Origin: Chthoniobacterales bacterium | GTDB taxonomy: Bacteria; Verrucomicrobiota; Verrucomicrobiia; Chthoniobacterales; JAFAMB01 | Direction: 5' to 3' | DNA: 36,231 bases | Assembly (NCBI GenBank): GCA_036491515.1 | Contig: DASXBV010000064.1 | Coordinates: 1 to 36,231, forward strand | Shown here: piece by piece, positions 1 to 36,231 of the stretch | Layout: each line of letters begins with the position of its first letter | Position numbering within the stretch: position 1 is the first letter of the stretch | The notes under the pieces: generated by a model | What the model saw: only the letters and a program-made list of their open reading frames with translations | The model's database searches: none | What the model was told of the DNA's origin: nothing | Program-made: the position numbers and the translations under genes

Positions 1-38
1 CGCCCTACCCACAGACCGAAAAGCCGCCGTCTCATTCC

Positions 39-70
39 GCAACTCCTGAACTCCTGCAACTCCTGACTCC
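39..70. repeat. Tandem octamer repeat (aactcctg x3), probably one arm of a hairpin whose partner lies left of the window
   Basis: Read directly: aactcctg at 41-48, 49-56 and 58-65. The 12-mer ctgcaactcctg (54-65) recurs at 3494-3505, where it forms the outer arm of the GH4/argB hairpin. Confidence 0.7.
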
Positions 71-90
71 CGTCTTCTCGCTGGAAGCCT

Positions 91-1041
91 ATGCTACATT
101 GCCTCCGGACTCTCCGAATGACCTCTGTCCCTCCGTCCGGAAACAGCTCACTCAGACTTTTGCAAAGTCTGGGCCGGAGGAGCTTCGGTTACTGGCTCAT
201 TTTTCCCGCCCTCCTTGTTATCCTCGGATTGAACCTTTACCCGACGATTCAGGGAATCCTGACCTCGTTTACCAATCAGTCCCTGATCGATCCCGGTCAT
301 TCCGTTTTCATTGGACTCGAAAATTATTTCAAACTCCTGAACGACCCGGTCTTCCGGGTATCGCTGCTGCATTCTCTGGAGCTGACTTTTTTTGCGGTTG
401 CGCTCCAGGTGCTTCTCGGTCTGATACTGGCTCACCTCCTGATCCAGAAAGTCCCGGGCATCCATTTTTTTCGGAGCGTCGCTATGATCACGTGGGTGCT
501 CCCGATCATTGCTTCGGTCGTCATGTTCCGGTTTATGACTCTGCCGAACTATGGGCTGATCAACATCGTTTTGAAGGAGGTGGGACTGGGTCAGCTTGCC
601 CGGAACTGGTTTGGCGACGAGCAGTACGCGTTTCTTCTCGTGCTCATCATGCACCTGTGGCGGAACGTGCCGTTTTACGCAATTGCTTTCATGGCCGCAA
701 TGCAGGCGATCCCTGCGGACCTGTACGAAGCCGCACGGATCGACGGAGCAGGTGATTGGCGGCAATTCTGGTTCGTTACACTTCCTAATCTGAGATATAT
801 CATCCTGGTGATGGTCGTCCTGCATGTGACCTTCACCTTCAACAATTTCGACTTTGTTTTTCTTTCAACCGGTGGAGGGCCGGTAAACGCCACGGAAGTG
901 TTGCCCACTTACATTTACAAGCAGGCCTGGAACGGATATGCGCTGGGATTTGCCAGCGCCGGTGGCGTGATCATGCTGGTGATCCTTGTTATCCTAGTGC
1001 TGATCTGCAACAAGTTCATTAAAGGCTTGTCAGAACAATGA
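91..1041 (+). CDS. Carbohydrate ABC transporter permease (MalF/UgpA-like)
   Basis: 316-aa ORF with multiple hydrophobic spans and the EAA-type loop AARIDGAGDWRQFWFVTLP typical of binding-protein-dependent sugar permeases. An alternative start at the ATG at 118 is possible. The stop overlaps the next gene (ATGA at 1038-1041). Confidence 0.85.
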   Translation: MLHCLRTLRMTSVPPSGNSSLRLLQSLGRRSFGYWLIFPALLVILGLNLYPTIQGILTSFTNQSLIDPGHSVFIGLENYFKLLNDPVFRVSLLHSLELTFFAVALQVLLGLILAHLLIQKVPGIHFFRSVAMITWVLPIIASVVMFRFMTLPNYGLINIVLKEVGLGQLARNWFGDEQYAFLLVLIMHLWRNVPFYAIAFMAAMQAIPADLYEAARIDGAGDWRQFWFVTLPNLRYIILVMVVLHVTFTFNNFDFVFLSTGGGPVNATEVLPTYIYKQAWNGYALGFASAGGVIMLVILVILVLICNKFIKGLSEQ

Positions 1042-1871
1042 AAGGCGCATTTCCAATCCGCCGGATCGTCACCTACTGCGGGCTCTCAATCTTTTATGTG
1101 TTCCTGCTGCTGCCGATCGCGTGGCTCGTTCTCTCAAGCTTCCGCAACAGTGATTCGGTTCAATCGGGACGTTTGATCCCCGCGTGGTCGGAACTCACAT
1201 TCCAAAATTACATCCAAACCTTTCAGATCAGCAACTTTGTCACCTACCTGGTGAATTCCTTCGTTATCGCATTCAGTGTCATGGTGCTGACCGTTTTCCT
1301 GGGCAGCCTCGGGGCCTACGCCTTGAGCCGTTTTGCCCTGAAGGGCAAAAAGCTCTTTATGATGGCCGCTCTTCTGCCGCAATTCTTTCCTTACGTCCTG
1401 GTCCTGATCCCGTTTTATGTTCTCATGTCGAACTTGAACCTGGTAGACACTCATATCGGCCTGATCCTGACGCACACTTCGCTCACGCTCCCATTTGCCC
1501 TTTGGATGTTGACCGGCTACTTCAACGCTATTCCGAAGGAACTTGATCAAGCAGCGCTGATCGACGGATGCTCGCGCTTCGGTGTGCTGTTTCGCATCCT
1601 TTACCCGGTCGCGGTTCCGGGCTTGGTGGTCGCCGGGTTCTTTGCTTTTGTGGTTTCGTGGGGCGATTATCTGTTCGTTTCGATATTGTCGCAGAGCAAC
1701 CAGACCCAGACGCTGCCGATTGGTTTGCAAACGTTTATGAGCAGTCTGGAGGTCCAATGGGGATTGATCACCGCAGGAACAGTCCTGGCCATTGTACCCA
1801 CGGTGATTTTCTTTTCGATCGTGCAACGCCGATTGGTTTCCGGGCTCACCGCGGGTGCTGTTAAGAGTTAG
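1038..1871 (+). CDS. Carbohydrate ABC transporter permease (MalG/UgpE-like)
   Basis: 277-aa ORF with the EAA loop QAALIDGCSRFGVLFRILYP and the C-terminal VSGLTAGAVKS tail typical of MalG-type permeases. It has a 4-nt overlap with the upstream permease. Confidence 0.88.
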   Translation: MKGAFPIRRIVTYCGLSIFYVFLLLPIAWLVLSSFRNSDSVQSGRLIPAWSELTFQNYIQTFQISNFVTYLVNSFVIAFSVMVLTVFLGSLGAYALSRFALKGKKLFMMAALLPQFFPYVLVLIPFYVLMSNLNLVDTHIGLILTHTSLTLPFALWMLTGYFNAIPKELDQAALIDGCSRFGVLFRILYPVAVPGLVVAGFFAFVVSWGDYLFVSILSQSNQTQTLPIGLQTFMSSLEVQWGLITAGTVLAIVPTVIFFSIVQRRLVSGLTAGAVKS

Positions 1872-1888
1872 ATTACTTTTATTTACTT

Positions 1889-1963
1889 GGAGGGGCGCTG
1901 CTTGCAGCGCCTGAGGCGTCTGAGACGCCTCTTGCCTCTGGGAGCCGCAAGCGACTCCCCTCC
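1889..1963. other. 75-nt multi-stem (cloverleaf-like) structured element between the permease and GH4 genes; not a tRNA
   Basis: Outer stem ggagggg (1889-1895) pairs with cccctcc (1957-1963). It encloses three hairpins: gcgctgc/gcagcgc (1895-1910), gaggcgtc-tga-gacgcctc (1913-1931) and ttgc/gcaa (1932-1950). Confidence 0.5.
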
Positions 1964-2055
1964 ATTGCAAAGGGACAGAAAATCTAGAGAAGGGCGGATT
2001 GATTTGAAGCGGAGTTCTCCGATGCTATCTGGCTCGTATCTAAATCAAAATAGCT

Positions 2056-3378
2056 ATGCCGAAGATTACCCTTATTGGTGCTGGCAGTCTCGTATTCACC
2101 CGAAATCTTTGCAGCGATATCTTGCTGGCAGCAAGTCTGCGGGACTGCACGATCAGCCTGATGGATATCGATCCAAAACGCCTGGAACAGAGCCGCCAGA
2201 TTGTCCAATCAATCGCCGACCGGAGAAAGCTGCCCGCAAAAATCGAAGCAACCACAGATCGGAAGATCGCCATCCGGGATGCCGATTATGTGATCACCAC
2301 GTTTCAACAAGGCGGACTGGACGCCTACAAACTGGACATCGAGATACCGCAGAAATACAGCGTGGAACAATGTGTCGGTGATACACTTGGTCCGGGCGGC
2401 GTATTTCGAGCGCTCCGGACGATCCCGGTCCTCACCGATCTTTGCCATGAATTGGACGATTTTGCGCCAGACGCTTTGCTCTTGAATTACGTTAACCCGA
2501 TGGCAGCAAACTGCTGGGCGATCGAGGCCGCTACCGGTCGGCCCCATGTCGGACTTTGTCATAGTGTGCAAGGAACCAGCGAGCTGATCGCGAAATGGAT
2601 CGATGTCCCGTACAACGAAGTCACCTTTTTCTGTGCCGGGATCAACCATCAAGCCTTCTTCCTCGAGTTCTGGCGCGGCAAAGAAGATCTCTACCCGTTG
2701 ATCTGGGAAGCGATTGAGCGTCCGGAGATTTACGGCCAGGAGCCGGTCCGCATCGAACTCATGAAGCATTTCGGTTTCTTTGTGACCGAGTCCAGCGGTC
2801 ATGCCAGCGAGTATGTCCCATACTTCCGAAAGAGCGCAAAGATGGTGAATGAGGAATTGGTTCCGAAATTCGCCGATAAGGTTAATTACTGGTTAGACTT
2901 CGGACGAACTGGCGGCTATTTACGGCATTGCCTGAATCGGATTCACAAGTTCGAGCGCGAATTCGAGGAAATTCTCGCGGAGGAACCGGCAACAACTCGA
3001 AGTCATGAATACGGTTCTTACATAATTGAGGCAGTGGAATCGGACAACGCCATCTGCGCTAACGGAAACGTCCCAAATACAGCGCTCATTGATAATTTAC
3101 CTCAAGGCTGCTGCGTCGAGGTCCCCTGTCTGGTGGACGGGAACGGCATCCAACCAACGAAGGTCGGCTCCCTTCCCTCACAACTGGCTGCGCTAAACCG
3201 GACGAACATCAACGTACAGGAGTTAGTCGTCGAAGCGGCGCTGAGCGGCGGCACCGAAGCTGTCTATCACGCTGTCATGCTGGATCCGCTGACGGCCGCG
3301 GTTTGCACGCTGCCCCAAATCAGGAGCATGGTGGACGAAATGCTGGAAGCGCAAAAACAGTGGCTGCCGCAGTTCTAA
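2056..3378 (+). CDS. Glycoside hydrolase family 4 (NAD/metal-dependent alpha-galactosidase or alpha-glucosidase, MelA/AglA-like)
   Basis: 440 aa. N-terminal Rossmann segment MPKITLIGAGSLVF, NYVNPMA and the VGLCHSVQG Cys-His motif characteristic of GH4. Sits downstream of the sugar permeases. Confidence 0.85.
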   Translation: MPKITLIGAGSLVFTRNLCSDILLAASLRDCTISLMDIDPKRLEQSRQIVQSIADRRKLPAKIEATTDRKIAIRDADYVITTFQQGGLDAYKLDIEIPQKYSVEQCVGDTLGPGGVFRALRTIPVLTDLCHELDDFAPDALLLNYVNPMAANCWAIEAATGRPHVGLCHSVQGTSELIAKWIDVPYNEVTFFCAGINHQAFFLEFWRGKEDLYPLIWEAIERPEIYGQEPVRIELMKHFGFFVTESSGHASEYVPYFRKSAKMVNEELVPKFADKVNYWLDFGRTGGYLRHCLNRIHKFEREFEEILAEEPATTRSHEYGSYIIEAVESDNAICANGNVPNTALIDNLPQGCCVEVPCLVDGNGIQPTKVGSLPSQLAALNRTNINVQELVVEAALSGGTEAVYHAVMLDPLTAAVCTLPQIRSMVDEMLEAQKQWLPQF

Positions 3379-3379
3379 A

Positions 3380-3505
3380 GCAGGAGTCCAGGGGGAAAGT
3401 AAGAAGTAAAAAGGCAAAAGGCAAAAATAAAACGCGCGGCGCCGCTTTCACTTTTGCCTTTTTACTTTTGCCTTTTTACTTCTTACTTTCCCCCTGCAAC
3501 TCCTG
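3380..3505. terminator. Long hairpin filling the convergent GH4/argB spacer (likely bidirectional terminator)
   Basis: Perfect 25-bp pairing of 3391-3415 (gggggaaagtaagaagtaaaaaggc) with 3470-3494. Outer 7-bp pairing of caggagt (3381-3387) with actcctg (3499-3505). Tip palindrome gcggcgccgc at 3435-3444. The right arm carries a perfect 14-nt tandem duplication, cttttgccttttta, at 3451-3464 and 3465-3478. Confidence 0.7.
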
Positions 3506-3511
3506 TCTTCC

Positions 3512-4387
3512 TTACGGTACAATCTCCGTACCGATGCCGCGCGCGGTAAAGACTTCGATAAGCAGCGCGTGCGGAATGCGGCCGTCGATCAGGTGCACTT
3601 TCCCGACACCTTCATTGAGCGCATCGACAGCCGAAAGAACCTTGGGAATCATTCCTCCCTCGATAATTTCGTCATCAATCAATTCGGCGACGTTTTCTCG
3701 ATTAACGGTAGGAATCAGCGAGTTCACATCTTTTACGTCTCGCATGACGCCCAAAACGTCACTCACATAGATCATCTTCGCAGCTTTCAATGCACCGGCC
3801 ATCGCACCCGCCGCCACATCTGCATTGACATTGAGGATTGTCCCATCTTCAGCTTGAGCAATCGGAGAAATCACCGGCACGACTTCCCGATCAATCGCCT
3901 CGCTCACACCCGAGAGCTCCAGAGAAGTAACTTCGCCCACAAATCCAATATCGACCAGATTCTTTCCGTCGATCTGTGGTGGAAGACGTTTGGCTTTGAA
4001 AACGTCGCGGCCGGAAAATCCTTCCGCGCGTCCACTAAATTCGTGCATCGCGCCGACAATCCGGGGGCGGATCACCGTATCCAGGACCTCTTCCACAATC
4101 TTGATGGTCAACTGATCGGTGACCCGGAGTCCGTTGACGAAGCGCGGGGTCTTTCCGGCCTCGCGCATACGTTGGGTAATTGCCTTGCCGCCGCCATGGA
4201 CCAGTACTGGATTAATACCGACTGCTTCAAGGAAGACGACATCACGCAGCAGACGCTCAATCAAGTGATCGTCCTCCATCGCGCTGCCACCATATTTGAT
4301 GACAAACGTCTGGCCGCGGAATTTTTGGATAAAGGGAAGCGCTTCCAAAAGGGCCTCCGCCTTCCCGACCTCGGATTGGTTCTGCAT
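3512..4387 (-). CDS. argB: Acetylglutamate kinase
   Basis: 291 aa with FVIKYGGSAM and PVLVHGGG motifs of the AAK family. Lies downstream of argJ and argC. Confidence 0.93.
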   Translation of the reverse strand: MQNQSEVGKAEALLEALPFIQKFRGQTFVIKYGGSAMEDDHLIERLLRDVVFLEAVGINPVLVHGGGKAITQRMREAGKTPRFVNGLRVTDQLTIKIVEEVLDTVIRPRIVGAMHEFSGRAEGFSGRDVFKAKRLPPQIDGKNLVDIGFVGEVTSLELSGVSEAIDREVVPVISPIAQAEDGTILNVNADVAAGAMAGALKAAKMIYVSDVLGVMRDVKDVNSLIPTVNRENVAELIDDEIIEGGMIPKVLSAVDALNEGVGKVHLIDGRIPHALLIEVFTARGIGTEIVP

Positions 4388-4411
4388 TCGTTTTTTTTCT
4401 CTCTCTCCGGA

Positions 4412-5647
4412 CTATTCGCCCATATTAAACCTTACGTACTCCGGGGTTAAATCGGTGGTAAATACCTTGTATTCCGCCGACCCCAGGTGAAGGTCAATTG
4501 TAACCGTAAACTTTTTGTTTCCGAGAACTTCTTTGAGCGTCTCCTGCGGAGTACTGCTGGCAATTCCATGCTGGACGGCAACCGCTCCATTAAAAAATAT
4601 GTCGATCATCTCTTCCTGCACTTTAGCCGATGAATATCCGACCGCATCCATGATCCGGCCCCAGTTCGGATCCTCGCCGTACCATGCGCATTTTACCAGC
4701 ACCGAGTTGGCGACCGCTTCTGCAGCCTTTCTGGCATCCTGATAGGTGGCGGCGCCCTTCACATGAACTTCGACAAATTTTGTCACGCCCTCGCCATCCT
4801 CGACTATCATACGCGCCAACTGCCGGGTCACAAAGTTGAGACCTTCGGCGAACGTCCCGTACGCTTCGTGATCCGTCTCAATTGGCGGGATTCCCGCCTG
4901 TCCATTCGCCAAGCAGATAGCGGTATCGTTCGTACTCATATCGCCATCAACCGTGATACAATTGAACGACTGCTCCACGCTAGCGGAAGTCAGCCTTTGT
5001 AAGTCTCTTTTGGAAATCGGGGCATCAGTCGTGATGAAGCAAAGCATTGTCGCCATGTCGGGATTGATCATTCCTGCCCCCTTCGCGATCCCACCGATTC
5101 GAACTCTTTTGCCTGCCAGCGGCAGTTCCACGGCGATTTCTTTCTGAAAGGTATCGGAGGTCATGATCGCTTTAGCCATGACGTAACTCCCATTCCCGCT
5201 CAATCCCGCCACTAATGCGGGCATGGACTCCTCGATTTTTTCGATCGGCAAATCCCGCCCAATTCGGCCCGTTGAGCAGACCAGGATCTGTCGCTCCTTC
5301 AGACCCAGCTGGCGGGCCACCGCCTGGGTCATTCTCCTGGCATTCTGGATGCCGGTCGAACCCGTGCAAGCATTCGCGTTTCCGCTGTTTGCGATAATTG
5401 CCCTCGTATCGCCAGCCCGCAGACGGGCGGCAGAGACGCGAACCGGCGCAGCCTTGATCTTGTTTGAAGTGAATGTGGCCGCGGCTACGGCCGGGAAGTC
5501 CGAAATGACTAATCCAAGGTCACACTTCTCGGGCGGTCCCTCCGTGATCCCGCACCGAACAGCGGCAGCACGGAATCCGCTTGGCGCAGTAATCCCTCCA
5601 CCGATCTCAAAAAACGTTGGTTCCATGAGCGGCCTCATCTGATACAA
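4412..5647 (-). CDS. argJ: Bifunctional ornithine acetyltransferase / N-acetylglutamate synthase
   Basis: 411 aa with the autoprocessing-site context INPDMATMLCFITTDA diagnostic of ArgJ. Confidence 0.93.
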   Translation of the reverse strand: MYQMRPLMEPTFFEIGGGITAPSGFRAAAVRCGITEGPPEKCDLGLVISDFPAVAAATFTSNKIKAAPVRVSAARLRAGDTRAIIANSGNANACTGSTGIQNARRMTQAVARQLGLKERQILVCSTGRIGRDLPIEKIEESMPALVAGLSGNGSYVMAKAIMTSDTFQKEIAVELPLAGKRVRIGGIAKGAGMINPDMATMLCFITTDAPISKRDLQRLTSASVEQSFNCITVDGDMSTNDTAICLANGQAGIPPIETDHEAYGTFAEGLNFVTRQLARMIVEDGEGVTKFVEVHVKGAATYQDARKAAEAVANSVLVKCAWYGEDPNWGRIMDAVGYSSAKVQEEMIDIFFNGAVAVQHGIASSTPQETLKEVLGNKKFTVTIDLHLGSAEYKVFTTDLTPEYVRFNMGE

Positions 5648-5677
5648 CAGGACGAGACTTCTGCCGAGCTATTTTCA

Positions 5678-6721
5678 CTATGATCCAAGTCCAATTCCCT
5701 CGTCCCAGGCGTTCATGATGTTGAAACACTGGATCGCCTGACCCGCCGCCCCCTTGACAAGGTTATCGATCGCCGACATCAGGATGACCCGGCCGGTTCT
5801 CGAGTCGATCCGCCAGGCGATTTGCGCCCCGTTCGTAAAAGCGACGTTCTTGATGTCGGGGTACCGACTTGAACCCAACAATCGGATGAACCGATCGGAG
5901 CGATAAGCCGTCTCGTACACTGCTTGCAGGGAGTCGACATTTAGCTCGATCACCGGATCTGCATGAATGGTTGTAATAATTCCGCGATTGAGCGGGATCA
6001 AATGCGGCGCGAATTGAATGAGCACTTTTTCTTCGGCGGCATTCGCGATCTCCTGTTCAATCTCAGATAAGTGGCGATGGAAGGGCAAACCATAGGGCCG
6101 AGCGCTCTCGTGGCACTCGACAAAGAGCAAATCCGCGTCTGCCTTCCTGCCGGCGCCACTTACGCCGCTAAGACTGTTCACAATGATACTCGACAAGCGA
6201 ATCATCTTCGCACGTACCACCGGAAGCAGCGGTAGTAGAATGCTGGTCGGATAACAACCTGGGCACGCCACCAACTCAGCGCCCCGAATCTCATCGCGAT
6301 ATACCTCTGGAAGCCCGTAAACGGATTTCTTTAATAGCTCCGGAGCCCTGTGCTCGTGCTTGTAGAACCGCTTGTACACTTCCGCATCCTTCACTCGAAA
6401 ATCCGCGCTGAGATCGATAACTTTGATGCCTCGCTCCAACAACGGGACCGCAAACTCGAAGGCAACACCATGCGGAAGCGCAAGAAAGGCGAAGTCGATG
6501 GCCAGGGTATGCAGGGATGCTGCGTCGGGCTCGATGAATTCGAGATTCCTCAACGGAGACTGATTACCTACCCAGGCAAATACCTCGGACGCCTTCTTAC
6601 CGGCGTATTGTCGAGAAGTGAGACAGCCTAGCTCGACCAAAGGATGTTCGGCGAGACGCTTAACAAGCTCTTCACCGGAATAACCGCTCGCCCCAAAAAT
6701 CGCGATTTTCGCTTTGTTCAT
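5678..6721 (-). CDS. argC: N-acetyl-gamma-glutamyl-phosphate reductase
   Basis: 347 aa with N-terminal IFGASGYSGEEL and the catalytic-Cys context ACPGCYPTS. Confidence 0.93.
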   Translation of the reverse strand: MNKAKIAIFGASGYSGEELVKRLAEHPLVELGCLTSRQYAGKKASEVFAWVGNQSPLRNLEFIEPDAASLHTLAIDFAFLALPHGVAFEFAVPLLERGIKVIDLSADFRVKDAEVYKRFYKHEHRAPELLKKSVYGLPEVYRDEIRGAELVACPGCYPTSILLPLLPVVRAKMIRLSSIIVNSLSGVSGAGRKADADLLFVECHESARPYGLPFHRHLSEIEQEIANAAEEKVLIQFAPHLIPLNRGIITTIHADPVIELNVDSLQAVYETAYRSDRFIRLLGSSRYPDIKNVAFTNGAQIAWRIDSRTGRVILMSAIDNLVKGAAGQAIQCFNIMNAWDEGIGLGS

Positions 6722-6753
6722 GAATTTGTTCCAGATTCTTCGCTAGTATAATT

Positions 6754-6852
6754 AGTTTTGGGTTTTGAGTCTTGCGTTTTGCGTTTTGAGTTTTGGCGGT
6801 AGGATCGCGCTCTCGCGCGACCCTACCGACCGAAAACCCAAAACTCAAAACT
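6754..6852. repeat. Long imperfect hairpin with gttttg(a/g)g-type repeat arms in the divergent argC/thrS spacer
   Basis: Core cggtagg-a-tcgcgc-tctc-gcgcga-c-cctaccg at 6797-6828. It is flanked by gttttgagttttgg (6783-6796) pairing with ccaaaactcaaaac (6837-6850). The left side holds further gttttg-type repeats at 6755-6790. Confidence 0.7.
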
Positions 6853-6895
6853 GGATATTCGGTGCGGCAGGTGTATTTTCGAGCCCTTTCAAACC

Positions 6896-8773
6896 ATGCC
6901 AGACAATCGGAAAACGGCCGAAGAACGAAACCAGATGACCGACATCGACCGAATTCGGCACTCGTGCGCCCACGTGCTTGCGGCTGCCATTCTCCGGATC
7001 TGGCCAGAAGCACAGTTCGCAGCCGGCCCACCGGTCGAGAATGGTTTCTATTACGATTTCGAAATGGATCATCACATTTCGACCAACGACTTCGACATGA
7101 TCGAGGCCGAGATGAAGAAGATCATCAAGGAGAATCAACCATTCGAGCGAATCGTCGTTTCTCGTGAAGAAGCGGTCCGATTAGCAAACGAAGGGCGTTT
7201 GGGCGCGCTTGGGCCAAGACCAAGGCCGAGCAAGTTTAAGCTCGATATTATTCGAGGGATACCCGACGAGGAACAGATCTCATTGTATCGCAACGGAGAC
7301 TTCACTGACCTCTGCGCAGGTCCTCACGTGATGCGGACAGGTAACATCGGCGCATTTAAACTCACTTCGATCGCGAGCGCCTATTACAAAAGGGATGCGA
7401 GCAATCCGCAACTGCAACGCGTGTATGGCACGGCATTTAAAACGCGCGCCGACCTAGACCACTACTTTGCGCAACTCGAAGAGGCCAAAAAACGAGACCA
7501 TCGTAAGCTGGGTCGTGAACTTGAGTTGTTTCATATCGACGAAGAGGTCGGACTCGGATTGGTGCTCTGGAAACCGAAAGGCGCAATCGTCCGAAAGGAA
7601 CTTCAGGCCTTTATTTCCGAAGAGTTGCGGCGACAAGGGTATGACGAAGTCTTTACACCACACATTGGGAAACTGGCTCTCTATCGTACTTCGGGCCATT
7701 ATCCCTATTACAGTGACTCGCAGTTTCCACCGCTCATAGAACCGGAAACTTTGGCCAGATTTGCTGAAGAGGGCTGCTCTTGCGCGGAACTTTCGAATCG
7801 GCTCAAGAAAGGCGAAATTGAAGGCTACTTGCTGAAGCCGATGAATTGCCCAATGCACATTAAAATTTATGCGTCGGGCCAACATTCGTATAGAGACCTC
7901 CCAGTCCGATTGGCAGAGTTCGGTACCGTTTATCGCTGGGAACAATCGGGCGAACTCGGCGGCATGACCAGAGTGCGGGGCTTTACGCAGGATGACGCTC
8001 ACATCTTTTGCACCGAAGGACAGGTACTCGGGGAAATCCAGGGCTGCCTTCACCTGGTTCTGAAAATCTTAAATACATTGGGCATGAATTCCTACCGCGT
8101 CCGCGTAGGACTTCGCGACGCCGATTCGTCAAAATACGTCGGAACATCTGATCAATGGGATCGCGCAGAGGATGCCCTTCGCGAGAGTGCTAAAACCCTT
8201 GGCGTGCCTTTCTCCGAGGAGCCTGGCGAAGCGGCATTCTACGGTCCAAAGATTGATTTTGTCGTCAAAGACGTGATTGGCCGGGAATGGCAGCTTGGGA
8301 CCGTTCAAGTTGACTACAATTTGCCAGAACGGTTTGGGCTTACTTATATAGCGCCAGACAATTCGGCACGCCGGCCCGTAATGATCCATCGGGCGCCATT
8401 CGGTTCTCTCGAACGTTTCTGCGGCGTTTTGATCGAGCACTTTGCAGGAAGCTTTCCTACCTGGTTGGCTCCGGAACAGGTGCGCGTCCTTCCCATCTCC
8501 GAAAAGCATCTTGAATACGGAAGGTCCATCACCCGGCGCCTATTGGATGGGAATATCAGGGCTTCAATCGACGAAAGTTCCGACAAAATCGGCGCTAAAA
8601 TTCGCCTTGCCCAGCTAGAGAAGGTCCCATATATGTTGGTGCTCGGCGCACGAGAAGAGCAAGCCGGCGAAGTTGCCGTGCGCAGCCGCAAGAACGGTGA
8701 TGAGGGAGCCGTTGGTGCGTCTGACTTTGTAGAACGAATTCAAATGGAAATCAGAGAACGTCAACGTGATTGA
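6896..8773 (+). CDS. thrS: Threonine--tRNA ligase (lacks the N-terminal TGS domain)
   Basis: 625 aa. Editing-domain HSCAH at residues 22-26, zinc-site PMNCPMH, class II motifs RVRGFTQDDAHIF and HRAPFGSLERF, and an anticodon-binding C-terminus. Confidence 0.95.
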   Translation: MPDNRKTAEERNQMTDIDRIRHSCAHVLAAAILRIWPEAQFAAGPPVENGFYYDFEMDHHISTNDFDMIEAEMKKIIKENQPFERIVVSREEAVRLANEGRLGALGPRPRPSKFKLDIIRGIPDEEQISLYRNGDFTDLCAGPHVMRTGNIGAFKLTSIASAYYKRDASNPQLQRVYGTAFKTRADLDHYFAQLEEAKKRDHRKLGRELELFHIDEEVGLGLVLWKPKGAIVRKELQAFISEELRRQGYDEVFTPHIGKLALYRTSGHYPYYSDSQFPPLIEPETLARFAEEGCSCAELSNRLKKGEIEGYLLKPMNCPMHIKIYASGQHSYRDLPVRLAEFGTVYRWEQSGELGGMTRVRGFTQDDAHIFCTEGQVLGEIQGCLHLVLKILNTLGMNSYRVRVGLRDADSSKYVGTSDQWDRAEDALRESAKTLGVPFSEEPGEAAFYGPKIDFVVKDVIGREWQLGTVQVDYNLPERFGLTYIAPDNSARRPVMIHRAPFGSLERFCGVLIEHFAGSFPTWLAPEQVRVLPISEKHLEYGRSITRRLLDGNIRASIDESSDKIGAKIRLAQLEKVPYMLVLGAREEQAGEVAVRSRKNGDEGAVGASDFVERIQMEIRERQRD

Positions 8774-8817
8774 GTGCACCGTTCGGCGCCCCGGCCGCAC
8801 TCTGAGGAGATAGTTTT

Positions 8818-9402
8818 ATTCAGCAACAGCAGATCCGCGTCAACGGCCGAATTCGCGCACGAGAAGTGCGGGTTATTCTAGGCACGACCAACGAACAGTT
8901 GGGAATCATGAAACTGCAGGATGCGCTGCGAAGAGCTCAATCGCTCGGGCTCGACCTGGTCGAGGTGGCTCCTACCGCGAACCCGCCGGTTTGCAAGATT
9001 GTCGATTTTGGAAAGTACCGATACGACCTTTCCAAACAGGAGAAGGATCGCAAATCAACCGCGTCCAAGCTCAAGGAGATCAAGTTCCGGGTGAATATCG
9101 ATCCGCACGATTACATGATCAAGGTGCGGCACGCTGAGCAATTTCTGGACAAGGGCAACAAGGTGAAGTTTCAGCTTCAGTTTCGCGGTCGGGAAATGAG
9201 CCATAAAGAACTCGGCGACCAGTTAATGCGACGTTTGAAGGAGGACCTCTCTACGATGGGACAGGTAGAGATGGAACCGAAGCTAATGGGTAAGAGTATC
9301 AATATGACCATGTCACCGCTTCCCGTGAACAAGCGGAAGCGAAAATTCACCGTTGAAGACGAGGAACTTCCTCCGGAGCCACTCGATTCCGAAGAATCGT
9401 AA
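8818..9402 (+). CDS. infC: Translation initiation factor IF-3, ATT start codon
   Basis: The frame is open from 8806 (in-frame TGA at 8803-8805). An ATT at 8818 sits 7 nt after a gaggaga SD (8804-8810). Translation IQQQQIRVNGRIRAREVRVILGTTNEQLGIM matches the conserved IF-3 N-terminus, which the track ORF (GTG 8866) truncates. Confidence 0.85.
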   Translation: MQQQQIRVNGRIRAREVRVILGTTNEQLGIMKLQDALRRAQSLGLDLVEVAPTANPPVCKIVDFGKYRYDLSKQEKDRKSTASKLKEIKFRVNIDPHDYMIKVRHAEQFLDKGNKVKFQLQFRGREMSHKELGDQLMRRLKEDLSTMGQVEMEPKLMGKSINMTMSPLPVNKRKRKFTVEDEELPPEPLDSEES

Positions 9403-9484
9403 GCCTAGCCCGCAAAACCGAATCTTGACACGCTCTCTCTTGGGATGTAGTGGTGGCCTCCCGCGACTTTCCAACCGAATCCTT

Positions 9485-10021
9485 ATGCCTGACGCCGAAA
9501 TAATTTTGAAGGAAAACATCCCCGGTTTGGGTGCCGAGGCTGATATTGTCAAGGTCCGAAAGGGCTATGCGCGGAATCACTTGATTCCAACCGGAAAAGC
9601 CTATGAGGTCACCCCCTCGAATCTGAAGCGCCTCAACCAGTTGAAAACCAATCGCGCCGAACGAGAGGCCCGTGAACTCAATGAAGCTGAGGAACTTGCC
9701 CGCAAGATTAATAAATTAAGGCTCGAGTTTACCCTGCACACCGGCGAGACGGGAAAGGCTTTTGGTTCAGTCACGGCAAAAGACATTGAAGATAAGCTCC
9801 AAGCCGAATTCGGGATCACGCTCGACCGTCACAAGATCGATTTAGAGCGTTCGATCAAAGAGACCGGTGAGAAAGAGATCACCATCAAGCTGCATCACGA
9901 TGTTGCGGCGACGTTGAAAATCGAAATCAAGTCTTTTACGCCTGCTCAATCTGTTCGCGAGGAGAGCGAAGCGCCTGAGGCGAAATCAAAGGGAAGACGA
10001 AAAACGAAGCCAACTGCCTGA
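9485..10021 (+). CDS. rplI: 50S ribosomal protein L9
   Basis: The ATG at 9485 gives MPDAEIILKENIPGLGAEADIVKVRKGYARNHLIP, the canonical L9 N-terminus. The track ORF start (9353) overlaps infC and is rejected. The C-terminus has a charged extension, for 178 aa in total. Confidence 0.92.
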   Translation: MPDAEIILKENIPGLGAEADIVKVRKGYARNHLIPTGKAYEVTPSNLKRLNQLKTNRAEREARELNEAEELARKINKLRLEFTLHTGETGKAFGSVTAKDIEDKLQAEFGITLDRHKIDLERSIKETGEKEITIKLHHDVAATLKIEIKSFTPAQSVREESEAPEAKSKGRRKTKPTA

Positions 10022-10024
10022 CAA

Positions 10025-11512
10025 TTGATGGCAAAAGGTTCTCAAGGTTTGATGAAACCTGCTGAGAACCCCTTAAGCACCGAGGGGACAGCCACCGGGA
10101 AGCGAAGATCGAGTTATTCACAGGATTCTCACAGCCCATCCACAGGCAGAGAGGTTCCTCGATCCCTGCCATTTAGCGAGGACGGCGAAAAAGGTGTACT
10201 TTGTTCCCTCCTGCTGTCTCCCCGAGAGGTTGCCGACATTTGTGTTTTGCGCCTTCGTCCGGATGCATTTTACATACCGGCACATCAGATTATCTACGAT
10301 CTGATCCTCGAATTTGGTGATAAGAGTAAGCCGATCGATTTCGTCTCGCTGAAGCAGGCTCTCAAAGATCGAAATCAACTTGATGAGATCGGCGGACCCG
10401 AAGGTCTCAGCGCGCTTTTCAGCTTTGTTCCGACCGCGGCAAACGCCAGCTACTACGTTGATATCGTCCGCGAGAAGTTTGTCTTGCGCAGGTTGATTCT
10501 CGCTTGCAACAAACTTTCCACTCAGTGCTACGACCAGCAGGGCGAAATCGAGCCGTTGTTGGACGACGCGGAGAAGGAGATTTTTGCAATCACCGGAGAA
10601 CACGTCAAAACGGAGATTGTACCCACCAAAGATCTTGTAATGGAGGCAATCGAACAGATCGAAAAGTTGTATGAGAATCGGGGTTCGGTTACCGGTCTGC
10701 CGACTGGATTTATTGAGTTAGACCGGATGACCAGCGGGCTTCACGCAGCCGAGATGATCGTCATCGCAGCTCGACCGAGCATGGGAAAGACCGCGTTGGC
10801 AATGAACATTGCGGAGCACATTTCAATAGACGTCGGCAAACCTGTTGCAGTGTTCAGCCTCGAAATGAGCAGCCAGCAGCTGGTCCAAAGACTTCTCTGC
10901 TCCCGAGCTAAAGTTGATCTACAGCATGTCAGGAATGGATTTCTCTCAGAGCGAGACTTCCCGAGTCTCACAGCCGCAGCCTCCCAGCTCGCAGCCGCTA
11001 AAATGTATATCGACGACACGCCGGGTCTCACGGTCACAGAACTGCGTGCCAAGTCTCGGCGCATGAAATCGCAGTACGGTATCGAGCTTATGGTAATTGA
11101 TTACCTGCAGCTGCTTCGCTCGACGAGTCGAAGGGCACAGGATAACCGGCAATTAGAAATCTCGGAGATCTCCGGAGGAATCAAAGCCCTCGCCAAGGAA
11201 CTGAATCTGCCAATCATCGTCATTGCTCAATTGAACCGCCAACCGGACACGCGCGCCAAAGAGGGCGGTCGTCCTCGTTTGAGTGATTTGCGTGAGTCCG
11301 GCTCGATCGAACAAGATGCCGACCTCGTAGGACTGCTCGTCAGAGCAGAATACTACGAGAACTACGACACCGATGAGGAGACAAAACAGGAAAGAGCTGG
11401 CGAAGCAGAGCTGATCATAGCGAAGCAGCGGAATGGTCCCACTGGCGACGTTCTGTTGACATTCCTGAAAAAATACACGCGATTTGAATCTCGCGCCCGC
11501 GAGCACGCATAG
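10025..11512 (+). CDS. dnaB: Replicative DNA helicase DnaB
   Basis: 495 aa with Walker A ARPSMGKTALAMN, VIDYLQLL and IIAKQRNGPTG. An N-terminal extension of about 45 aa, rich in S/T, precedes the conserved DnaB N-domain. The rplI-dnaB adjacency is common. Confidence 0.93.
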   Translation: MMAKGSQGLMKPAENPLSTEGTATGKRRSSYSQDSHSPSTGREVPRSLPFSEDGEKGVLCSLLLSPREVADICVLRLRPDAFYIPAHQIIYDLILEFGDKSKPIDFVSLKQALKDRNQLDEIGGPEGLSALFSFVPTAANASYYVDIVREKFVLRRLILACNKLSTQCYDQQGEIEPLLDDAEKEIFAITGEHVKTEIVPTKDLVMEAIEQIEKLYENRGSVTGLPTGFIELDRMTSGLHAAEMIVIAARPSMGKTALAMNIAEHISIDVGKPVAVFSLEMSSQQLVQRLLCSRAKVDLQHVRNGFLSERDFPSLTAAASQLAAAKMYIDDTPGLTVTELRAKSRRMKSQYGIELMVIDYLQLLRSTSRRAQDNRQLEISEISGGIKALAKELNLPIIVIAQLNRQPDTRAKEGGRPRLSDLRESGSIEQDADLVGLLVRAEYYENYDTDEETKQERAGEAELIIAKQRNGPTGDVLLTFLKKYTRFESRAREHA

Positions 11513-11517
11513 CACCA

Positions 11518-11614
11518 GCGAAAGCTAGGAGGTAGAGGCTCCGTCCGAGCCGCGGACGACCCGCCAAGCCCGGCTCGGACGGAGCCTCCCCCTACCTAGC
11601 TAGCTAGCTTTCGC
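11518..11614. terminator. REP-like long hairpin after dnaB (ggtag...gaggctccgtccgag family) containing a (ctag)3 block
   Basis: Perfect 18-bp stem: gaggctccgtccgagccg (11535-11552) pairs with cggctcggacggagcctc (11571-11588). Outer pairing of gcgaaagctag (11518-11528) with ctagctttcgc (11604-11614). ctagctagctag lies at 11596-11607. Confidence 0.7.
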
Positions 11615-11704
11615 CTAGGCTGGGAGCCCTTCCAAAACTTGTCTTGTATTTTTCCCGCGGCGGAACACTATATCTTGTGGTCGGCTCTTGAATCTCATTC
11701 AATC

Positions 11705-12196
11705 ATGCGGTGCCCAAAATGCGGTAACCTTGAAGACAAGGTCATCGATTCACGTTCGGCGAAAGCCGGGGCGGCAATCCGGCGTCGTCGTGAATGCCTG
11801 GCATGCCAGCATCGTTTTACGACCTACGAGGAGATCGAGCGGCGCGATTTGCGGGTCATTAAGCGAGACGGCCGCCATGAGCCATTCGAGCGGCAGAAGC
11901 TTTTGAGCGGAATGGTGAAGGCCTGCGAAAAGCGGCCGGTCGGTTACGATGCTTTGGAGCGCGCGGTCGAAGAAATCATTCAGGAATTGGAGCAATCCTT
12001 CGACCATGAGGTACCTACGAGCGCTATTGGTATCCGCGTAATGGAACGATTACATTCGTTGGACGAAGTGGCTTACATCCGTTACGCATCCGTTTACCGC
12101 CAATTTCAAGACATTGGGGAGTTTATTAACGAAATCGAGTCACTCGGCCGCAAAATAAAACGCAACGCCCTTCAACCGGATCTGTTTACCCCGTGA
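11705..12196 (+). CDS. nrdR: Transcriptional repressor NrdR (zinc ribbon + ATP-cone)
   Basis: The ATG at 11705 gives MRCPKCGNLEDKVIDSR...CLACQHRFTTYE, the canonical NrdR start. The upstream part of the track ORF (11639) has no match. Confidence 0.92.
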   Translation: MRCPKCGNLEDKVIDSRSAKAGAAIRRRRECLACQHRFTTYEEIERRDLRVIKRDGRHEPFERQKLLSGMVKACEKRPVGYDALERAVEEIIQELEQSFDHEVPTSAIGIRVMERLHSLDEVAYIRYASVYRQFQDIGEFINEIESLGRKIKRNALQPDLFTP

Positions 12197-12753
12197 TAGC
12201 GCTACGCAATTCCTTACCGCTTCTTCGGCAAAATGAAAATGAAGACGGCCAGATTCGACACGACTGGCTTTGTTTTTGCATTTGTCGAGCCGCAGAGAAG
12301 GCCGGGTACAGCCGCTGGTGGCTCGCCGAACATGTCGCTGCGACTGTGATGTGTTACCTGTCAACAACATACGAATACAACGTTATCACGCTGAGACAGC
12401 TATGCGACATCGTCCGGTCAGTGCTCCAGGCCATTGGTTATGCCGAAGTGGCTCTCTGTCTGGATACGCTGCACCCCCCATTCGAACTTTCACTAAGCGA
12501 ACTCGCCAAAGAGGCCGGTCCAGGATACGAATTGGCTTTTTTCCGACTGCTGAAAGAGCGGATCCAGCTTGCATTGTGCCATCGAGCCTCGAATCTCGAT
12601 ATTTACGGACTACAGTCCTGTGTCCGGCATTTGCAAGCAGTAAAAACCTGGAGTCGTAATTGTTCTCAATTGCGAAATGAAATCGTAGATTTCCTTCGCG
12701 CACAACTGGAACGAGCTAACCTGAAAACCGATTTTCTCCTTACCATCAGATGA
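12193..12753 (+). CDS. Hypothetical protein translationally coupled to nrdR and the HIT gene
   Basis: 186-aa ORF whose GTG start overlaps the nrdR stop (GTGA at 12193-12196). Its stop overlaps the HIT start (ATGA at 12750-12753). Amino-acid composition is balanced and no family is recognised. Residues 30-90 loosely fit an ATP-cone-like helical pattern. Confidence 0.6.
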   Translation: MIALRNSLPLLRQNENEDGQIRHDWLCFCICRAAEKAGYSRWWLAEHVAATVMCYLSTTYEYNVITLRQLCDIVRSVLQAIGYAEVALCLDTLHPPFELSLSELAKEAGPGYELAFFRLLKERIQLALCHRASNLDIYGLQSCVRHLQAVKTWSRNCSQLRNEIVDFLRAQLERANLKTDFLLTIR

Positions 12754-13088
12754 CACTGTTCGAAAAAATTGCGGCCCGCGAGATTCCTGCAAAGATAATC
12801 GAGGAAGACGAGGACCTAATCGTTTTCCACGATATAAAGCCACAAGCGCCGGTTCATGTTCTTGTTGTCCCGAAAAGACCCATACCGCGTCTCGCCAACG
12901 CGACAGCACAGGACGAAAAGCTGTTAGGTAAGCTCCTGTTGAAGGCTCAGGAAATGGCCAAATCGCTTGGAATTGCGGAATCTGGATTTCGAGTCGTTAT
13001 CAATAGCGGGCGCAACGGCGGAGAATCGGTACCCCATTTGCACGTTCATCTGCTCGGAGGACGTCCGTTAGCTTGGCCGCCCGGCTAA
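12750..13088 (+). CDS. Histidine triad (HIT) nucleotide-binding protein, HinT-like
   Basis: 112 aa with the HLHVHLLGG histidine triad and the typical N-terminus LFEKIAAREIPAKII. Confidence 0.9.
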   Translation: MTLFEKIAAREIPAKIIEEDEDLIVFHDIKPQAPVHVLVVPKRPIPRLANATAQDEKLLGKLLLKAQEMAKSLGIAESGFRVVINSGRNGGESVPHLHVHLLGGRPLAWPPG

Positions 13089-13116
13089 CCCGCAAAAATC
13101 ACGCGAAAGCTGAAAG

Positions 13117-13155
13117 CAGCGAAATTTTCCGGCGTAGCCCGGCAAATTTCGCTGC
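13117..13155. terminator. Hairpin downstream of the HIT gene
   Basis: gcagcgaaattt (13117-13128) pairs with aaatttcgctgc (13144-13155), leaving a 15-nt loop. Confidence 0.5.
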
Positions 13156-13158
13156 CTG

Positions 13159-13206
13159 AGCCTGCATCGCTCACAAATCTCTAAGGATTTGTGAGCGATG
13201 CAGGCT
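13159..13206. repeat. REP-like hairpin, family 2 (copy 1): 21-bp stem, 6-nt loop
   Basis: agcctgcatcgctcacaaatc (13159-13179), loop tctaag, then gatttgtgagcgatgcaggct (13186-13206). The pairing is perfect. A second copy lies at 36050-36097. Confidence 0.8.
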
Positions 13207-13432
13207 AAGGGCTTTGCCCCGCCAATGTCGTTTAGGCGAAGCTCCCATTCCCCTTGAAACAAGGGCGGATAACCGCTGACGTGAACGCTGACTTCCAATC
13301 AAGGCCTGTCATTATCACACGCGCAGCCTGGCCTCCTGGGATTGGTAATATCGGGTCTGGGGCATTGGCCTTAAATCCCGAACACCGCAGGGCAAATTCT
13401 AAAATCTTTTCCAGCTTCCAAAGAACAAAAAC

Positions 13433-15784
13433 CTACTCGCGCAACGTCACACCAAGACGTTCCACGAGCTGCGACTTCAATCGGCCATGTGCCACGTTCG
13501 CTTCTTCCTGTGTCAAAGTCCGGTCGCTTGCTCTATATGTCAAACTGCAGGCCATCGATTTCTTCTGGGCGGGCACCTTTTCTCCGCTCGGATCCACGAA
13601 GAGATCGAACAAGCGAACGTCGGCGAGCAGCGGCTCGTTGGCCGAAGCAAAAGCATCAACCACGGCCTGGTATTTCAATTCTCGATCGGCCAGAAATGCA
13701 ACATCTCGCACCACCGCTGGAAACCGGTCCAGCGGCTTGTATCTGAACCCTTTGGGAGTCTCACCTATCCGCAAATTCAGTTCAGCGACGAAGACGGGGC
13801 CTCGCGCACCGATCTCTTTGGACAACCCGGGCCGCACCTGACCGACCTTACCCACCATGCTTCCGGCCTCATCGATTACATTGCAAACGAGCGGAGCGAA
13901 ACTCGTCGGCTGCACCCTTGCTAAAGCAAACTCCTTGCGAAACGCAGCCTTCAGCATACCCTTCAAGTCGAACAGATCGAACGGTTCAGCATCCTGGTTC
14001 CAGCTTTTGCCTTGCCGCTCTCCAGACAGAAGAATCGAAAGGCACATGTATTCCTCCGGCGCAAGGGCCCGAAAAATGCGGCCTATTTCGAATATTGCCA
14101 CGCTACTCAATCCACGATTAAAGTTTCGCTCGGCTGCTCTGACGAGGCCCGGTATCAATGACGGCCTCAAAATCTGCTGATCTTCGACCAGCGGATTTCG
14201 CAGTTTCGAAGGGTCTGGTCGCGCCTCGACGAGCAAATCGAGACTGTGCTCGTCCACTAAGGTCAAGGTTCGCGCTTCGAAAAGCCCTAGACCCACCAGC
14301 CGTTGGCGAAGCTGCATGAGTTCGTCGTGGGCACGATCGGCAGCCGAGCTTCGGGTTGCCGAACCGTAAATACGCGACGGCACTCTTTGTATTCCGGCCA
14401 TCCGGCATACCTCTTCAATCAGATCTATCTCTCGGACCAAGTCTTGCCGGAAGCTTGGTATCTCCCAGCGATTCCCCCCTGCATGTTTGAGCTCCAGTCG
14501 GGTCAGCAGTTTGGCTGAATCAGGGACCTCCATGCCCAAGACCATGTTACAACGTTCCGGACGCATCTCGACCACACCGGTCAAATTCGGTACGGAACCG
14601 CCGATGACGATGCTTTCGTCCACCTTTCCGCCGGCAACTTGCAGAAACAGATCGATTGCGCGGGCAGAAGCGAGCAATACCGCTTCCGGATCCACGCCAC
14701 GCTCGAACCGAAAACTGGAATCCGAAATCAACCCAAGACGGCGACTGGTCCGGCGAATGAAACCCGGATTGAAGTAGGCTGCCTCCAGAAGCAAATCGGT
14801 AGTGGTCGCGGCAACACCGCTTCGCTCGCCACCCATCACGCCGGCGATAGCCAGCACCCTCTCGTGATCAGCTATCACGATATCATCAGGCTCAAGCTCA
14901 TAGTCTTTTCCATCCAACGCTAACAGCTCCTCGCCGGACTTGGCCGATCGAACAACGATGCCTCCTCTGATTTTTGCGGCATCGAACACATGAAGCGGCT
15001 GACCGAGCTCTAAAAGTACGTAGTTCGTCACGTCCACCACATTGTTGATCGAGCGCAACCCCAAAGCCTCCAACCTTTGCCGGAGCCATCCTGGACTTGG
15101 TTCTACCCGAGCACCACGGAGCAAGCGCGCGGAATAAAAGGGGCAGCCCTGTGGAGCCTCGATACGAACGACGTCAGAATCTTCACGAGCGGATTCGGGC
15201 CTTGCTACAACTTGCGGCAATTTTGGCCTGGGCAGATCAAGCAGCGCGGCCAGCTCCCGCGCGATTCCGACATGGCTCAGTAAGTCAGGCCGATTCGGCG
15301 TGACTTCCACTTCGAAGATGGTATCTGGGGGAAAAAGCTCGGACAGCGGACTTCCGAGGACCGCATCGGCGGGTAAGATCAGCAAGCCGGCGGCGTCATC
15401 CGCAAGATTAAGCTCCTTCGGACTGCAAAGCATCCCCTCGGATTCGACGCCTCGCAGCTTGCTTACTTTGATTTTCACTCCGTCCGACAGAACGGCGCCC
15501 GGCAAAGCCAGCGCCACCTTATCTCCAGTCCGAAAGTTTTTCGCGCCACAGACGATTTGTCGCGACAGACTGGAACCGTCATTCACGCGGCAGACGCTCA
15601 GCCGATCCGCATTGGGATGCGGCTCGAAGGACTCAATTTGCGCCACAATTACTTTATCGAGGTCCGCGCCACGTTGTTCAACACCCTCGACCTCAACTCC
15701 GGCAAATGTCAGCGCCTCGACAATCTCCGCTACCGAATGCTGAACGAACAAAAATCCCTTCAACCAATTCAGGGACAATTTCAT
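13433..15784 (-). CDS. pheT: Phenylalanine--tRNA ligase beta subunit
   Basis: 783 aa with N-terminal MKLSLNWLK and a tRNA-binding domain. B3/4 and B5 regions are recognisable. The start overlaps the pheS stop (ATGA at 15781-15784). Confidence 0.94.
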   Translation of the reverse strand: MKLSLNWLKGFLFVQHSVAEIVEALTFAGVEVEGVEQRGADLDKVIVAQIESFEPHPNADRLSVCRVNDGSSLSRQIVCGAKNFRTGDKVALALPGAVLSDGVKIKVSKLRGVESEGMLCSPKELNLADDAAGLLILPADAVLGSPLSELFPPDTIFEVEVTPNRPDLLSHVGIARELAALLDLPRPKLPQVVARPESAREDSDVVRIEAPQGCPFYSARLLRGARVEPSPGWLRQRLEALGLRSINNVVDVTNYVLLELGQPLHVFDAAKIRGGIVVRSAKSGEELLALDGKDYELEPDDIVIADHERVLAIAGVMGGERSGVAATTTDLLLEAAYFNPGFIRRTSRRLGLISDSSFRFERGVDPEAVLLASARAIDLFLQVAGGKVDESIVIGGSVPNLTGVVEMRPERCNMVLGMEVPDSAKLLTRLELKHAGGNRWEIPSFRQDLVREIDLIEEVCRMAGIQRVPSRIYGSATRSSAADRAHDELMQLRQRLVGLGLFEARTLTLVDEHSLDLLVEARPDPSKLRNPLVEDQQILRPSLIPGLVRAAERNFNRGLSSVAIFEIGRIFRALAPEEYMCLSILLSGERQGKSWNQDAEPFDLFDLKGMLKAAFRKEFALARVQPTSFAPLVCNVIDEAGSMVGKVGQVRPGLSKEIGARGPVFVAELNLRIGETPKGFRYKPLDRFPAVVRDVAFLADRELKYQAVVDAFASANEPLLADVRLFDLFVDPSGEKVPAQKKSMACSLTYRASDRTLTQEEANVAHGRLKSQLVERLGVTLRE

Positions 15785-16797
15785 GTCGCAAACTGGGCTA
15801 AGAATCGTTGGTCATTCTCGATCAACAGGCGGATATCAGGTAAACCGAACAAGGACATCGCCAGGCGTTCGAGCCCCATTCCAAACGCGAATCCGGTCCA
15901 ATTCTCGGGATCATAAGCGCTGTCGCTCCGTCTTAAGTTGACCGCTTCGAACACGGCGGGATTGACCATTCCACACCCCAAGAGTTCCATCCATTTGCCC
16001 TCCTGGATCCCGGGCAATCGGATATCGAGTTCAAAGCTTGGCTCCGTAAAAGGAAAAAAATGGGGTCGCAGGCGAGTTTCCACCTCTTGCCCTAACAGCT
16101 CTCGAACGAAATATTCCAAAGTTCCTTTGAGGTCAGCGACGCTGACGTTGCGATCGACGTATAACCCCTCCAGCTGATTGAACTGGTTCAGGTGCGTTGC
16201 ATCGGTTTCGTCTCGGCGGTAAGCCGCTCCGGGTCCGATCACCCGGACGGGAGGTTCATTCGCAACCATCGTCCGGATCTGAACGGTCGAGGTATGCGTA
16301 CGTAGCAGTCTTCCGTCGGGCAGGTAAAATGTGTCCGAATCGTTGCGGGCCGGATGATTCGCCGGAGTGTTCAACGCGTCGAAACAGTGCCATTCAGTTT
16401 CAATATCAGGCCCGTCGGCCAACGCAAATCCCAGCCGTCGCAGAATTTGCACCGCTCTTTCCTGAAGGAGCGTCAGCGGATGCATGCCTCCGACACGAAA
16501 CGGCGTTCCTGGAAGGGTCTCGTCCACATCGCTCAAATTCTTTGCCTCTCCTTCGGACTCCAGGGCAACGAGCCGGCCGTCCAAGGCAACCGCTACCGCG
16601 TTTCGGACCTCATTTAAGAGCTTGCCGATTCGGGGACGATCCTCTTTCGGCACGTTGCGCATGTTTTCACTCAACTGAGAAATTGCGCCGGCTTTTCCCA
16701 GAAATTTCACCCGAAGATTTTCAAGGGCGATTTTGCTGTGCGCCTGTTGAATTTCGCCAAGCGCCGTTTCCTGCAATCTTTGAAGATCCTTGTCCAT
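15781..16797 (-). CDS. pheS: Phenylalanine--tRNA ligase alpha subunit
   Basis: 338 aa with class II core motifs, including RPHFFPFTEPSFE and GFAFGMGLERLAM. Confidence 0.94.
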   Translation of the reverse strand: MDKDLQRLQETALGEIQQAHSKIALENLRVKFLGKAGAISQLSENMRNVPKEDRPRIGKLLNEVRNAVAVALDGRLVALESEGEAKNLSDVDETLPGTPFRVGGMHPLTLLQERAVQILRRLGFALADGPDIETEWHCFDALNTPANHPARNDSDTFYLPDGRLLRTHTSTVQIRTMVANEPPVRVIGPGAAYRRDETDATHLNQFNQLEGLYVDRNVSVADLKGTLEYFVRELLGQEVETRLRPHFFPFTEPSFELDIRLPGIQEGKWMELLGCGMVNPAVFEAVNLRRSDSAYDPENWTGFAFGMGLERLAMSLFGLPDIRLLIENDQRFLAQFAT

Positions 16798-16815
16798 CGC
16801 AAGAAAGGGCCTGCA

Positions 16816-17187
16816 CTAGGCTGCGTTCTTTCGGTCCAAGGCCGCACCGGCTCTGTCCAAGACAGCTTTGAACGCCGTTTCGTCAGTTGCTGCCAGGTCG
16901 GCCAATACCTTGCGATCAATTTCAATTTTGCCTGCAGCCAGGCCTTCCATAAAACGGCTGTAGGACATGCCAAATTGGCGACAAGCCGCATTGATTCGTT
17001 GAATCCAGAGGTTGCGAAAATTGCGTTTCCGCGTTTTCCGATCACGGTACGCCCAATATTGGGCCTTCATCGTGGCATCTTTAGCATAACGAAAAAGCTT
17101 GGATCGGCGCCCCCGATATCCCTTGGCTTTGTCGAGAACTCTTTTACGGCGCTCTCTGCTGGCGCGCGCATTAGTTGCTCTAGGCAT
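16816..17187 (-). CDS. rplT: 50S ribosomal protein L20
   Basis: 123 aa starting MPRATNARASRERRKRVLDKAKGYRGRRS, the canonical L20 N-terminus. Confidence 0.95.
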   Translation of the reverse strand: MPRATNARASRERRKRVLDKAKGYRGRRSKLFRYAKDATMKAQYWAYRDRKTRKRNFRNLWIQRINAACRQFGMSYSRFMEGLAAGKIEIDRKVLADLAATDETAFKAVLDRAGAALDRKNAA

Positions 17188-17312
17188 GTATCTTATCCGG
17201 CATCCGCCGGATCCTCACGTACAGGTTGTTGTTCACATTTCGTTCTCCCTACCTCACCTGTCACCTCAGCCCCGAAGCATTCCGAGGCAGGCGGAGAACG
17301 GTCTGCGCTTTC

Positions 17313-17522
17313 TTAGTTGAATGGCAGGTTTTCTTTAATCCGCGCCTCGTCAGTTTTGTCGAGAACGCCGGTCTTAGCGAGTTGACGCTTGCGCTTCGCA
17401 TTTTTCGACACCAGAAAGTGTCTATGGCCAGCGTGGCCGCGAAGCACCTTGCCGGTCGCCGTCACCTTGAAGCGTTTCGCCACCGCTTTCTTTGTTTTGC
17501 GTCTCGCTATCGGTTTTGGCAT
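17313..17522 (-). CDS. rpmI: 50S ribosomal protein L35
   Basis: The ATG at 17522 gives MPKPIARRKTKKAVAKRFKVTATGKV (69 aa), which is canonical L35. The track ORF start (17603) would overlap the regulator gene. Confidence 0.9.
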   Translation of the reverse strand: MPKPIARRKTKKAVAKRFKVTATGKVLRGHAGHRHFLVSKNAKRKRQLAKTGVLDKTDEARIKENLPFN

Positions 17523-17581
17523 AAGAAGTCGCCAATCTATCTCCAAGATTTCAGTTAGCAACTGGAATCTGCGCCGGCTTA

Positions 17582-18238
17582 TCACTGCAGAATGAAGCTG
17601 CACTGGTACAGACCCGATGCTCTCTGTTCTTCTCGGTCAACGCGCACCCCCAGAACCCGCTCCAGCATTTCGCGCTCTAAGCGTCTGACGAGCGGAAAGG
17701 CATCCAGCAAATCCAAAATCGGCGAGTGATACTCCACGATCACCGTCGGTTCACGATTCGCGACTTCGGACATATAGCCTTCTTGATCCCGCATCTTTGC
17801 GAGCATCTCAGCCAATTCCAAGACTGTCTCCCCGCGCAGCCTCCGCATGTATTCCTCGGTCTTCGCGGTGAAGACTGAATACAACAGCTTTTCAGCGGCT
17901 GCATGACCGTAGAGTCGGTTTGCGGCATTCAGGATTTCGATGGTAGCTCCATTGCTGGCAGTCGGGAAAAACGTCTGCGCCTTTGGAGTCAGTCTATAGA
18001 CCATTTCTGGGCGTCCAACCGGTTTTGGACGCCGCCAGGTGTCGACGTAACCTTGCCGCTCAAGCTCCTCGCAGTGCTGCTTAACGCCCATGTAACTGAG
18101 TTTCAGCCGCTCGCCGAGTTCGTTGACAGAAAGTCCCTGCGTTTTCTTAAGAGTTTCAATTATGCGCATCCTTTGAGAGCGGCCAACCTCGCTTATTCGC
18201 TTCATCGGATTTCGATATGAAAACGGCTGGCCCGACAT
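17582..18238 (-). CDS. Winged-helix transcriptional regulator (ArsR/SufR-like, COG2345-type)
   Basis: 218 aa. The N-terminal wHTH reads RIIETLKKTQGLSVNELGERLKLSYMGVKQHCEELERQGYV followed by GRPEMVYRLT. The cysteine cluster of true SufR is absent. Confidence 0.65.
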   Translation of the reverse strand: MSGQPFSYRNPMKRISEVGRSQRMRIIETLKKTQGLSVNELGERLKLSYMGVKQHCEELERQGYVDTWRRPKPVGRPEMVYRLTPKAQTFFPTASNGATIEILNAANRLYGHAAAEKLLYSVFTAKTEEYMRRLRGETVLELAEMLAKMRDQEGYMSEVANREPTVIVEYHSPILDLLDAFPLVRRLEREMLERVLGVRVDREEQRASGLYQCSFILQ

Positions 18239-18285
18239 TTACCAGCCCAGCCGCAGCTTAAGCACTCAATCGAGCGGTTCCTTGG

Positions 18286-19704
18286 TTACTTACCAACTTT
18301 TACGATCGAATAGGTCTTTACCCCCTTGCGATCCAGCAAAAGCAACAGGTTTGGCTTACCTTTCTGCTCGGCTAACGCCTTCTGAAATGACTCCGTGTTG
18401 GTAACCTGGTTTCGCCCGACCTCGGTGATCACATCTCCTCTTTGAATATCAGCCACCGCGGCAGGACTGTTTGGCGCCACCTCGGTCACAACAACTCCAG
18501 AATCCGACTTCAGCCCCAACTCCTGCTTTAACGTTGGGGTCACATCCTGAACCTGTACGCCGAAGTTGGAGGCCAAGTCCTCGCCTTGCGAAGGCTCCGG
18601 CTGGACGCTCGCCAGCTTGGTCGTATCGCCCGGCAGTTCTTCCGTCTTCACCGTGACCGTAATCTTTCTTCCGTTCCGCCAAACCCCCAAATTAACTTGT
18701 TCCCCCACTTTCTTCTTCAGAATCTCGTTCTGAAGTTCCCGGGCACTTGTCACCGGAACGCCATCCACATCAGTGATCACATCCGCAGGCCGCAAATCGC
18801 TCTTCGCGGCCGGTGTGTCAGCCTGAATTGTGCGCACAACCACTCCTTTGTCTACGCCTTTGAATACTTCCGTGCGATTCTGGTCGTTGAGACTCTCAAT
18901 AATAATCCCTAACCAAGGACGAACGATTTTTCCTGAGGCGATGAGTTGGTCGCTCACCTGCTTGGCCAAGTTGCTTGAAATCGCAAAACCGAGCCCTCGG
19001 TTCAAGCCATGGATCAGGGTATTCATACCAATCACCCTGCCATCGATATCACATAGCGGACCGCCACTGTTCCCGGGATTGATCGCCGCGTCAGTCTGAA
19101 TGTAATCTTCATATTTGTCCGGCAAGAGTTCATTGCGGCCTTTTGCGCTTACCACTCCGGTCGTGAATGTGTAAGCGAATTTGTAAGGAGTGCCAATCGC
19201 ACAGACGATCTGGCCGACTTTCACTTGATCGCTGTTTGCGAAGTCGATCGACGGAAGACCGGTGGCGTCGATTTTTATTACCGCGACGTCGGTTCGGTCA
19301 TCAGACCCGATGAGCTTGGCCGCGAAACTTCGTCCGTCTTTCAGCTTGACATTAATCTTATCTTCGCCGTCGACTACGTGGTTATTCGTGATGATGTAGC
19401 CATCCTGACGCACGATGAATCCGGAGCCCTCGCTCTGATCGGGCTGCTCACTCTCGTCCTTGGGACCGCGGAAGAAAAAATCAAACCCATCCAGAGGGTT
19501 GGAAGGATTGACGGATCGTCCATTCTTTTCGACATCCACGACAACAACGGCCGGAGCGACCTTTTCGTAAACCTCCGTATACGCGTCGTTTAGTTGGTGC
19601 GCAATATCCTTAGCGGTGTTTGAAGCCGGCGCTTGGGCGAAAAGCGTAGGAGTTAGCAGGAGTCCCCCGATAGCGAGGGCCGAAACACGATGAATGACGC
19701 TCAT
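18286..19704 (-). CDS. htrA: Periplasmic serine endoprotease HtrA/DegP family with two PDZ domains
   Basis: The ATG at 19704 gives a signal-peptide-like start, MSVIHRVSALAIGGLLLTPTLFAQAP. Catalytic contexts TNNHVV, DVAVIKI and GNSGGPL are present, followed by two PDZ-like segments. Confidence 0.9.
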   Translation of the reverse strand: MSVIHRVSALAIGGLLLTPTLFAQAPASNTAKDIAHQLNDAYTEVYEKVAPAVVVVDVEKNGRSVNPSNPLDGFDFFFRGPKDESEQPDQSEGSGFIVRQDGYIITNNHVVDGEDKINVKLKDGRSFAAKLIGSDDRTDVAVIKIDATGLPSIDFANSDQVKVGQIVCAIGTPYKFAYTFTTGVVSAKGRNELLPDKYEDYIQTDAAINPGNSGGPLCDIDGRVIGMNTLIHGLNRGLGFAISSNLAKQVSDQLIASGKIVRPWLGIIIESLNDQNRTEVFKGVDKGVVVRTIQADTPAAKSDLRPADVITDVDGVPVTSARELQNEILKKKVGEQVNLGVWRNGRKITVTVKTEELPGDTTKLASVQPEPSQGEDLASNFGVQVQDVTPTLKQELGLKSDSGVVVTEVAPNSPAAVADIQRGDVITEVGRNQVTNTESFQKALAEQKGKPNLLLLLDRKGVKTYSIVKVGK

Positions 19705-19847
19705 ATAGCAAGTAGAACTTTGACGGAAGCGGTTTGGCGCCCGTTCAATATGGGAATGTGGCAGCAGAAACGCTAGAAGCAAGCCGGGTGCACAAATTGA
19801 CAATTGGAAGTGCGCACCTAGTATTTGTACCAACTAGTCAATCAAAC

Positions 19848-21044
19848 ATGCAAAGCTTAGCTGAAACCGCCGATAAGCGGTTCCTTTCGTTCGCTCCCGG
19901 CTTTTGGCAAAATATCGCTCCCGAGCTCTGGAACGACTGGAAATGGCAACTCAAAAACCGGGTCACCAACCTGCAGCAACTCGAACAGAAGATCGCGCTT
20001 ACGCGCGAAGAGCGCGCCGGCGTAATTTTGTCCGGAAACAAGCTTGCGCTCGCGGTTACACCTCATTTTTTTAATCTCATCGACCCGGAAGATCCAAACT
20101 GTCCGATCCGTCGCCAGGTCGTCCCGCGCGTCGAAGAGTCCGACCGGTCCCCTCTGGAGATGGCCGATCCGTGCGGCGAAGATTCTCACATGCCCGTTCC
20201 GGGTCTCGTCCATCGGTATCCCGATCGCGTGCTTTTTCTGGTCACGGATCGATGCGCATCCTATTGCCGCTACTGCACTCGCAGCCGTGTCGTCAGTGGC
20301 GTCGGCGAACAAGAGTTGCATACCGATTTCGAACAAGCCTACCGGTATCTGGAAGCTCACACAGAGGTTCGCGACGTCTTGCTTTCCGGCGGAGACGCCT
20401 TACTCCTTTCTGACGACAAGCTCCGTGGGATCTTGCGCCGTTTGCGCGCTATCGAACATATCGAGTTTGTGCGGATCGGGACTCGTGTCCCGATCTTCCT
20501 GCCGCAGCGGATCACCGCCGGACTGTGCCAGATGCTTCAGGAATTTCACCCACTTTGGATGAGCGTTCACGTCAATCATCCCCGCGAGCTGACGATTGAG
20601 GTCAAGGCTGCTTTGGAACGTCTCGTCAACCATGGAATACCGCTTGGAAACCAAAGCGTGCTCTTGAAGGGTGTGAACGATGATCTCGATGTCATGAGGG
20701 CGTTGGTACACAAACTCGTGATGTGCCGGGTACGTCCATATTACCTTTATCAGTGCGACCTCATTCATGGCTCAGCGCACCTGCGCACTTCGGTAGCCAA
20801 AGGGATCGAAATCATCGAAGGCTTGCGGGGTTACACTACCGGTTACGCAGTGCCTCAATTCGTCATCGACGCTCCAGGGGGCGGAGGCAAGGTCCCGATC
20901 AATCCCGGATACATCCTTTACCACGATCATGAAAAAATCGTGATCCGAAACTACGAGGGTAAAATTTTCGAGTATCCGGAACAAGAGATGACTGAATATT
21001 TGCCACGCCACGCCGAAGACGCGGACGAATTCTTATACTCGTGA
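19848..21044 (+). CDS. kamA: KamA-family radical SAM lysine 2,3-aminomutase
   Basis: 398 aa counted from the ATG at 19848. Radical SAM cluster motif CASYCRYCTRS, plus WNDWKWQLKNR and PYYLYQCD, which are typical of the KamA/EpmB family. A KamA versus EpmB role cannot be separated here. Confidence 0.8.
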   Translation: MQSLAETADKRFLSFAPGFWQNIAPELWNDWKWQLKNRVTNLQQLEQKIALTREERAGVILSGNKLALAVTPHFFNLIDPEDPNCPIRRQVVPRVEESDRSPLEMADPCGEDSHMPVPGLVHRYPDRVLFLVTDRCASYCRYCTRSRVVSGVGEQELHTDFEQAYRYLEAHTEVRDVLLSGGDALLLSDDKLRGILRRLRAIEHIEFVRIGTRVPIFLPQRITAGLCQMLQEFHPLWMSVHVNHPRELTIEVKAALERLVNHGIPLGNQSVLLKGVNDDLDVMRALVHKLVMCRVRPYYLYQCDLIHGSAHLRTSVAKGIEIIEGLRGYTTGYAVPQFVIDAPGGGGKVPINPGYILYHDHEKIVIRNYEGKIFEYPEQEMTEYLPRHAEDADEFLYS

Positions 21045-21148
21045 TGGCGCGGGGGGGAAACGTATCGGCGTATCGGCGTTTGCAAAGCACCACCACCCGC
21101 CCCGGGCTTTTCTGTGGACCATCGATCCTGCCTGCTGTAACTGCATCC

Positions 21149-22318
21149 ATGGCTGGGATCGTTGTTAAACCACGCGCGCGGATCTTTCACGGACACGATT
21201 GGGTCTATGCCTCCGAGGTTCTTAAAACGTTTGGTGACCCTCAGCCCGGTGATGTTATATCGCTAAAGGACGGCCAAGATAGATTGTTAGGATCGGCCAT
21301 CTACAATCCTAAATCACAGATTGTCGCAAGACGATTCTCCCGGCGCAAACAAGATTTGGACCATGATTTCTTTGTTCGGAGGATCAGCCAGGCGATCGCT
21401 TCGCGCGAAAAACTCGGAGTCCACCGAAACCCTGGTCGCGTCGTCTGGAGTGAAAGCGACGGATTGCCCGGAGTGATTCTCGATCGGTACGGATCACATC
21501 TGGTGTTGCAAACTCTTACGCTAGCAATGGACCAGAGAAAGGAGCGGATAGTCGAGGCGGCCCAACAGCTGTTATCGCCCAGCTCGATCATCGAAAGGAA
21601 TGACGCTCCAATACGGAAAGCTGAAGGCCTCGATCTTGTCGCCGGCATCCTTACCGGGGAGAAACAAGCCTGCATCCAGCTCGAGTCCAAAGGTATGCGT
21701 TTCCACGTTGACCTCCTTATGGGACACAAAACCGGACTGTATCTGGACCAGCTGGACAATTACGATGCTGTTGCAGAGCTTGCCAATGGACTGCGGGTCC
21801 TCGATTGTTTTTCCAATCAAGGCGCATTTGCGATAGCCTGCGCCAGAGCCGGCGCTTCCGCGGTGACGGCGGTCGAGATCAGCGGTGATTTGGTCAAGTC
21901 GATTGATGAGAACGCTCAGTTGAATGGCGTCACTATCACGACGGAGGAAGCAAACGTGTTCGACTATTTGGCAAGGGAGATCCAGGAGAACGTGCAGTTC
22001 GATTTGATCGTCCTGGACCCGCCTTCCTTCGCCAAATCTAAAGATTCGCTTAACAGCGCATGGCGAGGCTACAAAGAGATCCATATGCGCGCTCTCCAAT
22101 TGCTGCCGCCGGACGGGTTTTTAGCCACCTTCTCCTGCTCTCATCACGTTTCCCGCGAAATGTTTCAAGAGATGATCGTTGACGCAAGCGTGGACGCGAA
22201 ACGGCACGTTCGAATCTTGAAGTATTTGTCGCAGCCGCTCGACCACCCTATTCTGCCCCATATTCCCGAGACCGAGTATCTCAAAGGCTACCTCCTCCAG
22301 GTACTCCCGGCGAGATAG
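21149..22318 (+). CDS. rlmI: Class I SAM-dependent rRNA methyltransferase with N-terminal PUA-like domain (RlmI-like)
   Basis: 389 aa counted from the ATG at 21149 (MAGIVVKPRARIFHGHDWVYASEV). SAM-binding segment VLDCFSNQGAFA and motif IV LDPPSFAKSK. The start is uncertain; the track start 21041 adds an R/P-rich leader. Confidence 0.7.
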   Translation: MAGIVVKPRARIFHGHDWVYASEVLKTFGDPQPGDVISLKDGQDRLLGSAIYNPKSQIVARRFSRRKQDLDHDFFVRRISQAIASREKLGVHRNPGRVVWSESDGLPGVILDRYGSHLVLQTLTLAMDQRKERIVEAAQQLLSPSSIIERNDAPIRKAEGLDLVAGILTGEKQACIQLESKGMRFHVDLLMGHKTGLYLDQLDNYDAVAELANGLRVLDCFSNQGAFAIACARAGASAVTAVEISGDLVKSIDENAQLNGVTITTEEANVFDYLAREIQENVQFDLIVLDPPSFAKSKDSLNSAWRGYKEIHMRALQLLPPDGFLATFSCSHHVSREMFQEMIVDASVDAKRHVRILKYLSQPLDHPILPHIPETEYLKGYLLQVLPAR

Positions 22319-22381
22319 TAGCATGAACAAAACACAGATTTTCGTTGCGGCGGCGCCCGTTTTCCGGACAATGCATGGTTC

Positions 22382-22993
22382 ATGTCGGAGAGTATGAAAG
22401 AACCGCTTCTCGACCTACCAGAGGAGCGATCGACGCCACCTGAAATGCTCGATTCGCAGGTCCAACGGGCTCAAGAACAGCTCCTGCAGCTGAAGCGCCA
22501 GCAGGAACTCATCGAAAAACAGAAACGTGAACTCGAAGAGCTCAGCCGGAAACAGGATGAGCTCGAAAAGGGTCGCGCCGACATGATCGAAAAGCTAAGC
22601 CGATCGCTCGTGGTGATCGAGCGCGAAACCTATGAAGCCGAGAAACGGGTGGAACAGTTGCGGGCCACGAACGCAACCTTTGCACAGCACCTCGACACCC
22701 TCGAAGCTATCAATCCGAAAAGTTGGAACAATTCGGATCTCCACAAGGAATTGAGCAAGGCATTGAGCGCGGTAGATGACGCCCGGGCTGAGTATACAAA
22801 ATCTCTCACCAAAATTAACGCCAAATCCGACGCAGAGGTGATTGACCCGCGTTCGACGGTTGAGGAAACTTACTACTCCGCACCGGATGATGCCAGTTTC
22901 CTGCAGTGGCTCAAGCGCGGCTTCGCATTTACGCTCCCCTTGTTGATTTTTGGGTTAAGCGCACTTCTGGTTTTCTACTTTATGCATGGCTGA
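22382..22993 (+). CDS. Tail-anchored coiled-coil protein (hypothetical)
   Basis: 203 aa. A long E/K/Q/L-rich heptad region (QEQLLQLKRQQELIEKQKRELEELSRKQDELEK) and a single C-terminal TM segment, FAFTLPLLIFGLSALLVFYFM. Confidence 0.6.
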   Translation: MSESMKEPLLDLPEERSTPPEMLDSQVQRAQEQLLQLKRQQELIEKQKRELEELSRKQDELEKGRADMIEKLSRSLVVIERETYEAEKRVEQLRATNATFAQHLDTLEAINPKSWNNSDLHKELSKALSAVDDARAEYTKSLTKINAKSDAEVIDPRSTVEETYYSAPDDASFLQWLKRGFAFTLPLLIFGLSALLVFYFMHG

Positions 22994-23005
22994 TACTGTT
23001 GAGTG

Positions 23006-23386
23006 ATGGGACGCCGACGATTTCACGACTCTCCGATCTCAGCGAAAAAAGACGAGCTCGCAAAAAAAGAAGAAGAGCTGCGTCGGGAGATGGAAGAATT
23101 GCAGCGAACGATCGAGGAAGCTCCCAAATTGGCTCAAGCCGAAGAAGAACGCCAACGACAAGAGAGGATCGCGCGTGCTTCTACCAGGCGCAGCCCGTTC
23201 GATTCCCCCGATATTTTGCAAGATTCGCGCCACGGGGAGGACCTGTTTTCGGAGCGTCCGCGTCGCCCACGGCGTGCGCAACGGCGTCAGGCGCGCATGC
23301 GCCTAATGATCTCCTGCCTAGCCGTCTTGGCCCTCGCCGCGATTGTGATCTTCCTCGCAATTCAAATGTTCAACCATCTACCATGA
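23006..23386 (+). CDS. Tail-anchored coiled-coil protein (hypothetical), translationally coupled to gatC
   Basis: About 126 aa (GTG at 23003 or ATG at 23006). Coiled-coil segment KKDELAKKEEELRREMEELQRTIEE, an R-rich linker and a C-terminal TM segment, LMISCLAVLALAAIVIFLAIQMF. The stop overlaps the gatC start (ATGA at 23383-23386). Confidence 0.55.
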   Translation: MGRRRFHDSPISAKKDELAKKEEELRREMEELQRTIEEAPKLAQAEEERQRQERIARASTRRSPFDSPDILQDSRHGEDLFSERPRRPRRAQRRQARMRLMISCLAVLALAAIVIFLAIQMFNHLP

Positions 23387-23670
23387 GCTCTACGAACTTC
23401 GACGTACAATATGTCGCCGAGCTGGCTCGCATCAAATTGACCCCGCTAGAGGTCAAGACATTCCAATCTCAGTTGGGGCACGTGCTCGATCATGTGGAAA
23501 AGTTGAATGCCGTTGATGTATCTCAGGTCGAACCGATGGCTCACAGCTTCCAGATTTATAACTTCTTCCGAGAGGATGAACCGCGAGAAAGTCTGGATCG
23601 GGAAGTCGCTCTGTCGAACGCACCGCGCCAAGCGCAGGGATTGTTCATTGTAACGAAAGTCGTGGAGTAA
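23383..23670 (+). CDS. gatC: Asp/Glu-tRNA amidotransferase subunit C
   Basis: 95 aa reading MSSTNFDVQYVAELARIKLTPLEVKTFQSQLGHVLDHVEKLNAVDVSQVEP, canonical GatC. The 254-aa track ORF (22906) is an out-of-context upstream extension of this frame. Confidence 0.9.
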   Translation: MSSTNFDVQYVAELARIKLTPLEVKTFQSQLGHVLDHVEKLNAVDVSQVEPMAHSFQIYNFFREDEPRESLDREVALSNAPRQAQGLFIVTKVVE

Positions 23671-23673
23671 GCG

Positions 23674-25116
23674 GTGGAAATCACCTCCCTGACTATTCAC
23701 GAACTCCGGGGCCTTCTCCGATCCGAACAAGTTTCTCCGAAGGAAGTCATCGAAACATTGGGCCGCCGGATTGAAATGGTGGATCCATCGATCCACGGCT
23801 ATTTATCGTATGATCTGGATCGCGCAGTTGCCGAGGCGCAGGACGCCGATGTCCGTCTCCCGTTGGGCGGTGTGCCCATCTCGATCAAAGACGTGATCAA
23901 CGTCAAAGGCCATCCGTGCGGGTGTGCCTCAAAAATTCTGCAAGGTTACGTCGCTCCGTACGATGCCACGGTTATTACGAAGCTTCGGGCGGCCGGTGCC
24001 ATTCCGTTCGGCCGCTTGAACATGGACGAGTTCGCCATGGGATCTTCTACAGAAAATTCTGCTTTCGGCCCGAGCAGGAACCCGTGGGACACAACCCGCA
24101 CCCCGGGCGGTTCCAGTGGCGGGTCGGCCGCTGTGGTAGCAGCCGATGAGGCCTTCGCAGCTCTTGGGTCGGACACCGGTGGTTCAATCCGACAGCCGGC
24201 CGCACTTTGCGGTTGTGTCGGGTTAAAGCCAACCTACGGCCGAGTCTCGCGGTTCGGCCTGGTCGCGTTCGCATCCTCCCTCGATCAAATCGGCCCGATC
24301 ACCAAAGATGTTATGGACGCTGCACTCTTGATGAACGTCATCGCCGGGCCGGACGGGTGCGACTCAACTTCCCTGGATATGCCGGTGCCAGATTTTACCG
24401 CTGATCTGCAGAAGAGCATCAAAGGACTGAAAATAGGTCTTCCAAAGGAGTATTTTATTGAAGGCCTTGACCCTCGAGTAGCTAAAACAGTACGGGCAGC
24501 CGTCGAACATCTAGAGAGCCTGGGCGTTGAGGTGATCGACATCTCATTACCTCACACTGAACATGCGCTAAGCACGTACTATGTTATCGCCCCTGCCGAA
24601 GCGTCTGCGAACCTGGCGAGATTCGACGGAGTCCGCTACGGCTTTCGCGCCAAGGAGGTGAGCGGTCTTCTTGACCACTACGGCAGAACGAGAGAAGAGG
24701 GTTTCGGTCCGGAGGTCAAGCGTCGCATCATTTTGGGAACCTACGTCCTGAGCTCGGGTTACTATGACGCTTATTATTTGCGAGCCCAAAAGGTTCGTAC
24801 CCTGATCCGTCGGGATTTCGCTACTGCCTTTGAGCAAGTCGATGCAATTGTCTGCCCGACATCTCCGACTCCGGCATTTAAGCTCGGTGAGCGCACAAAC
24901 GATCCGCTCAGCATGTATCTCGCCGACATTTTCACCTTAGCCGCAAACATGGCAGGGATTTGCGGGATCAGCATACCGTGCGGTTTTTTGGAAGAAGAAG
25001 GAAAACAACTTCCCATCGGTCTCCAAATACTCAGCCGGGAACTCAGTGAATCTATGGTACTCCAAGTCGCCTACGCCTACGAGCAGAGCACCGATTGGCA
25101 TAAGGCGAAGCCTTAA
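23674..25116 (+). CDS. gatA: Asp/Glu-tRNA amidotransferase subunit A
   Basis: 480 aa with the amidase signature GGSSGGSAAVVAA and GSDTGGSIRQPAA. The GTG start lies 4 nt after the gatC stop. Confidence 0.94.
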   Translation: MEITSLTIHELRGLLRSEQVSPKEVIETLGRRIEMVDPSIHGYLSYDLDRAVAEAQDADVRLPLGGVPISIKDVINVKGHPCGCASKILQGYVAPYDATVITKLRAAGAIPFGRLNMDEFAMGSSTENSAFGPSRNPWDTTRTPGGSSGGSAAVVAADEAFAALGSDTGGSIRQPAALCGCVGLKPTYGRVSRFGLVAFASSLDQIGPITKDVMDAALLMNVIAGPDGCDSTSLDMPVPDFTADLQKSIKGLKIGLPKEYFIEGLDPRVAKTVRAAVEHLESLGVEVIDISLPHTEHALSTYYVIAPAEASANLARFDGVRYGFRAKEVSGLLDHYGRTREEGFGPEVKRRIILGTYVLSSGYYDAYYLRAQKVRTLIRRDFATAFEQVDAIVCPTSPTPAFKLGERTNDPLSMYLADIFTLAANMAGICGISIPCGFLEEEGKQLPIGLQILSRELSESMVLQVAYAYEQSTDWHKAKP

Positions 25117-25122
25117 GCAAAA

Positions 25123-26211
25123 TCAAGCGTTGGGTTCGCGCATAAGCCGCGCCATTTCACGGAAGAGTTCAAGATCCTGCACGAAATCCTCAGGCCCCGT
25201 TTTCGGCACTCCCTTCCCGACAACGTTGTCATACAAAGCGTTCCATTCAGCAATGAAGGGGTCGCCCCAGCTGGGATGAGAGTCGATGCGTTCAACCCCT
25301 CCGCGACCGTTGCTTTCAGTGACGAACAGCCGAATCGGTAAATTGCGCACGTACGGAGTATCGTACTGGATTCGCACGATCTTTTGAGCGCCGTACACCT
25401 CGAGGTGACCGTCAAATCGCGGAATTGCATCGACGCCAGTTTCGAATTGGCAAACGTACGATCCGTAGTCGAATACTGCTGACAGATAGCCTCCGTCGGA
25501 CCGTTCTGCTGCAAAGAGCACTCTTTTAGGCATACCGAGCAATTCGCGCATCGCCGAAATATCATGGCTGCTCAATCCGAGCATAAGCCGGTACGCCCGC
25601 TTCAAAGAAGGTTTCGCGTTCGCTCCCAGAGCCTCCTCCACCAGGGCATCATCGCGGTTCGCAGTTTCCTTTTTGGTCGACTCCAGGAATGCCAGATCGC
25701 GGATCACGCAGGATGTCGCGTCAATGATCAACGAGTTCGCCCCGATGATGTCGCGCACCCGGGCATATTTAATTTCGCCGAGATCGCGAACTAACGCGCA
25801 TCCATCCAGAAAAGCCGGCGCATACCGGCGCATGTAGCCAACCTGCACAACAACCCCACTCTGCTTTTGTGCCGCGGCAATCTCGTGCGCCTCACGCAAG
25901 GTAACGCACATCGGTTTTTCGACGAGCACATGCTTCCCTGCAGCGAGCGCCGCCAGCGTGACCTCCGCATGATACGCGTTCGGATTTGCGACCAGCACAA
26001 CATCCACTTCTGTGCGTGCGATAAGTGCTCGGTAGTCAGTCTCGAGGATGCCGACGTTCCAGAGCTTTCCTAACTGTTCCAGAACAGCCGGGCTCACGTC
26101 GCACAACGTGGTGATCTCGTACCGCTCCGGCAATTGATAGAGAGCCGGCACATGGAGTATTTGCGTCACTTCGCCACAGCCCACGATCCCAATTCTCAAT
26201 CGTCGATTCAT
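25123..26211 (-). CDS. Gfo/Idh/MocA family oxidoreductase
   Basis: 362 aa counted from the ATG at 26211 (MNRRLRIGIVGCGEVTQILHVPAL, an N-terminal Rossmann fold). The ATG at 26265 is an alternative start. The 125 extra residues of the track ORF read through pseudogene remnants. Confidence 0.8.
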   Translation of the reverse strand: MNRRLRIGIVGCGEVTQILHVPALYQLPERYEITTLCDVSPAVLEQLGKLWNVGILETDYRALIARTEVDVVLVANPNAYHAEVTLAALAAGKHVLVEKPMCVTLREAHEIAAAQKQSGVVVQVGYMRRYAPAFLDGCALVRDLGEIKYARVRDIIGANSLIIDATSCVIRDLAFLESTKKETANRDDALVEEALGANAKPSLKRAYRLMLGLSSHDISAMRELLGMPKRVLFAAERSDGGYLSAVFDYGSYVCQFETGVDAIPRFDGHLEVYGAQKIVRIQYDTPYVRNLPIRLFVTESNGRGGVERIDSHPSWGDPFIAEWNALYDNVVGKGVPKTGPEDFVQDLELFREMARLMREPNA

Positions 26212-26276
26212 CGATGTTTCACCGGACGATCGCCCAGTGGGTTTATCTGTTAGTTTTGGTGACATAAGTTGTTTTC

Positions 26277-26441
26277 CTAACCTTTGACCGCCCCCGCCGT
26301 GGCTCCGGAGATCATGTACTTTTGGATAAACAGGAACAGAATGAGCGTCGGCACCATCGCCAGGGTCGCTGCAGCCATCAGACTTCCCCAATCGGTCGAA
26401 TATTGCTGCATGAACGATTGGATGCCGACAGGCATCGTCAT
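26277..26441 (-). pseudogene. Remnant: last 54 codons of a MalG-type carbohydrate ABC permease
   Basis: The minus-strand translation is MTMPVGIQSFMQQYSTDWGSLMAAATLAMVPTLILFLFIQKYMISGATAGAVKG*. This parallels the C-terminus of the intact permease at 1038-1871 (LPIGLQTFMSS...VSGLTAGAVKS). An in-frame TGA lies immediately upstream, so about 80 percent of the gene is missing. Confidence 0.8.
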
Positions 26442-26689
26442 TCAATCTTCGTCCCGCAGAAAAACGCTCGCAGTTCGACGATAGCGCGATGTCCGGGACG
26501 CTCAAAGCATAAAGCGGATCGACGGAAGTTACCGTTTGCCTTCCAGAGGACGTCATTTCGGCGTTGAAACTCGCGGGGTCCATCACCGCATCTAAGGATT
26601 CGCTTTTGCAGGTCCTCTTCAGAAAGAGCGAACATCGCCTGATATTCAGTCAACGATCGGCCCCAAGGAACGACATTCTCCAGTTTCAT
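26442..26689 (-). pseudogene. Remnant: frameshifted and 3'-truncated class I SAM-dependent methyltransferase
   Basis: MKLENVVPWGRSLTEYQAMFALSEEDLQKRILRCGDGP continues as ASFNAEMTSSGRQTVTSVDPLYALS only after a 1-nt shift in the C-run (GGGG on the plus strand, 26575-26578). The PWGR...MFAL...GCGDGPASFNAE pattern is recalled from a conserved methyltransferase family. Homology is lost by about 26480. Confidence 0.7.
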
Positions 26690-26771
26690 GCACGAGTGCT
26701 CATCAGCCTGAAACCCGGGAAGTCCTCGCCCACCAGGGCCTTTCTATGCTACACATCTTGTACCCGCAATC

Positions 26772-27440
26772 ATGGAGAGTCCCCGAGAAAAACTGCTGAA
26801 GAGATTCGCCCGCAACCCTCGCTTAACCCCTTCACAAATCAGTGGAACGGCCGCCGTCCAATTTGCTCTGAATGAGTTACTCGCCGAGGGCGCCATCCGA
26901 AAATTGGACGCGTTCTACCTGGCCGAACATGAACCCACCATTTATACCGAAAAGGCACGGATAGCGAAACTACTGGAAGCGAAACCGAAACTCTTTCGCG
27001 CTTCGTTTTTGCTGCCAAAAATCCGCGCTCTAAAGCCTCTGGCGCGCACAGCACTTGCCGAGCTGGTCGATGAGCGCATCGTCCTGGAACTGCCGATGCA
27101 CGGCAAGGGGTCTACACTGCTTTATATACATCGCAGCCATCTGGCCCGCGCCGAGCCGGCAAATGAGGCAATAGGAAAAGGACCGCTCGAGGAACGAATC
27201 CTCGCGGCATACCGTGACGGCTCAACTGCGCGCCAAAGGCGATCGATCCCCATTTCCGAATTGATCCAACGTTCCGGCCTTTCTGCCGGTGAAGTCCGCT
27301 CCTGGATCGTAGAGACCGGCATACCATCCCGCAAAGTGCAACTGGACCAGGGCGATTGGGCATCCGCCAGTGAAGATGAGCGTGCTGCGGCGATTGAACA
27401 GGGCGGCCGGAAACGACTCTACATCGCGATTGAGCCATGA
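26772..27440 (+). CDS. Cassette gene A: small protein with two to three winged-helix-like modules (hypothetical)
   Basis: 222 aa. wHTH-like segments include LTPSQISGTAAVQFALNELLAEGAIRKL, ARTALAELVDERIVLEL and IPISELIQRSGLSAGEVRSWIVETGIPSRKV. The stop overlaps the gene B start (ATGA at 27437-27440). Confidence 0.6.
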   Translation: MESPREKLLKRFARNPRLTPSQISGTAAVQFALNELLAEGAIRKLDAFYLAEHEPTIYTEKARIAKLLEAKPKLFRASFLLPKIRALKPLARTALAELVDERIVLELPMHGKGSTLLYIHRSHLARAEPANEAIGKGPLEERILAAYRDGSTARQRRSIPISELIQRSGLSAGEVRSWIVETGIPSRKVQLDQGDWASASEDERAAAIEQGGRKRLYIAIEP

Positions 27441-29470
27441 AGTTCGAACTAGCCGGGTTGTCGATCAACCCATTCGACAAAGATGTCGTTCACAAACCGC
27501 GCGAATGCCCAAGCTCGGTCGCTACACTCAACGAAGACATCCTTTCCCGGCTTATCGCCGCATTCGGTTTGGTAGATGCGAACCGGACTCTGGTCGGAAA
27601 CAAGGCGGAACTCATCCTATCTATCGCCCCCGGCTACGGAAAGAGCCATCTCGTCGGACGCTTGTTTAAAGCGCTGGATCGCAAGGCAACCCAGATTTTT
27701 CTCACACCGTTCCAGACAGTGTCATTGTGCTGGCAGTCTATTCTCCTTCACCTCGTTAATGAACTCGACTATCCCGACTCCAGTGACGAAACCAAGTGGG
27801 CTTTTGACGAACCAAGGCAGCTCGATGCGCTCGCAGAAGGAGTTCTGAGAAACCTCGTCGCCAACGCTATTGATGAGGGACTTGTCAAGATTGTGCAAGG
27901 GGGGTTGCAATCAGAACAATTGCGCCAAGCCTCAGAGATTTCGATCGGCAAGGGCTCGGATCCCAGGAGCACCTGGCTCCGTGACCATTTCATTGACGAA
28001 CTTTTGCCGCTCTGCCAACAGCAACTTTTTCCGTTACGATTGACCTCGACCGGGTGGTTGAAAGTGCTGTTCCATTATCTCACCTCTTCGCCAGGGTCCG
28101 ATATCCGGCAAGGTTGTCTGGCTTGGCTCAGGTATGAAACCCTCGATGACTCGGTGCTTCAATCCCTCGGGATGGGACCGGGCGAAAACCCGAGAAGCGA
28201 GCCGGTGGACGTCGTGAATAACGCTTGCTGGCTGCGTATCCATGATTTCTGCAAGCTGGCGCGCTATTTCCGTCCCTTTCTTTTTTGTTTTGACCAGACT
28301 GAAGACTACAAGACGAATCTGGAGCTGCTACAGCAATTCGGGCGAGTCGTCGTTCGCTTGGTGAACGAAGTGCCAAACCACCTTACCGTCGTGACTGCAA
28401 ACCAGGTGATTTGGGATGAGAAAATTCTCCCAAATATCGATGACGCGCATCGCGATCGTTTTTCGGTCTCAAAACAGCTCCGCGGTCTGGACCGTCGGGA
28501 AGCCGAGGAACTGATCAGATTACGGCTAGCCCCTTTCGCTCCTGCCGAAGAACTCCTTGACCGATTTGCAGACCAGAGATGGCTCGATGCCCTGTTCTCC
28601 GAACGCAAGACGCTGCCCGCCCGTGAGTTTATGCAGCAATGCAGAGACCGTTGGGCAGGCGCAAAAACTGCAACTCCAATCCCTCCGCTAGATCACATTT
28701 TTGAGGAATACCTGTCCGAGTTTCGCGTTAATTTACGCTGGCGACATTTTGATCCCGATGTGTTCCGATGGCTCGTAAAGGGTCCGCTCGCTACGGATCC
28801 GGCGATCGTCTGCTCGGAAAACAAAAAAGAAACCCCTTTCGCCGAACTCCAATGGAGCGTGGCCGGGCGGGCGGAGATTCTGTTCGGATTTGTTCGCGAG
28901 TTGCATTTTACCCAATGGAGAAAAATCGCCGACGTTGCAGACGCGTGGCGCGCGAAACATTCCGGCAAGGTTGCTAAGATCATCTATTTTCGGTCCGAAG
29001 AACTGGATCCGGTTCCAAAACCCTCATGGACGAAGACCGGACCGGCGATCCGCGCGTCGCTCGGATCCGGGCTGGTCGTGCTGACTAAAGAAGAAAGCGC
29101 AGAATTGAATGCCGCGCGAGATCTCTATCTCGAAGCGGTTTCTGGAAATGTGTCCGGGTATTCCGGAGAGGATGTCCTCCGGTTTCTACAAAAACGACTG
29201 GCGCCCTGGCGCGAACGAATTTTGCAAATTCCGTCGTCATCGCATCTCCACCAGCCGGAAAATCGTGCTACAGGCAAGCCTCCAACCAAATTGTTATTGG
29301 AAAAGTTACGAATCCTTGTGCAACAAGAGAAATTCCTGAGCCTCACCGATGCTCTCGAAAAGCTCGGCGCAGGATGCAGCGAGGACCTTGTACTCGAGGC
29401 GTGCGAAAAAATACCGCAAATCCAAAAGATCGCTCATCCGAATATGGTCGTGCTCATATGGCAAGGATAA
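27437..29470 (+). CDS. Cassette gene B: large P-loop NTPase (AAA+/ORC-like or BrxC-like) with widely separated Walker A and B motifs
   Basis: 677 aa. Walker A is SIAPGYGKSHL (nt 27626-27646, K69). The candidate Walker B is FLFCFDQTED (D286, nt 28292), followed by a sensor-like HLTVVTANQ. The C-terminal segment LLEKLRILVQQEKFLSLTDALEKLG looks like a wHTH. Confidence 0.65.
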   Translation: MKFELAGLSINPFDKDVVHKPRECPSSVATLNEDILSRLIAAFGLVDANRTLVGNKAELILSIAPGYGKSHLVGRLFKALDRKATQIFLTPFQTVSLCWQSILLHLVNELDYPDSSDETKWAFDEPRQLDALAEGVLRNLVANAIDEGLVKIVQGGLQSEQLRQASEISIGKGSDPRSTWLRDHFIDELLPLCQQQLFPLRLTSTGWLKVLFHYLTSSPGSDIRQGCLAWLRYETLDDSVLQSLGMGPGENPRSEPVDVVNNACWLRIHDFCKLARYFRPFLFCFDQTEDYKTNLELLQQFGRVVVRLVNEVPNHLTVVTANQVIWDEKILPNIDDAHRDRFSVSKQLRGLDRREAEELIRLRLAPFAPAEELLDRFADQRWLDALFSERKTLPAREFMQQCRDRWAGAKTATPIPPLDHIFEEYLSEFRVNLRWRHFDPDVFRWLVKGPLATDPAIVCSENKKETPFAELQWSVAGRAEILFGFVRELHFTQWRKIADVADAWRAKHSGKVAKIIYFRSEELDPVPKPSWTKTGPAIRASLGSGLVVLTKEESAELNAARDLYLEAVSGNVSGYSGEDVLRFLQKRLAPWRERILQIPSSSHLHQPENRATGKPPTKLLLEKLRILVQQEKFLSLTDALEKLGAGCSEDLVLEACEKIPQIQKIAHPNMVVLIWQG

Positions 29471-31293
29471 CTGTCACGCAACTGAAACACGCCTCTCTCA
29501 ACAAGGAATGGCGTGACGCCTGGATTCGCGACCTATCCACCCCTACGCCAATCGCTCGCGCACCCAAAAAAAGTGTGCCCGTAAACAGCACGTTATTTCA
29601 TCGCCTGGTCGAACAATTCTCGGACTGGCTTACCGCGGAACCGAACCTCAAGATGGCAGCGAAATTATCCCGCTATGATAATCTCTGGGACGCGTTCTGG
29701 AATACGTTTGCGAAGAAAGAACTGCTCGCGCTTTTGCAGCAGCAGGGACCTGAATCCGCGGATCGCTTGACGAAATCCCTGAAAAACTGGTGCCAACAGT
29801 TACTGACGAAACGCGATGCTGCCGCTTCCTTCAAGAATTGGCGAAGTCTTATCCTGACCTCTGAATACCAGTTCGACGATATTCCCGTCTCAACCGCTCG
29901 GGGTATTGTCCATGTTGCCGGACGCCCTGACTGCGTTATTCTGGAAAACAGCGGCCCTGTTGTCGTTGACTACAAGCTCTCGCGCGGCGCAAACCTCAAA
30001 ACGGATCTCCTTCAAGCCGTCATCTACGCCGCGCTCTTGCAGCGCGCCCGCCCAAGTCTGCTCATTTCCGCGCGGCTCGAATACTACGAGCCGCATCTGC
30101 ACGTCATCGCCCAAAATCCCGACCAAATCAAAAGGCTATTCGACGAACTGGTCGCGCCAGTACTCGAGGCACTCGCTGCGCATTTCTCCGAAAATCCTCC
30201 CGAACCGGCCGGGGCAATTCAATCTCATACACAACAACTGCCGTGCCCTAACTTCGGAACTGAGATCGTTACTGCTTACCACGCCTATGGTGTAACCGTT
30301 CAAGTGGTGGATCGATTGGAAGCTCCTCAGCTTGTGCGTTACCGGCTGCAAATGGGCGAGGGAGTGAAGTTTAACCAAATCGAGCAACACTCGACCAATC
30401 TGAGAATTGCATTGGCGTTGCCCTCTGAACCGATGATCTCAGCCGGCCCGGGCTTTGTCTTCTTTGACGTCGCGAAACCGCAGCCAGACACAGTCCAATG
30501 GTCAGAGATCACCAATTTTCCCGCGTTTCGGCAGCATCCTAGCGTCACCGCTTTTCCGGTGGGTATAGGCGTCGATAACCAACCGATTATTGCTGACCTC
30601 TCCGACCCAAATATGGCTCACGCGCTCGTGGCTGGCACAAGTGGAAGCGGAAAGAGCGAGTTTTTGAAAACCGTCGTTGCCACGCTTGCTGCCCGAAATT
30701 CACCGGCCCAGCTGAAATTTTCTCTGATTGATCCCAAGCGCCTCACGCTGGGAATGATCCGCGACAACCACTACCTCGCGGGCCCTGTGATTTTCTCGCT
30801 CAAACAAGCTTTGATCTGCCTCGCCGATGCAGCCGAAGAAATGGATCGGCGTTACGACGCCCTACTTCAGGAAGGGTTCACCAAACTGAGTGATCGATTT
30901 GTATCTGGTAAGAAAGACATCCCGTTCCGTGTCCTCGTTTTTGACGAGTTTGCGGATCTAGTGCATTCCGGCAAGGAAGGAAAAAAGGAGTTCGAACGTC
31001 TCGTGGTGCGCATTGCCGGTAAGGGCCGAGCGGCGGGCATCCATCTTGTTGTCGCGACTCAACGTCCTGATCGCGAGACCGTGAGCGGCTTGTTGAAAGC
31101 CAATCTTCCCCTGAAGGTTTGCTTCAGAGTTACCAACTCAGTGAATTCAGCCATTGTCCTCGATCAACCTGGCGCCGAAAGACTCCTTGGGCGCGGCGAC
31201 TTCCTTTGCGACCGAGGCAAAGGCCTTGAACGCGGCCAGGCTTCACTCATCTCCCAGGACCAATTCCTGCAAGCCTTAACGCGCCGTTCGTGA
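29458..31293 (+). CDS. Cassette gene C: RecB/Cas4-like PD-(D/E)xK nuclease fused to a soluble FtsK/SpoIIIE-family ATPase
   Basis: 611 aa counted from the ATG at 29458, which overlaps the end of gene B by 13 nt. Nuclease motifs: GRPD (nt 29920-29931), VVDYK (DYK at 29968-29976) and QAVIY. FtsK core: VQVVDRLEAPQLVRYRLQMGEGVKFNQIEQHSTNLRIALAL, Walker A GTSGSGKS (30634-30657), Walker B VLVFDEFAD (DE at 30943-30948) and HLVVATQRP. No TM segments and no gamma domain. Confidence 0.8.
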   Translation: MARITVTQLKHASLNKEWRDAWIRDLSTPTPIARAPKKSVPVNSTLFHRLVEQFSDWLTAEPNLKMAAKLSRYDNLWDAFWNTFAKKELLALLQQQGPESADRLTKSLKNWCQQLLTKRDAAASFKNWRSLILTSEYQFDDIPVSTARGIVHVAGRPDCVILENSGPVVVDYKLSRGANLKTDLLQAVIYAALLQRARPSLLISARLEYYEPHLHVIAQNPDQIKRLFDELVAPVLEALAAHFSENPPEPAGAIQSHTQQLPCPNFGTEIVTAYHAYGVTVQVVDRLEAPQLVRYRLQMGEGVKFNQIEQHSTNLRIALALPSEPMISAGPGFVFFDVAKPQPDTVQWSEITNFPAFRQHPSVTAFPVGIGVDNQPIIADLSDPNMAHALVAGTSGSGKSEFLKTVVATLAARNSPAQLKFSLIDPKRLTLGMIRDNHYLAGPVIFSLKQALICLADAAEEMDRRYDALLQEGFTKLSDRFVSGKKDIPFRVLVFDEFADLVHSGKEGKKEFERLVVRIAGKGRAAGIHLVVATQRPDRETVSGLLKANLPLKVCFRVTNSVNSAIVLDQPGAERLLGRGDFLCDRGKGLERGQASLISQDQFLQALTRRS

Positions 31294-31345
31294 ACCGGTG
31301 GAATTGCGTGAGCCCCTACCGGCTACCGGGGCGAGGCTTAGGCGG

Positions 31346-31846
31346 CTAGGCTATTTTCATCGACATCTGCGAACCGTGACATAGCGTCTGGTAAACGACG
31401 CAATAGCGCTCAGTCAATTCAAGCAACCGCGCTCGCTCGTCCGGCGTTGCATCGGAGTCGAGCTCAATGCGAAGCCTGATCTGTTTGAAGCCGACCTGGG
31501 CATCCTTCCCGACGCCCAAAGTACCCCGAAAATCGAGGTCGCCCTCGGCGGTGACGCGACCACCTCGAAGCTTCACGCCAAGCGCAGTCGCAACAGCGGT
31601 CAACGTCACCCCTGCACATGCGACGAGAGCTTGCAAAAGCATGTCTCCCGAGCACGCTTCCACCCCGGTCCCTCCTGTCGCCGGGTGAAGACCCGCCTCA
31701 ACAATAGCTTGTCCAGCCGGAACGCTGCACGCAACGCGGTCGTTCAGGGTACCCTCCGCCCGCAAAGTGATCAGGGCGGATTGTGGATCCTCCCGATAGC
31801 GTTGCTTCAGTGGAGCCTGAAGGGCTCGAAGTTCATCTCGATTCAT
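31346..31846 (-). CDS. OsmC/Ohr family peroxiredoxin-like protein
   Basis: 166 aa with the OsmC-like pattern, including the two Cys contexts EACSGDMLLQALVACAG and TERYCVVYQTL. Confidence 0.8.
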   Translation of the reverse strand: MNRDELRALQAPLKQRYREDPQSALITLRAEGTLNDRVACSVPAGQAIVEAGLHPATGGTGVEACSGDMLLQALVACAGVTLTAVATALGVKLRGGRVTAEGDLDFRGTLGVGKDAQVGFKQIRLRIELDSDATPDERARLLELTERYCVVYQTLCHGSQMSMKIA

Positions 31847-31888
31847 ATCTTTCGCAGGTGCGCCGCAGCCTTATTGACCGGTCGCCGC

Positions 31889-32335
31889 TCAACCGCAGGA
31901 AAGTTTGAGCGCTTGATAAACCGGGTTGCTTCCCAGCTCTGGATGCTTGGCAAGCAACTCCGCGTCCAGCCGCCGAGCCAAGTTCCTTACTTGTTCCCTG
32001 AATACCGGGAACGGTACAATGACTTCTCCCGGTGCGTAACTCCCGGAGATTACCACCTCCAGGCCTTGGCGTTCAAAATTAAGGGTCGCCTCCGACTCGG
32101 TAAACTCAAAGGTTTCGTTTCCCTCTGCTACGGCCAAAGCCTCCGCAATCTCTCGCAAAGCCAATGCAAAATCGATCAAAGGAATCCAACCCCAAATTGC
32201 GCTCAGGTCTGTCTGGTCTGCTCGGAGAATGATGTCCCCGGGCGCAACATAGTAGCGGAGATCCGCCTCTGCCACAGTCGACAAATCCATGGTATCCTCG
32301 TCCCATTCTTCGGAAAGCCGGTAGTCGAGGTGCAT
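31889..32335 (-). CDS. Strongly acidic hypothetical protein (candidate immunity partner)
   Basis: 148 aa, D/E-rich (SEEWDEDTMDLSTVAEADL, ETFEFTESEATLNFE), with no signal peptide. It begins 34 nt downstream of the secreted toxin-like ORF on the same strand. Confidence 0.55.
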   Translation of the reverse strand: MHLDYRLSEEWDEDTMDLSTVAEADLRYYVAPGDIILRADQTDLSAIWGWIPLIDFALALREIAEALAVAEGNETFEFTESEATLNFERQGLEVVISGSYAPGEVIVPFPVFREQVRNLARRLDAELLAKHPELGSNPVYQALKLSCG

Positions 32336-32369
32336 AGTTAGTGTACGAAAGTGTCAACCCTAGATTCGC

Positions 32370-32783
32370 TCAAAACGGAAATGCGGTGATGAGTTGATTG
32401 CGAGGGCTCACCACGATCCGGAGCCTGCTGGCCGGTTCGCCATTGATCTTTACACCGATCGGCCGACTGAAATCGTACTCGTAGATTTCGCCAGGTCGCC
32501 CGTTCGTGTTCGGCCGGGCGCGCCCGTTTGCAACGGCTTCATTAATGAGTTCCCTAAGTGAGTCCTCCGTAATCCCTTGGGAGAACTTTCCCGCACCCTG
32601 GGCCGGACTATTCGGCCAATGCCTTTCCTCGATGTGCCGAAGCGCCCGCCCGGTGATGACAACTTGCCGTGCCGCTTCATTTACGAAGCCCATCCCGTCC
32701 TGTGCTTCAACAATACGATCGCCGAAGACAACCATGACCACTCCAACCCACACACATAAGATCGGAATCCCGGCGCGTTTCAT
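32370..32783 (-). CDS. Small secreted or membrane-anchored protein with an HxxxRH motif (candidate toxin/nuclease-like)
   Basis: 137 aa counted from the ATG at 32783. MKRAGIPILCVWVGVVMVVFG is signal- or anchor-like. The roughly 110-aa domain carries ALRHIEERHW. The alternative ATG at 32810 lies inside the inverted repeat. Confidence 0.55.
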   Translation of the reverse strand: MKRAGIPILCVWVGVVMVVFGDRIVEAQDGMGFVNEAARQVVITGRALRHIEERHWPNSPAQGAGKFSQGITEDSLRELINEAVANGRARPNTNGRPGEIYEYDFSRPIGVKINGEPASRLRIVVSPRNQLITAFPF

Positions 32784-32787
32784 GCTG

Positions 32788-33055
32788 GTGTCCTGTCCCC
32801 GAAATAACATGTATTTTGCCGGAGGTCAGTTGGCTGTTTTTCAAGGCGGTCCGAGCCGGACTGGCGGTAACGAAGCGCCCATACAACTGGCCCCGCCCAG
32901 AGGGTTGCGATGAAAATGGGCCGGCGGCTGTCCGGCGGCCGCCTGGCGGCCGCCGGATCGGTCACGTATCGATTCAGATATGCTCCGCTCCTCGCGCCTT
33001 GCCGGCGGCCCATTTTGATCGCAACAAAACACATGCTATTTCGGGGACAGGACAC
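32788..33055. repeat. Nested inverted-repeat element between rpe and the toxin-like gene
   Basis: Outer IR: 32788-32812 (gtgtcctgtccccgaaataacatgt) versus 33031-33055, 24/25 complementary. Inner IR: 32904-32927 versus 33002-33025, 22/24. A perfect 12+1+12 palindrome, ccggcggccgcc-t-ggcggccgccgg, lies at 32932-32956. Confidence 0.8.
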
Positions 33056-33064
33056 TAGAGACCG

Positions 33065-33721
33065 TCATAGGCCCCGTAACTCTTTGATTGCTCGATTTGC
33101 GTCCGGCGCTCTAAACACCCCTGTGCCGGCGACCAATACATTAGCACCGGATGCACGCGCGATCGCCGCAGTGTCTGTGTGGATTCCGCCATCGACTGCG
33201 ATATGAAAATCGAGTCCGAGGCGGGCTCGAAGTTCCGCCGCTCGCTCCACCTTGATCATCGTTTCCCTCATGAACTCTTGTCCACCGAAACCGGGATTGA
33301 CAGTCATGACCAGCAATAGATCAATTTGGTCGAGAAACGGTTCCAGACTTTCGAACAAGGTTGGCGGATTGATCGCGAGGCCGCAGGTCGCGCGTGCCGC
33401 TCGAATATTCTTTAGCGTGTTGCCAACATCGTAGTCAGGTTCGACATGGATCGTAATATTTCTTGAGTACGGAATAAATCGGGGAAAGAAATGGTCGGGA
33501 CGTTCCACCATGAGGTGTGTATCCAGAGGGATGCTGGCGATCTTTGCGACCGATTGGACAATCGGCGGCCCGAACGAGATATTATCCACAAAATGCCCAT
33601 CCATTACGTCGAGGTGCAGCCAATCCGCACCCGCCCTTTCCATACGTGCGCACTCCGCTCCGAGATGGTTGAAATCACAAGCGAGTACTGAGGGAGCGAC
33701 GACAATCTGTTTGCTGTTCAT
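33065..33721 (-). CDS. rpe: Ribulose-phosphate 3-epimerase
   Basis: 218 aa counted from the ATG at 33721 (MNSKQIVVAPSVLACDFNHLGAE). Also HLDVMDGHFV and MTVNPGFGGQ motifs. Confidence 0.93.
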   Translation of the reverse strand: MNSKQIVVAPSVLACDFNHLGAECARMERAGADWLHLDVMDGHFVDNISFGPPIVQSVAKIASIPLDTHLMVERPDHFFPRFIPYSRNITIHVEPDYDVGNTLKNIRAARATCGLAINPPTLFESLEPFLDQIDLLLVMTVNPGFGGQEFMRETMIKVERAAELRARLGLDFHIAVDGGIHTDTAAIARASGANVLVAGTGVFRAPDANRAIKELRGL

Positions 33722-33749
33722 CGAATCTTCCTTCTCTCTAGCCCTTAGC

Positions 33750-34229
33750 ATGGACGATTTGCTGGATTTTTCGAGCGATACCTACTTCATGGGTGAAGCT
33801 TTGCGGCAAGCGCGCAGAGCCGAATCGCAGAATGAGGTGCCGATCGGTGCGGTAATCGTTCGGAACGCAGATGTGATCGCGCGCGCCTGGAACCAGGTTG
33901 AGACGTTAAAAGACGCCACAGCGCACGCCGAGATGCTGGCGATTACTCAAGCCGAAAGCGCGGTTGGCGATTGGCGATTGTTCGATTGCGATCTTTACGT
34001 GACCAAAGAACCCTGCCCGATGTGCGCCGGAGCGATCGTCCACGCCAGACTCAGGCGAGTCATTTATGGATGCCCTGATCCGAAGACCGGCGGTGCCGGC
34101 GGCTTGGTCAATCTCCTCCAAATGCCCCCATTGAATCACCAGTGTGAAATTACACGCGGCGTTAGAGAAATTGAGTGTCGCGGAATTTTGCAGCGGTTCT
34201 TCCGCGCAAAGCGAGCAGAACAGTTTTGA
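33750..34229 (+). CDS. tadA: tRNA adenosine(34) deaminase
   Basis: 159 aa counted from the ATG at 33750. CDA zinc motifs HAEMLAI and PCPMCAGA. The track ORF start (33510) runs antisense through rpe. Confidence 0.92.
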   Translation: MDDLLDFSSDTYFMGEALRQARRAESQNEVPIGAVIVRNADVIARAWNQVETLKDATAHAEMLAITQAESAVGDWRLFDCDLYVTKEPCPMCAGAIVHARLRRVIYGCPDPKTGGAGGLVNLLQMPPLNHQCEITRGVREIECRGILQRFFRAKRAEQF

Positions 34230-34313
34230 GTCCCGGTAGGGCGAGGCTCCGTCCGAGTCGGGGTCGGCGCATCGTCCTCGGCTCGGACCGAGCCTCGCCC
34301 TACCAAGACTCAA
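34226..34313. terminator. REP-like long hairpin (ggtagggcgaggctccgtccgag family) in the convergent tadA/queA spacer
   Basis: ggtagggcgaggctc (34235-34249) pairs with gagcctcgccctacc (34290-34304). The inner pairing cgtccgagtcg/cggctcggacc is imperfect. An outer pair joins ttgagtc (34226-34232) to gactcaa (34307-34313). The tadA stop TGA (34227-34229) sits in the stem base. Confidence 0.75.
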
Positions 34314-34319
34314 GACCGT

Positions 34320-35300
34320 TCAGCGTATCATCATGCAATCTCCGTAGCTAAAGAACCTGTACCGCTCTCTTACCGCTTCCCGGTACGCTTCCAGGATAAA
34401 CTCGCGACCGGCAAAGGCTGCCACCAACATCAAGAGCGTCGATTTTGGAAGATGGAAGTTGGTCAACAATGAATTCACCCGTCGAAAATCGAACGGCGGA
34501 TAAATAAAGATATCGGTTACGCCCTTGCCTGGCCGTATCTCGTCAAATCGCTGCATCAGGGTTTCCAAGGTTCTTACTGTTGTCGTGCCCACTGCTAGAA
34601 CCTGCTCGGCTGATTGGATGTTGCCGGCAACGGCTTCTGTCAGTTGGAATTCTTCGCGATGCAGTCGGTGTTCGGTTACAACCGCGGCCTTTACCGGTTT
34701 GAAAGTACCGACACCCACGTGCAGAGTGAGAAATTCATGGGGCAACCTTGCCAGAATATCGGGCGTGAAATGCAATCCGGCGGTCGGCGCAGCGATTGCC
34801 CCCGGTCGCATGGCGTAAACGGTTTGGTAGCGCTCACGGTCGATGGCCTCCGGCGCCCGCTTGATATAGGGCGGTAGCGGCATTTCACCGATTTTGTCGA
34901 AATCGATTGGGCGATCGAACCTGATCAGGCGATCGCCTTCATCGAGGATCTGAATGACCGCCCCCACCCGGCCTTCAATCGAAAACATCCGTCCCAGGGG
35001 AAATGATTTACCCGGCCGGACCAGACATCGCCAAGTGAACGTATCGACCTCGTCCAACAACAGTATCTCCGCGTTACGATCAGGCAATCGTATCCGAGCC
35101 GGGATGACTTTCGTGTCGTTGAGAACGACCAACTCTCTTGGTTGGACTAAGTCGACAATGTCACCAAAACGAAGATGCGTTATCTGCTGCGTCTGTCGAT
35201 CCAGAAGCATCATTCTCGATTGATCCCGCCGAAACGCCGGGTAGCGAGCGATCAGCTCATCCGGAAGCGGATAATCGTAATCAGCGGTCTGCAGACTCAT
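34320..35300 (-). CDS. queA: S-adenosylmethionine:tRNA ribosyltransferase-isomerase
   Basis: 326 aa with N-terminal DYDYPLPDELIARYP and AAPTAGLHFT motifs typical of QueA. Confidence 0.93.
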   Translation of the reverse strand: MSLQTADYDYPLPDELIARYPAFRRDQSRMMLLDRQTQQITHLRFGDIVDLVQPRELVVLNDTKVIPARIRLPDRNAEILLLDEVDTFTWRCLVRPGKSFPLGRMFSIEGRVGAVIQILDEGDRLIRFDRPIDFDKIGEMPLPPYIKRAPEAIDRERYQTVYAMRPGAIAAPTAGLHFTPDILARLPHEFLTLHVGVGTFKPVKAAVVTEHRLHREEFQLTEAVAGNIQSAEQVLAVGTTTVRTLETLMQRFDEIRPGKGVTDIFIYPPFDFRRVNSLLTNFHLPKSTLLMLVAAFAGREFILEAYREAVRERYRFFSYGDCMMIR

Positions 35301-35304
35301 TTTT

Positions 35305-35442
35305 TGAAGTCAGAAGTCAGAAGTCAGAAGTCGAGGAGCTCAGGAGACAACGACGCATGGTCGACGCTGCCGAACTAATTACCGCCTGATCCGAGTACCT
35401 TCTTGACCTTCTGCCTTCTCACTTCTGCCTTCTGACTTCTCA
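35305..35442. repeat. Long imperfect hairpin whose arms are heptamer tandem repeats, between ppiB and queA
   Basis: Left arm: gaagtca x3 plus gaagtcg at 35306-35333. Right arm: five complementary units (tgaccttc, tgccttc, tcacttc, tgccttc, tgacttc) at 35404-35439. The outermost 11 bp pair perfectly (35306-35316 with 35430-35440), and the inner part has roughly one mismatch per unit. Confidence 0.75.
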
Positions 35443-35451
35443 TGCCTCGCC

Positions 35452-36006
35452 CTACCGGGCGGGCGGTGATATGAGCCGGTTCCCAAATTTTTTGTCCAGA
35501 GTTTTATTCCACTCCTTGAGCCGTGCTGCTTGTGCCGCGAATAATGCCTCGGTCGAATCGACAACGTCGATTGATTGAATCTGATCCCCTTGTGCGATCT
35601 TTTTGGTAACGTCGAGTCCGCTGGTCACGAGCCCGAAGATCGAGTAATTGCCATCGAGCATTTTTACGTGCTCAGGACCAAGCGAATCGATGGTGATGTA
35701 GAATTGGCTTCCGTTCGTGTGTGGACCGGCGTTTGCCATCGCCAGCACACCAACGTTTTCGTGGGATAACGAGGCATTAATCTCATTTTCAAATCGATAA
35801 CCTGGTCCGCCGGCCCCGGTCCCTAGTGGATCTCCGCCCTGGATCACGAAACGCGGCACAACCCGGTGAAATGTAAGTCCATCATAGAATTTACGAGATG
35901 CCAGGTTCAGGAAATTCGCAGCCGTCACGGGAGCCTTGGACGAGAACAGCGTTGCGTGGATGTCCCCTTTCGCTGTGTGAATAACAATTCGAATATCGGT
36001 CAGCAT
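35452..36006 (-). CDS. ppiB: Cyclophilin-type peptidyl-prolyl cis-trans isomerase
   Basis: 184 aa with FHRVVPRFVIQGGDP and GSQFYIT cyclophilin motifs. Confidence 0.92.
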   Translation of the reverse strand: MLTDIRIVIHTAKGDIHATLFSSKAPVTAANFLNLASRKFYDGLTFHRVVPRFVIQGGDPLGTGAGGPGYRFENEINASLSHENVGVLAMANAGPHTNGSQFYITIDSLGPEHVKMLDGNYSIFGLVTSGLDVTKKIAQGDQIQSIDVVDSTEALFAAQAARLKEWNKTLDKKFGNRLISPPAR

Positions 36007-36049
36007 ATGCTTTGACCGTCGGTCGCAACCGCGGCGAATCCAAGGGAAA

Positions 36050-36097
36050 AGCCTGCATCGCGTACAAATCTCTTGGGATTTGTACGCGAAGCAGGCT
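36050..36097. repeat. REP-like hairpin, family 2 (copy 2)
   Basis: agcctgcatcgcgtacaaatc (36050-36070), loop tcttgg, then gatttgtacgcgaagcaggct (36077-36097). The geometry matches copy 1, with two compensatory base-pair changes and one mismatch. Confidence 0.8.
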
Positions 36098-36107
36098 AGT
36101 AAGTTCC

Positions 36108-36231
36108 ATGCTTAAACTCGGCTTAGTCCAGATGCGCTGTTCGATGAATCCCGCAGAAAATGTGGACAAGGCGGAAGCGATGATCCGCAAGGCGGCTGCG
36201 GAAGGAGCCCAGATCGTTTGCCTCCAGGAGA
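36108..36231 (+). CDS. Carbon-nitrogen hydrolase family protein (N-carbamoylputrescine amidase/nitrilase-like), 5' part only
   Basis: Not in the ORF track because it runs off the window. The ATG at 36108 gives MLKLGLVQMRCSMNPAENVDKAEAMIRKAAAEGAQIVCLQE, a typical C-N hydrolase N-terminus ending at the catalytic Glu context. Confidence 0.7.
   Translation, partial: MLKLGLVQMRCSMNPAENVDKAEAMIRKAAAEGAQIVCLQE

Follow-up and report, generated by a model that had tools for sequence, protein, structure and literature searches.

What does a cassette of three overlapping genes in a Chthoniobacterales bacterium do, and has its like been described before? The window analysed here comprises 36,231 nucleotides of contig DASXBV010000064.1 (assembly GCA_036491515.1), in which a preliminary description had singled out genes A, B and C as an undescribed defence system matching no named one. 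The label "undescribed" is untenable, since the cassette matches the Orc/CDC6-coupled "HerA/FtsK capture" systems predicted by comparative genomics (Rakesh, Aravind and Krishnan, Nucleic Acids Res 2024, PMC10853773), so that the trio largely coincides with an architecture already in print. The passages of that paper that treat this class describe an Orc/CDC6 AAA+ ATPase with an inactive REase before its C-terminal winged helix (wHTH), an active REase, FtsK-alpha plus FtsK and, in "a subset" of operons, a fast-evolving protein with two to four wHTH modules; they read the systems as anti-invader and term their surroundings "mobile gene neighbourhoods" (PMC10853773). This reading was restated in 2026 (PMC12839542). 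In mitigation, the described class has no gene names, neither PADLOC v2 nor NCBIfam holds a model of the cassette, and we found no experimental test of any member of this architecture in the literature.

We conclude that the cassette is probably a further member of this class, with a predicted anti-invader role. The functional part of the preliminary description, a DNA-targeting conflict system with A and B as sensors or loaders of DNA and C as the translocase-nuclease effector, is the best supported and is essentially the published reading for the architecture. Because both architecture and interpretation have been published (as set out in the passages cited), our claim to discovery is modest. 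What is added here is a delimited unit of 4.6 kb, clear mutant targets and the A-B pair as an apparent constant core, which together make the published prediction directly testable.

The operon and its nuclease-translocase

All three ORFs lie on the plus strand, at 26772-27440 (A), 27437-29470 (B) and 29458-31293 (C), and form a single operon, as the preliminary description had it. The ATGA at 27437-27440 combines the stop codon of A with the start codon of B, and B and C overlap by 13 nt, with the C start ATG at 29458 and the B stop TAA at 29468-29470. The start of C was set at 29458 because its homologues begin with MARITV; an alternative longer ORF opens at 29374. The same type of junction recurs in three other loci (L081, L082 and L164), where A and B overlap by 4 nt and B and C by 13-19 nt. 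Gene A is preceded by a leader (26714..26771, plus strand), where DNA homology with related cassettes ends on the left side: in blastn of the window against related loci the left edge of matches falls at 26714-26773, and in an alignment of 10 upstream regions conservation is limited to the last ~60 nt, with TATGCTAnACA invariant ~25 nt 5' of the A ATG. The leader is a possible promoter or operator. Leader and three ORFs make up the 4.6 kb of the delimited unit.

Gene C (611 aa, 29458..31293) encodes a nuclease-translocase fusion, as recognised by Pfam and homologue alignment, and is the predicted effector. Its N-terminal part is a PD-(D/E)xK nuclease of the RecB/Cas4 family (aa 45-241, 29590..30180; Pfam PDDEXK_1, 6.2e-11). 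Cas4 models of PADLOC and NCBIfam match C at about 5e-6 to 2e-5, and the Cas4-type cysteine cluster is absent from the window copy. The nuclease is followed by an FtsK alpha domain (aa 268-323, 30259..30426; Pfam FtsK_alpha, 1.7e-7) and an FtsK/SpoIIIE beta (RecA-like) motor (aa ~361-600, 30538..31257; Pfam FtsK_SpoIIIE, 2.9e-32), both above the gathering score. The motifs that had been read by eye (GRPD, DYK, QxxxY and the Walker A at 30649-30657) are all present. Across 17 homologues, down to 43% identity, the nuclease residues E136, G155, D158, D171-Y172-K173, Q186 and Y190 are invariant, and so are the motor motifs: Walker A GTSGSGKS (K399, nt 30652-30654), Walker B D496 E497 and TQRPD at 534-538. 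By this invariance, the catalytic residues of both halves are judged intact. Also as proposed, the motor is complete and stands without membrane or gamma domain: C has no transmembrane segment, its N-terminus being a soluble nuclease domain, and no Pfam Ftsk_gamma match, and the protein stops ~10 residues past the motor.

Genes B and A

Gene B (677 aa, 27437..29470) gave an AlphaFold model of good quality (pLDDT 87.5, pTM 0.90) in which the AAA+ core is accompanied by a lid, an alpha/beta domain and, at the C-terminus, a wHTH. With this model Foldseek returned Cdc6 (1fnn_A, probability 1.00, TM 0.40 on target) and Orc1 (6wgi_A, 0.99) at the highest probability, with E-values of just 1e-3 to 1e-2 and similar scores from other AAA+ proteins. 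Pfam AAA_16 and AAA_22 matched below threshold, and a B sequence profile found no match in the PDB. Thus, B appears to be an ORC/Cdc6-like AAA+ ATPase with accessory domains, as judged from the model and from Foldseek E-values that are not significant. The AAA+ core spans aa 33-350 (27533..28486), as delimited by the secondary structure of the model and by invariant columns in 38 homologues. It carries an invariant Walker A, GYGKS (aa 66-70, nt 27632-27646), which contains K69; a Walker B, FLFCFDQTE (aa 281-289, nt 28277-28303), of which CFDQTE (284-289) is invariant; a sensor-1 at T320/N322; and a candidate arginine finger, R341. In the model a helical insert of ~180 residues (aa 98-277, nt 27728-28267) interrupts the core and separates Walker A from Walker B, which agrees with the split P-loop of the preliminary description. 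A further hint there, that B is a BrxC-like ATPase, found no backing in any test run: PADLOC gave no BrxC match, and the window holds no other BREX genes.

After its AAA+ core and ahead of its C-terminal wHTH, B has an alpha/beta domain (aa ~440-570, 28754..29146) with elements in the order alpha-beta-beta-beta-alpha-beta, a topology that makes it a candidate inactive REase (iREase) fold. No PD...(D/E)xK motif is conserved there among homologues, and the positions that are conserved have, for the most part, aromatic or structural residues (W445, W473, F483, F485, W494, R519, P527 and W531). In BFVD, a phage restriction endonuclease and a PD-(D/E)XK protein matched weakly (E 0.055-0.11), and hhalign of this domain against the C nuclease was negative (probability 0.2%). 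Hence, the REase assignment is a candidate one, suggested by the model and by Foldseek E-values short of significance. The C-terminal winged helix (aa 618-675, 29288..29461), with H-E-H-H-E-E order in the model, is missing from a shorter variant, B' (~600 aa), that has no C partner.

Gene A (222 aa, 26772..27440) encodes three winged-helix-like modules, which the family alignment places at aa ~1-55, ~60-125 and ~135-222, and the last of these bears the family motif GDW[SA]..E..R.AAIE. The earlier reading of A as a multi-wHTH protein is weakly supported: the family profile matches the winged helix of RPA32 (E 8.6e-4) and MarR regulators (0.011), but Pfam HTH_24 matches below threshold, and the top Foldseek matches, all wHTH, are not significant and come from a poor model (pLDDT 57.7). 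The relationship to DndG, SspB or FokI that is claimed for the multi-wHTH proteins of the capture class was not detectable by sequence in A, and no other PADLOC family matched A either. A is also the fastest-evolving subunit, with a median identity to distant loci of 30%, versus 37% for B and 47% for C; within C, the motor reaches 52% and the nuclease 39%. We presume that A is a DNA-recognition or specificity factor.

Linkage, mobility and mode of action

A-like and B-like genes are conserved neighbours of C homologues: each of the 12 loci found via C has the full trio, with B as the gene immediately upstream of C. A wider sample comprised 89 loci related to the cassette, of which 69 had enough upstream sequence for a test on that side and 51 served for the downstream side. 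An ORF abuts the B homologue upstream in 65/69 loci, and 71 of the 74 upstream ORFs abutting B homologues belong to the A family, whereas a nuclease-FtsK gene follows B in 38/51. Ten of the 51 loci have A and the shortened B' without any nuclease-FtsK gene; hence the effector is not obligatory, and the A-B pair may function on its own. Partial forms of C also occur, as a nuclease without motor in two loci and as a motor fused to B without nuclease in one; L006 (966 aa), P0181 and P0182 are examples of B-FtsK fusion proteins.

These figures bear on an alternative in which A and B are the functional core, a DNA-sensing AAA+ switch with interchangeable effectors or none, C is optional, and the system may act by abortive infection rather than selective capture; once triggered, it would degrade host as well as invader DNA. 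The A-B linkage is tighter than the B-C linkage, and the loci with A and B' only, with a nuclease without motor or with the B-motor fusion fit such a switch, as does the lack beside the cassette of a modification enzyme to shield self DNA. The loci without effector, and the absence of such an enzyme or of any other obvious self/non-self device, also speak against the capture reading. However, every locus found via C has the full trio, and loss of C could be simple decay, since B pseudogenes occur too. We consider this alternative unlikely.

For the capture system that the cassette probably is, we infer the following order of events, with a loader role for B, a foreign-DNA target and a defence phenotype. 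A, as a fast-evolving triple winged-helix protein, would recognise some feature in the DNA of a foreign element as it comes in or replicates. B, as an ORC/Cdc6-like AAA+ switch that also has a winged helix and a degenerate domain of nuclease fold, would use ATP to couple this recognition to the recruiting or loading of C onto the DNA, and would in effect stand in for the gamma domain, the reader of KOPS, which is missing from C. C, as an FtsK-type hexameric ring, would then pump double-stranded DNA, cut it with its N-terminal RecB/Cas4-type nuclease and destroy the captured molecule. A more specific and so far doubtful proposal makes B an ORC-like protein dedicated to loading an FtsK-family ring: guided by the hypervariable A, B would have taken over the choice of site and direction at which the gamma-less FtsK-nuclease pump engages DNA, and A-B, which in the loci with A and B' occurs without C, would be an autonomous surveillance core with different outputs possible. 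If the general prediction is true, the cassette is a compact three-gene immune system in which a chromosome-segregation-type pump fused to a nuclease destroys foreign DNA under the guidance of an ORC-like ATPase and of a DNA reader that diversifies rapidly, and in which no modification partner is needed. Such a system would illustrate how motors of the FtsK type passed from segregation into immunity, and how self can be distinguished from non-self without methylation. If the loader proposal is true as well, C would be the first FtsK translocase to depend on a loader, and the system would parallel ORC/Cdc6-MCM loading in an immune setting.

The A-B-C arrangement is conserved across phyla, with homologues patchily distributed over Verrucomicrobiota, Desulfobacterota, Planctomycetota (Kuenenia), Gammaproteobacteria and Nitrospirota (Magnetobacterium). 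In relatives with 64-87% protein identity in B and C (44-74% in A), the cassette stands in unrelated neighbourhoods, and DNA homology is confined to window positions 26714-31287, from ~58 nt before A through about the C stop. The operon moves horizontally as a self-contained unit between unrelated genomic sites. Two relatives carry a frameshifted B.

At the window locus the flanks are housekeeping genes (gatC, gatA, a GFO/IDH/MocA oxidoreductase, OsmC, rpe, tadA and queA), and the GC content of the cassette is like that of its surroundings. With such ordinary flanks the site is no obvious accessory islet, and the islet with a toxin/immunity-like pair that had been proposed was not substantiated; the other part of that claim holds, as no integrase, relaxase, secretion gene or DNA methyltransferase lies near the cassette in the window. 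By eye, a frameshifted methyltransferase-like remnant can be made out on the minus strand at ~26400-26700, which fits the earlier remark on gene decay. Among 133 neighbouring ORFs from 22 loci, the defence-model matches were, as raw counts, HEC-05, DRT, three TIR and two PDC-S03; further matches were generic (UvrD/GajB, cyclases, kinases), and the families were mostly metabolic or housekeeping. These few specific matches give no clear sign of defence-island enrichment, and in six loci annotated with Pfam, HicAB or VapB were the sole such genes nearby. So weak an association with defence genes speaks against the capture reading.

One may argue that the operon is a host DNA-repair or recombination machine for end resection or fork processing, comparable to HerA-NurA or AddAB, in which the translocase ring would pass DNA ends to the RecB-type nuclease, with A and B targeting damaged DNA. 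The C nuclease does belong to the RecB/AddB/Cas4 family, motor and nuclease are combined as in HerA-NurA, the unremarkable GC content fits a host gene, and the mostly housekeeping neighbours include RecG and RecJ (L166/L167) and UvrD (L081). However, the patchy cross-phylum distribution, the unrelated sites in close relatives with homology stopping at the operon borders, the frameshifted copies, a fast evolution of A that would be unusual in a repair factor, and the variants without effector make a repair role rather improbable.

Movement as a unit also suits the idea of mobile-element machinery, in which B as initiator, A as site-specific binder and C as pump would replicate, segregate or transfer an element, or in which the operon is itself a minimal selfish element. 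TraB is an FtsK-type pump in the DNA transfer of actinomycete conjugative elements, and Tn7 and Mu are examples of transposons that make use of ATPases of the Orc/Cdc6 clade. C has a weak match to the NCBIfam TraB model (9.8e-12, far below cut-off), and the wording "mobile gene neighbourhoods" in the passages on the capture class points the same way (PMC10853773). Nevertheless, we give this idea little credence: integrase, transposase, relaxase, replication and type IV secretion genes are absent from the top neighbour families and the inspected loci, there are no terminal repeats or target duplications and homology stops at the ORFs, no B homologue was found in 2.9 million viral contigs, C has no membrane anchor, and a pump to which an invariant nuclease is fused would hardly transfer DNA intact.

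Comparison with known systems

Several known systems share parts of this architecture. For BREX and MADS, mad8 matches C in the ATPase core alone (1.2e-22), and other BREX/MADS genes are absent from the window. HerA-NurA, SIR2-HerA and DUF4297-HerA follow the same logic of a hexameric FtsK/HerA-superfamily pump combined with a nuclease or toxic effector, but the C motor is of the FtsK clade (1e-32 to 1e-48) and matches HerA models weakly and partially (1.4e-9 and worse), its nuclease is fused to the motor and RecB-type rather than NurA, SIR2 or DUF4297, no such partner gene is present, and the cassette adds an ORC-like ATPase and a wHTH protein. Cellular FtsK/SpoIIIE is a close homologue in its alpha and beta motor, with ATPase motifs intact; the C family profile matches the motor structures 2IUU (P. 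aeruginosa) and 2IUS (E. coli) at 1e-80, and NCBIfam FtsK matches at 7e-47, with a score of 160 against a cut-off of 1566. However, C has a nuclease at its N-terminus in place of the membrane domain, lacks the linker and the gamma domain that reads KOPS and activates XerD, and its gene has no conserved chromosomal position.

DndFGH and SspFGH (DptFGH) are likewise three-gene systems with a REase-fold nuclease, an FtsK/HerA pump and a multi-wHTH partner, of which A would be the DndG analogue, and FtsK-alpha plus FtsK of C match the C-terminal module of SspH in PADLOC at 2e-48. In contrast to DndH/SspH of ~1700 aa, C has 611 aa and contains no SWI2/SNF2-C, TRD or inactive-methylase domain; in the SspH models of PADLOC, the alignment with C covers just the last ~330 positions (1413-1736 of 1766), A and B have no SspF/G or DndF/G matches, and no phosphorothioation module is nearby. 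For B, the likeness is to ORC/Cdc6-MCM loading and to the AAA+ transposition regulators TnsC and MuB, where a ring motor or a partner of nuclease fold goes together with a winged-helix AAA+ protein of the Orc/Cdc6 clade, and it is from this likeness that a loader or switch role is suggested for B. Unlike these, B shows no sequence-level relationship to them, has the 180-residue insert and an extra alpha/beta domain, and sits in an operon without transposase or replicative helicase.

The closest counterpart is the Orc/CDC6-coupled "HerA/FtsK capture" class, which shares with the cassette the one-operon arrangement, the mobility, the proposed function and apparently also the domain inventory, with B as the likely Orc/CDC6-type protein and its alpha/beta domain as the candidate iREase (PMC10853773). 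The cassette has FtsK-alpha with an FtsK ATPase, a REase-fold nuclease with invariant catalytic residues, a putative multi-wHTH protein in A and a mobile operon, and its motor is of the kind derived from cellular FtsK. One difference lies in gene A: the published account places the multi-wHTH gene in "a subset" of the operons (PMC10853773), whereas nearly all loci sampled here for the B family have it (65/69).

Operon organization and its variants

The cassette consists of three overlapping genes on the plus strand, A (26772-27440, 222 aa), B (27437-29470, 677 aa) and C (29458-31293, 611 aa), which lie where the preliminary description had placed them: the stop codon of A and the start codon of B share an ATGA, and the stop of B overlaps the start of C by 13 nt. 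An alternative upstream ATG at 29374 would lengthen the C ORF; every homologue begins with MARITV, and C is thus taken to start at 29458. Overlaps of 4 nt and 13-19 nt are found again in unrelated genomes, indicating that translational coupling is a conserved feature of the operon rather than chance.

The grouping of the three genes is conserved as well. In each of the 12 loci reached by way of C homologues, B is the gene directly 5' of C; these loci represent Verrucomicrobiota, Desulfobacterota (among them Desulfonema limicola, as a complete genome), Granulosicoccaceae and metagenomes. Canonical FtsK genes of Bacteroidota overwhelmed a contig scan with the C alignment, which left only L001-L006 as useful loci; the 89 related loci comprise 80 metagenome contigs found via B and nine genome loci found via C. 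A same-strand ORF of 220-340 aa abuts B upstream in 65 of the 69 loci with enough upstream sequence, and an iterated HMM search identifies 71 of 74 such abutting ORFs across all loci as A homologues. Downstream of B, more variation is seen among the 51 loci with enough sequence: 38 have a nuclease-FtsK gene, two have a nuclease only, one (L006) has an FtsK motor fused to B without nuclease, and ten have A followed by a shortened B of ~600 aa (B'), which is devoid of the C-terminal winged helix, and then unrelated genes. Thus, A and B form the constant core of the operon, and C is its usual, not obligatory, third gene.

Individual loci illustrate these variants. The fusion of B to FtsK-alpha and the FtsK motor, without the PD-(D/E)xK nuclease, is encoded at L006:6150-9050 (966 aa) and is also seen in the proteins P0181 and P0182 (range 966-1087 aa), and in L154 a nuclease-only gene follows B. 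The two-gene A-B' variant (L094-L100, e.g. L098:7291-9800) has no nuclease-FtsK gene downstream and occupies a conserved neighbourhood of its own.

Domain content of the three proteins

Gene C is the most readily interpreted. Pfam assigns PDDEXK_1 to aa 45-241 (6.2e-11), FtsK_alpha to aa 268-323 (1.7e-7) and FtsK_SpoIIIE to aa 361-537 (2.9e-32), with no match for a gamma domain. A profile of 17 C homologues finds the FtsK motor structures of Pseudomonas and E. coli (about 1e-80) and, in PADLOC, the C-terminal FtsK module of SspH (2e-48). Residues E136, G155, D158, D171-Y172-K173, Q186 and Y190 of the nuclease and G393-S400 (K399), D496-E497 and T534-D538 of the ATPase are invariant in homologues down to 43% identity. 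Together with the domain matches, this suggests that C joins a soluble, active nuclease to an FtsK alpha/beta motor that is likewise active, and that it lacks both a membrane anchor and the KOPS-reading gamma domain, in agreement with the architecture first proposed for it.

The sequence of B matches AAA_16 and AAA_22 in Pfam below threshold only, and a sequence-profile search finds no relatives in the PDB. With 38 homologues as input, AlphaFold gives a confident model of B (pLDDT 87.5, pTM 0.90) that predicts an AAA+ core (aa ~33-350) with Walker A GYGKS (K69) and Walker B CFDQTE (aa 284-289), a helical lid region, an alpha/beta domain of alpha-beta-beta-beta-alpha-beta order (aa ~440-570) and a C-terminal winged helix (aa 618-675). 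The "split P-loop" noted earlier in B proves real, since a helical insert of ~180 residues (aa 98-277) separates Walker A from Walker B in the model. Foldseek against the PDB ranks archaeal Cdc6 (1fnn_A, probability 1.00) and yeast Orc1 (0.99) highest, with E-values of only 1e-3 to 1e-2 and similar scores from other AAA+ proteins. The alpha/beta domain gives only weak matches to phage restriction-endonuclease folds; it keeps aromatic and structural residues, contains no PD...(D/E)xK signature and has no similarity to the C nuclease detectable by hhalign. A PADLOC "REase_II" match in B (aa 297-356, E 0.007) falls inside the AAA+ core and is regarded as spurious.

Gene A belongs to a small family, with 82 matches in a profile search of 1.84 billion representative proteins. 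Its only Pfam match, HTH_24, is sub-threshold, and with only close homologues as input its structure model came out poor (pLDDT 57.7); the Foldseek matches of this model are all winged helices, none of them significant. An alignment of 27 diverse members reveals three modules, the last bearing a conserved GDW[SA]...E..R.AAIE motif, and the A profile matches the RPA32 winged-helix domain (8.6e-4), MarR repressors and HTH regulators. A PADLOC scan of 27 diverse members of the family shows no relationship to DndG, SspB or BrxA. Compared with 29 distant loci, A has a median identity of 30%, lower than B (37%), the C nuclease (39%) and the C motor (52%), which makes it the fastest-evolving subunit. 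Giant proteins of 900-3700 aa (P0296, P0298, P0299, P0300, P0302, P0316, P0326, P0343 and P0358), most of them without any Pfam annotation, also contain the C-terminal module of A (aa 135-222, window 27174-27437; GDWS...ER.AAIE) as an internal domain.

Genomic context and mobility

In the window, the cassette is flanked by housekeeping genes, with an rRNA-methyltransferase-like gene, gatC, gatA and a GFO/IDH/MocA oxidoreductase on one side and OsmC, two small ORFs of no known family, rpe, tadA, queA and a cyclophilin on the other, and its GC content is unremarkable. None of these flank genes is found beside the cassette in any related locus, which argues against a fixed chromosomal position. 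Relatives with 64-87% protein identity in B and C (44-74% in A) carry the cassette in wholly different neighbourhoods, and nucleotide homology with them extends from ~58 nt 5' of A to the stop codon of C. In two close relatives, B is broken into two ORFs (577+98 aa at L165:5291-7322; 437+229 aa at L167:3645-5670), apparently by frameshifts that have made it a pseudogene in a cassette that is otherwise intact. Few known defence genes lie near the cassettes (a strong HEC-05, one DRT, three TIR proteins, and HicAB or VapB pairs), the remaining PADLOC matches there are generic, and no clear enrichment in defence islands emerges from these data. Given these changing neighbourhoods, the homology limited to the operon and the frameshifted B genes, the operon acts as an accessory unit that moves horizontally.

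The usual marks of a mobile element are missing: the inspected loci and the commonest neighbour families include no integrase, transposase, relaxase or secretion genes, a scan of a viral contig collection returned no B homologues, and flanking repeats, whether direct or inverted, do not exceed chance. The same holds for promoter and terminator signals. No modification gene was found accompanying the operon. The leader (26714-26771) is conserved among cassettes with no other flanking DNA in common, with an invariant TATGCTAnACA ~25 nt 5' of the A ATG and a GGAAGTCCTCGCCCAG box farther upstream. A simple scan finds no sigma-70 promoter in it; the leader might serve as a promoter or operator, to which A may bind.

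Several neighbouring features deserve mention. Directly upstream of the cassette, the minus strand at 26400-26700 contains an 83-aa ORF (26438-26689, VPWGRSLTEYQAMFALSEEDLQKRILRCGDGP...) that has no Pfam match and, read by eye, resembles the N-terminal part of a class I SAM-dependent methyltransferase; the resemblance apparently resumes out of frame (..DPASFNAEMT..) in the 5' extension of the oxidoreductase ORF 25123-26586, and the region looks like a frameshifted gene remnant. The adjacent minus-strand ORFs at 31889-32335 (148 aa) and 32370-32810 (146 aa), previously labelled a toxin/immunity-like pair, have no credible Pfam family, and the latter begins with a hydrophobic segment. Some neighbours of distant cassettes are related to conflict: a HicAB pair lies at L083:12987-17496 together with a DUF2779 (RecB-like) protein and a protein with an HD domain, and in D. 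limicola a ParB_N-domain protein lies beside a metallophosphatase upstream of the cassette (L081:4929-6594).

A working model and its relation to known systems

The structure of the operon, the domains it encodes with their intact active sites, the linkage and fusion of its genes, the differing rates at which they evolve and its mobility are all observed, and can be combined into a model in which A would read a DNA feature of the invader, B would act as an ATP-dependent ORC-like switch coupling this recognition to the recruitment or loading of a C hexamer, and C would translocate the DNA and cut it. B would thereby substitute for the gamma domain missing from C. ORC/Cdc6 is established as the loader of MCM, and FtsK is loaded through gamma-KOPS; by analogy with both, and with the B-FtsK fusions in mind, we infer a loader role for B. 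A less likely alternative, with which the A-B' loci are compatible, is a sensor centred on A and B that has optional effectors and may act by abortive infection. The patchy distribution and changing location of the cassette, its pseudogenes and the hypervariability of A speak against a host repair machine of the HerA-NurA or AddAB type. A mobile element's own replication or transfer module is likewise disfavoured, since recombinase, ends and membrane anchor are all absent and the pump is joined to an invariant nuclease.

No named system covering A-B-C is found in PADLOC, NCBIfam or Pfam, where matches are confined to the FtsK and Cas4-like modules of C. Assignment of the cassette to SspFGH/DndFGH, MADS, BREX, HerA-NurA, SIR2- or DUF4297-HerA, cellular FtsK or TraB-type conjugation was considered and rejected. 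The preliminary description had regarded the trio as a candidate undescribed DNA-targeting defence or conflict system. The functional part of this claim is reasonable; the novelty is not supported, as the same architecture and interpretation appear in a study that tracked the FtsK/HerA domain of DndH and described "HerA/FtsK capture" systems (Rakesh, Aravind and Krishnan, Nucleic Acids Res 2024, PMC10853773). Their core domains include an Orc/CDC6 ATPase, an active REase and a HerA/FtsK domain, with one HerA/FtsK set carrying an FtsK-alpha domain captured from cellular FtsK, and, with B as the candidate Orc/CDC6 counterpart, the architecture is that of the A-B-C cassette, gene for gene. In that proposal, the wHTH and Orc/CDC6 parts place the apparatus on invader DNA, which the pump then intercepts and feeds to the nuclease (PMC10853773); the same group restated it in 2026 citing no experiment (PMC12839542). 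We found no experimental study of this Orc/CDC6 class in the literature, and the class is absent from PADLOC v2 and NCBIfam.

We file the cassette under this known, purely predicted kind, and a specialist is not likely to be surprised by it. Like the class, it clearly has an FtsK-alpha/FtsK motor, an active REase and the mobility of an operon and, on weaker evidence, a fast-evolving multi-wHTH protein (A); the candidate Orc/Cdc6 assignment of B and the candidate inactive REase within it, both drawn from the structure model, are consistent with the same placement. To the published picture, the present loci add the constancy of the A-B core and a sharply bounded transferable unit, and the locus offers a clean, compact candidate for a first experimental test of the class.

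Follow-up and report, generated by a model that had tools for sequence, protein, structure and literature searches.

The locus analysed here encodes a predicted nuclease joined to an FtsK-type motor, and it raises the question of whether this protein destroys DNA by itself, as a preliminary description of the sequence proposed, or is one component of a larger machine. In the window, by which we mean the whole 36,231-nucleotide stretch of Chthoniobacterales DNA, the nuclease-motor gene is the third of a translationally coupled three-gene operon spanning 26772-31293: the stop of gene 1 and the start of gene 2 overlap by 4 nt (ATGA), and genes 2 and 3 overlap by 13 nt.

Table 1. Features of the three-gene cassette, in window coordinates.
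Feature	Coordinates	Strand	Length or residues	Basis
Gene 1, fast-evolving, probably multi-wHTH	26772..27440	+	222 aa	ORF listing, sub-threshold Pfam
Gene 2, AAA+ ATPase, putatively Orc/Cdc6-like	27437..29470	+	677 aa	AF2 model, conserved motifs
Gene 2 domain of REase-like alpha-beta-beta-beta-alpha-beta topology, without catalytic residues	28688..29236	+	aa 418-600	AF2 model
Gene 3, predicted PD-(D/E)xK nuclease and FtsK alpha/beta fusion	29458..31293	+	611 aa	Pfam, homolog alignment, AF2 model
RecB-family PD-(D/E)xK nuclease domain	29458..30192	+	aa 1-245	Pfam PDDEXK_1, invariant motifs
Disordered linker	30199..30240	+	aa 248-261, ~15 aa	pLDDT <50 in AF2 model
FtsK alpha domain and beta RecA-like motor	30244..31257	+	~aa 263-345 and ~aa 346-600	Pfam, PDB profile, Foldseek
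Walker A, GTSGSGKS	30634-30657	+	393-400	sequence motif
Walker B, VFDEFAD	30937-30957	+	494-500	sequence motif
ATQRPD (coordinates of TQRPD)	31057-31071	+	533-538	sequence motif

The nuclease-motor protein

The open frame around gene 3 spans 29374-31293 on the forward strand in the ORF listing, and all of the homologs in the alignment begin with M-A-x-x-I-T/S-V-T/S-Q-L-K, a shared pattern that identifies 29458, the start chosen originally, as the right one. The Pfam search that had been proposed as a check returned three matches above gathering score, PDDEXK_1 at residues 45-241 (E 6e-11, 43.1 bits against a cutoff of 22), FtsK_alpha at residues 268-323 (31.8 bits against 22.9) and FtsK_SpoIIIE at residues 361-537 (E 3e-32), and together with the motifs and a profile match to PDB structures these bear out the order first described, a RecB-type nuclease N-terminal to a soluble FtsK motor. 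Across 25 homologs of 43-82% identity from several phyla, the motifs of both nuclease and ATPase vary little or not at all. On sequence and AF2 model (pLDDT 87), gene 3 is thus predicted to encode an intact-looking RecB-type nuclease site that a short flexible linker tethers to an FtsK alpha/beta motor, the ATPase motifs of which are also intact, and from this a motor-coupled nuclease can reasonably be inferred.

The catalytic motifs of the nuclease, E136, D158 (GRPD), D171-Y172-K173 (VDYK) and Q186...Y190 (QAVIY), lie at nt 29863-30027, in the order and place noted previously. Cas4 profiles from PADLOC and NCBIfam match the domain weakly, the NCBIfam score of 24.6 being far under the cutoff of 65, and C112 and C159 are its sole cysteines; it therefore has no four-cysteine Fe-S cluster, as the preliminary description had stated. 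In the AF2 model the domain extends to about residue 245, adding two strands and a long helix, and the Pfam profile, the conservation of the motifs and the modelled secondary structure all point to a PD-(D/E)xK fold for residues 1-245, upholding the assignment made earlier for residues 1-230. The linker, previously put at about 70 aa, is far shorter, with disorder confined to residues 248-261, and this region is gappy and variable in the homolog alignment.

The Walker A, Walker B and ATQRP motifs of the motor are where they had been reported, and are (nearly) invariant in the 25 homologs. The preliminary description took VATQRP for the arginine-finger region, but according to PMC10853773 the Q ending the ATQRP strand is sensor-1 and the arginine finger lies just upstream, which in gene 3 would be the invariant KGRAAG at residues 522-527. 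The family profile matches P. aeruginosa and E. coli FtsK motor structures in the PDB, including 2iuu, over residues 254-600 (E 4e-81), and Foldseek matches the gene 3 model to FtsK motors with target-normalised TM scores of 0.73-0.81 and E values of 1e-29 to 1e-32 (2iut 0.76 and 2ius 0.79; 0.76-0.81 at E ~1e-32 for 2iut, 2ius and 6t8o). HerA matches are at E 6e-8 or weaker, the TcpA coupling protein is also matched in Foldseek, and TraB matches weakly in NCBIfam. These sequence and model comparisons place the predicted motor in the FtsK clade, closely related to cellular FtsK. No transmembrane segment was found in gene 3, every 19-residue hydropathy window being below 1.6, nor any Pfam match to Ftsk_gamma at E <= 1, and in the model only ~10 residues follow the motor before the stop, so the membrane anchors and gamma wHTH are indeed missing, as first described.

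Partner genes and distribution of the cassette

Sequence searches with gene 1 recover close relatives only, and the first cassette genes of Desulfonema, Kuenenia and Verrucomicrobiales align at 22-33% identity. All Pfam matches of gene 1 are sub-threshold, the majority of those that recur across members being winged-helix families (among them HTH_24, HTH_IclR, DprA_WH and WHD_MCM8), and its product is probably a DNA-binding protein built of winged-helix units. The AF2 model of gene 2 (pLDDT 88, pTM 0.90) contains an ATPase core at residues 57-350 with a helical insert at 128-277, a lid at 353-407, an alpha/beta domain at 418-600 and a C-terminal winged helix at 618-675. Its ATPase motifs are intact: in the member alignment GYGKS 66-70, D286/E289, R341 and R396 are invariant and N322 nearly so, and AAA_16 and AAA_22 of Pfam give sub-threshold matches to 25-26 of the 29 members. 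In Foldseek the top matches are AAA+ proteins that include human ORC subunits (5uj7_C/D, prob 1.0, E 3e-3), HslU and BrxC; they point weakly to an Orc/Cdc6-like protein, with similar scores for HslU and other AAA+ proteins.

The alpha/beta domain of gene 2 is a candidate inactive REase in the model, with elements H440-448, E457-461, E471-475, E479-484, H491-507 and E512-519. Its conserved residues are W445, W473, W494, R519 and F483/F485, among which D...(D/E)xK is absent. Alignment with the active gene 3 nuclease in hhalign gave no signal, so the assignment is one of topology.

The trio recurs in Desulfonema limicola, Kuenenia, a gammaproteobacterium and three metagenomic contigs, its phyla including Verrucomicrobiota, Desulfobacterota, Planctomycetota, Nitrospirota, Proteobacteria and others, and the AAA+ marker gene is present in 171 of the 185,579 species genomes scanned, representing at least seven phyla. 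The tandem order AAA+, nuclease, FtsK is found at 36 of 56 informative genome loci, and the AAA+ gene stands directly upstream of all 36 of these nuclease-FtsK genes and of all those examined on other contigs. At 14 of the 56 loci it occurs without nuclease or motor, a wHTH-like gene being detected before it in eight of them; these loci are left unexplained by the cassette model. The fusion had been called unusual, but nearly all of the best 120 database clusters have the same nuclease-FtsK architecture, down to 42% identity, and nuclease domains of the gene 3 type form 96 clusters at 50% identity. The two parts are modular, as shown by a few genomes in which this domain has no FtsK next to it or the motor has no nuclease. 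One protein (P0331) has AAA+, PDDEXK, FtsK alpha and FtsK in a single chain and another (P0182) fuses AAA+ with FtsK, while elsewhere the motor is swapped, the gene 3-type nuclease being fused to HerA (P0354, P0382 and L025) or to a RuvB-like AAA+ (P0391); the constant theme is therefore a ring motor, a nuclease and an AAA+ partner.

The genes flanking the cassette differ between distantly related genomes, with only a close relative (L007) sharing a single flanking gene, and this pattern, together with the scattered phyla, fits horizontally spread accessory cassettes. Its flanks are made up of housekeeping genes both in the window and at the majority of related loci. Around the cassette the window is core chromosome, dnaB included, and holds no mobile-element genes; neither the window nor the inspected loci contain integrase, relaxase, replication or conjugation genes. 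Searches by tblastn with the AAA+ gene and nuclease domain gave no matches in 72,556 plasmids and 50,697 phage records. Defence-like neighbours occur only at L002 (a DEAD/PLD protein and MNT/HepT) and L085 (HicAB and DUF2779), a weak association with defence islands in the sample examined, and no PADLOC model covers the cassette.

Proposed role and alternatives

Sections 22 and 26 of PMC10853773 (2024) give a computational description of "Orc/CDC6-coupled HerA/FtsK capture systems", predicted to act against invaders, which section 36 of PMC12839542 restates, and the hypothesis that such systems localise and then pump DNA to a nuclease is published in the same sections. As a blended judgement, we consider it reasonably probable that the cassette is an anti-invader system of this class working by the mechanism outlined here. 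A role in defence against phage, plasmid or conjugative element is somewhat favoured when taken separately, and the specific mechanism of a partner-targeted motor-nuclease is put forward tentatively. The small wHTH and AAA+ proteins would detect some feature of foreign DNA, or of the intermediates of its replication or transfer, the winged helix and dead-nuclease-like domain of the AAA+ protein providing DNA-binding surfaces, and would recruit or license the FtsK-type ring. This ring, presumably hexameric by analogy with FtsK, would pump dsDNA with ATP and deliver it to six tethered nuclease domains for cutting. Since there is no gamma domain there would be no chromosome-polarity guidance, and target choice would have to come from the partner proteins. 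We infer that the protein forms a hexamer, pumps DNA and cuts it, and likewise any loading step.

The same components might instead serve abortive infection, the complex being held inactive until infection triggers indiscriminate degradation of DNA, including the host chromosome, and the cell is killed or arrested. The cassette has no gene for a modification enzyme or for any other evident means of self-marking, a motor without a gamma domain has no sequence guidance, and DUF4297-HerA is reported in PMC11291478 to act through abortive infection, activated by assembly; however, two putative DNA-binding partners, one of them fast-evolving, look like specificity determinants rather than a simple switch, and we regard this reading as unlikely. 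The autonomous shredder of the preliminary description, a gene 3 hexamer that needs no partners and destroys whatever DNA it engages, is very improbable. Although motor and intact nuclease site both lie within gene 3, and nuclease and motor are found apart in a few genomes, that description missed two conserved upstream genes that overlap and are sometimes fused. The 13-nt overlap, the AAA+ gene directly upstream of every nuclease-FtsK gene counted in the census or examined on other contigs and the single-chain fusions all count against self-sufficiency, and one would expect a soluble FtsK-nuclease without regulation to be toxic. Coupled or fused wHTH and AAA+ partners thus argue for a targeted or regulated machine.

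AddAB and RecBCD perform end resection with motor-coupled RecB-family nucleases, a precedent for reading the cassette as a repair or recombination complex for end resection or fork processing, like AddAB or HerA-NurA, with the AAA+ and wHTH proteins as sensors of damage or structure. Archaeal HerA-NurA likewise performs end resection (PMC12977600), and the core-chromosomal surroundings of the window, free of mobile-element genes, would suit such a role. It is nevertheless improbable, because the marker gene is confined to so few species genomes in many phyla with non-syntenic flanks between distant relatives, a sporadic pattern typical of accessory cassettes and not of core repair; in addition, gene 1 evolves very fast and no other repair genes co-occur. 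Least credible is a function in the transfer, segregation or replication initiation of a mobile element, with a translocase like Streptomyces TraB or plasmid FtsK-like proteins and an Orc-like initiator, even though Orc/Cdc6-like proteins are replication initiators and the motor has its weak TraB match and its Foldseek match to TcpA. A mobile-element origin of related HerA/FtsK genes is also described in PMC10853773. The motor is, however, a much nearer match to cellular FtsK (E 4e-81) than to either TraB or TcpA, the element genes and the plasmid and phage matches that such a role calls for are lacking in the loci and records searched, and it is difficult to see how DNA could be transferred faithfully alongside a conserved, active-looking nuclease.

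Relation to known systems

Cellular FtsK/SpoIIIE proteins share with gene 3 the alpha and beta motor domains (28-33% identity), Walker A and B, the sensor Q and the GRAAG motif, but have N-terminal membrane helices, a long linker and a gamma (KOPS/XerD) domain, none of which is found in gene 3, where a nuclease occupies the N-terminus; cellular FtsK is moreover a universal single-copy division gene, whereas gene 3 belongs to an accessory operon. The motif order of an acidic residue, GRxD, (D/E)xK and QxxxY is common to gene 3 and the Cas4, AddB and RecB nuclease domains, but gene 3 lacks the Fe-S cluster of Cas4 and any CRISPR or helicase-nuclease context.

The best PADLOC match of gene 3 is SspH (E 2e-48), although the match covers only the last ~320 residues of a profile of ~1,770 positions, its C-terminal FtsK-type motor; mad8 is also matched, again in the C-terminal motor part only. 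As described in PMC10853773, DndH/SspH combine in one chain a REase-fold nuclease and, C-terminal to it, a HerA/FtsK motor, and DndFGH/SspFGH are three-gene modules with a multi-wHTH protein. However, the N-terminal domains of DndH (helicase remnant, TRDs and inactive methylase) are absent from gene 3, PADLOC finds no DndF/SspF or DndG/SspG in the cassette, and the partner is an AAA+ protein rather than a P-loop kinase. DUF4297-HerA, a HerA-family hexamer with a PD-(D/E)xK nuclease, was shown experimentally to act against phage by ATP-coupled dsDNA cleavage (PMC11291478), and it resembles the cassette, as do Sir2-HerA and archaeal HerA-NurA, in pairing a hexameric HerA/FtsK-superfamily motor with a nuclease for such cleavage. 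In gene 3 the nuclease is covalently fused and RecB/Cas4-like instead of DUF4297 or NurA, the motor is of the FtsK clade and not HerA, and the cassette has two extra partner genes.

The closest likeness is to the capture systems, which according to the cited sections of PMC10853773 comprise a HerA/FtsK ATPase with an FtsK alpha domain, an active REase-fold nuclease, an AAA+ protein in which a non-catalytic REase-like domain precedes a C-terminal winged helix, and, in addition, a small protein of wHTH type that evolves fast. The cassette matches this published component list one for one, although the Orc/Cdc6 clade, the inactive REase and the wHTH repeats are weakly reproduced here. The preliminary description had allowed that the architecture might prove to be a common, already characterised family, for example a conjugation or segregation protein. 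Half of this holds: the architecture is recurrent across phyla and already known computationally as one arrangement of the capture systems, but it is known as an architecture only, the class being experimentally uncharacterised (we found no experimental study of this cassette family in the literature), nor is this a protein of conjugation or segregation. The cassette and the systems described in PMC10853773 also have in common that domains are shuffled between one and several polypeptides, that the motor can be replaced by a HerA type and that they are spread sporadically over many phyla, and judged against that published description genes 1 to 3 very probably belong to the capture class.

Domain composition of the nuclease–FtsK protein

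The open reading frame of gene 3, the nuclease–FtsK fusion under study, spans 29374–31293 on the forward strand and has an in-frame ATG at 29458 in the six-frame listing. All 24 homologs compared (43–82% identity) begin with M-A-x-x-I-T/S-V-T/S-Q-L-K, corresponding to window position 29458, and because the homolog N-termini align to this ATG we take it as the start, which excludes the longer start at 29374 and agrees with the extent assigned to the gene in the preliminary description.

That description also read the protein as a PD-(D/E)xK nuclease N-terminal to an FtsK motor, and three Pfam matches above gathering score confirm this order of domains (see table). The nuclease and ATPase motifs lie where they had been placed and are conserved in the homolog alignment, and the nuclease has a predicted intact RecB-type active site. 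In a PDB profile search the gene 3 family profile matches solved FtsK motor structures over residues 254–600 (E 4e-81), and the AlphaFold model (mean pLDDT 87) superposes on FtsK motors, among them 2iut, 2ius, and 6t8o, at target-normalised TM-scores of 0.73–0.81 at 28–33% identity and a Foldseek E-value of about 1e-32. The nuclease domain alone has no match in the PDB by phmmer at E up to 10. A linker of about 70 residues had been proposed between the two parts, whereas the model contains a disordered stretch of only about 15 residues (248–261); the linker is short because the nuclease domain reaches about residue 245. Following PMC10853773, the invariant KGRAAG at 522–527 is more likely to be the arginine finger than the TQRP segment initially suggested.

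Features of the three-gene cassette and of its products (nucleotide positions for genes, residue numbers for protein features)
Feature	Position	Description and basis
Gene 1	26772–27440	222 aa
Gene 2	27437–29470	677 aa
Gene 3	29458–31293	Last gene of the tightly packed operon
Gene 3, PDDEXK_1	45–241	Pfam, E 6e-11, 43.1 bits, cutoff 22
Gene 3, FtsK_alpha	268–323	Pfam, 31.8 bits, cutoff 22.9
Gene 3, FtsK_SpoIIIE	361–537	Pfam, E 3e-32, above gathering score
Gene 3, nuclease motifs	E136, D158, D/E171-Y172-K173, Q186, Y190	Invariant or nearly so in 25 homologs
Gene 3, Walker A	G393–S400	Invariant or nearly so in the homolog alignment
Gene 3, Walker B	D496–E497	Invariant or nearly so in the homolog alignment
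Gene 3, TQRPD	T534-Q-R-P-D538	Invariant or nearly so in the homolog alignment
Gene 2, P-loop AAA+ core	57–350	Helical insert at 128–277, followed by lid; model
Gene 2, alpha/beta domain	440–519 (elements)	Alpha-beta-beta-beta-alpha-beta order, as in restriction-endonuclease folds; model
Gene 2, C-terminal winged helix	618–675	H-S-H-H-S-S; model

The motor is of the FtsK clade with its ATPase motifs intact, and it is soluble, lacking both a membrane anchor and a KOPS-reading domain, as the preliminary description had it. No hydrophobic segment is present in the gene 3 protein (the maximum Kyte–Doolittle value in a 19-residue window is 1.43, and none reaches 1.6), and the N-terminus is occupied by the nuclease domain. 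No Ftsk_gamma match is found by Pfam at E ≤ 1, the chain stops about 10 residues past the beta domain and leaves no space for a gamma domain, and none of 120 listed homologs has one in precomputed Pfam annotations. The expected absence of the Cas4 Fe-S cysteines is also seen, with C112 and C159 the only cysteines in the nuclease domain. Most homologs carry L-K-C-A-C-L-D at the site of the helix bearing the first Fe-S cysteine of Cas4, where the window protein reads L-K-H-A-S-L-N (29458–29530), and a C-terminal CxxC or counterpart cysteines were seen in no family member of the alignment. Judged from the alignment, the N-terminal cysteine of the homologs may be a remnant of an Fe-S cluster since lost.

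Cassette partners and chromosomal setting

Genes 1 and 2 overlap by 4 nt (ATGA) and genes 2 and 3 by 13 nt, and a promoter and terminator scan of 26400–31500 gave counts at background level. Gene 2, coding for a candidate Orc/Cdc6-like AAA+ ATPase, has no Pfam match above threshold, and the weak AAA_16 or AAA_22 matches found in 25–26 of 29 family members are likewise all below it. Its model (pLDDT 88, pTM 0.90) contains an AAA+ core, a domain with the topology of restriction endonucleases (REases) and a C-terminal winged helix (wHTH). GYGKS (66–70), D286/E289, R341, and R396 are invariant in the family alignment and N322 is nearly so; conservation in the alpha/beta domain is confined to aromatic residues and one arginine, with neither D/(D/E)xK nor an acidic-lysine triad. 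Foldseek returns weak matches (E about 2e-3 to 3e-3), all to AAA+ proteins, with human ORC4/ORC5 the match of highest probability (1.0) beside HslU, FtsH, BrxC, and Cdc6/Orc1-containing complexes, and the family profile returns only noise from the PDB. No significant similarity was detected by hhalign between the putative inactive REase of gene 2 and the active nuclease of gene 3, nor among the three presumed wHTH units or between these and the C-terminal wHTH of gene 2; the inactive-REase and wHTH assignments thus rest on model topology or weak matches.

Database searches with gene 1, which codes for a fast-evolving putative wHTH protein, return only relatives of at least 59% identity. Its counterparts in distant cassettes share 22–33% identity between phyla, as against 43–55% for gene 3, and have a C-terminal GDW...R..A...G..L.I motif in common with it. 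Matches of the gene 1 family are sub-threshold only, the recurring ones being mostly to winged-helix Pfam models, and its profile finds no usable match in the PDB or PADLOC.

The remainder of the window belongs to the core chromosome (thrS, dnaB, pheST, argJ/argC, degP, gatCA, an oxidoreductase, OsmC, rpe, tadA, and queA), and outside the cassette neither mobile-element genes nor defence genes nor a GC anomaly were seen in it. Two reading frames between OsmC and rpe, at 31889–32335 (minus strand, 148 aa) and 32370–32810 (minus strand, 146 aa), gave no Pfam hit at E ≤ 0.001; both are on the opposite strand and outside the cassette. In L007, a closely related locus with a cassette about 80% identical, the upstream gene (2039–3379) codes for a GFO/IDH/MocA oxidoreductase 88% identical to that at 25123–26586 of the window, and the genes downstream of the window cassette have no match within about 4 kb beyond the L007 cassette. 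One insertion boundary may be conserved among Chthoniobacterales-like genomes. Among distantly related genomes the flanks vary, and only L007 has one flanking gene in common with the window.

Distribution and rearrangement of the cassette

The fusion had been described as unusual, which the census does not bear out: almost all of the best 120 gene 3 clusters (down to 42% identity) have PDDEXK_1, FtsK_alpha, and FtsK_SpoIIIE in a protein of about 600 aa, and they come from Chthoniobacterales, other Verrucomicrobiota, Desulfobacterales, Kuenenia, and Gammaproteobacteria. The nuclease domain used as query over 1.84 billion representative proteins retrieved 96 clusters (57 at E ≤ 1e-10), most of them about 600–730 aa long with the domain N-terminal, and some 1,190–1,380 aa with the domain in mid-chain. 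Trios of genes with products of about 240–295, 670–690, and 600–620 aa are present in Desulfonema limicola, a Kuenenia MAG, a gammaproteobacterial MAG, and two metagenomic contigs, with flanks unrelated from one locus to another. Relatives of gene 2 occur in 171 of 185,579 species (one genome per species), in at least seven phyla (Verrucomicrobiota, Desulfobacterota, Nitrospirota, anammox Planctomycetota, Alpha- and Gammaproteobacteria, Acidobacteriota, and Myxococcota). A plasmid or phage origin of the cassette was also considered, and tblastn with gene 2 and the nuclease domain retrieved nothing from 72,556 plasmids and 50,697 phage records.

Arrangements were counted at the 56 loci having enough downstream sequence. 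The AAA+, nuclease, and FtsK segments follow in tandem at 36 of these; four have the AAA+ gene and then a nuclease without FtsK, one of which (L025) carries HerA instead, and two have an AAA+–FtsK fusion without the nuclease. At the other 14 (L009, L010, L026, L029, L031, L032, L035, L039, L046, L057, L059, L060, L065, and L081) neither nuclease nor motor lies downstream of the AAA+ gene. Eleven of the 14 code for a shorter AAA+ protein, matching to about residue 516–642 of the window protein, with L009, L029, and L032 full length, and a wHTH-like gene was detected ahead of the AAA+ gene in eight; the next Pfam-matched genes at those scanned are housekeeping (ribBA, dapA, YceI). These loci could be decayed cassettes or a separate two-gene system.

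Several database proteins combine or exchange the components. In P0331 (1226 aa), AAA_16, PDDEXK_1, FtsK_alpha, and FtsK are found by Pfam in a single chain, and in P0182 (1016 aa) the AAA+/REase-like region is fused straight to FtsK alpha-beta, without the PD-(D/E)xK nuclease and without the AAA+ C-terminal wHTH. By Pfam, a gene 3-type nuclease is joined to a HerA-type motor in P0354 and P0382 and, in a single case (P0391), to an AAA+ motor that resembles RuvB and carries the RuvB C-terminal winged helix. Direct AAA+–FtsK fusions are seen in some Verrucomicrobiota (L003 at 7001–10051, with L012 the same contig, and L015 at 910–4527), and the HerA-type variant of the nuclease lies at 5216–7909 of L025. 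A 279-aa gene following the fusion in L003 was considered as the missing nuclease and rejected, having no similarity to it and no Pfam match. The ring motor of the cassette appears to be interchangeable, and the single-chain AAA+–FtsK and AAA+–nuclease–FtsK fusions show that the partners act together.

Public records often label members of the gene 3 family "DNA translocase FtsK" or "cell division protein FtsK", a misleading choice given that the protein is soluble, fused to a nuclease and devoid of a gamma domain; many entries so labelled in Verrucomicrobiota, Desulfobacterota, anammox bacteria, and Proteobacteria do not represent division proteins.

Proposed action and relation to known systems

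In genomes gene 3 looks obligately coupled, at times by physical fusion, to two partners: an AAA+ ATPase whose appendages are of DNA-binding type, and a small protein that evolves fast. The domain reading of the preliminary description stands, but neither the rarity it claimed nor its picture of a stand-alone DNA shredder does. By analogy with FtsK the motor would form a hexameric ring, which would pump dsDNA with ATP and hand it to six tethered nucleases, with the AAA+ and wHTH proteins either picking the target or licensing the ring. In essence this is what has already been hypothesised in print for the Orc/CDC6-coupled HerA/FtsK capture systems, in which Orc/Cdc6 and HTH components localise and HerA/FtsK intercepts DNA and pumps it towards a nuclease (PMC10853773, section 26; PMC12839542, section 36). 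An experimentally backed precedent for the mechanism is DUF4297–HerA, where nuclease and HerA switch each other on upon assembly and cut dsDNA (PMC11291478). It is also conceivable, though we consider it unlikely, that the AAA+ partner is a true ring loader, as Orc/Cdc6 is for MCM, which jointly with the wHTH protein would recognise a structure peculiar to incoming or replicating foreign DNA and would spend ATP to place the soluble FtsK–nuclease hexamer around that DNA; specificity would then be set at loading and not by DNA modification, a new self/non-self logic for a motor-nuclease.

An association with defence islands is not evident at most loci inspected, and no defence-type neighbours were seen in the window or at L001, L084, and L086, where the genes are mostly housekeeping or unannotated. 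Two loci have other surroundings, with defence-type genes near the cassette: those of L002 (885–3794, 10117–10650) are for an AEP-TOTE/DEAD/PLD protein of 969 aa and an MNT/HepT pair, and those of L085 (12987–17496) for HicAB, DUF2779, and an HD protein. The cassette is covered by no PADLOC model, and the 14 loci with an AAA+ gene but neither nuclease nor motor also speak against the proposed action. With no modification gene in the cassette, restriction could be selective or abortive. Should the prediction be right, the cassette would be a defence system independent of modification, in which a segregation motor, minus its anchor and polarity reader, delivers DNA to a RecB-type nuclease tethered to it, controlled by an AAA+ protein resembling an initiator. 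The pairing of a HerA-family motor with a nuclease, which has experimental support (DUF4297–HerA, DndFGH), would thereby extend to the FtsK clade proper, and three proteins would make a compact model of the way in which a ring translocase is directed to foreign DNA.

Four established groups share parts of this composition. Gene 3 has the alpha and beta motor and Walker A/B motifs of canonical FtsK/SpoIIIE proteins, but it lacks their TM anchor and C-terminal gamma domain and is not one of them. Nor is it a DndH/SspH protein: its PADLOC match to SspH covers the motor only (profile positions 1413–1736 of 1766), and those proteins of about 1,700 aa have N-terminal helicase-remnant, TRD, and inactive-methylase domains that are wanting in gene 3; nor do genes 1 and 2 match DndF/G or SspF/G in PADLOC at E ≤ 1. 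The nuclease is excluded from the Fe-S RecB nucleases of Cas4/AddB type by the missing four 4Fe-4S-binding cysteines. In the HerA-clade pairs (DUF4297–HerA, HerA–NurA) a HAS barrel and HerA ATPase work with a separate DUF4297 or NurA nuclease, whereas the gene 3 nuclease is a fused PDDEXK_1 domain and its motor belongs to the FtsK clade, with HerA matching it at 1e-9 over about 60 residues (PADLOC) and 6e-8 (Foldseek), against 1e-32 for FtsK.

The closest correspondence is to the capture systems. No experimental study of the class came up in literature searches, and the supplement text of PMC10853773, in the part available, gives no homolog accessions. As listed in section 22 of that paper, the class comprises an Orc/CDC6 ATPase with an inactive REase inserted ahead of its C-terminal wHTH, an active REase, and a HerA/FtsK motor, which in one subset carries an alpha domain "captured" from cellular FtsK; a subset has a fast-evolving multi-wHTH protein, and the domains are spread over one or several polypeptides. 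Gene 3 supplies an ATPase of the HerA/FtsK superfamily preceded by FtsK alpha, and an REase-fold PD-(D/E)xK domain whose invariant catalytic residues predict activity. Gene 2 has an AAA+ fold with intact Walker A/B, sensor, and arginines, its resemblance to ORC4/ORC5 (E about 3e-3) being matched by that to HslU, FtsH, and BrxC; in its model a domain of REase-like topology, weakly reproducible, precedes the putative C-terminal wHTH. The fast evolution of gene 1 fits; wHTH content is a possibility raised by its sub-threshold Pfam matches. The sporadic multi-phylum spread, the fused and split arrangements, and the HerA swap are likewise those of the class, and the locus is a further case of these systems, known from comparative genomics.
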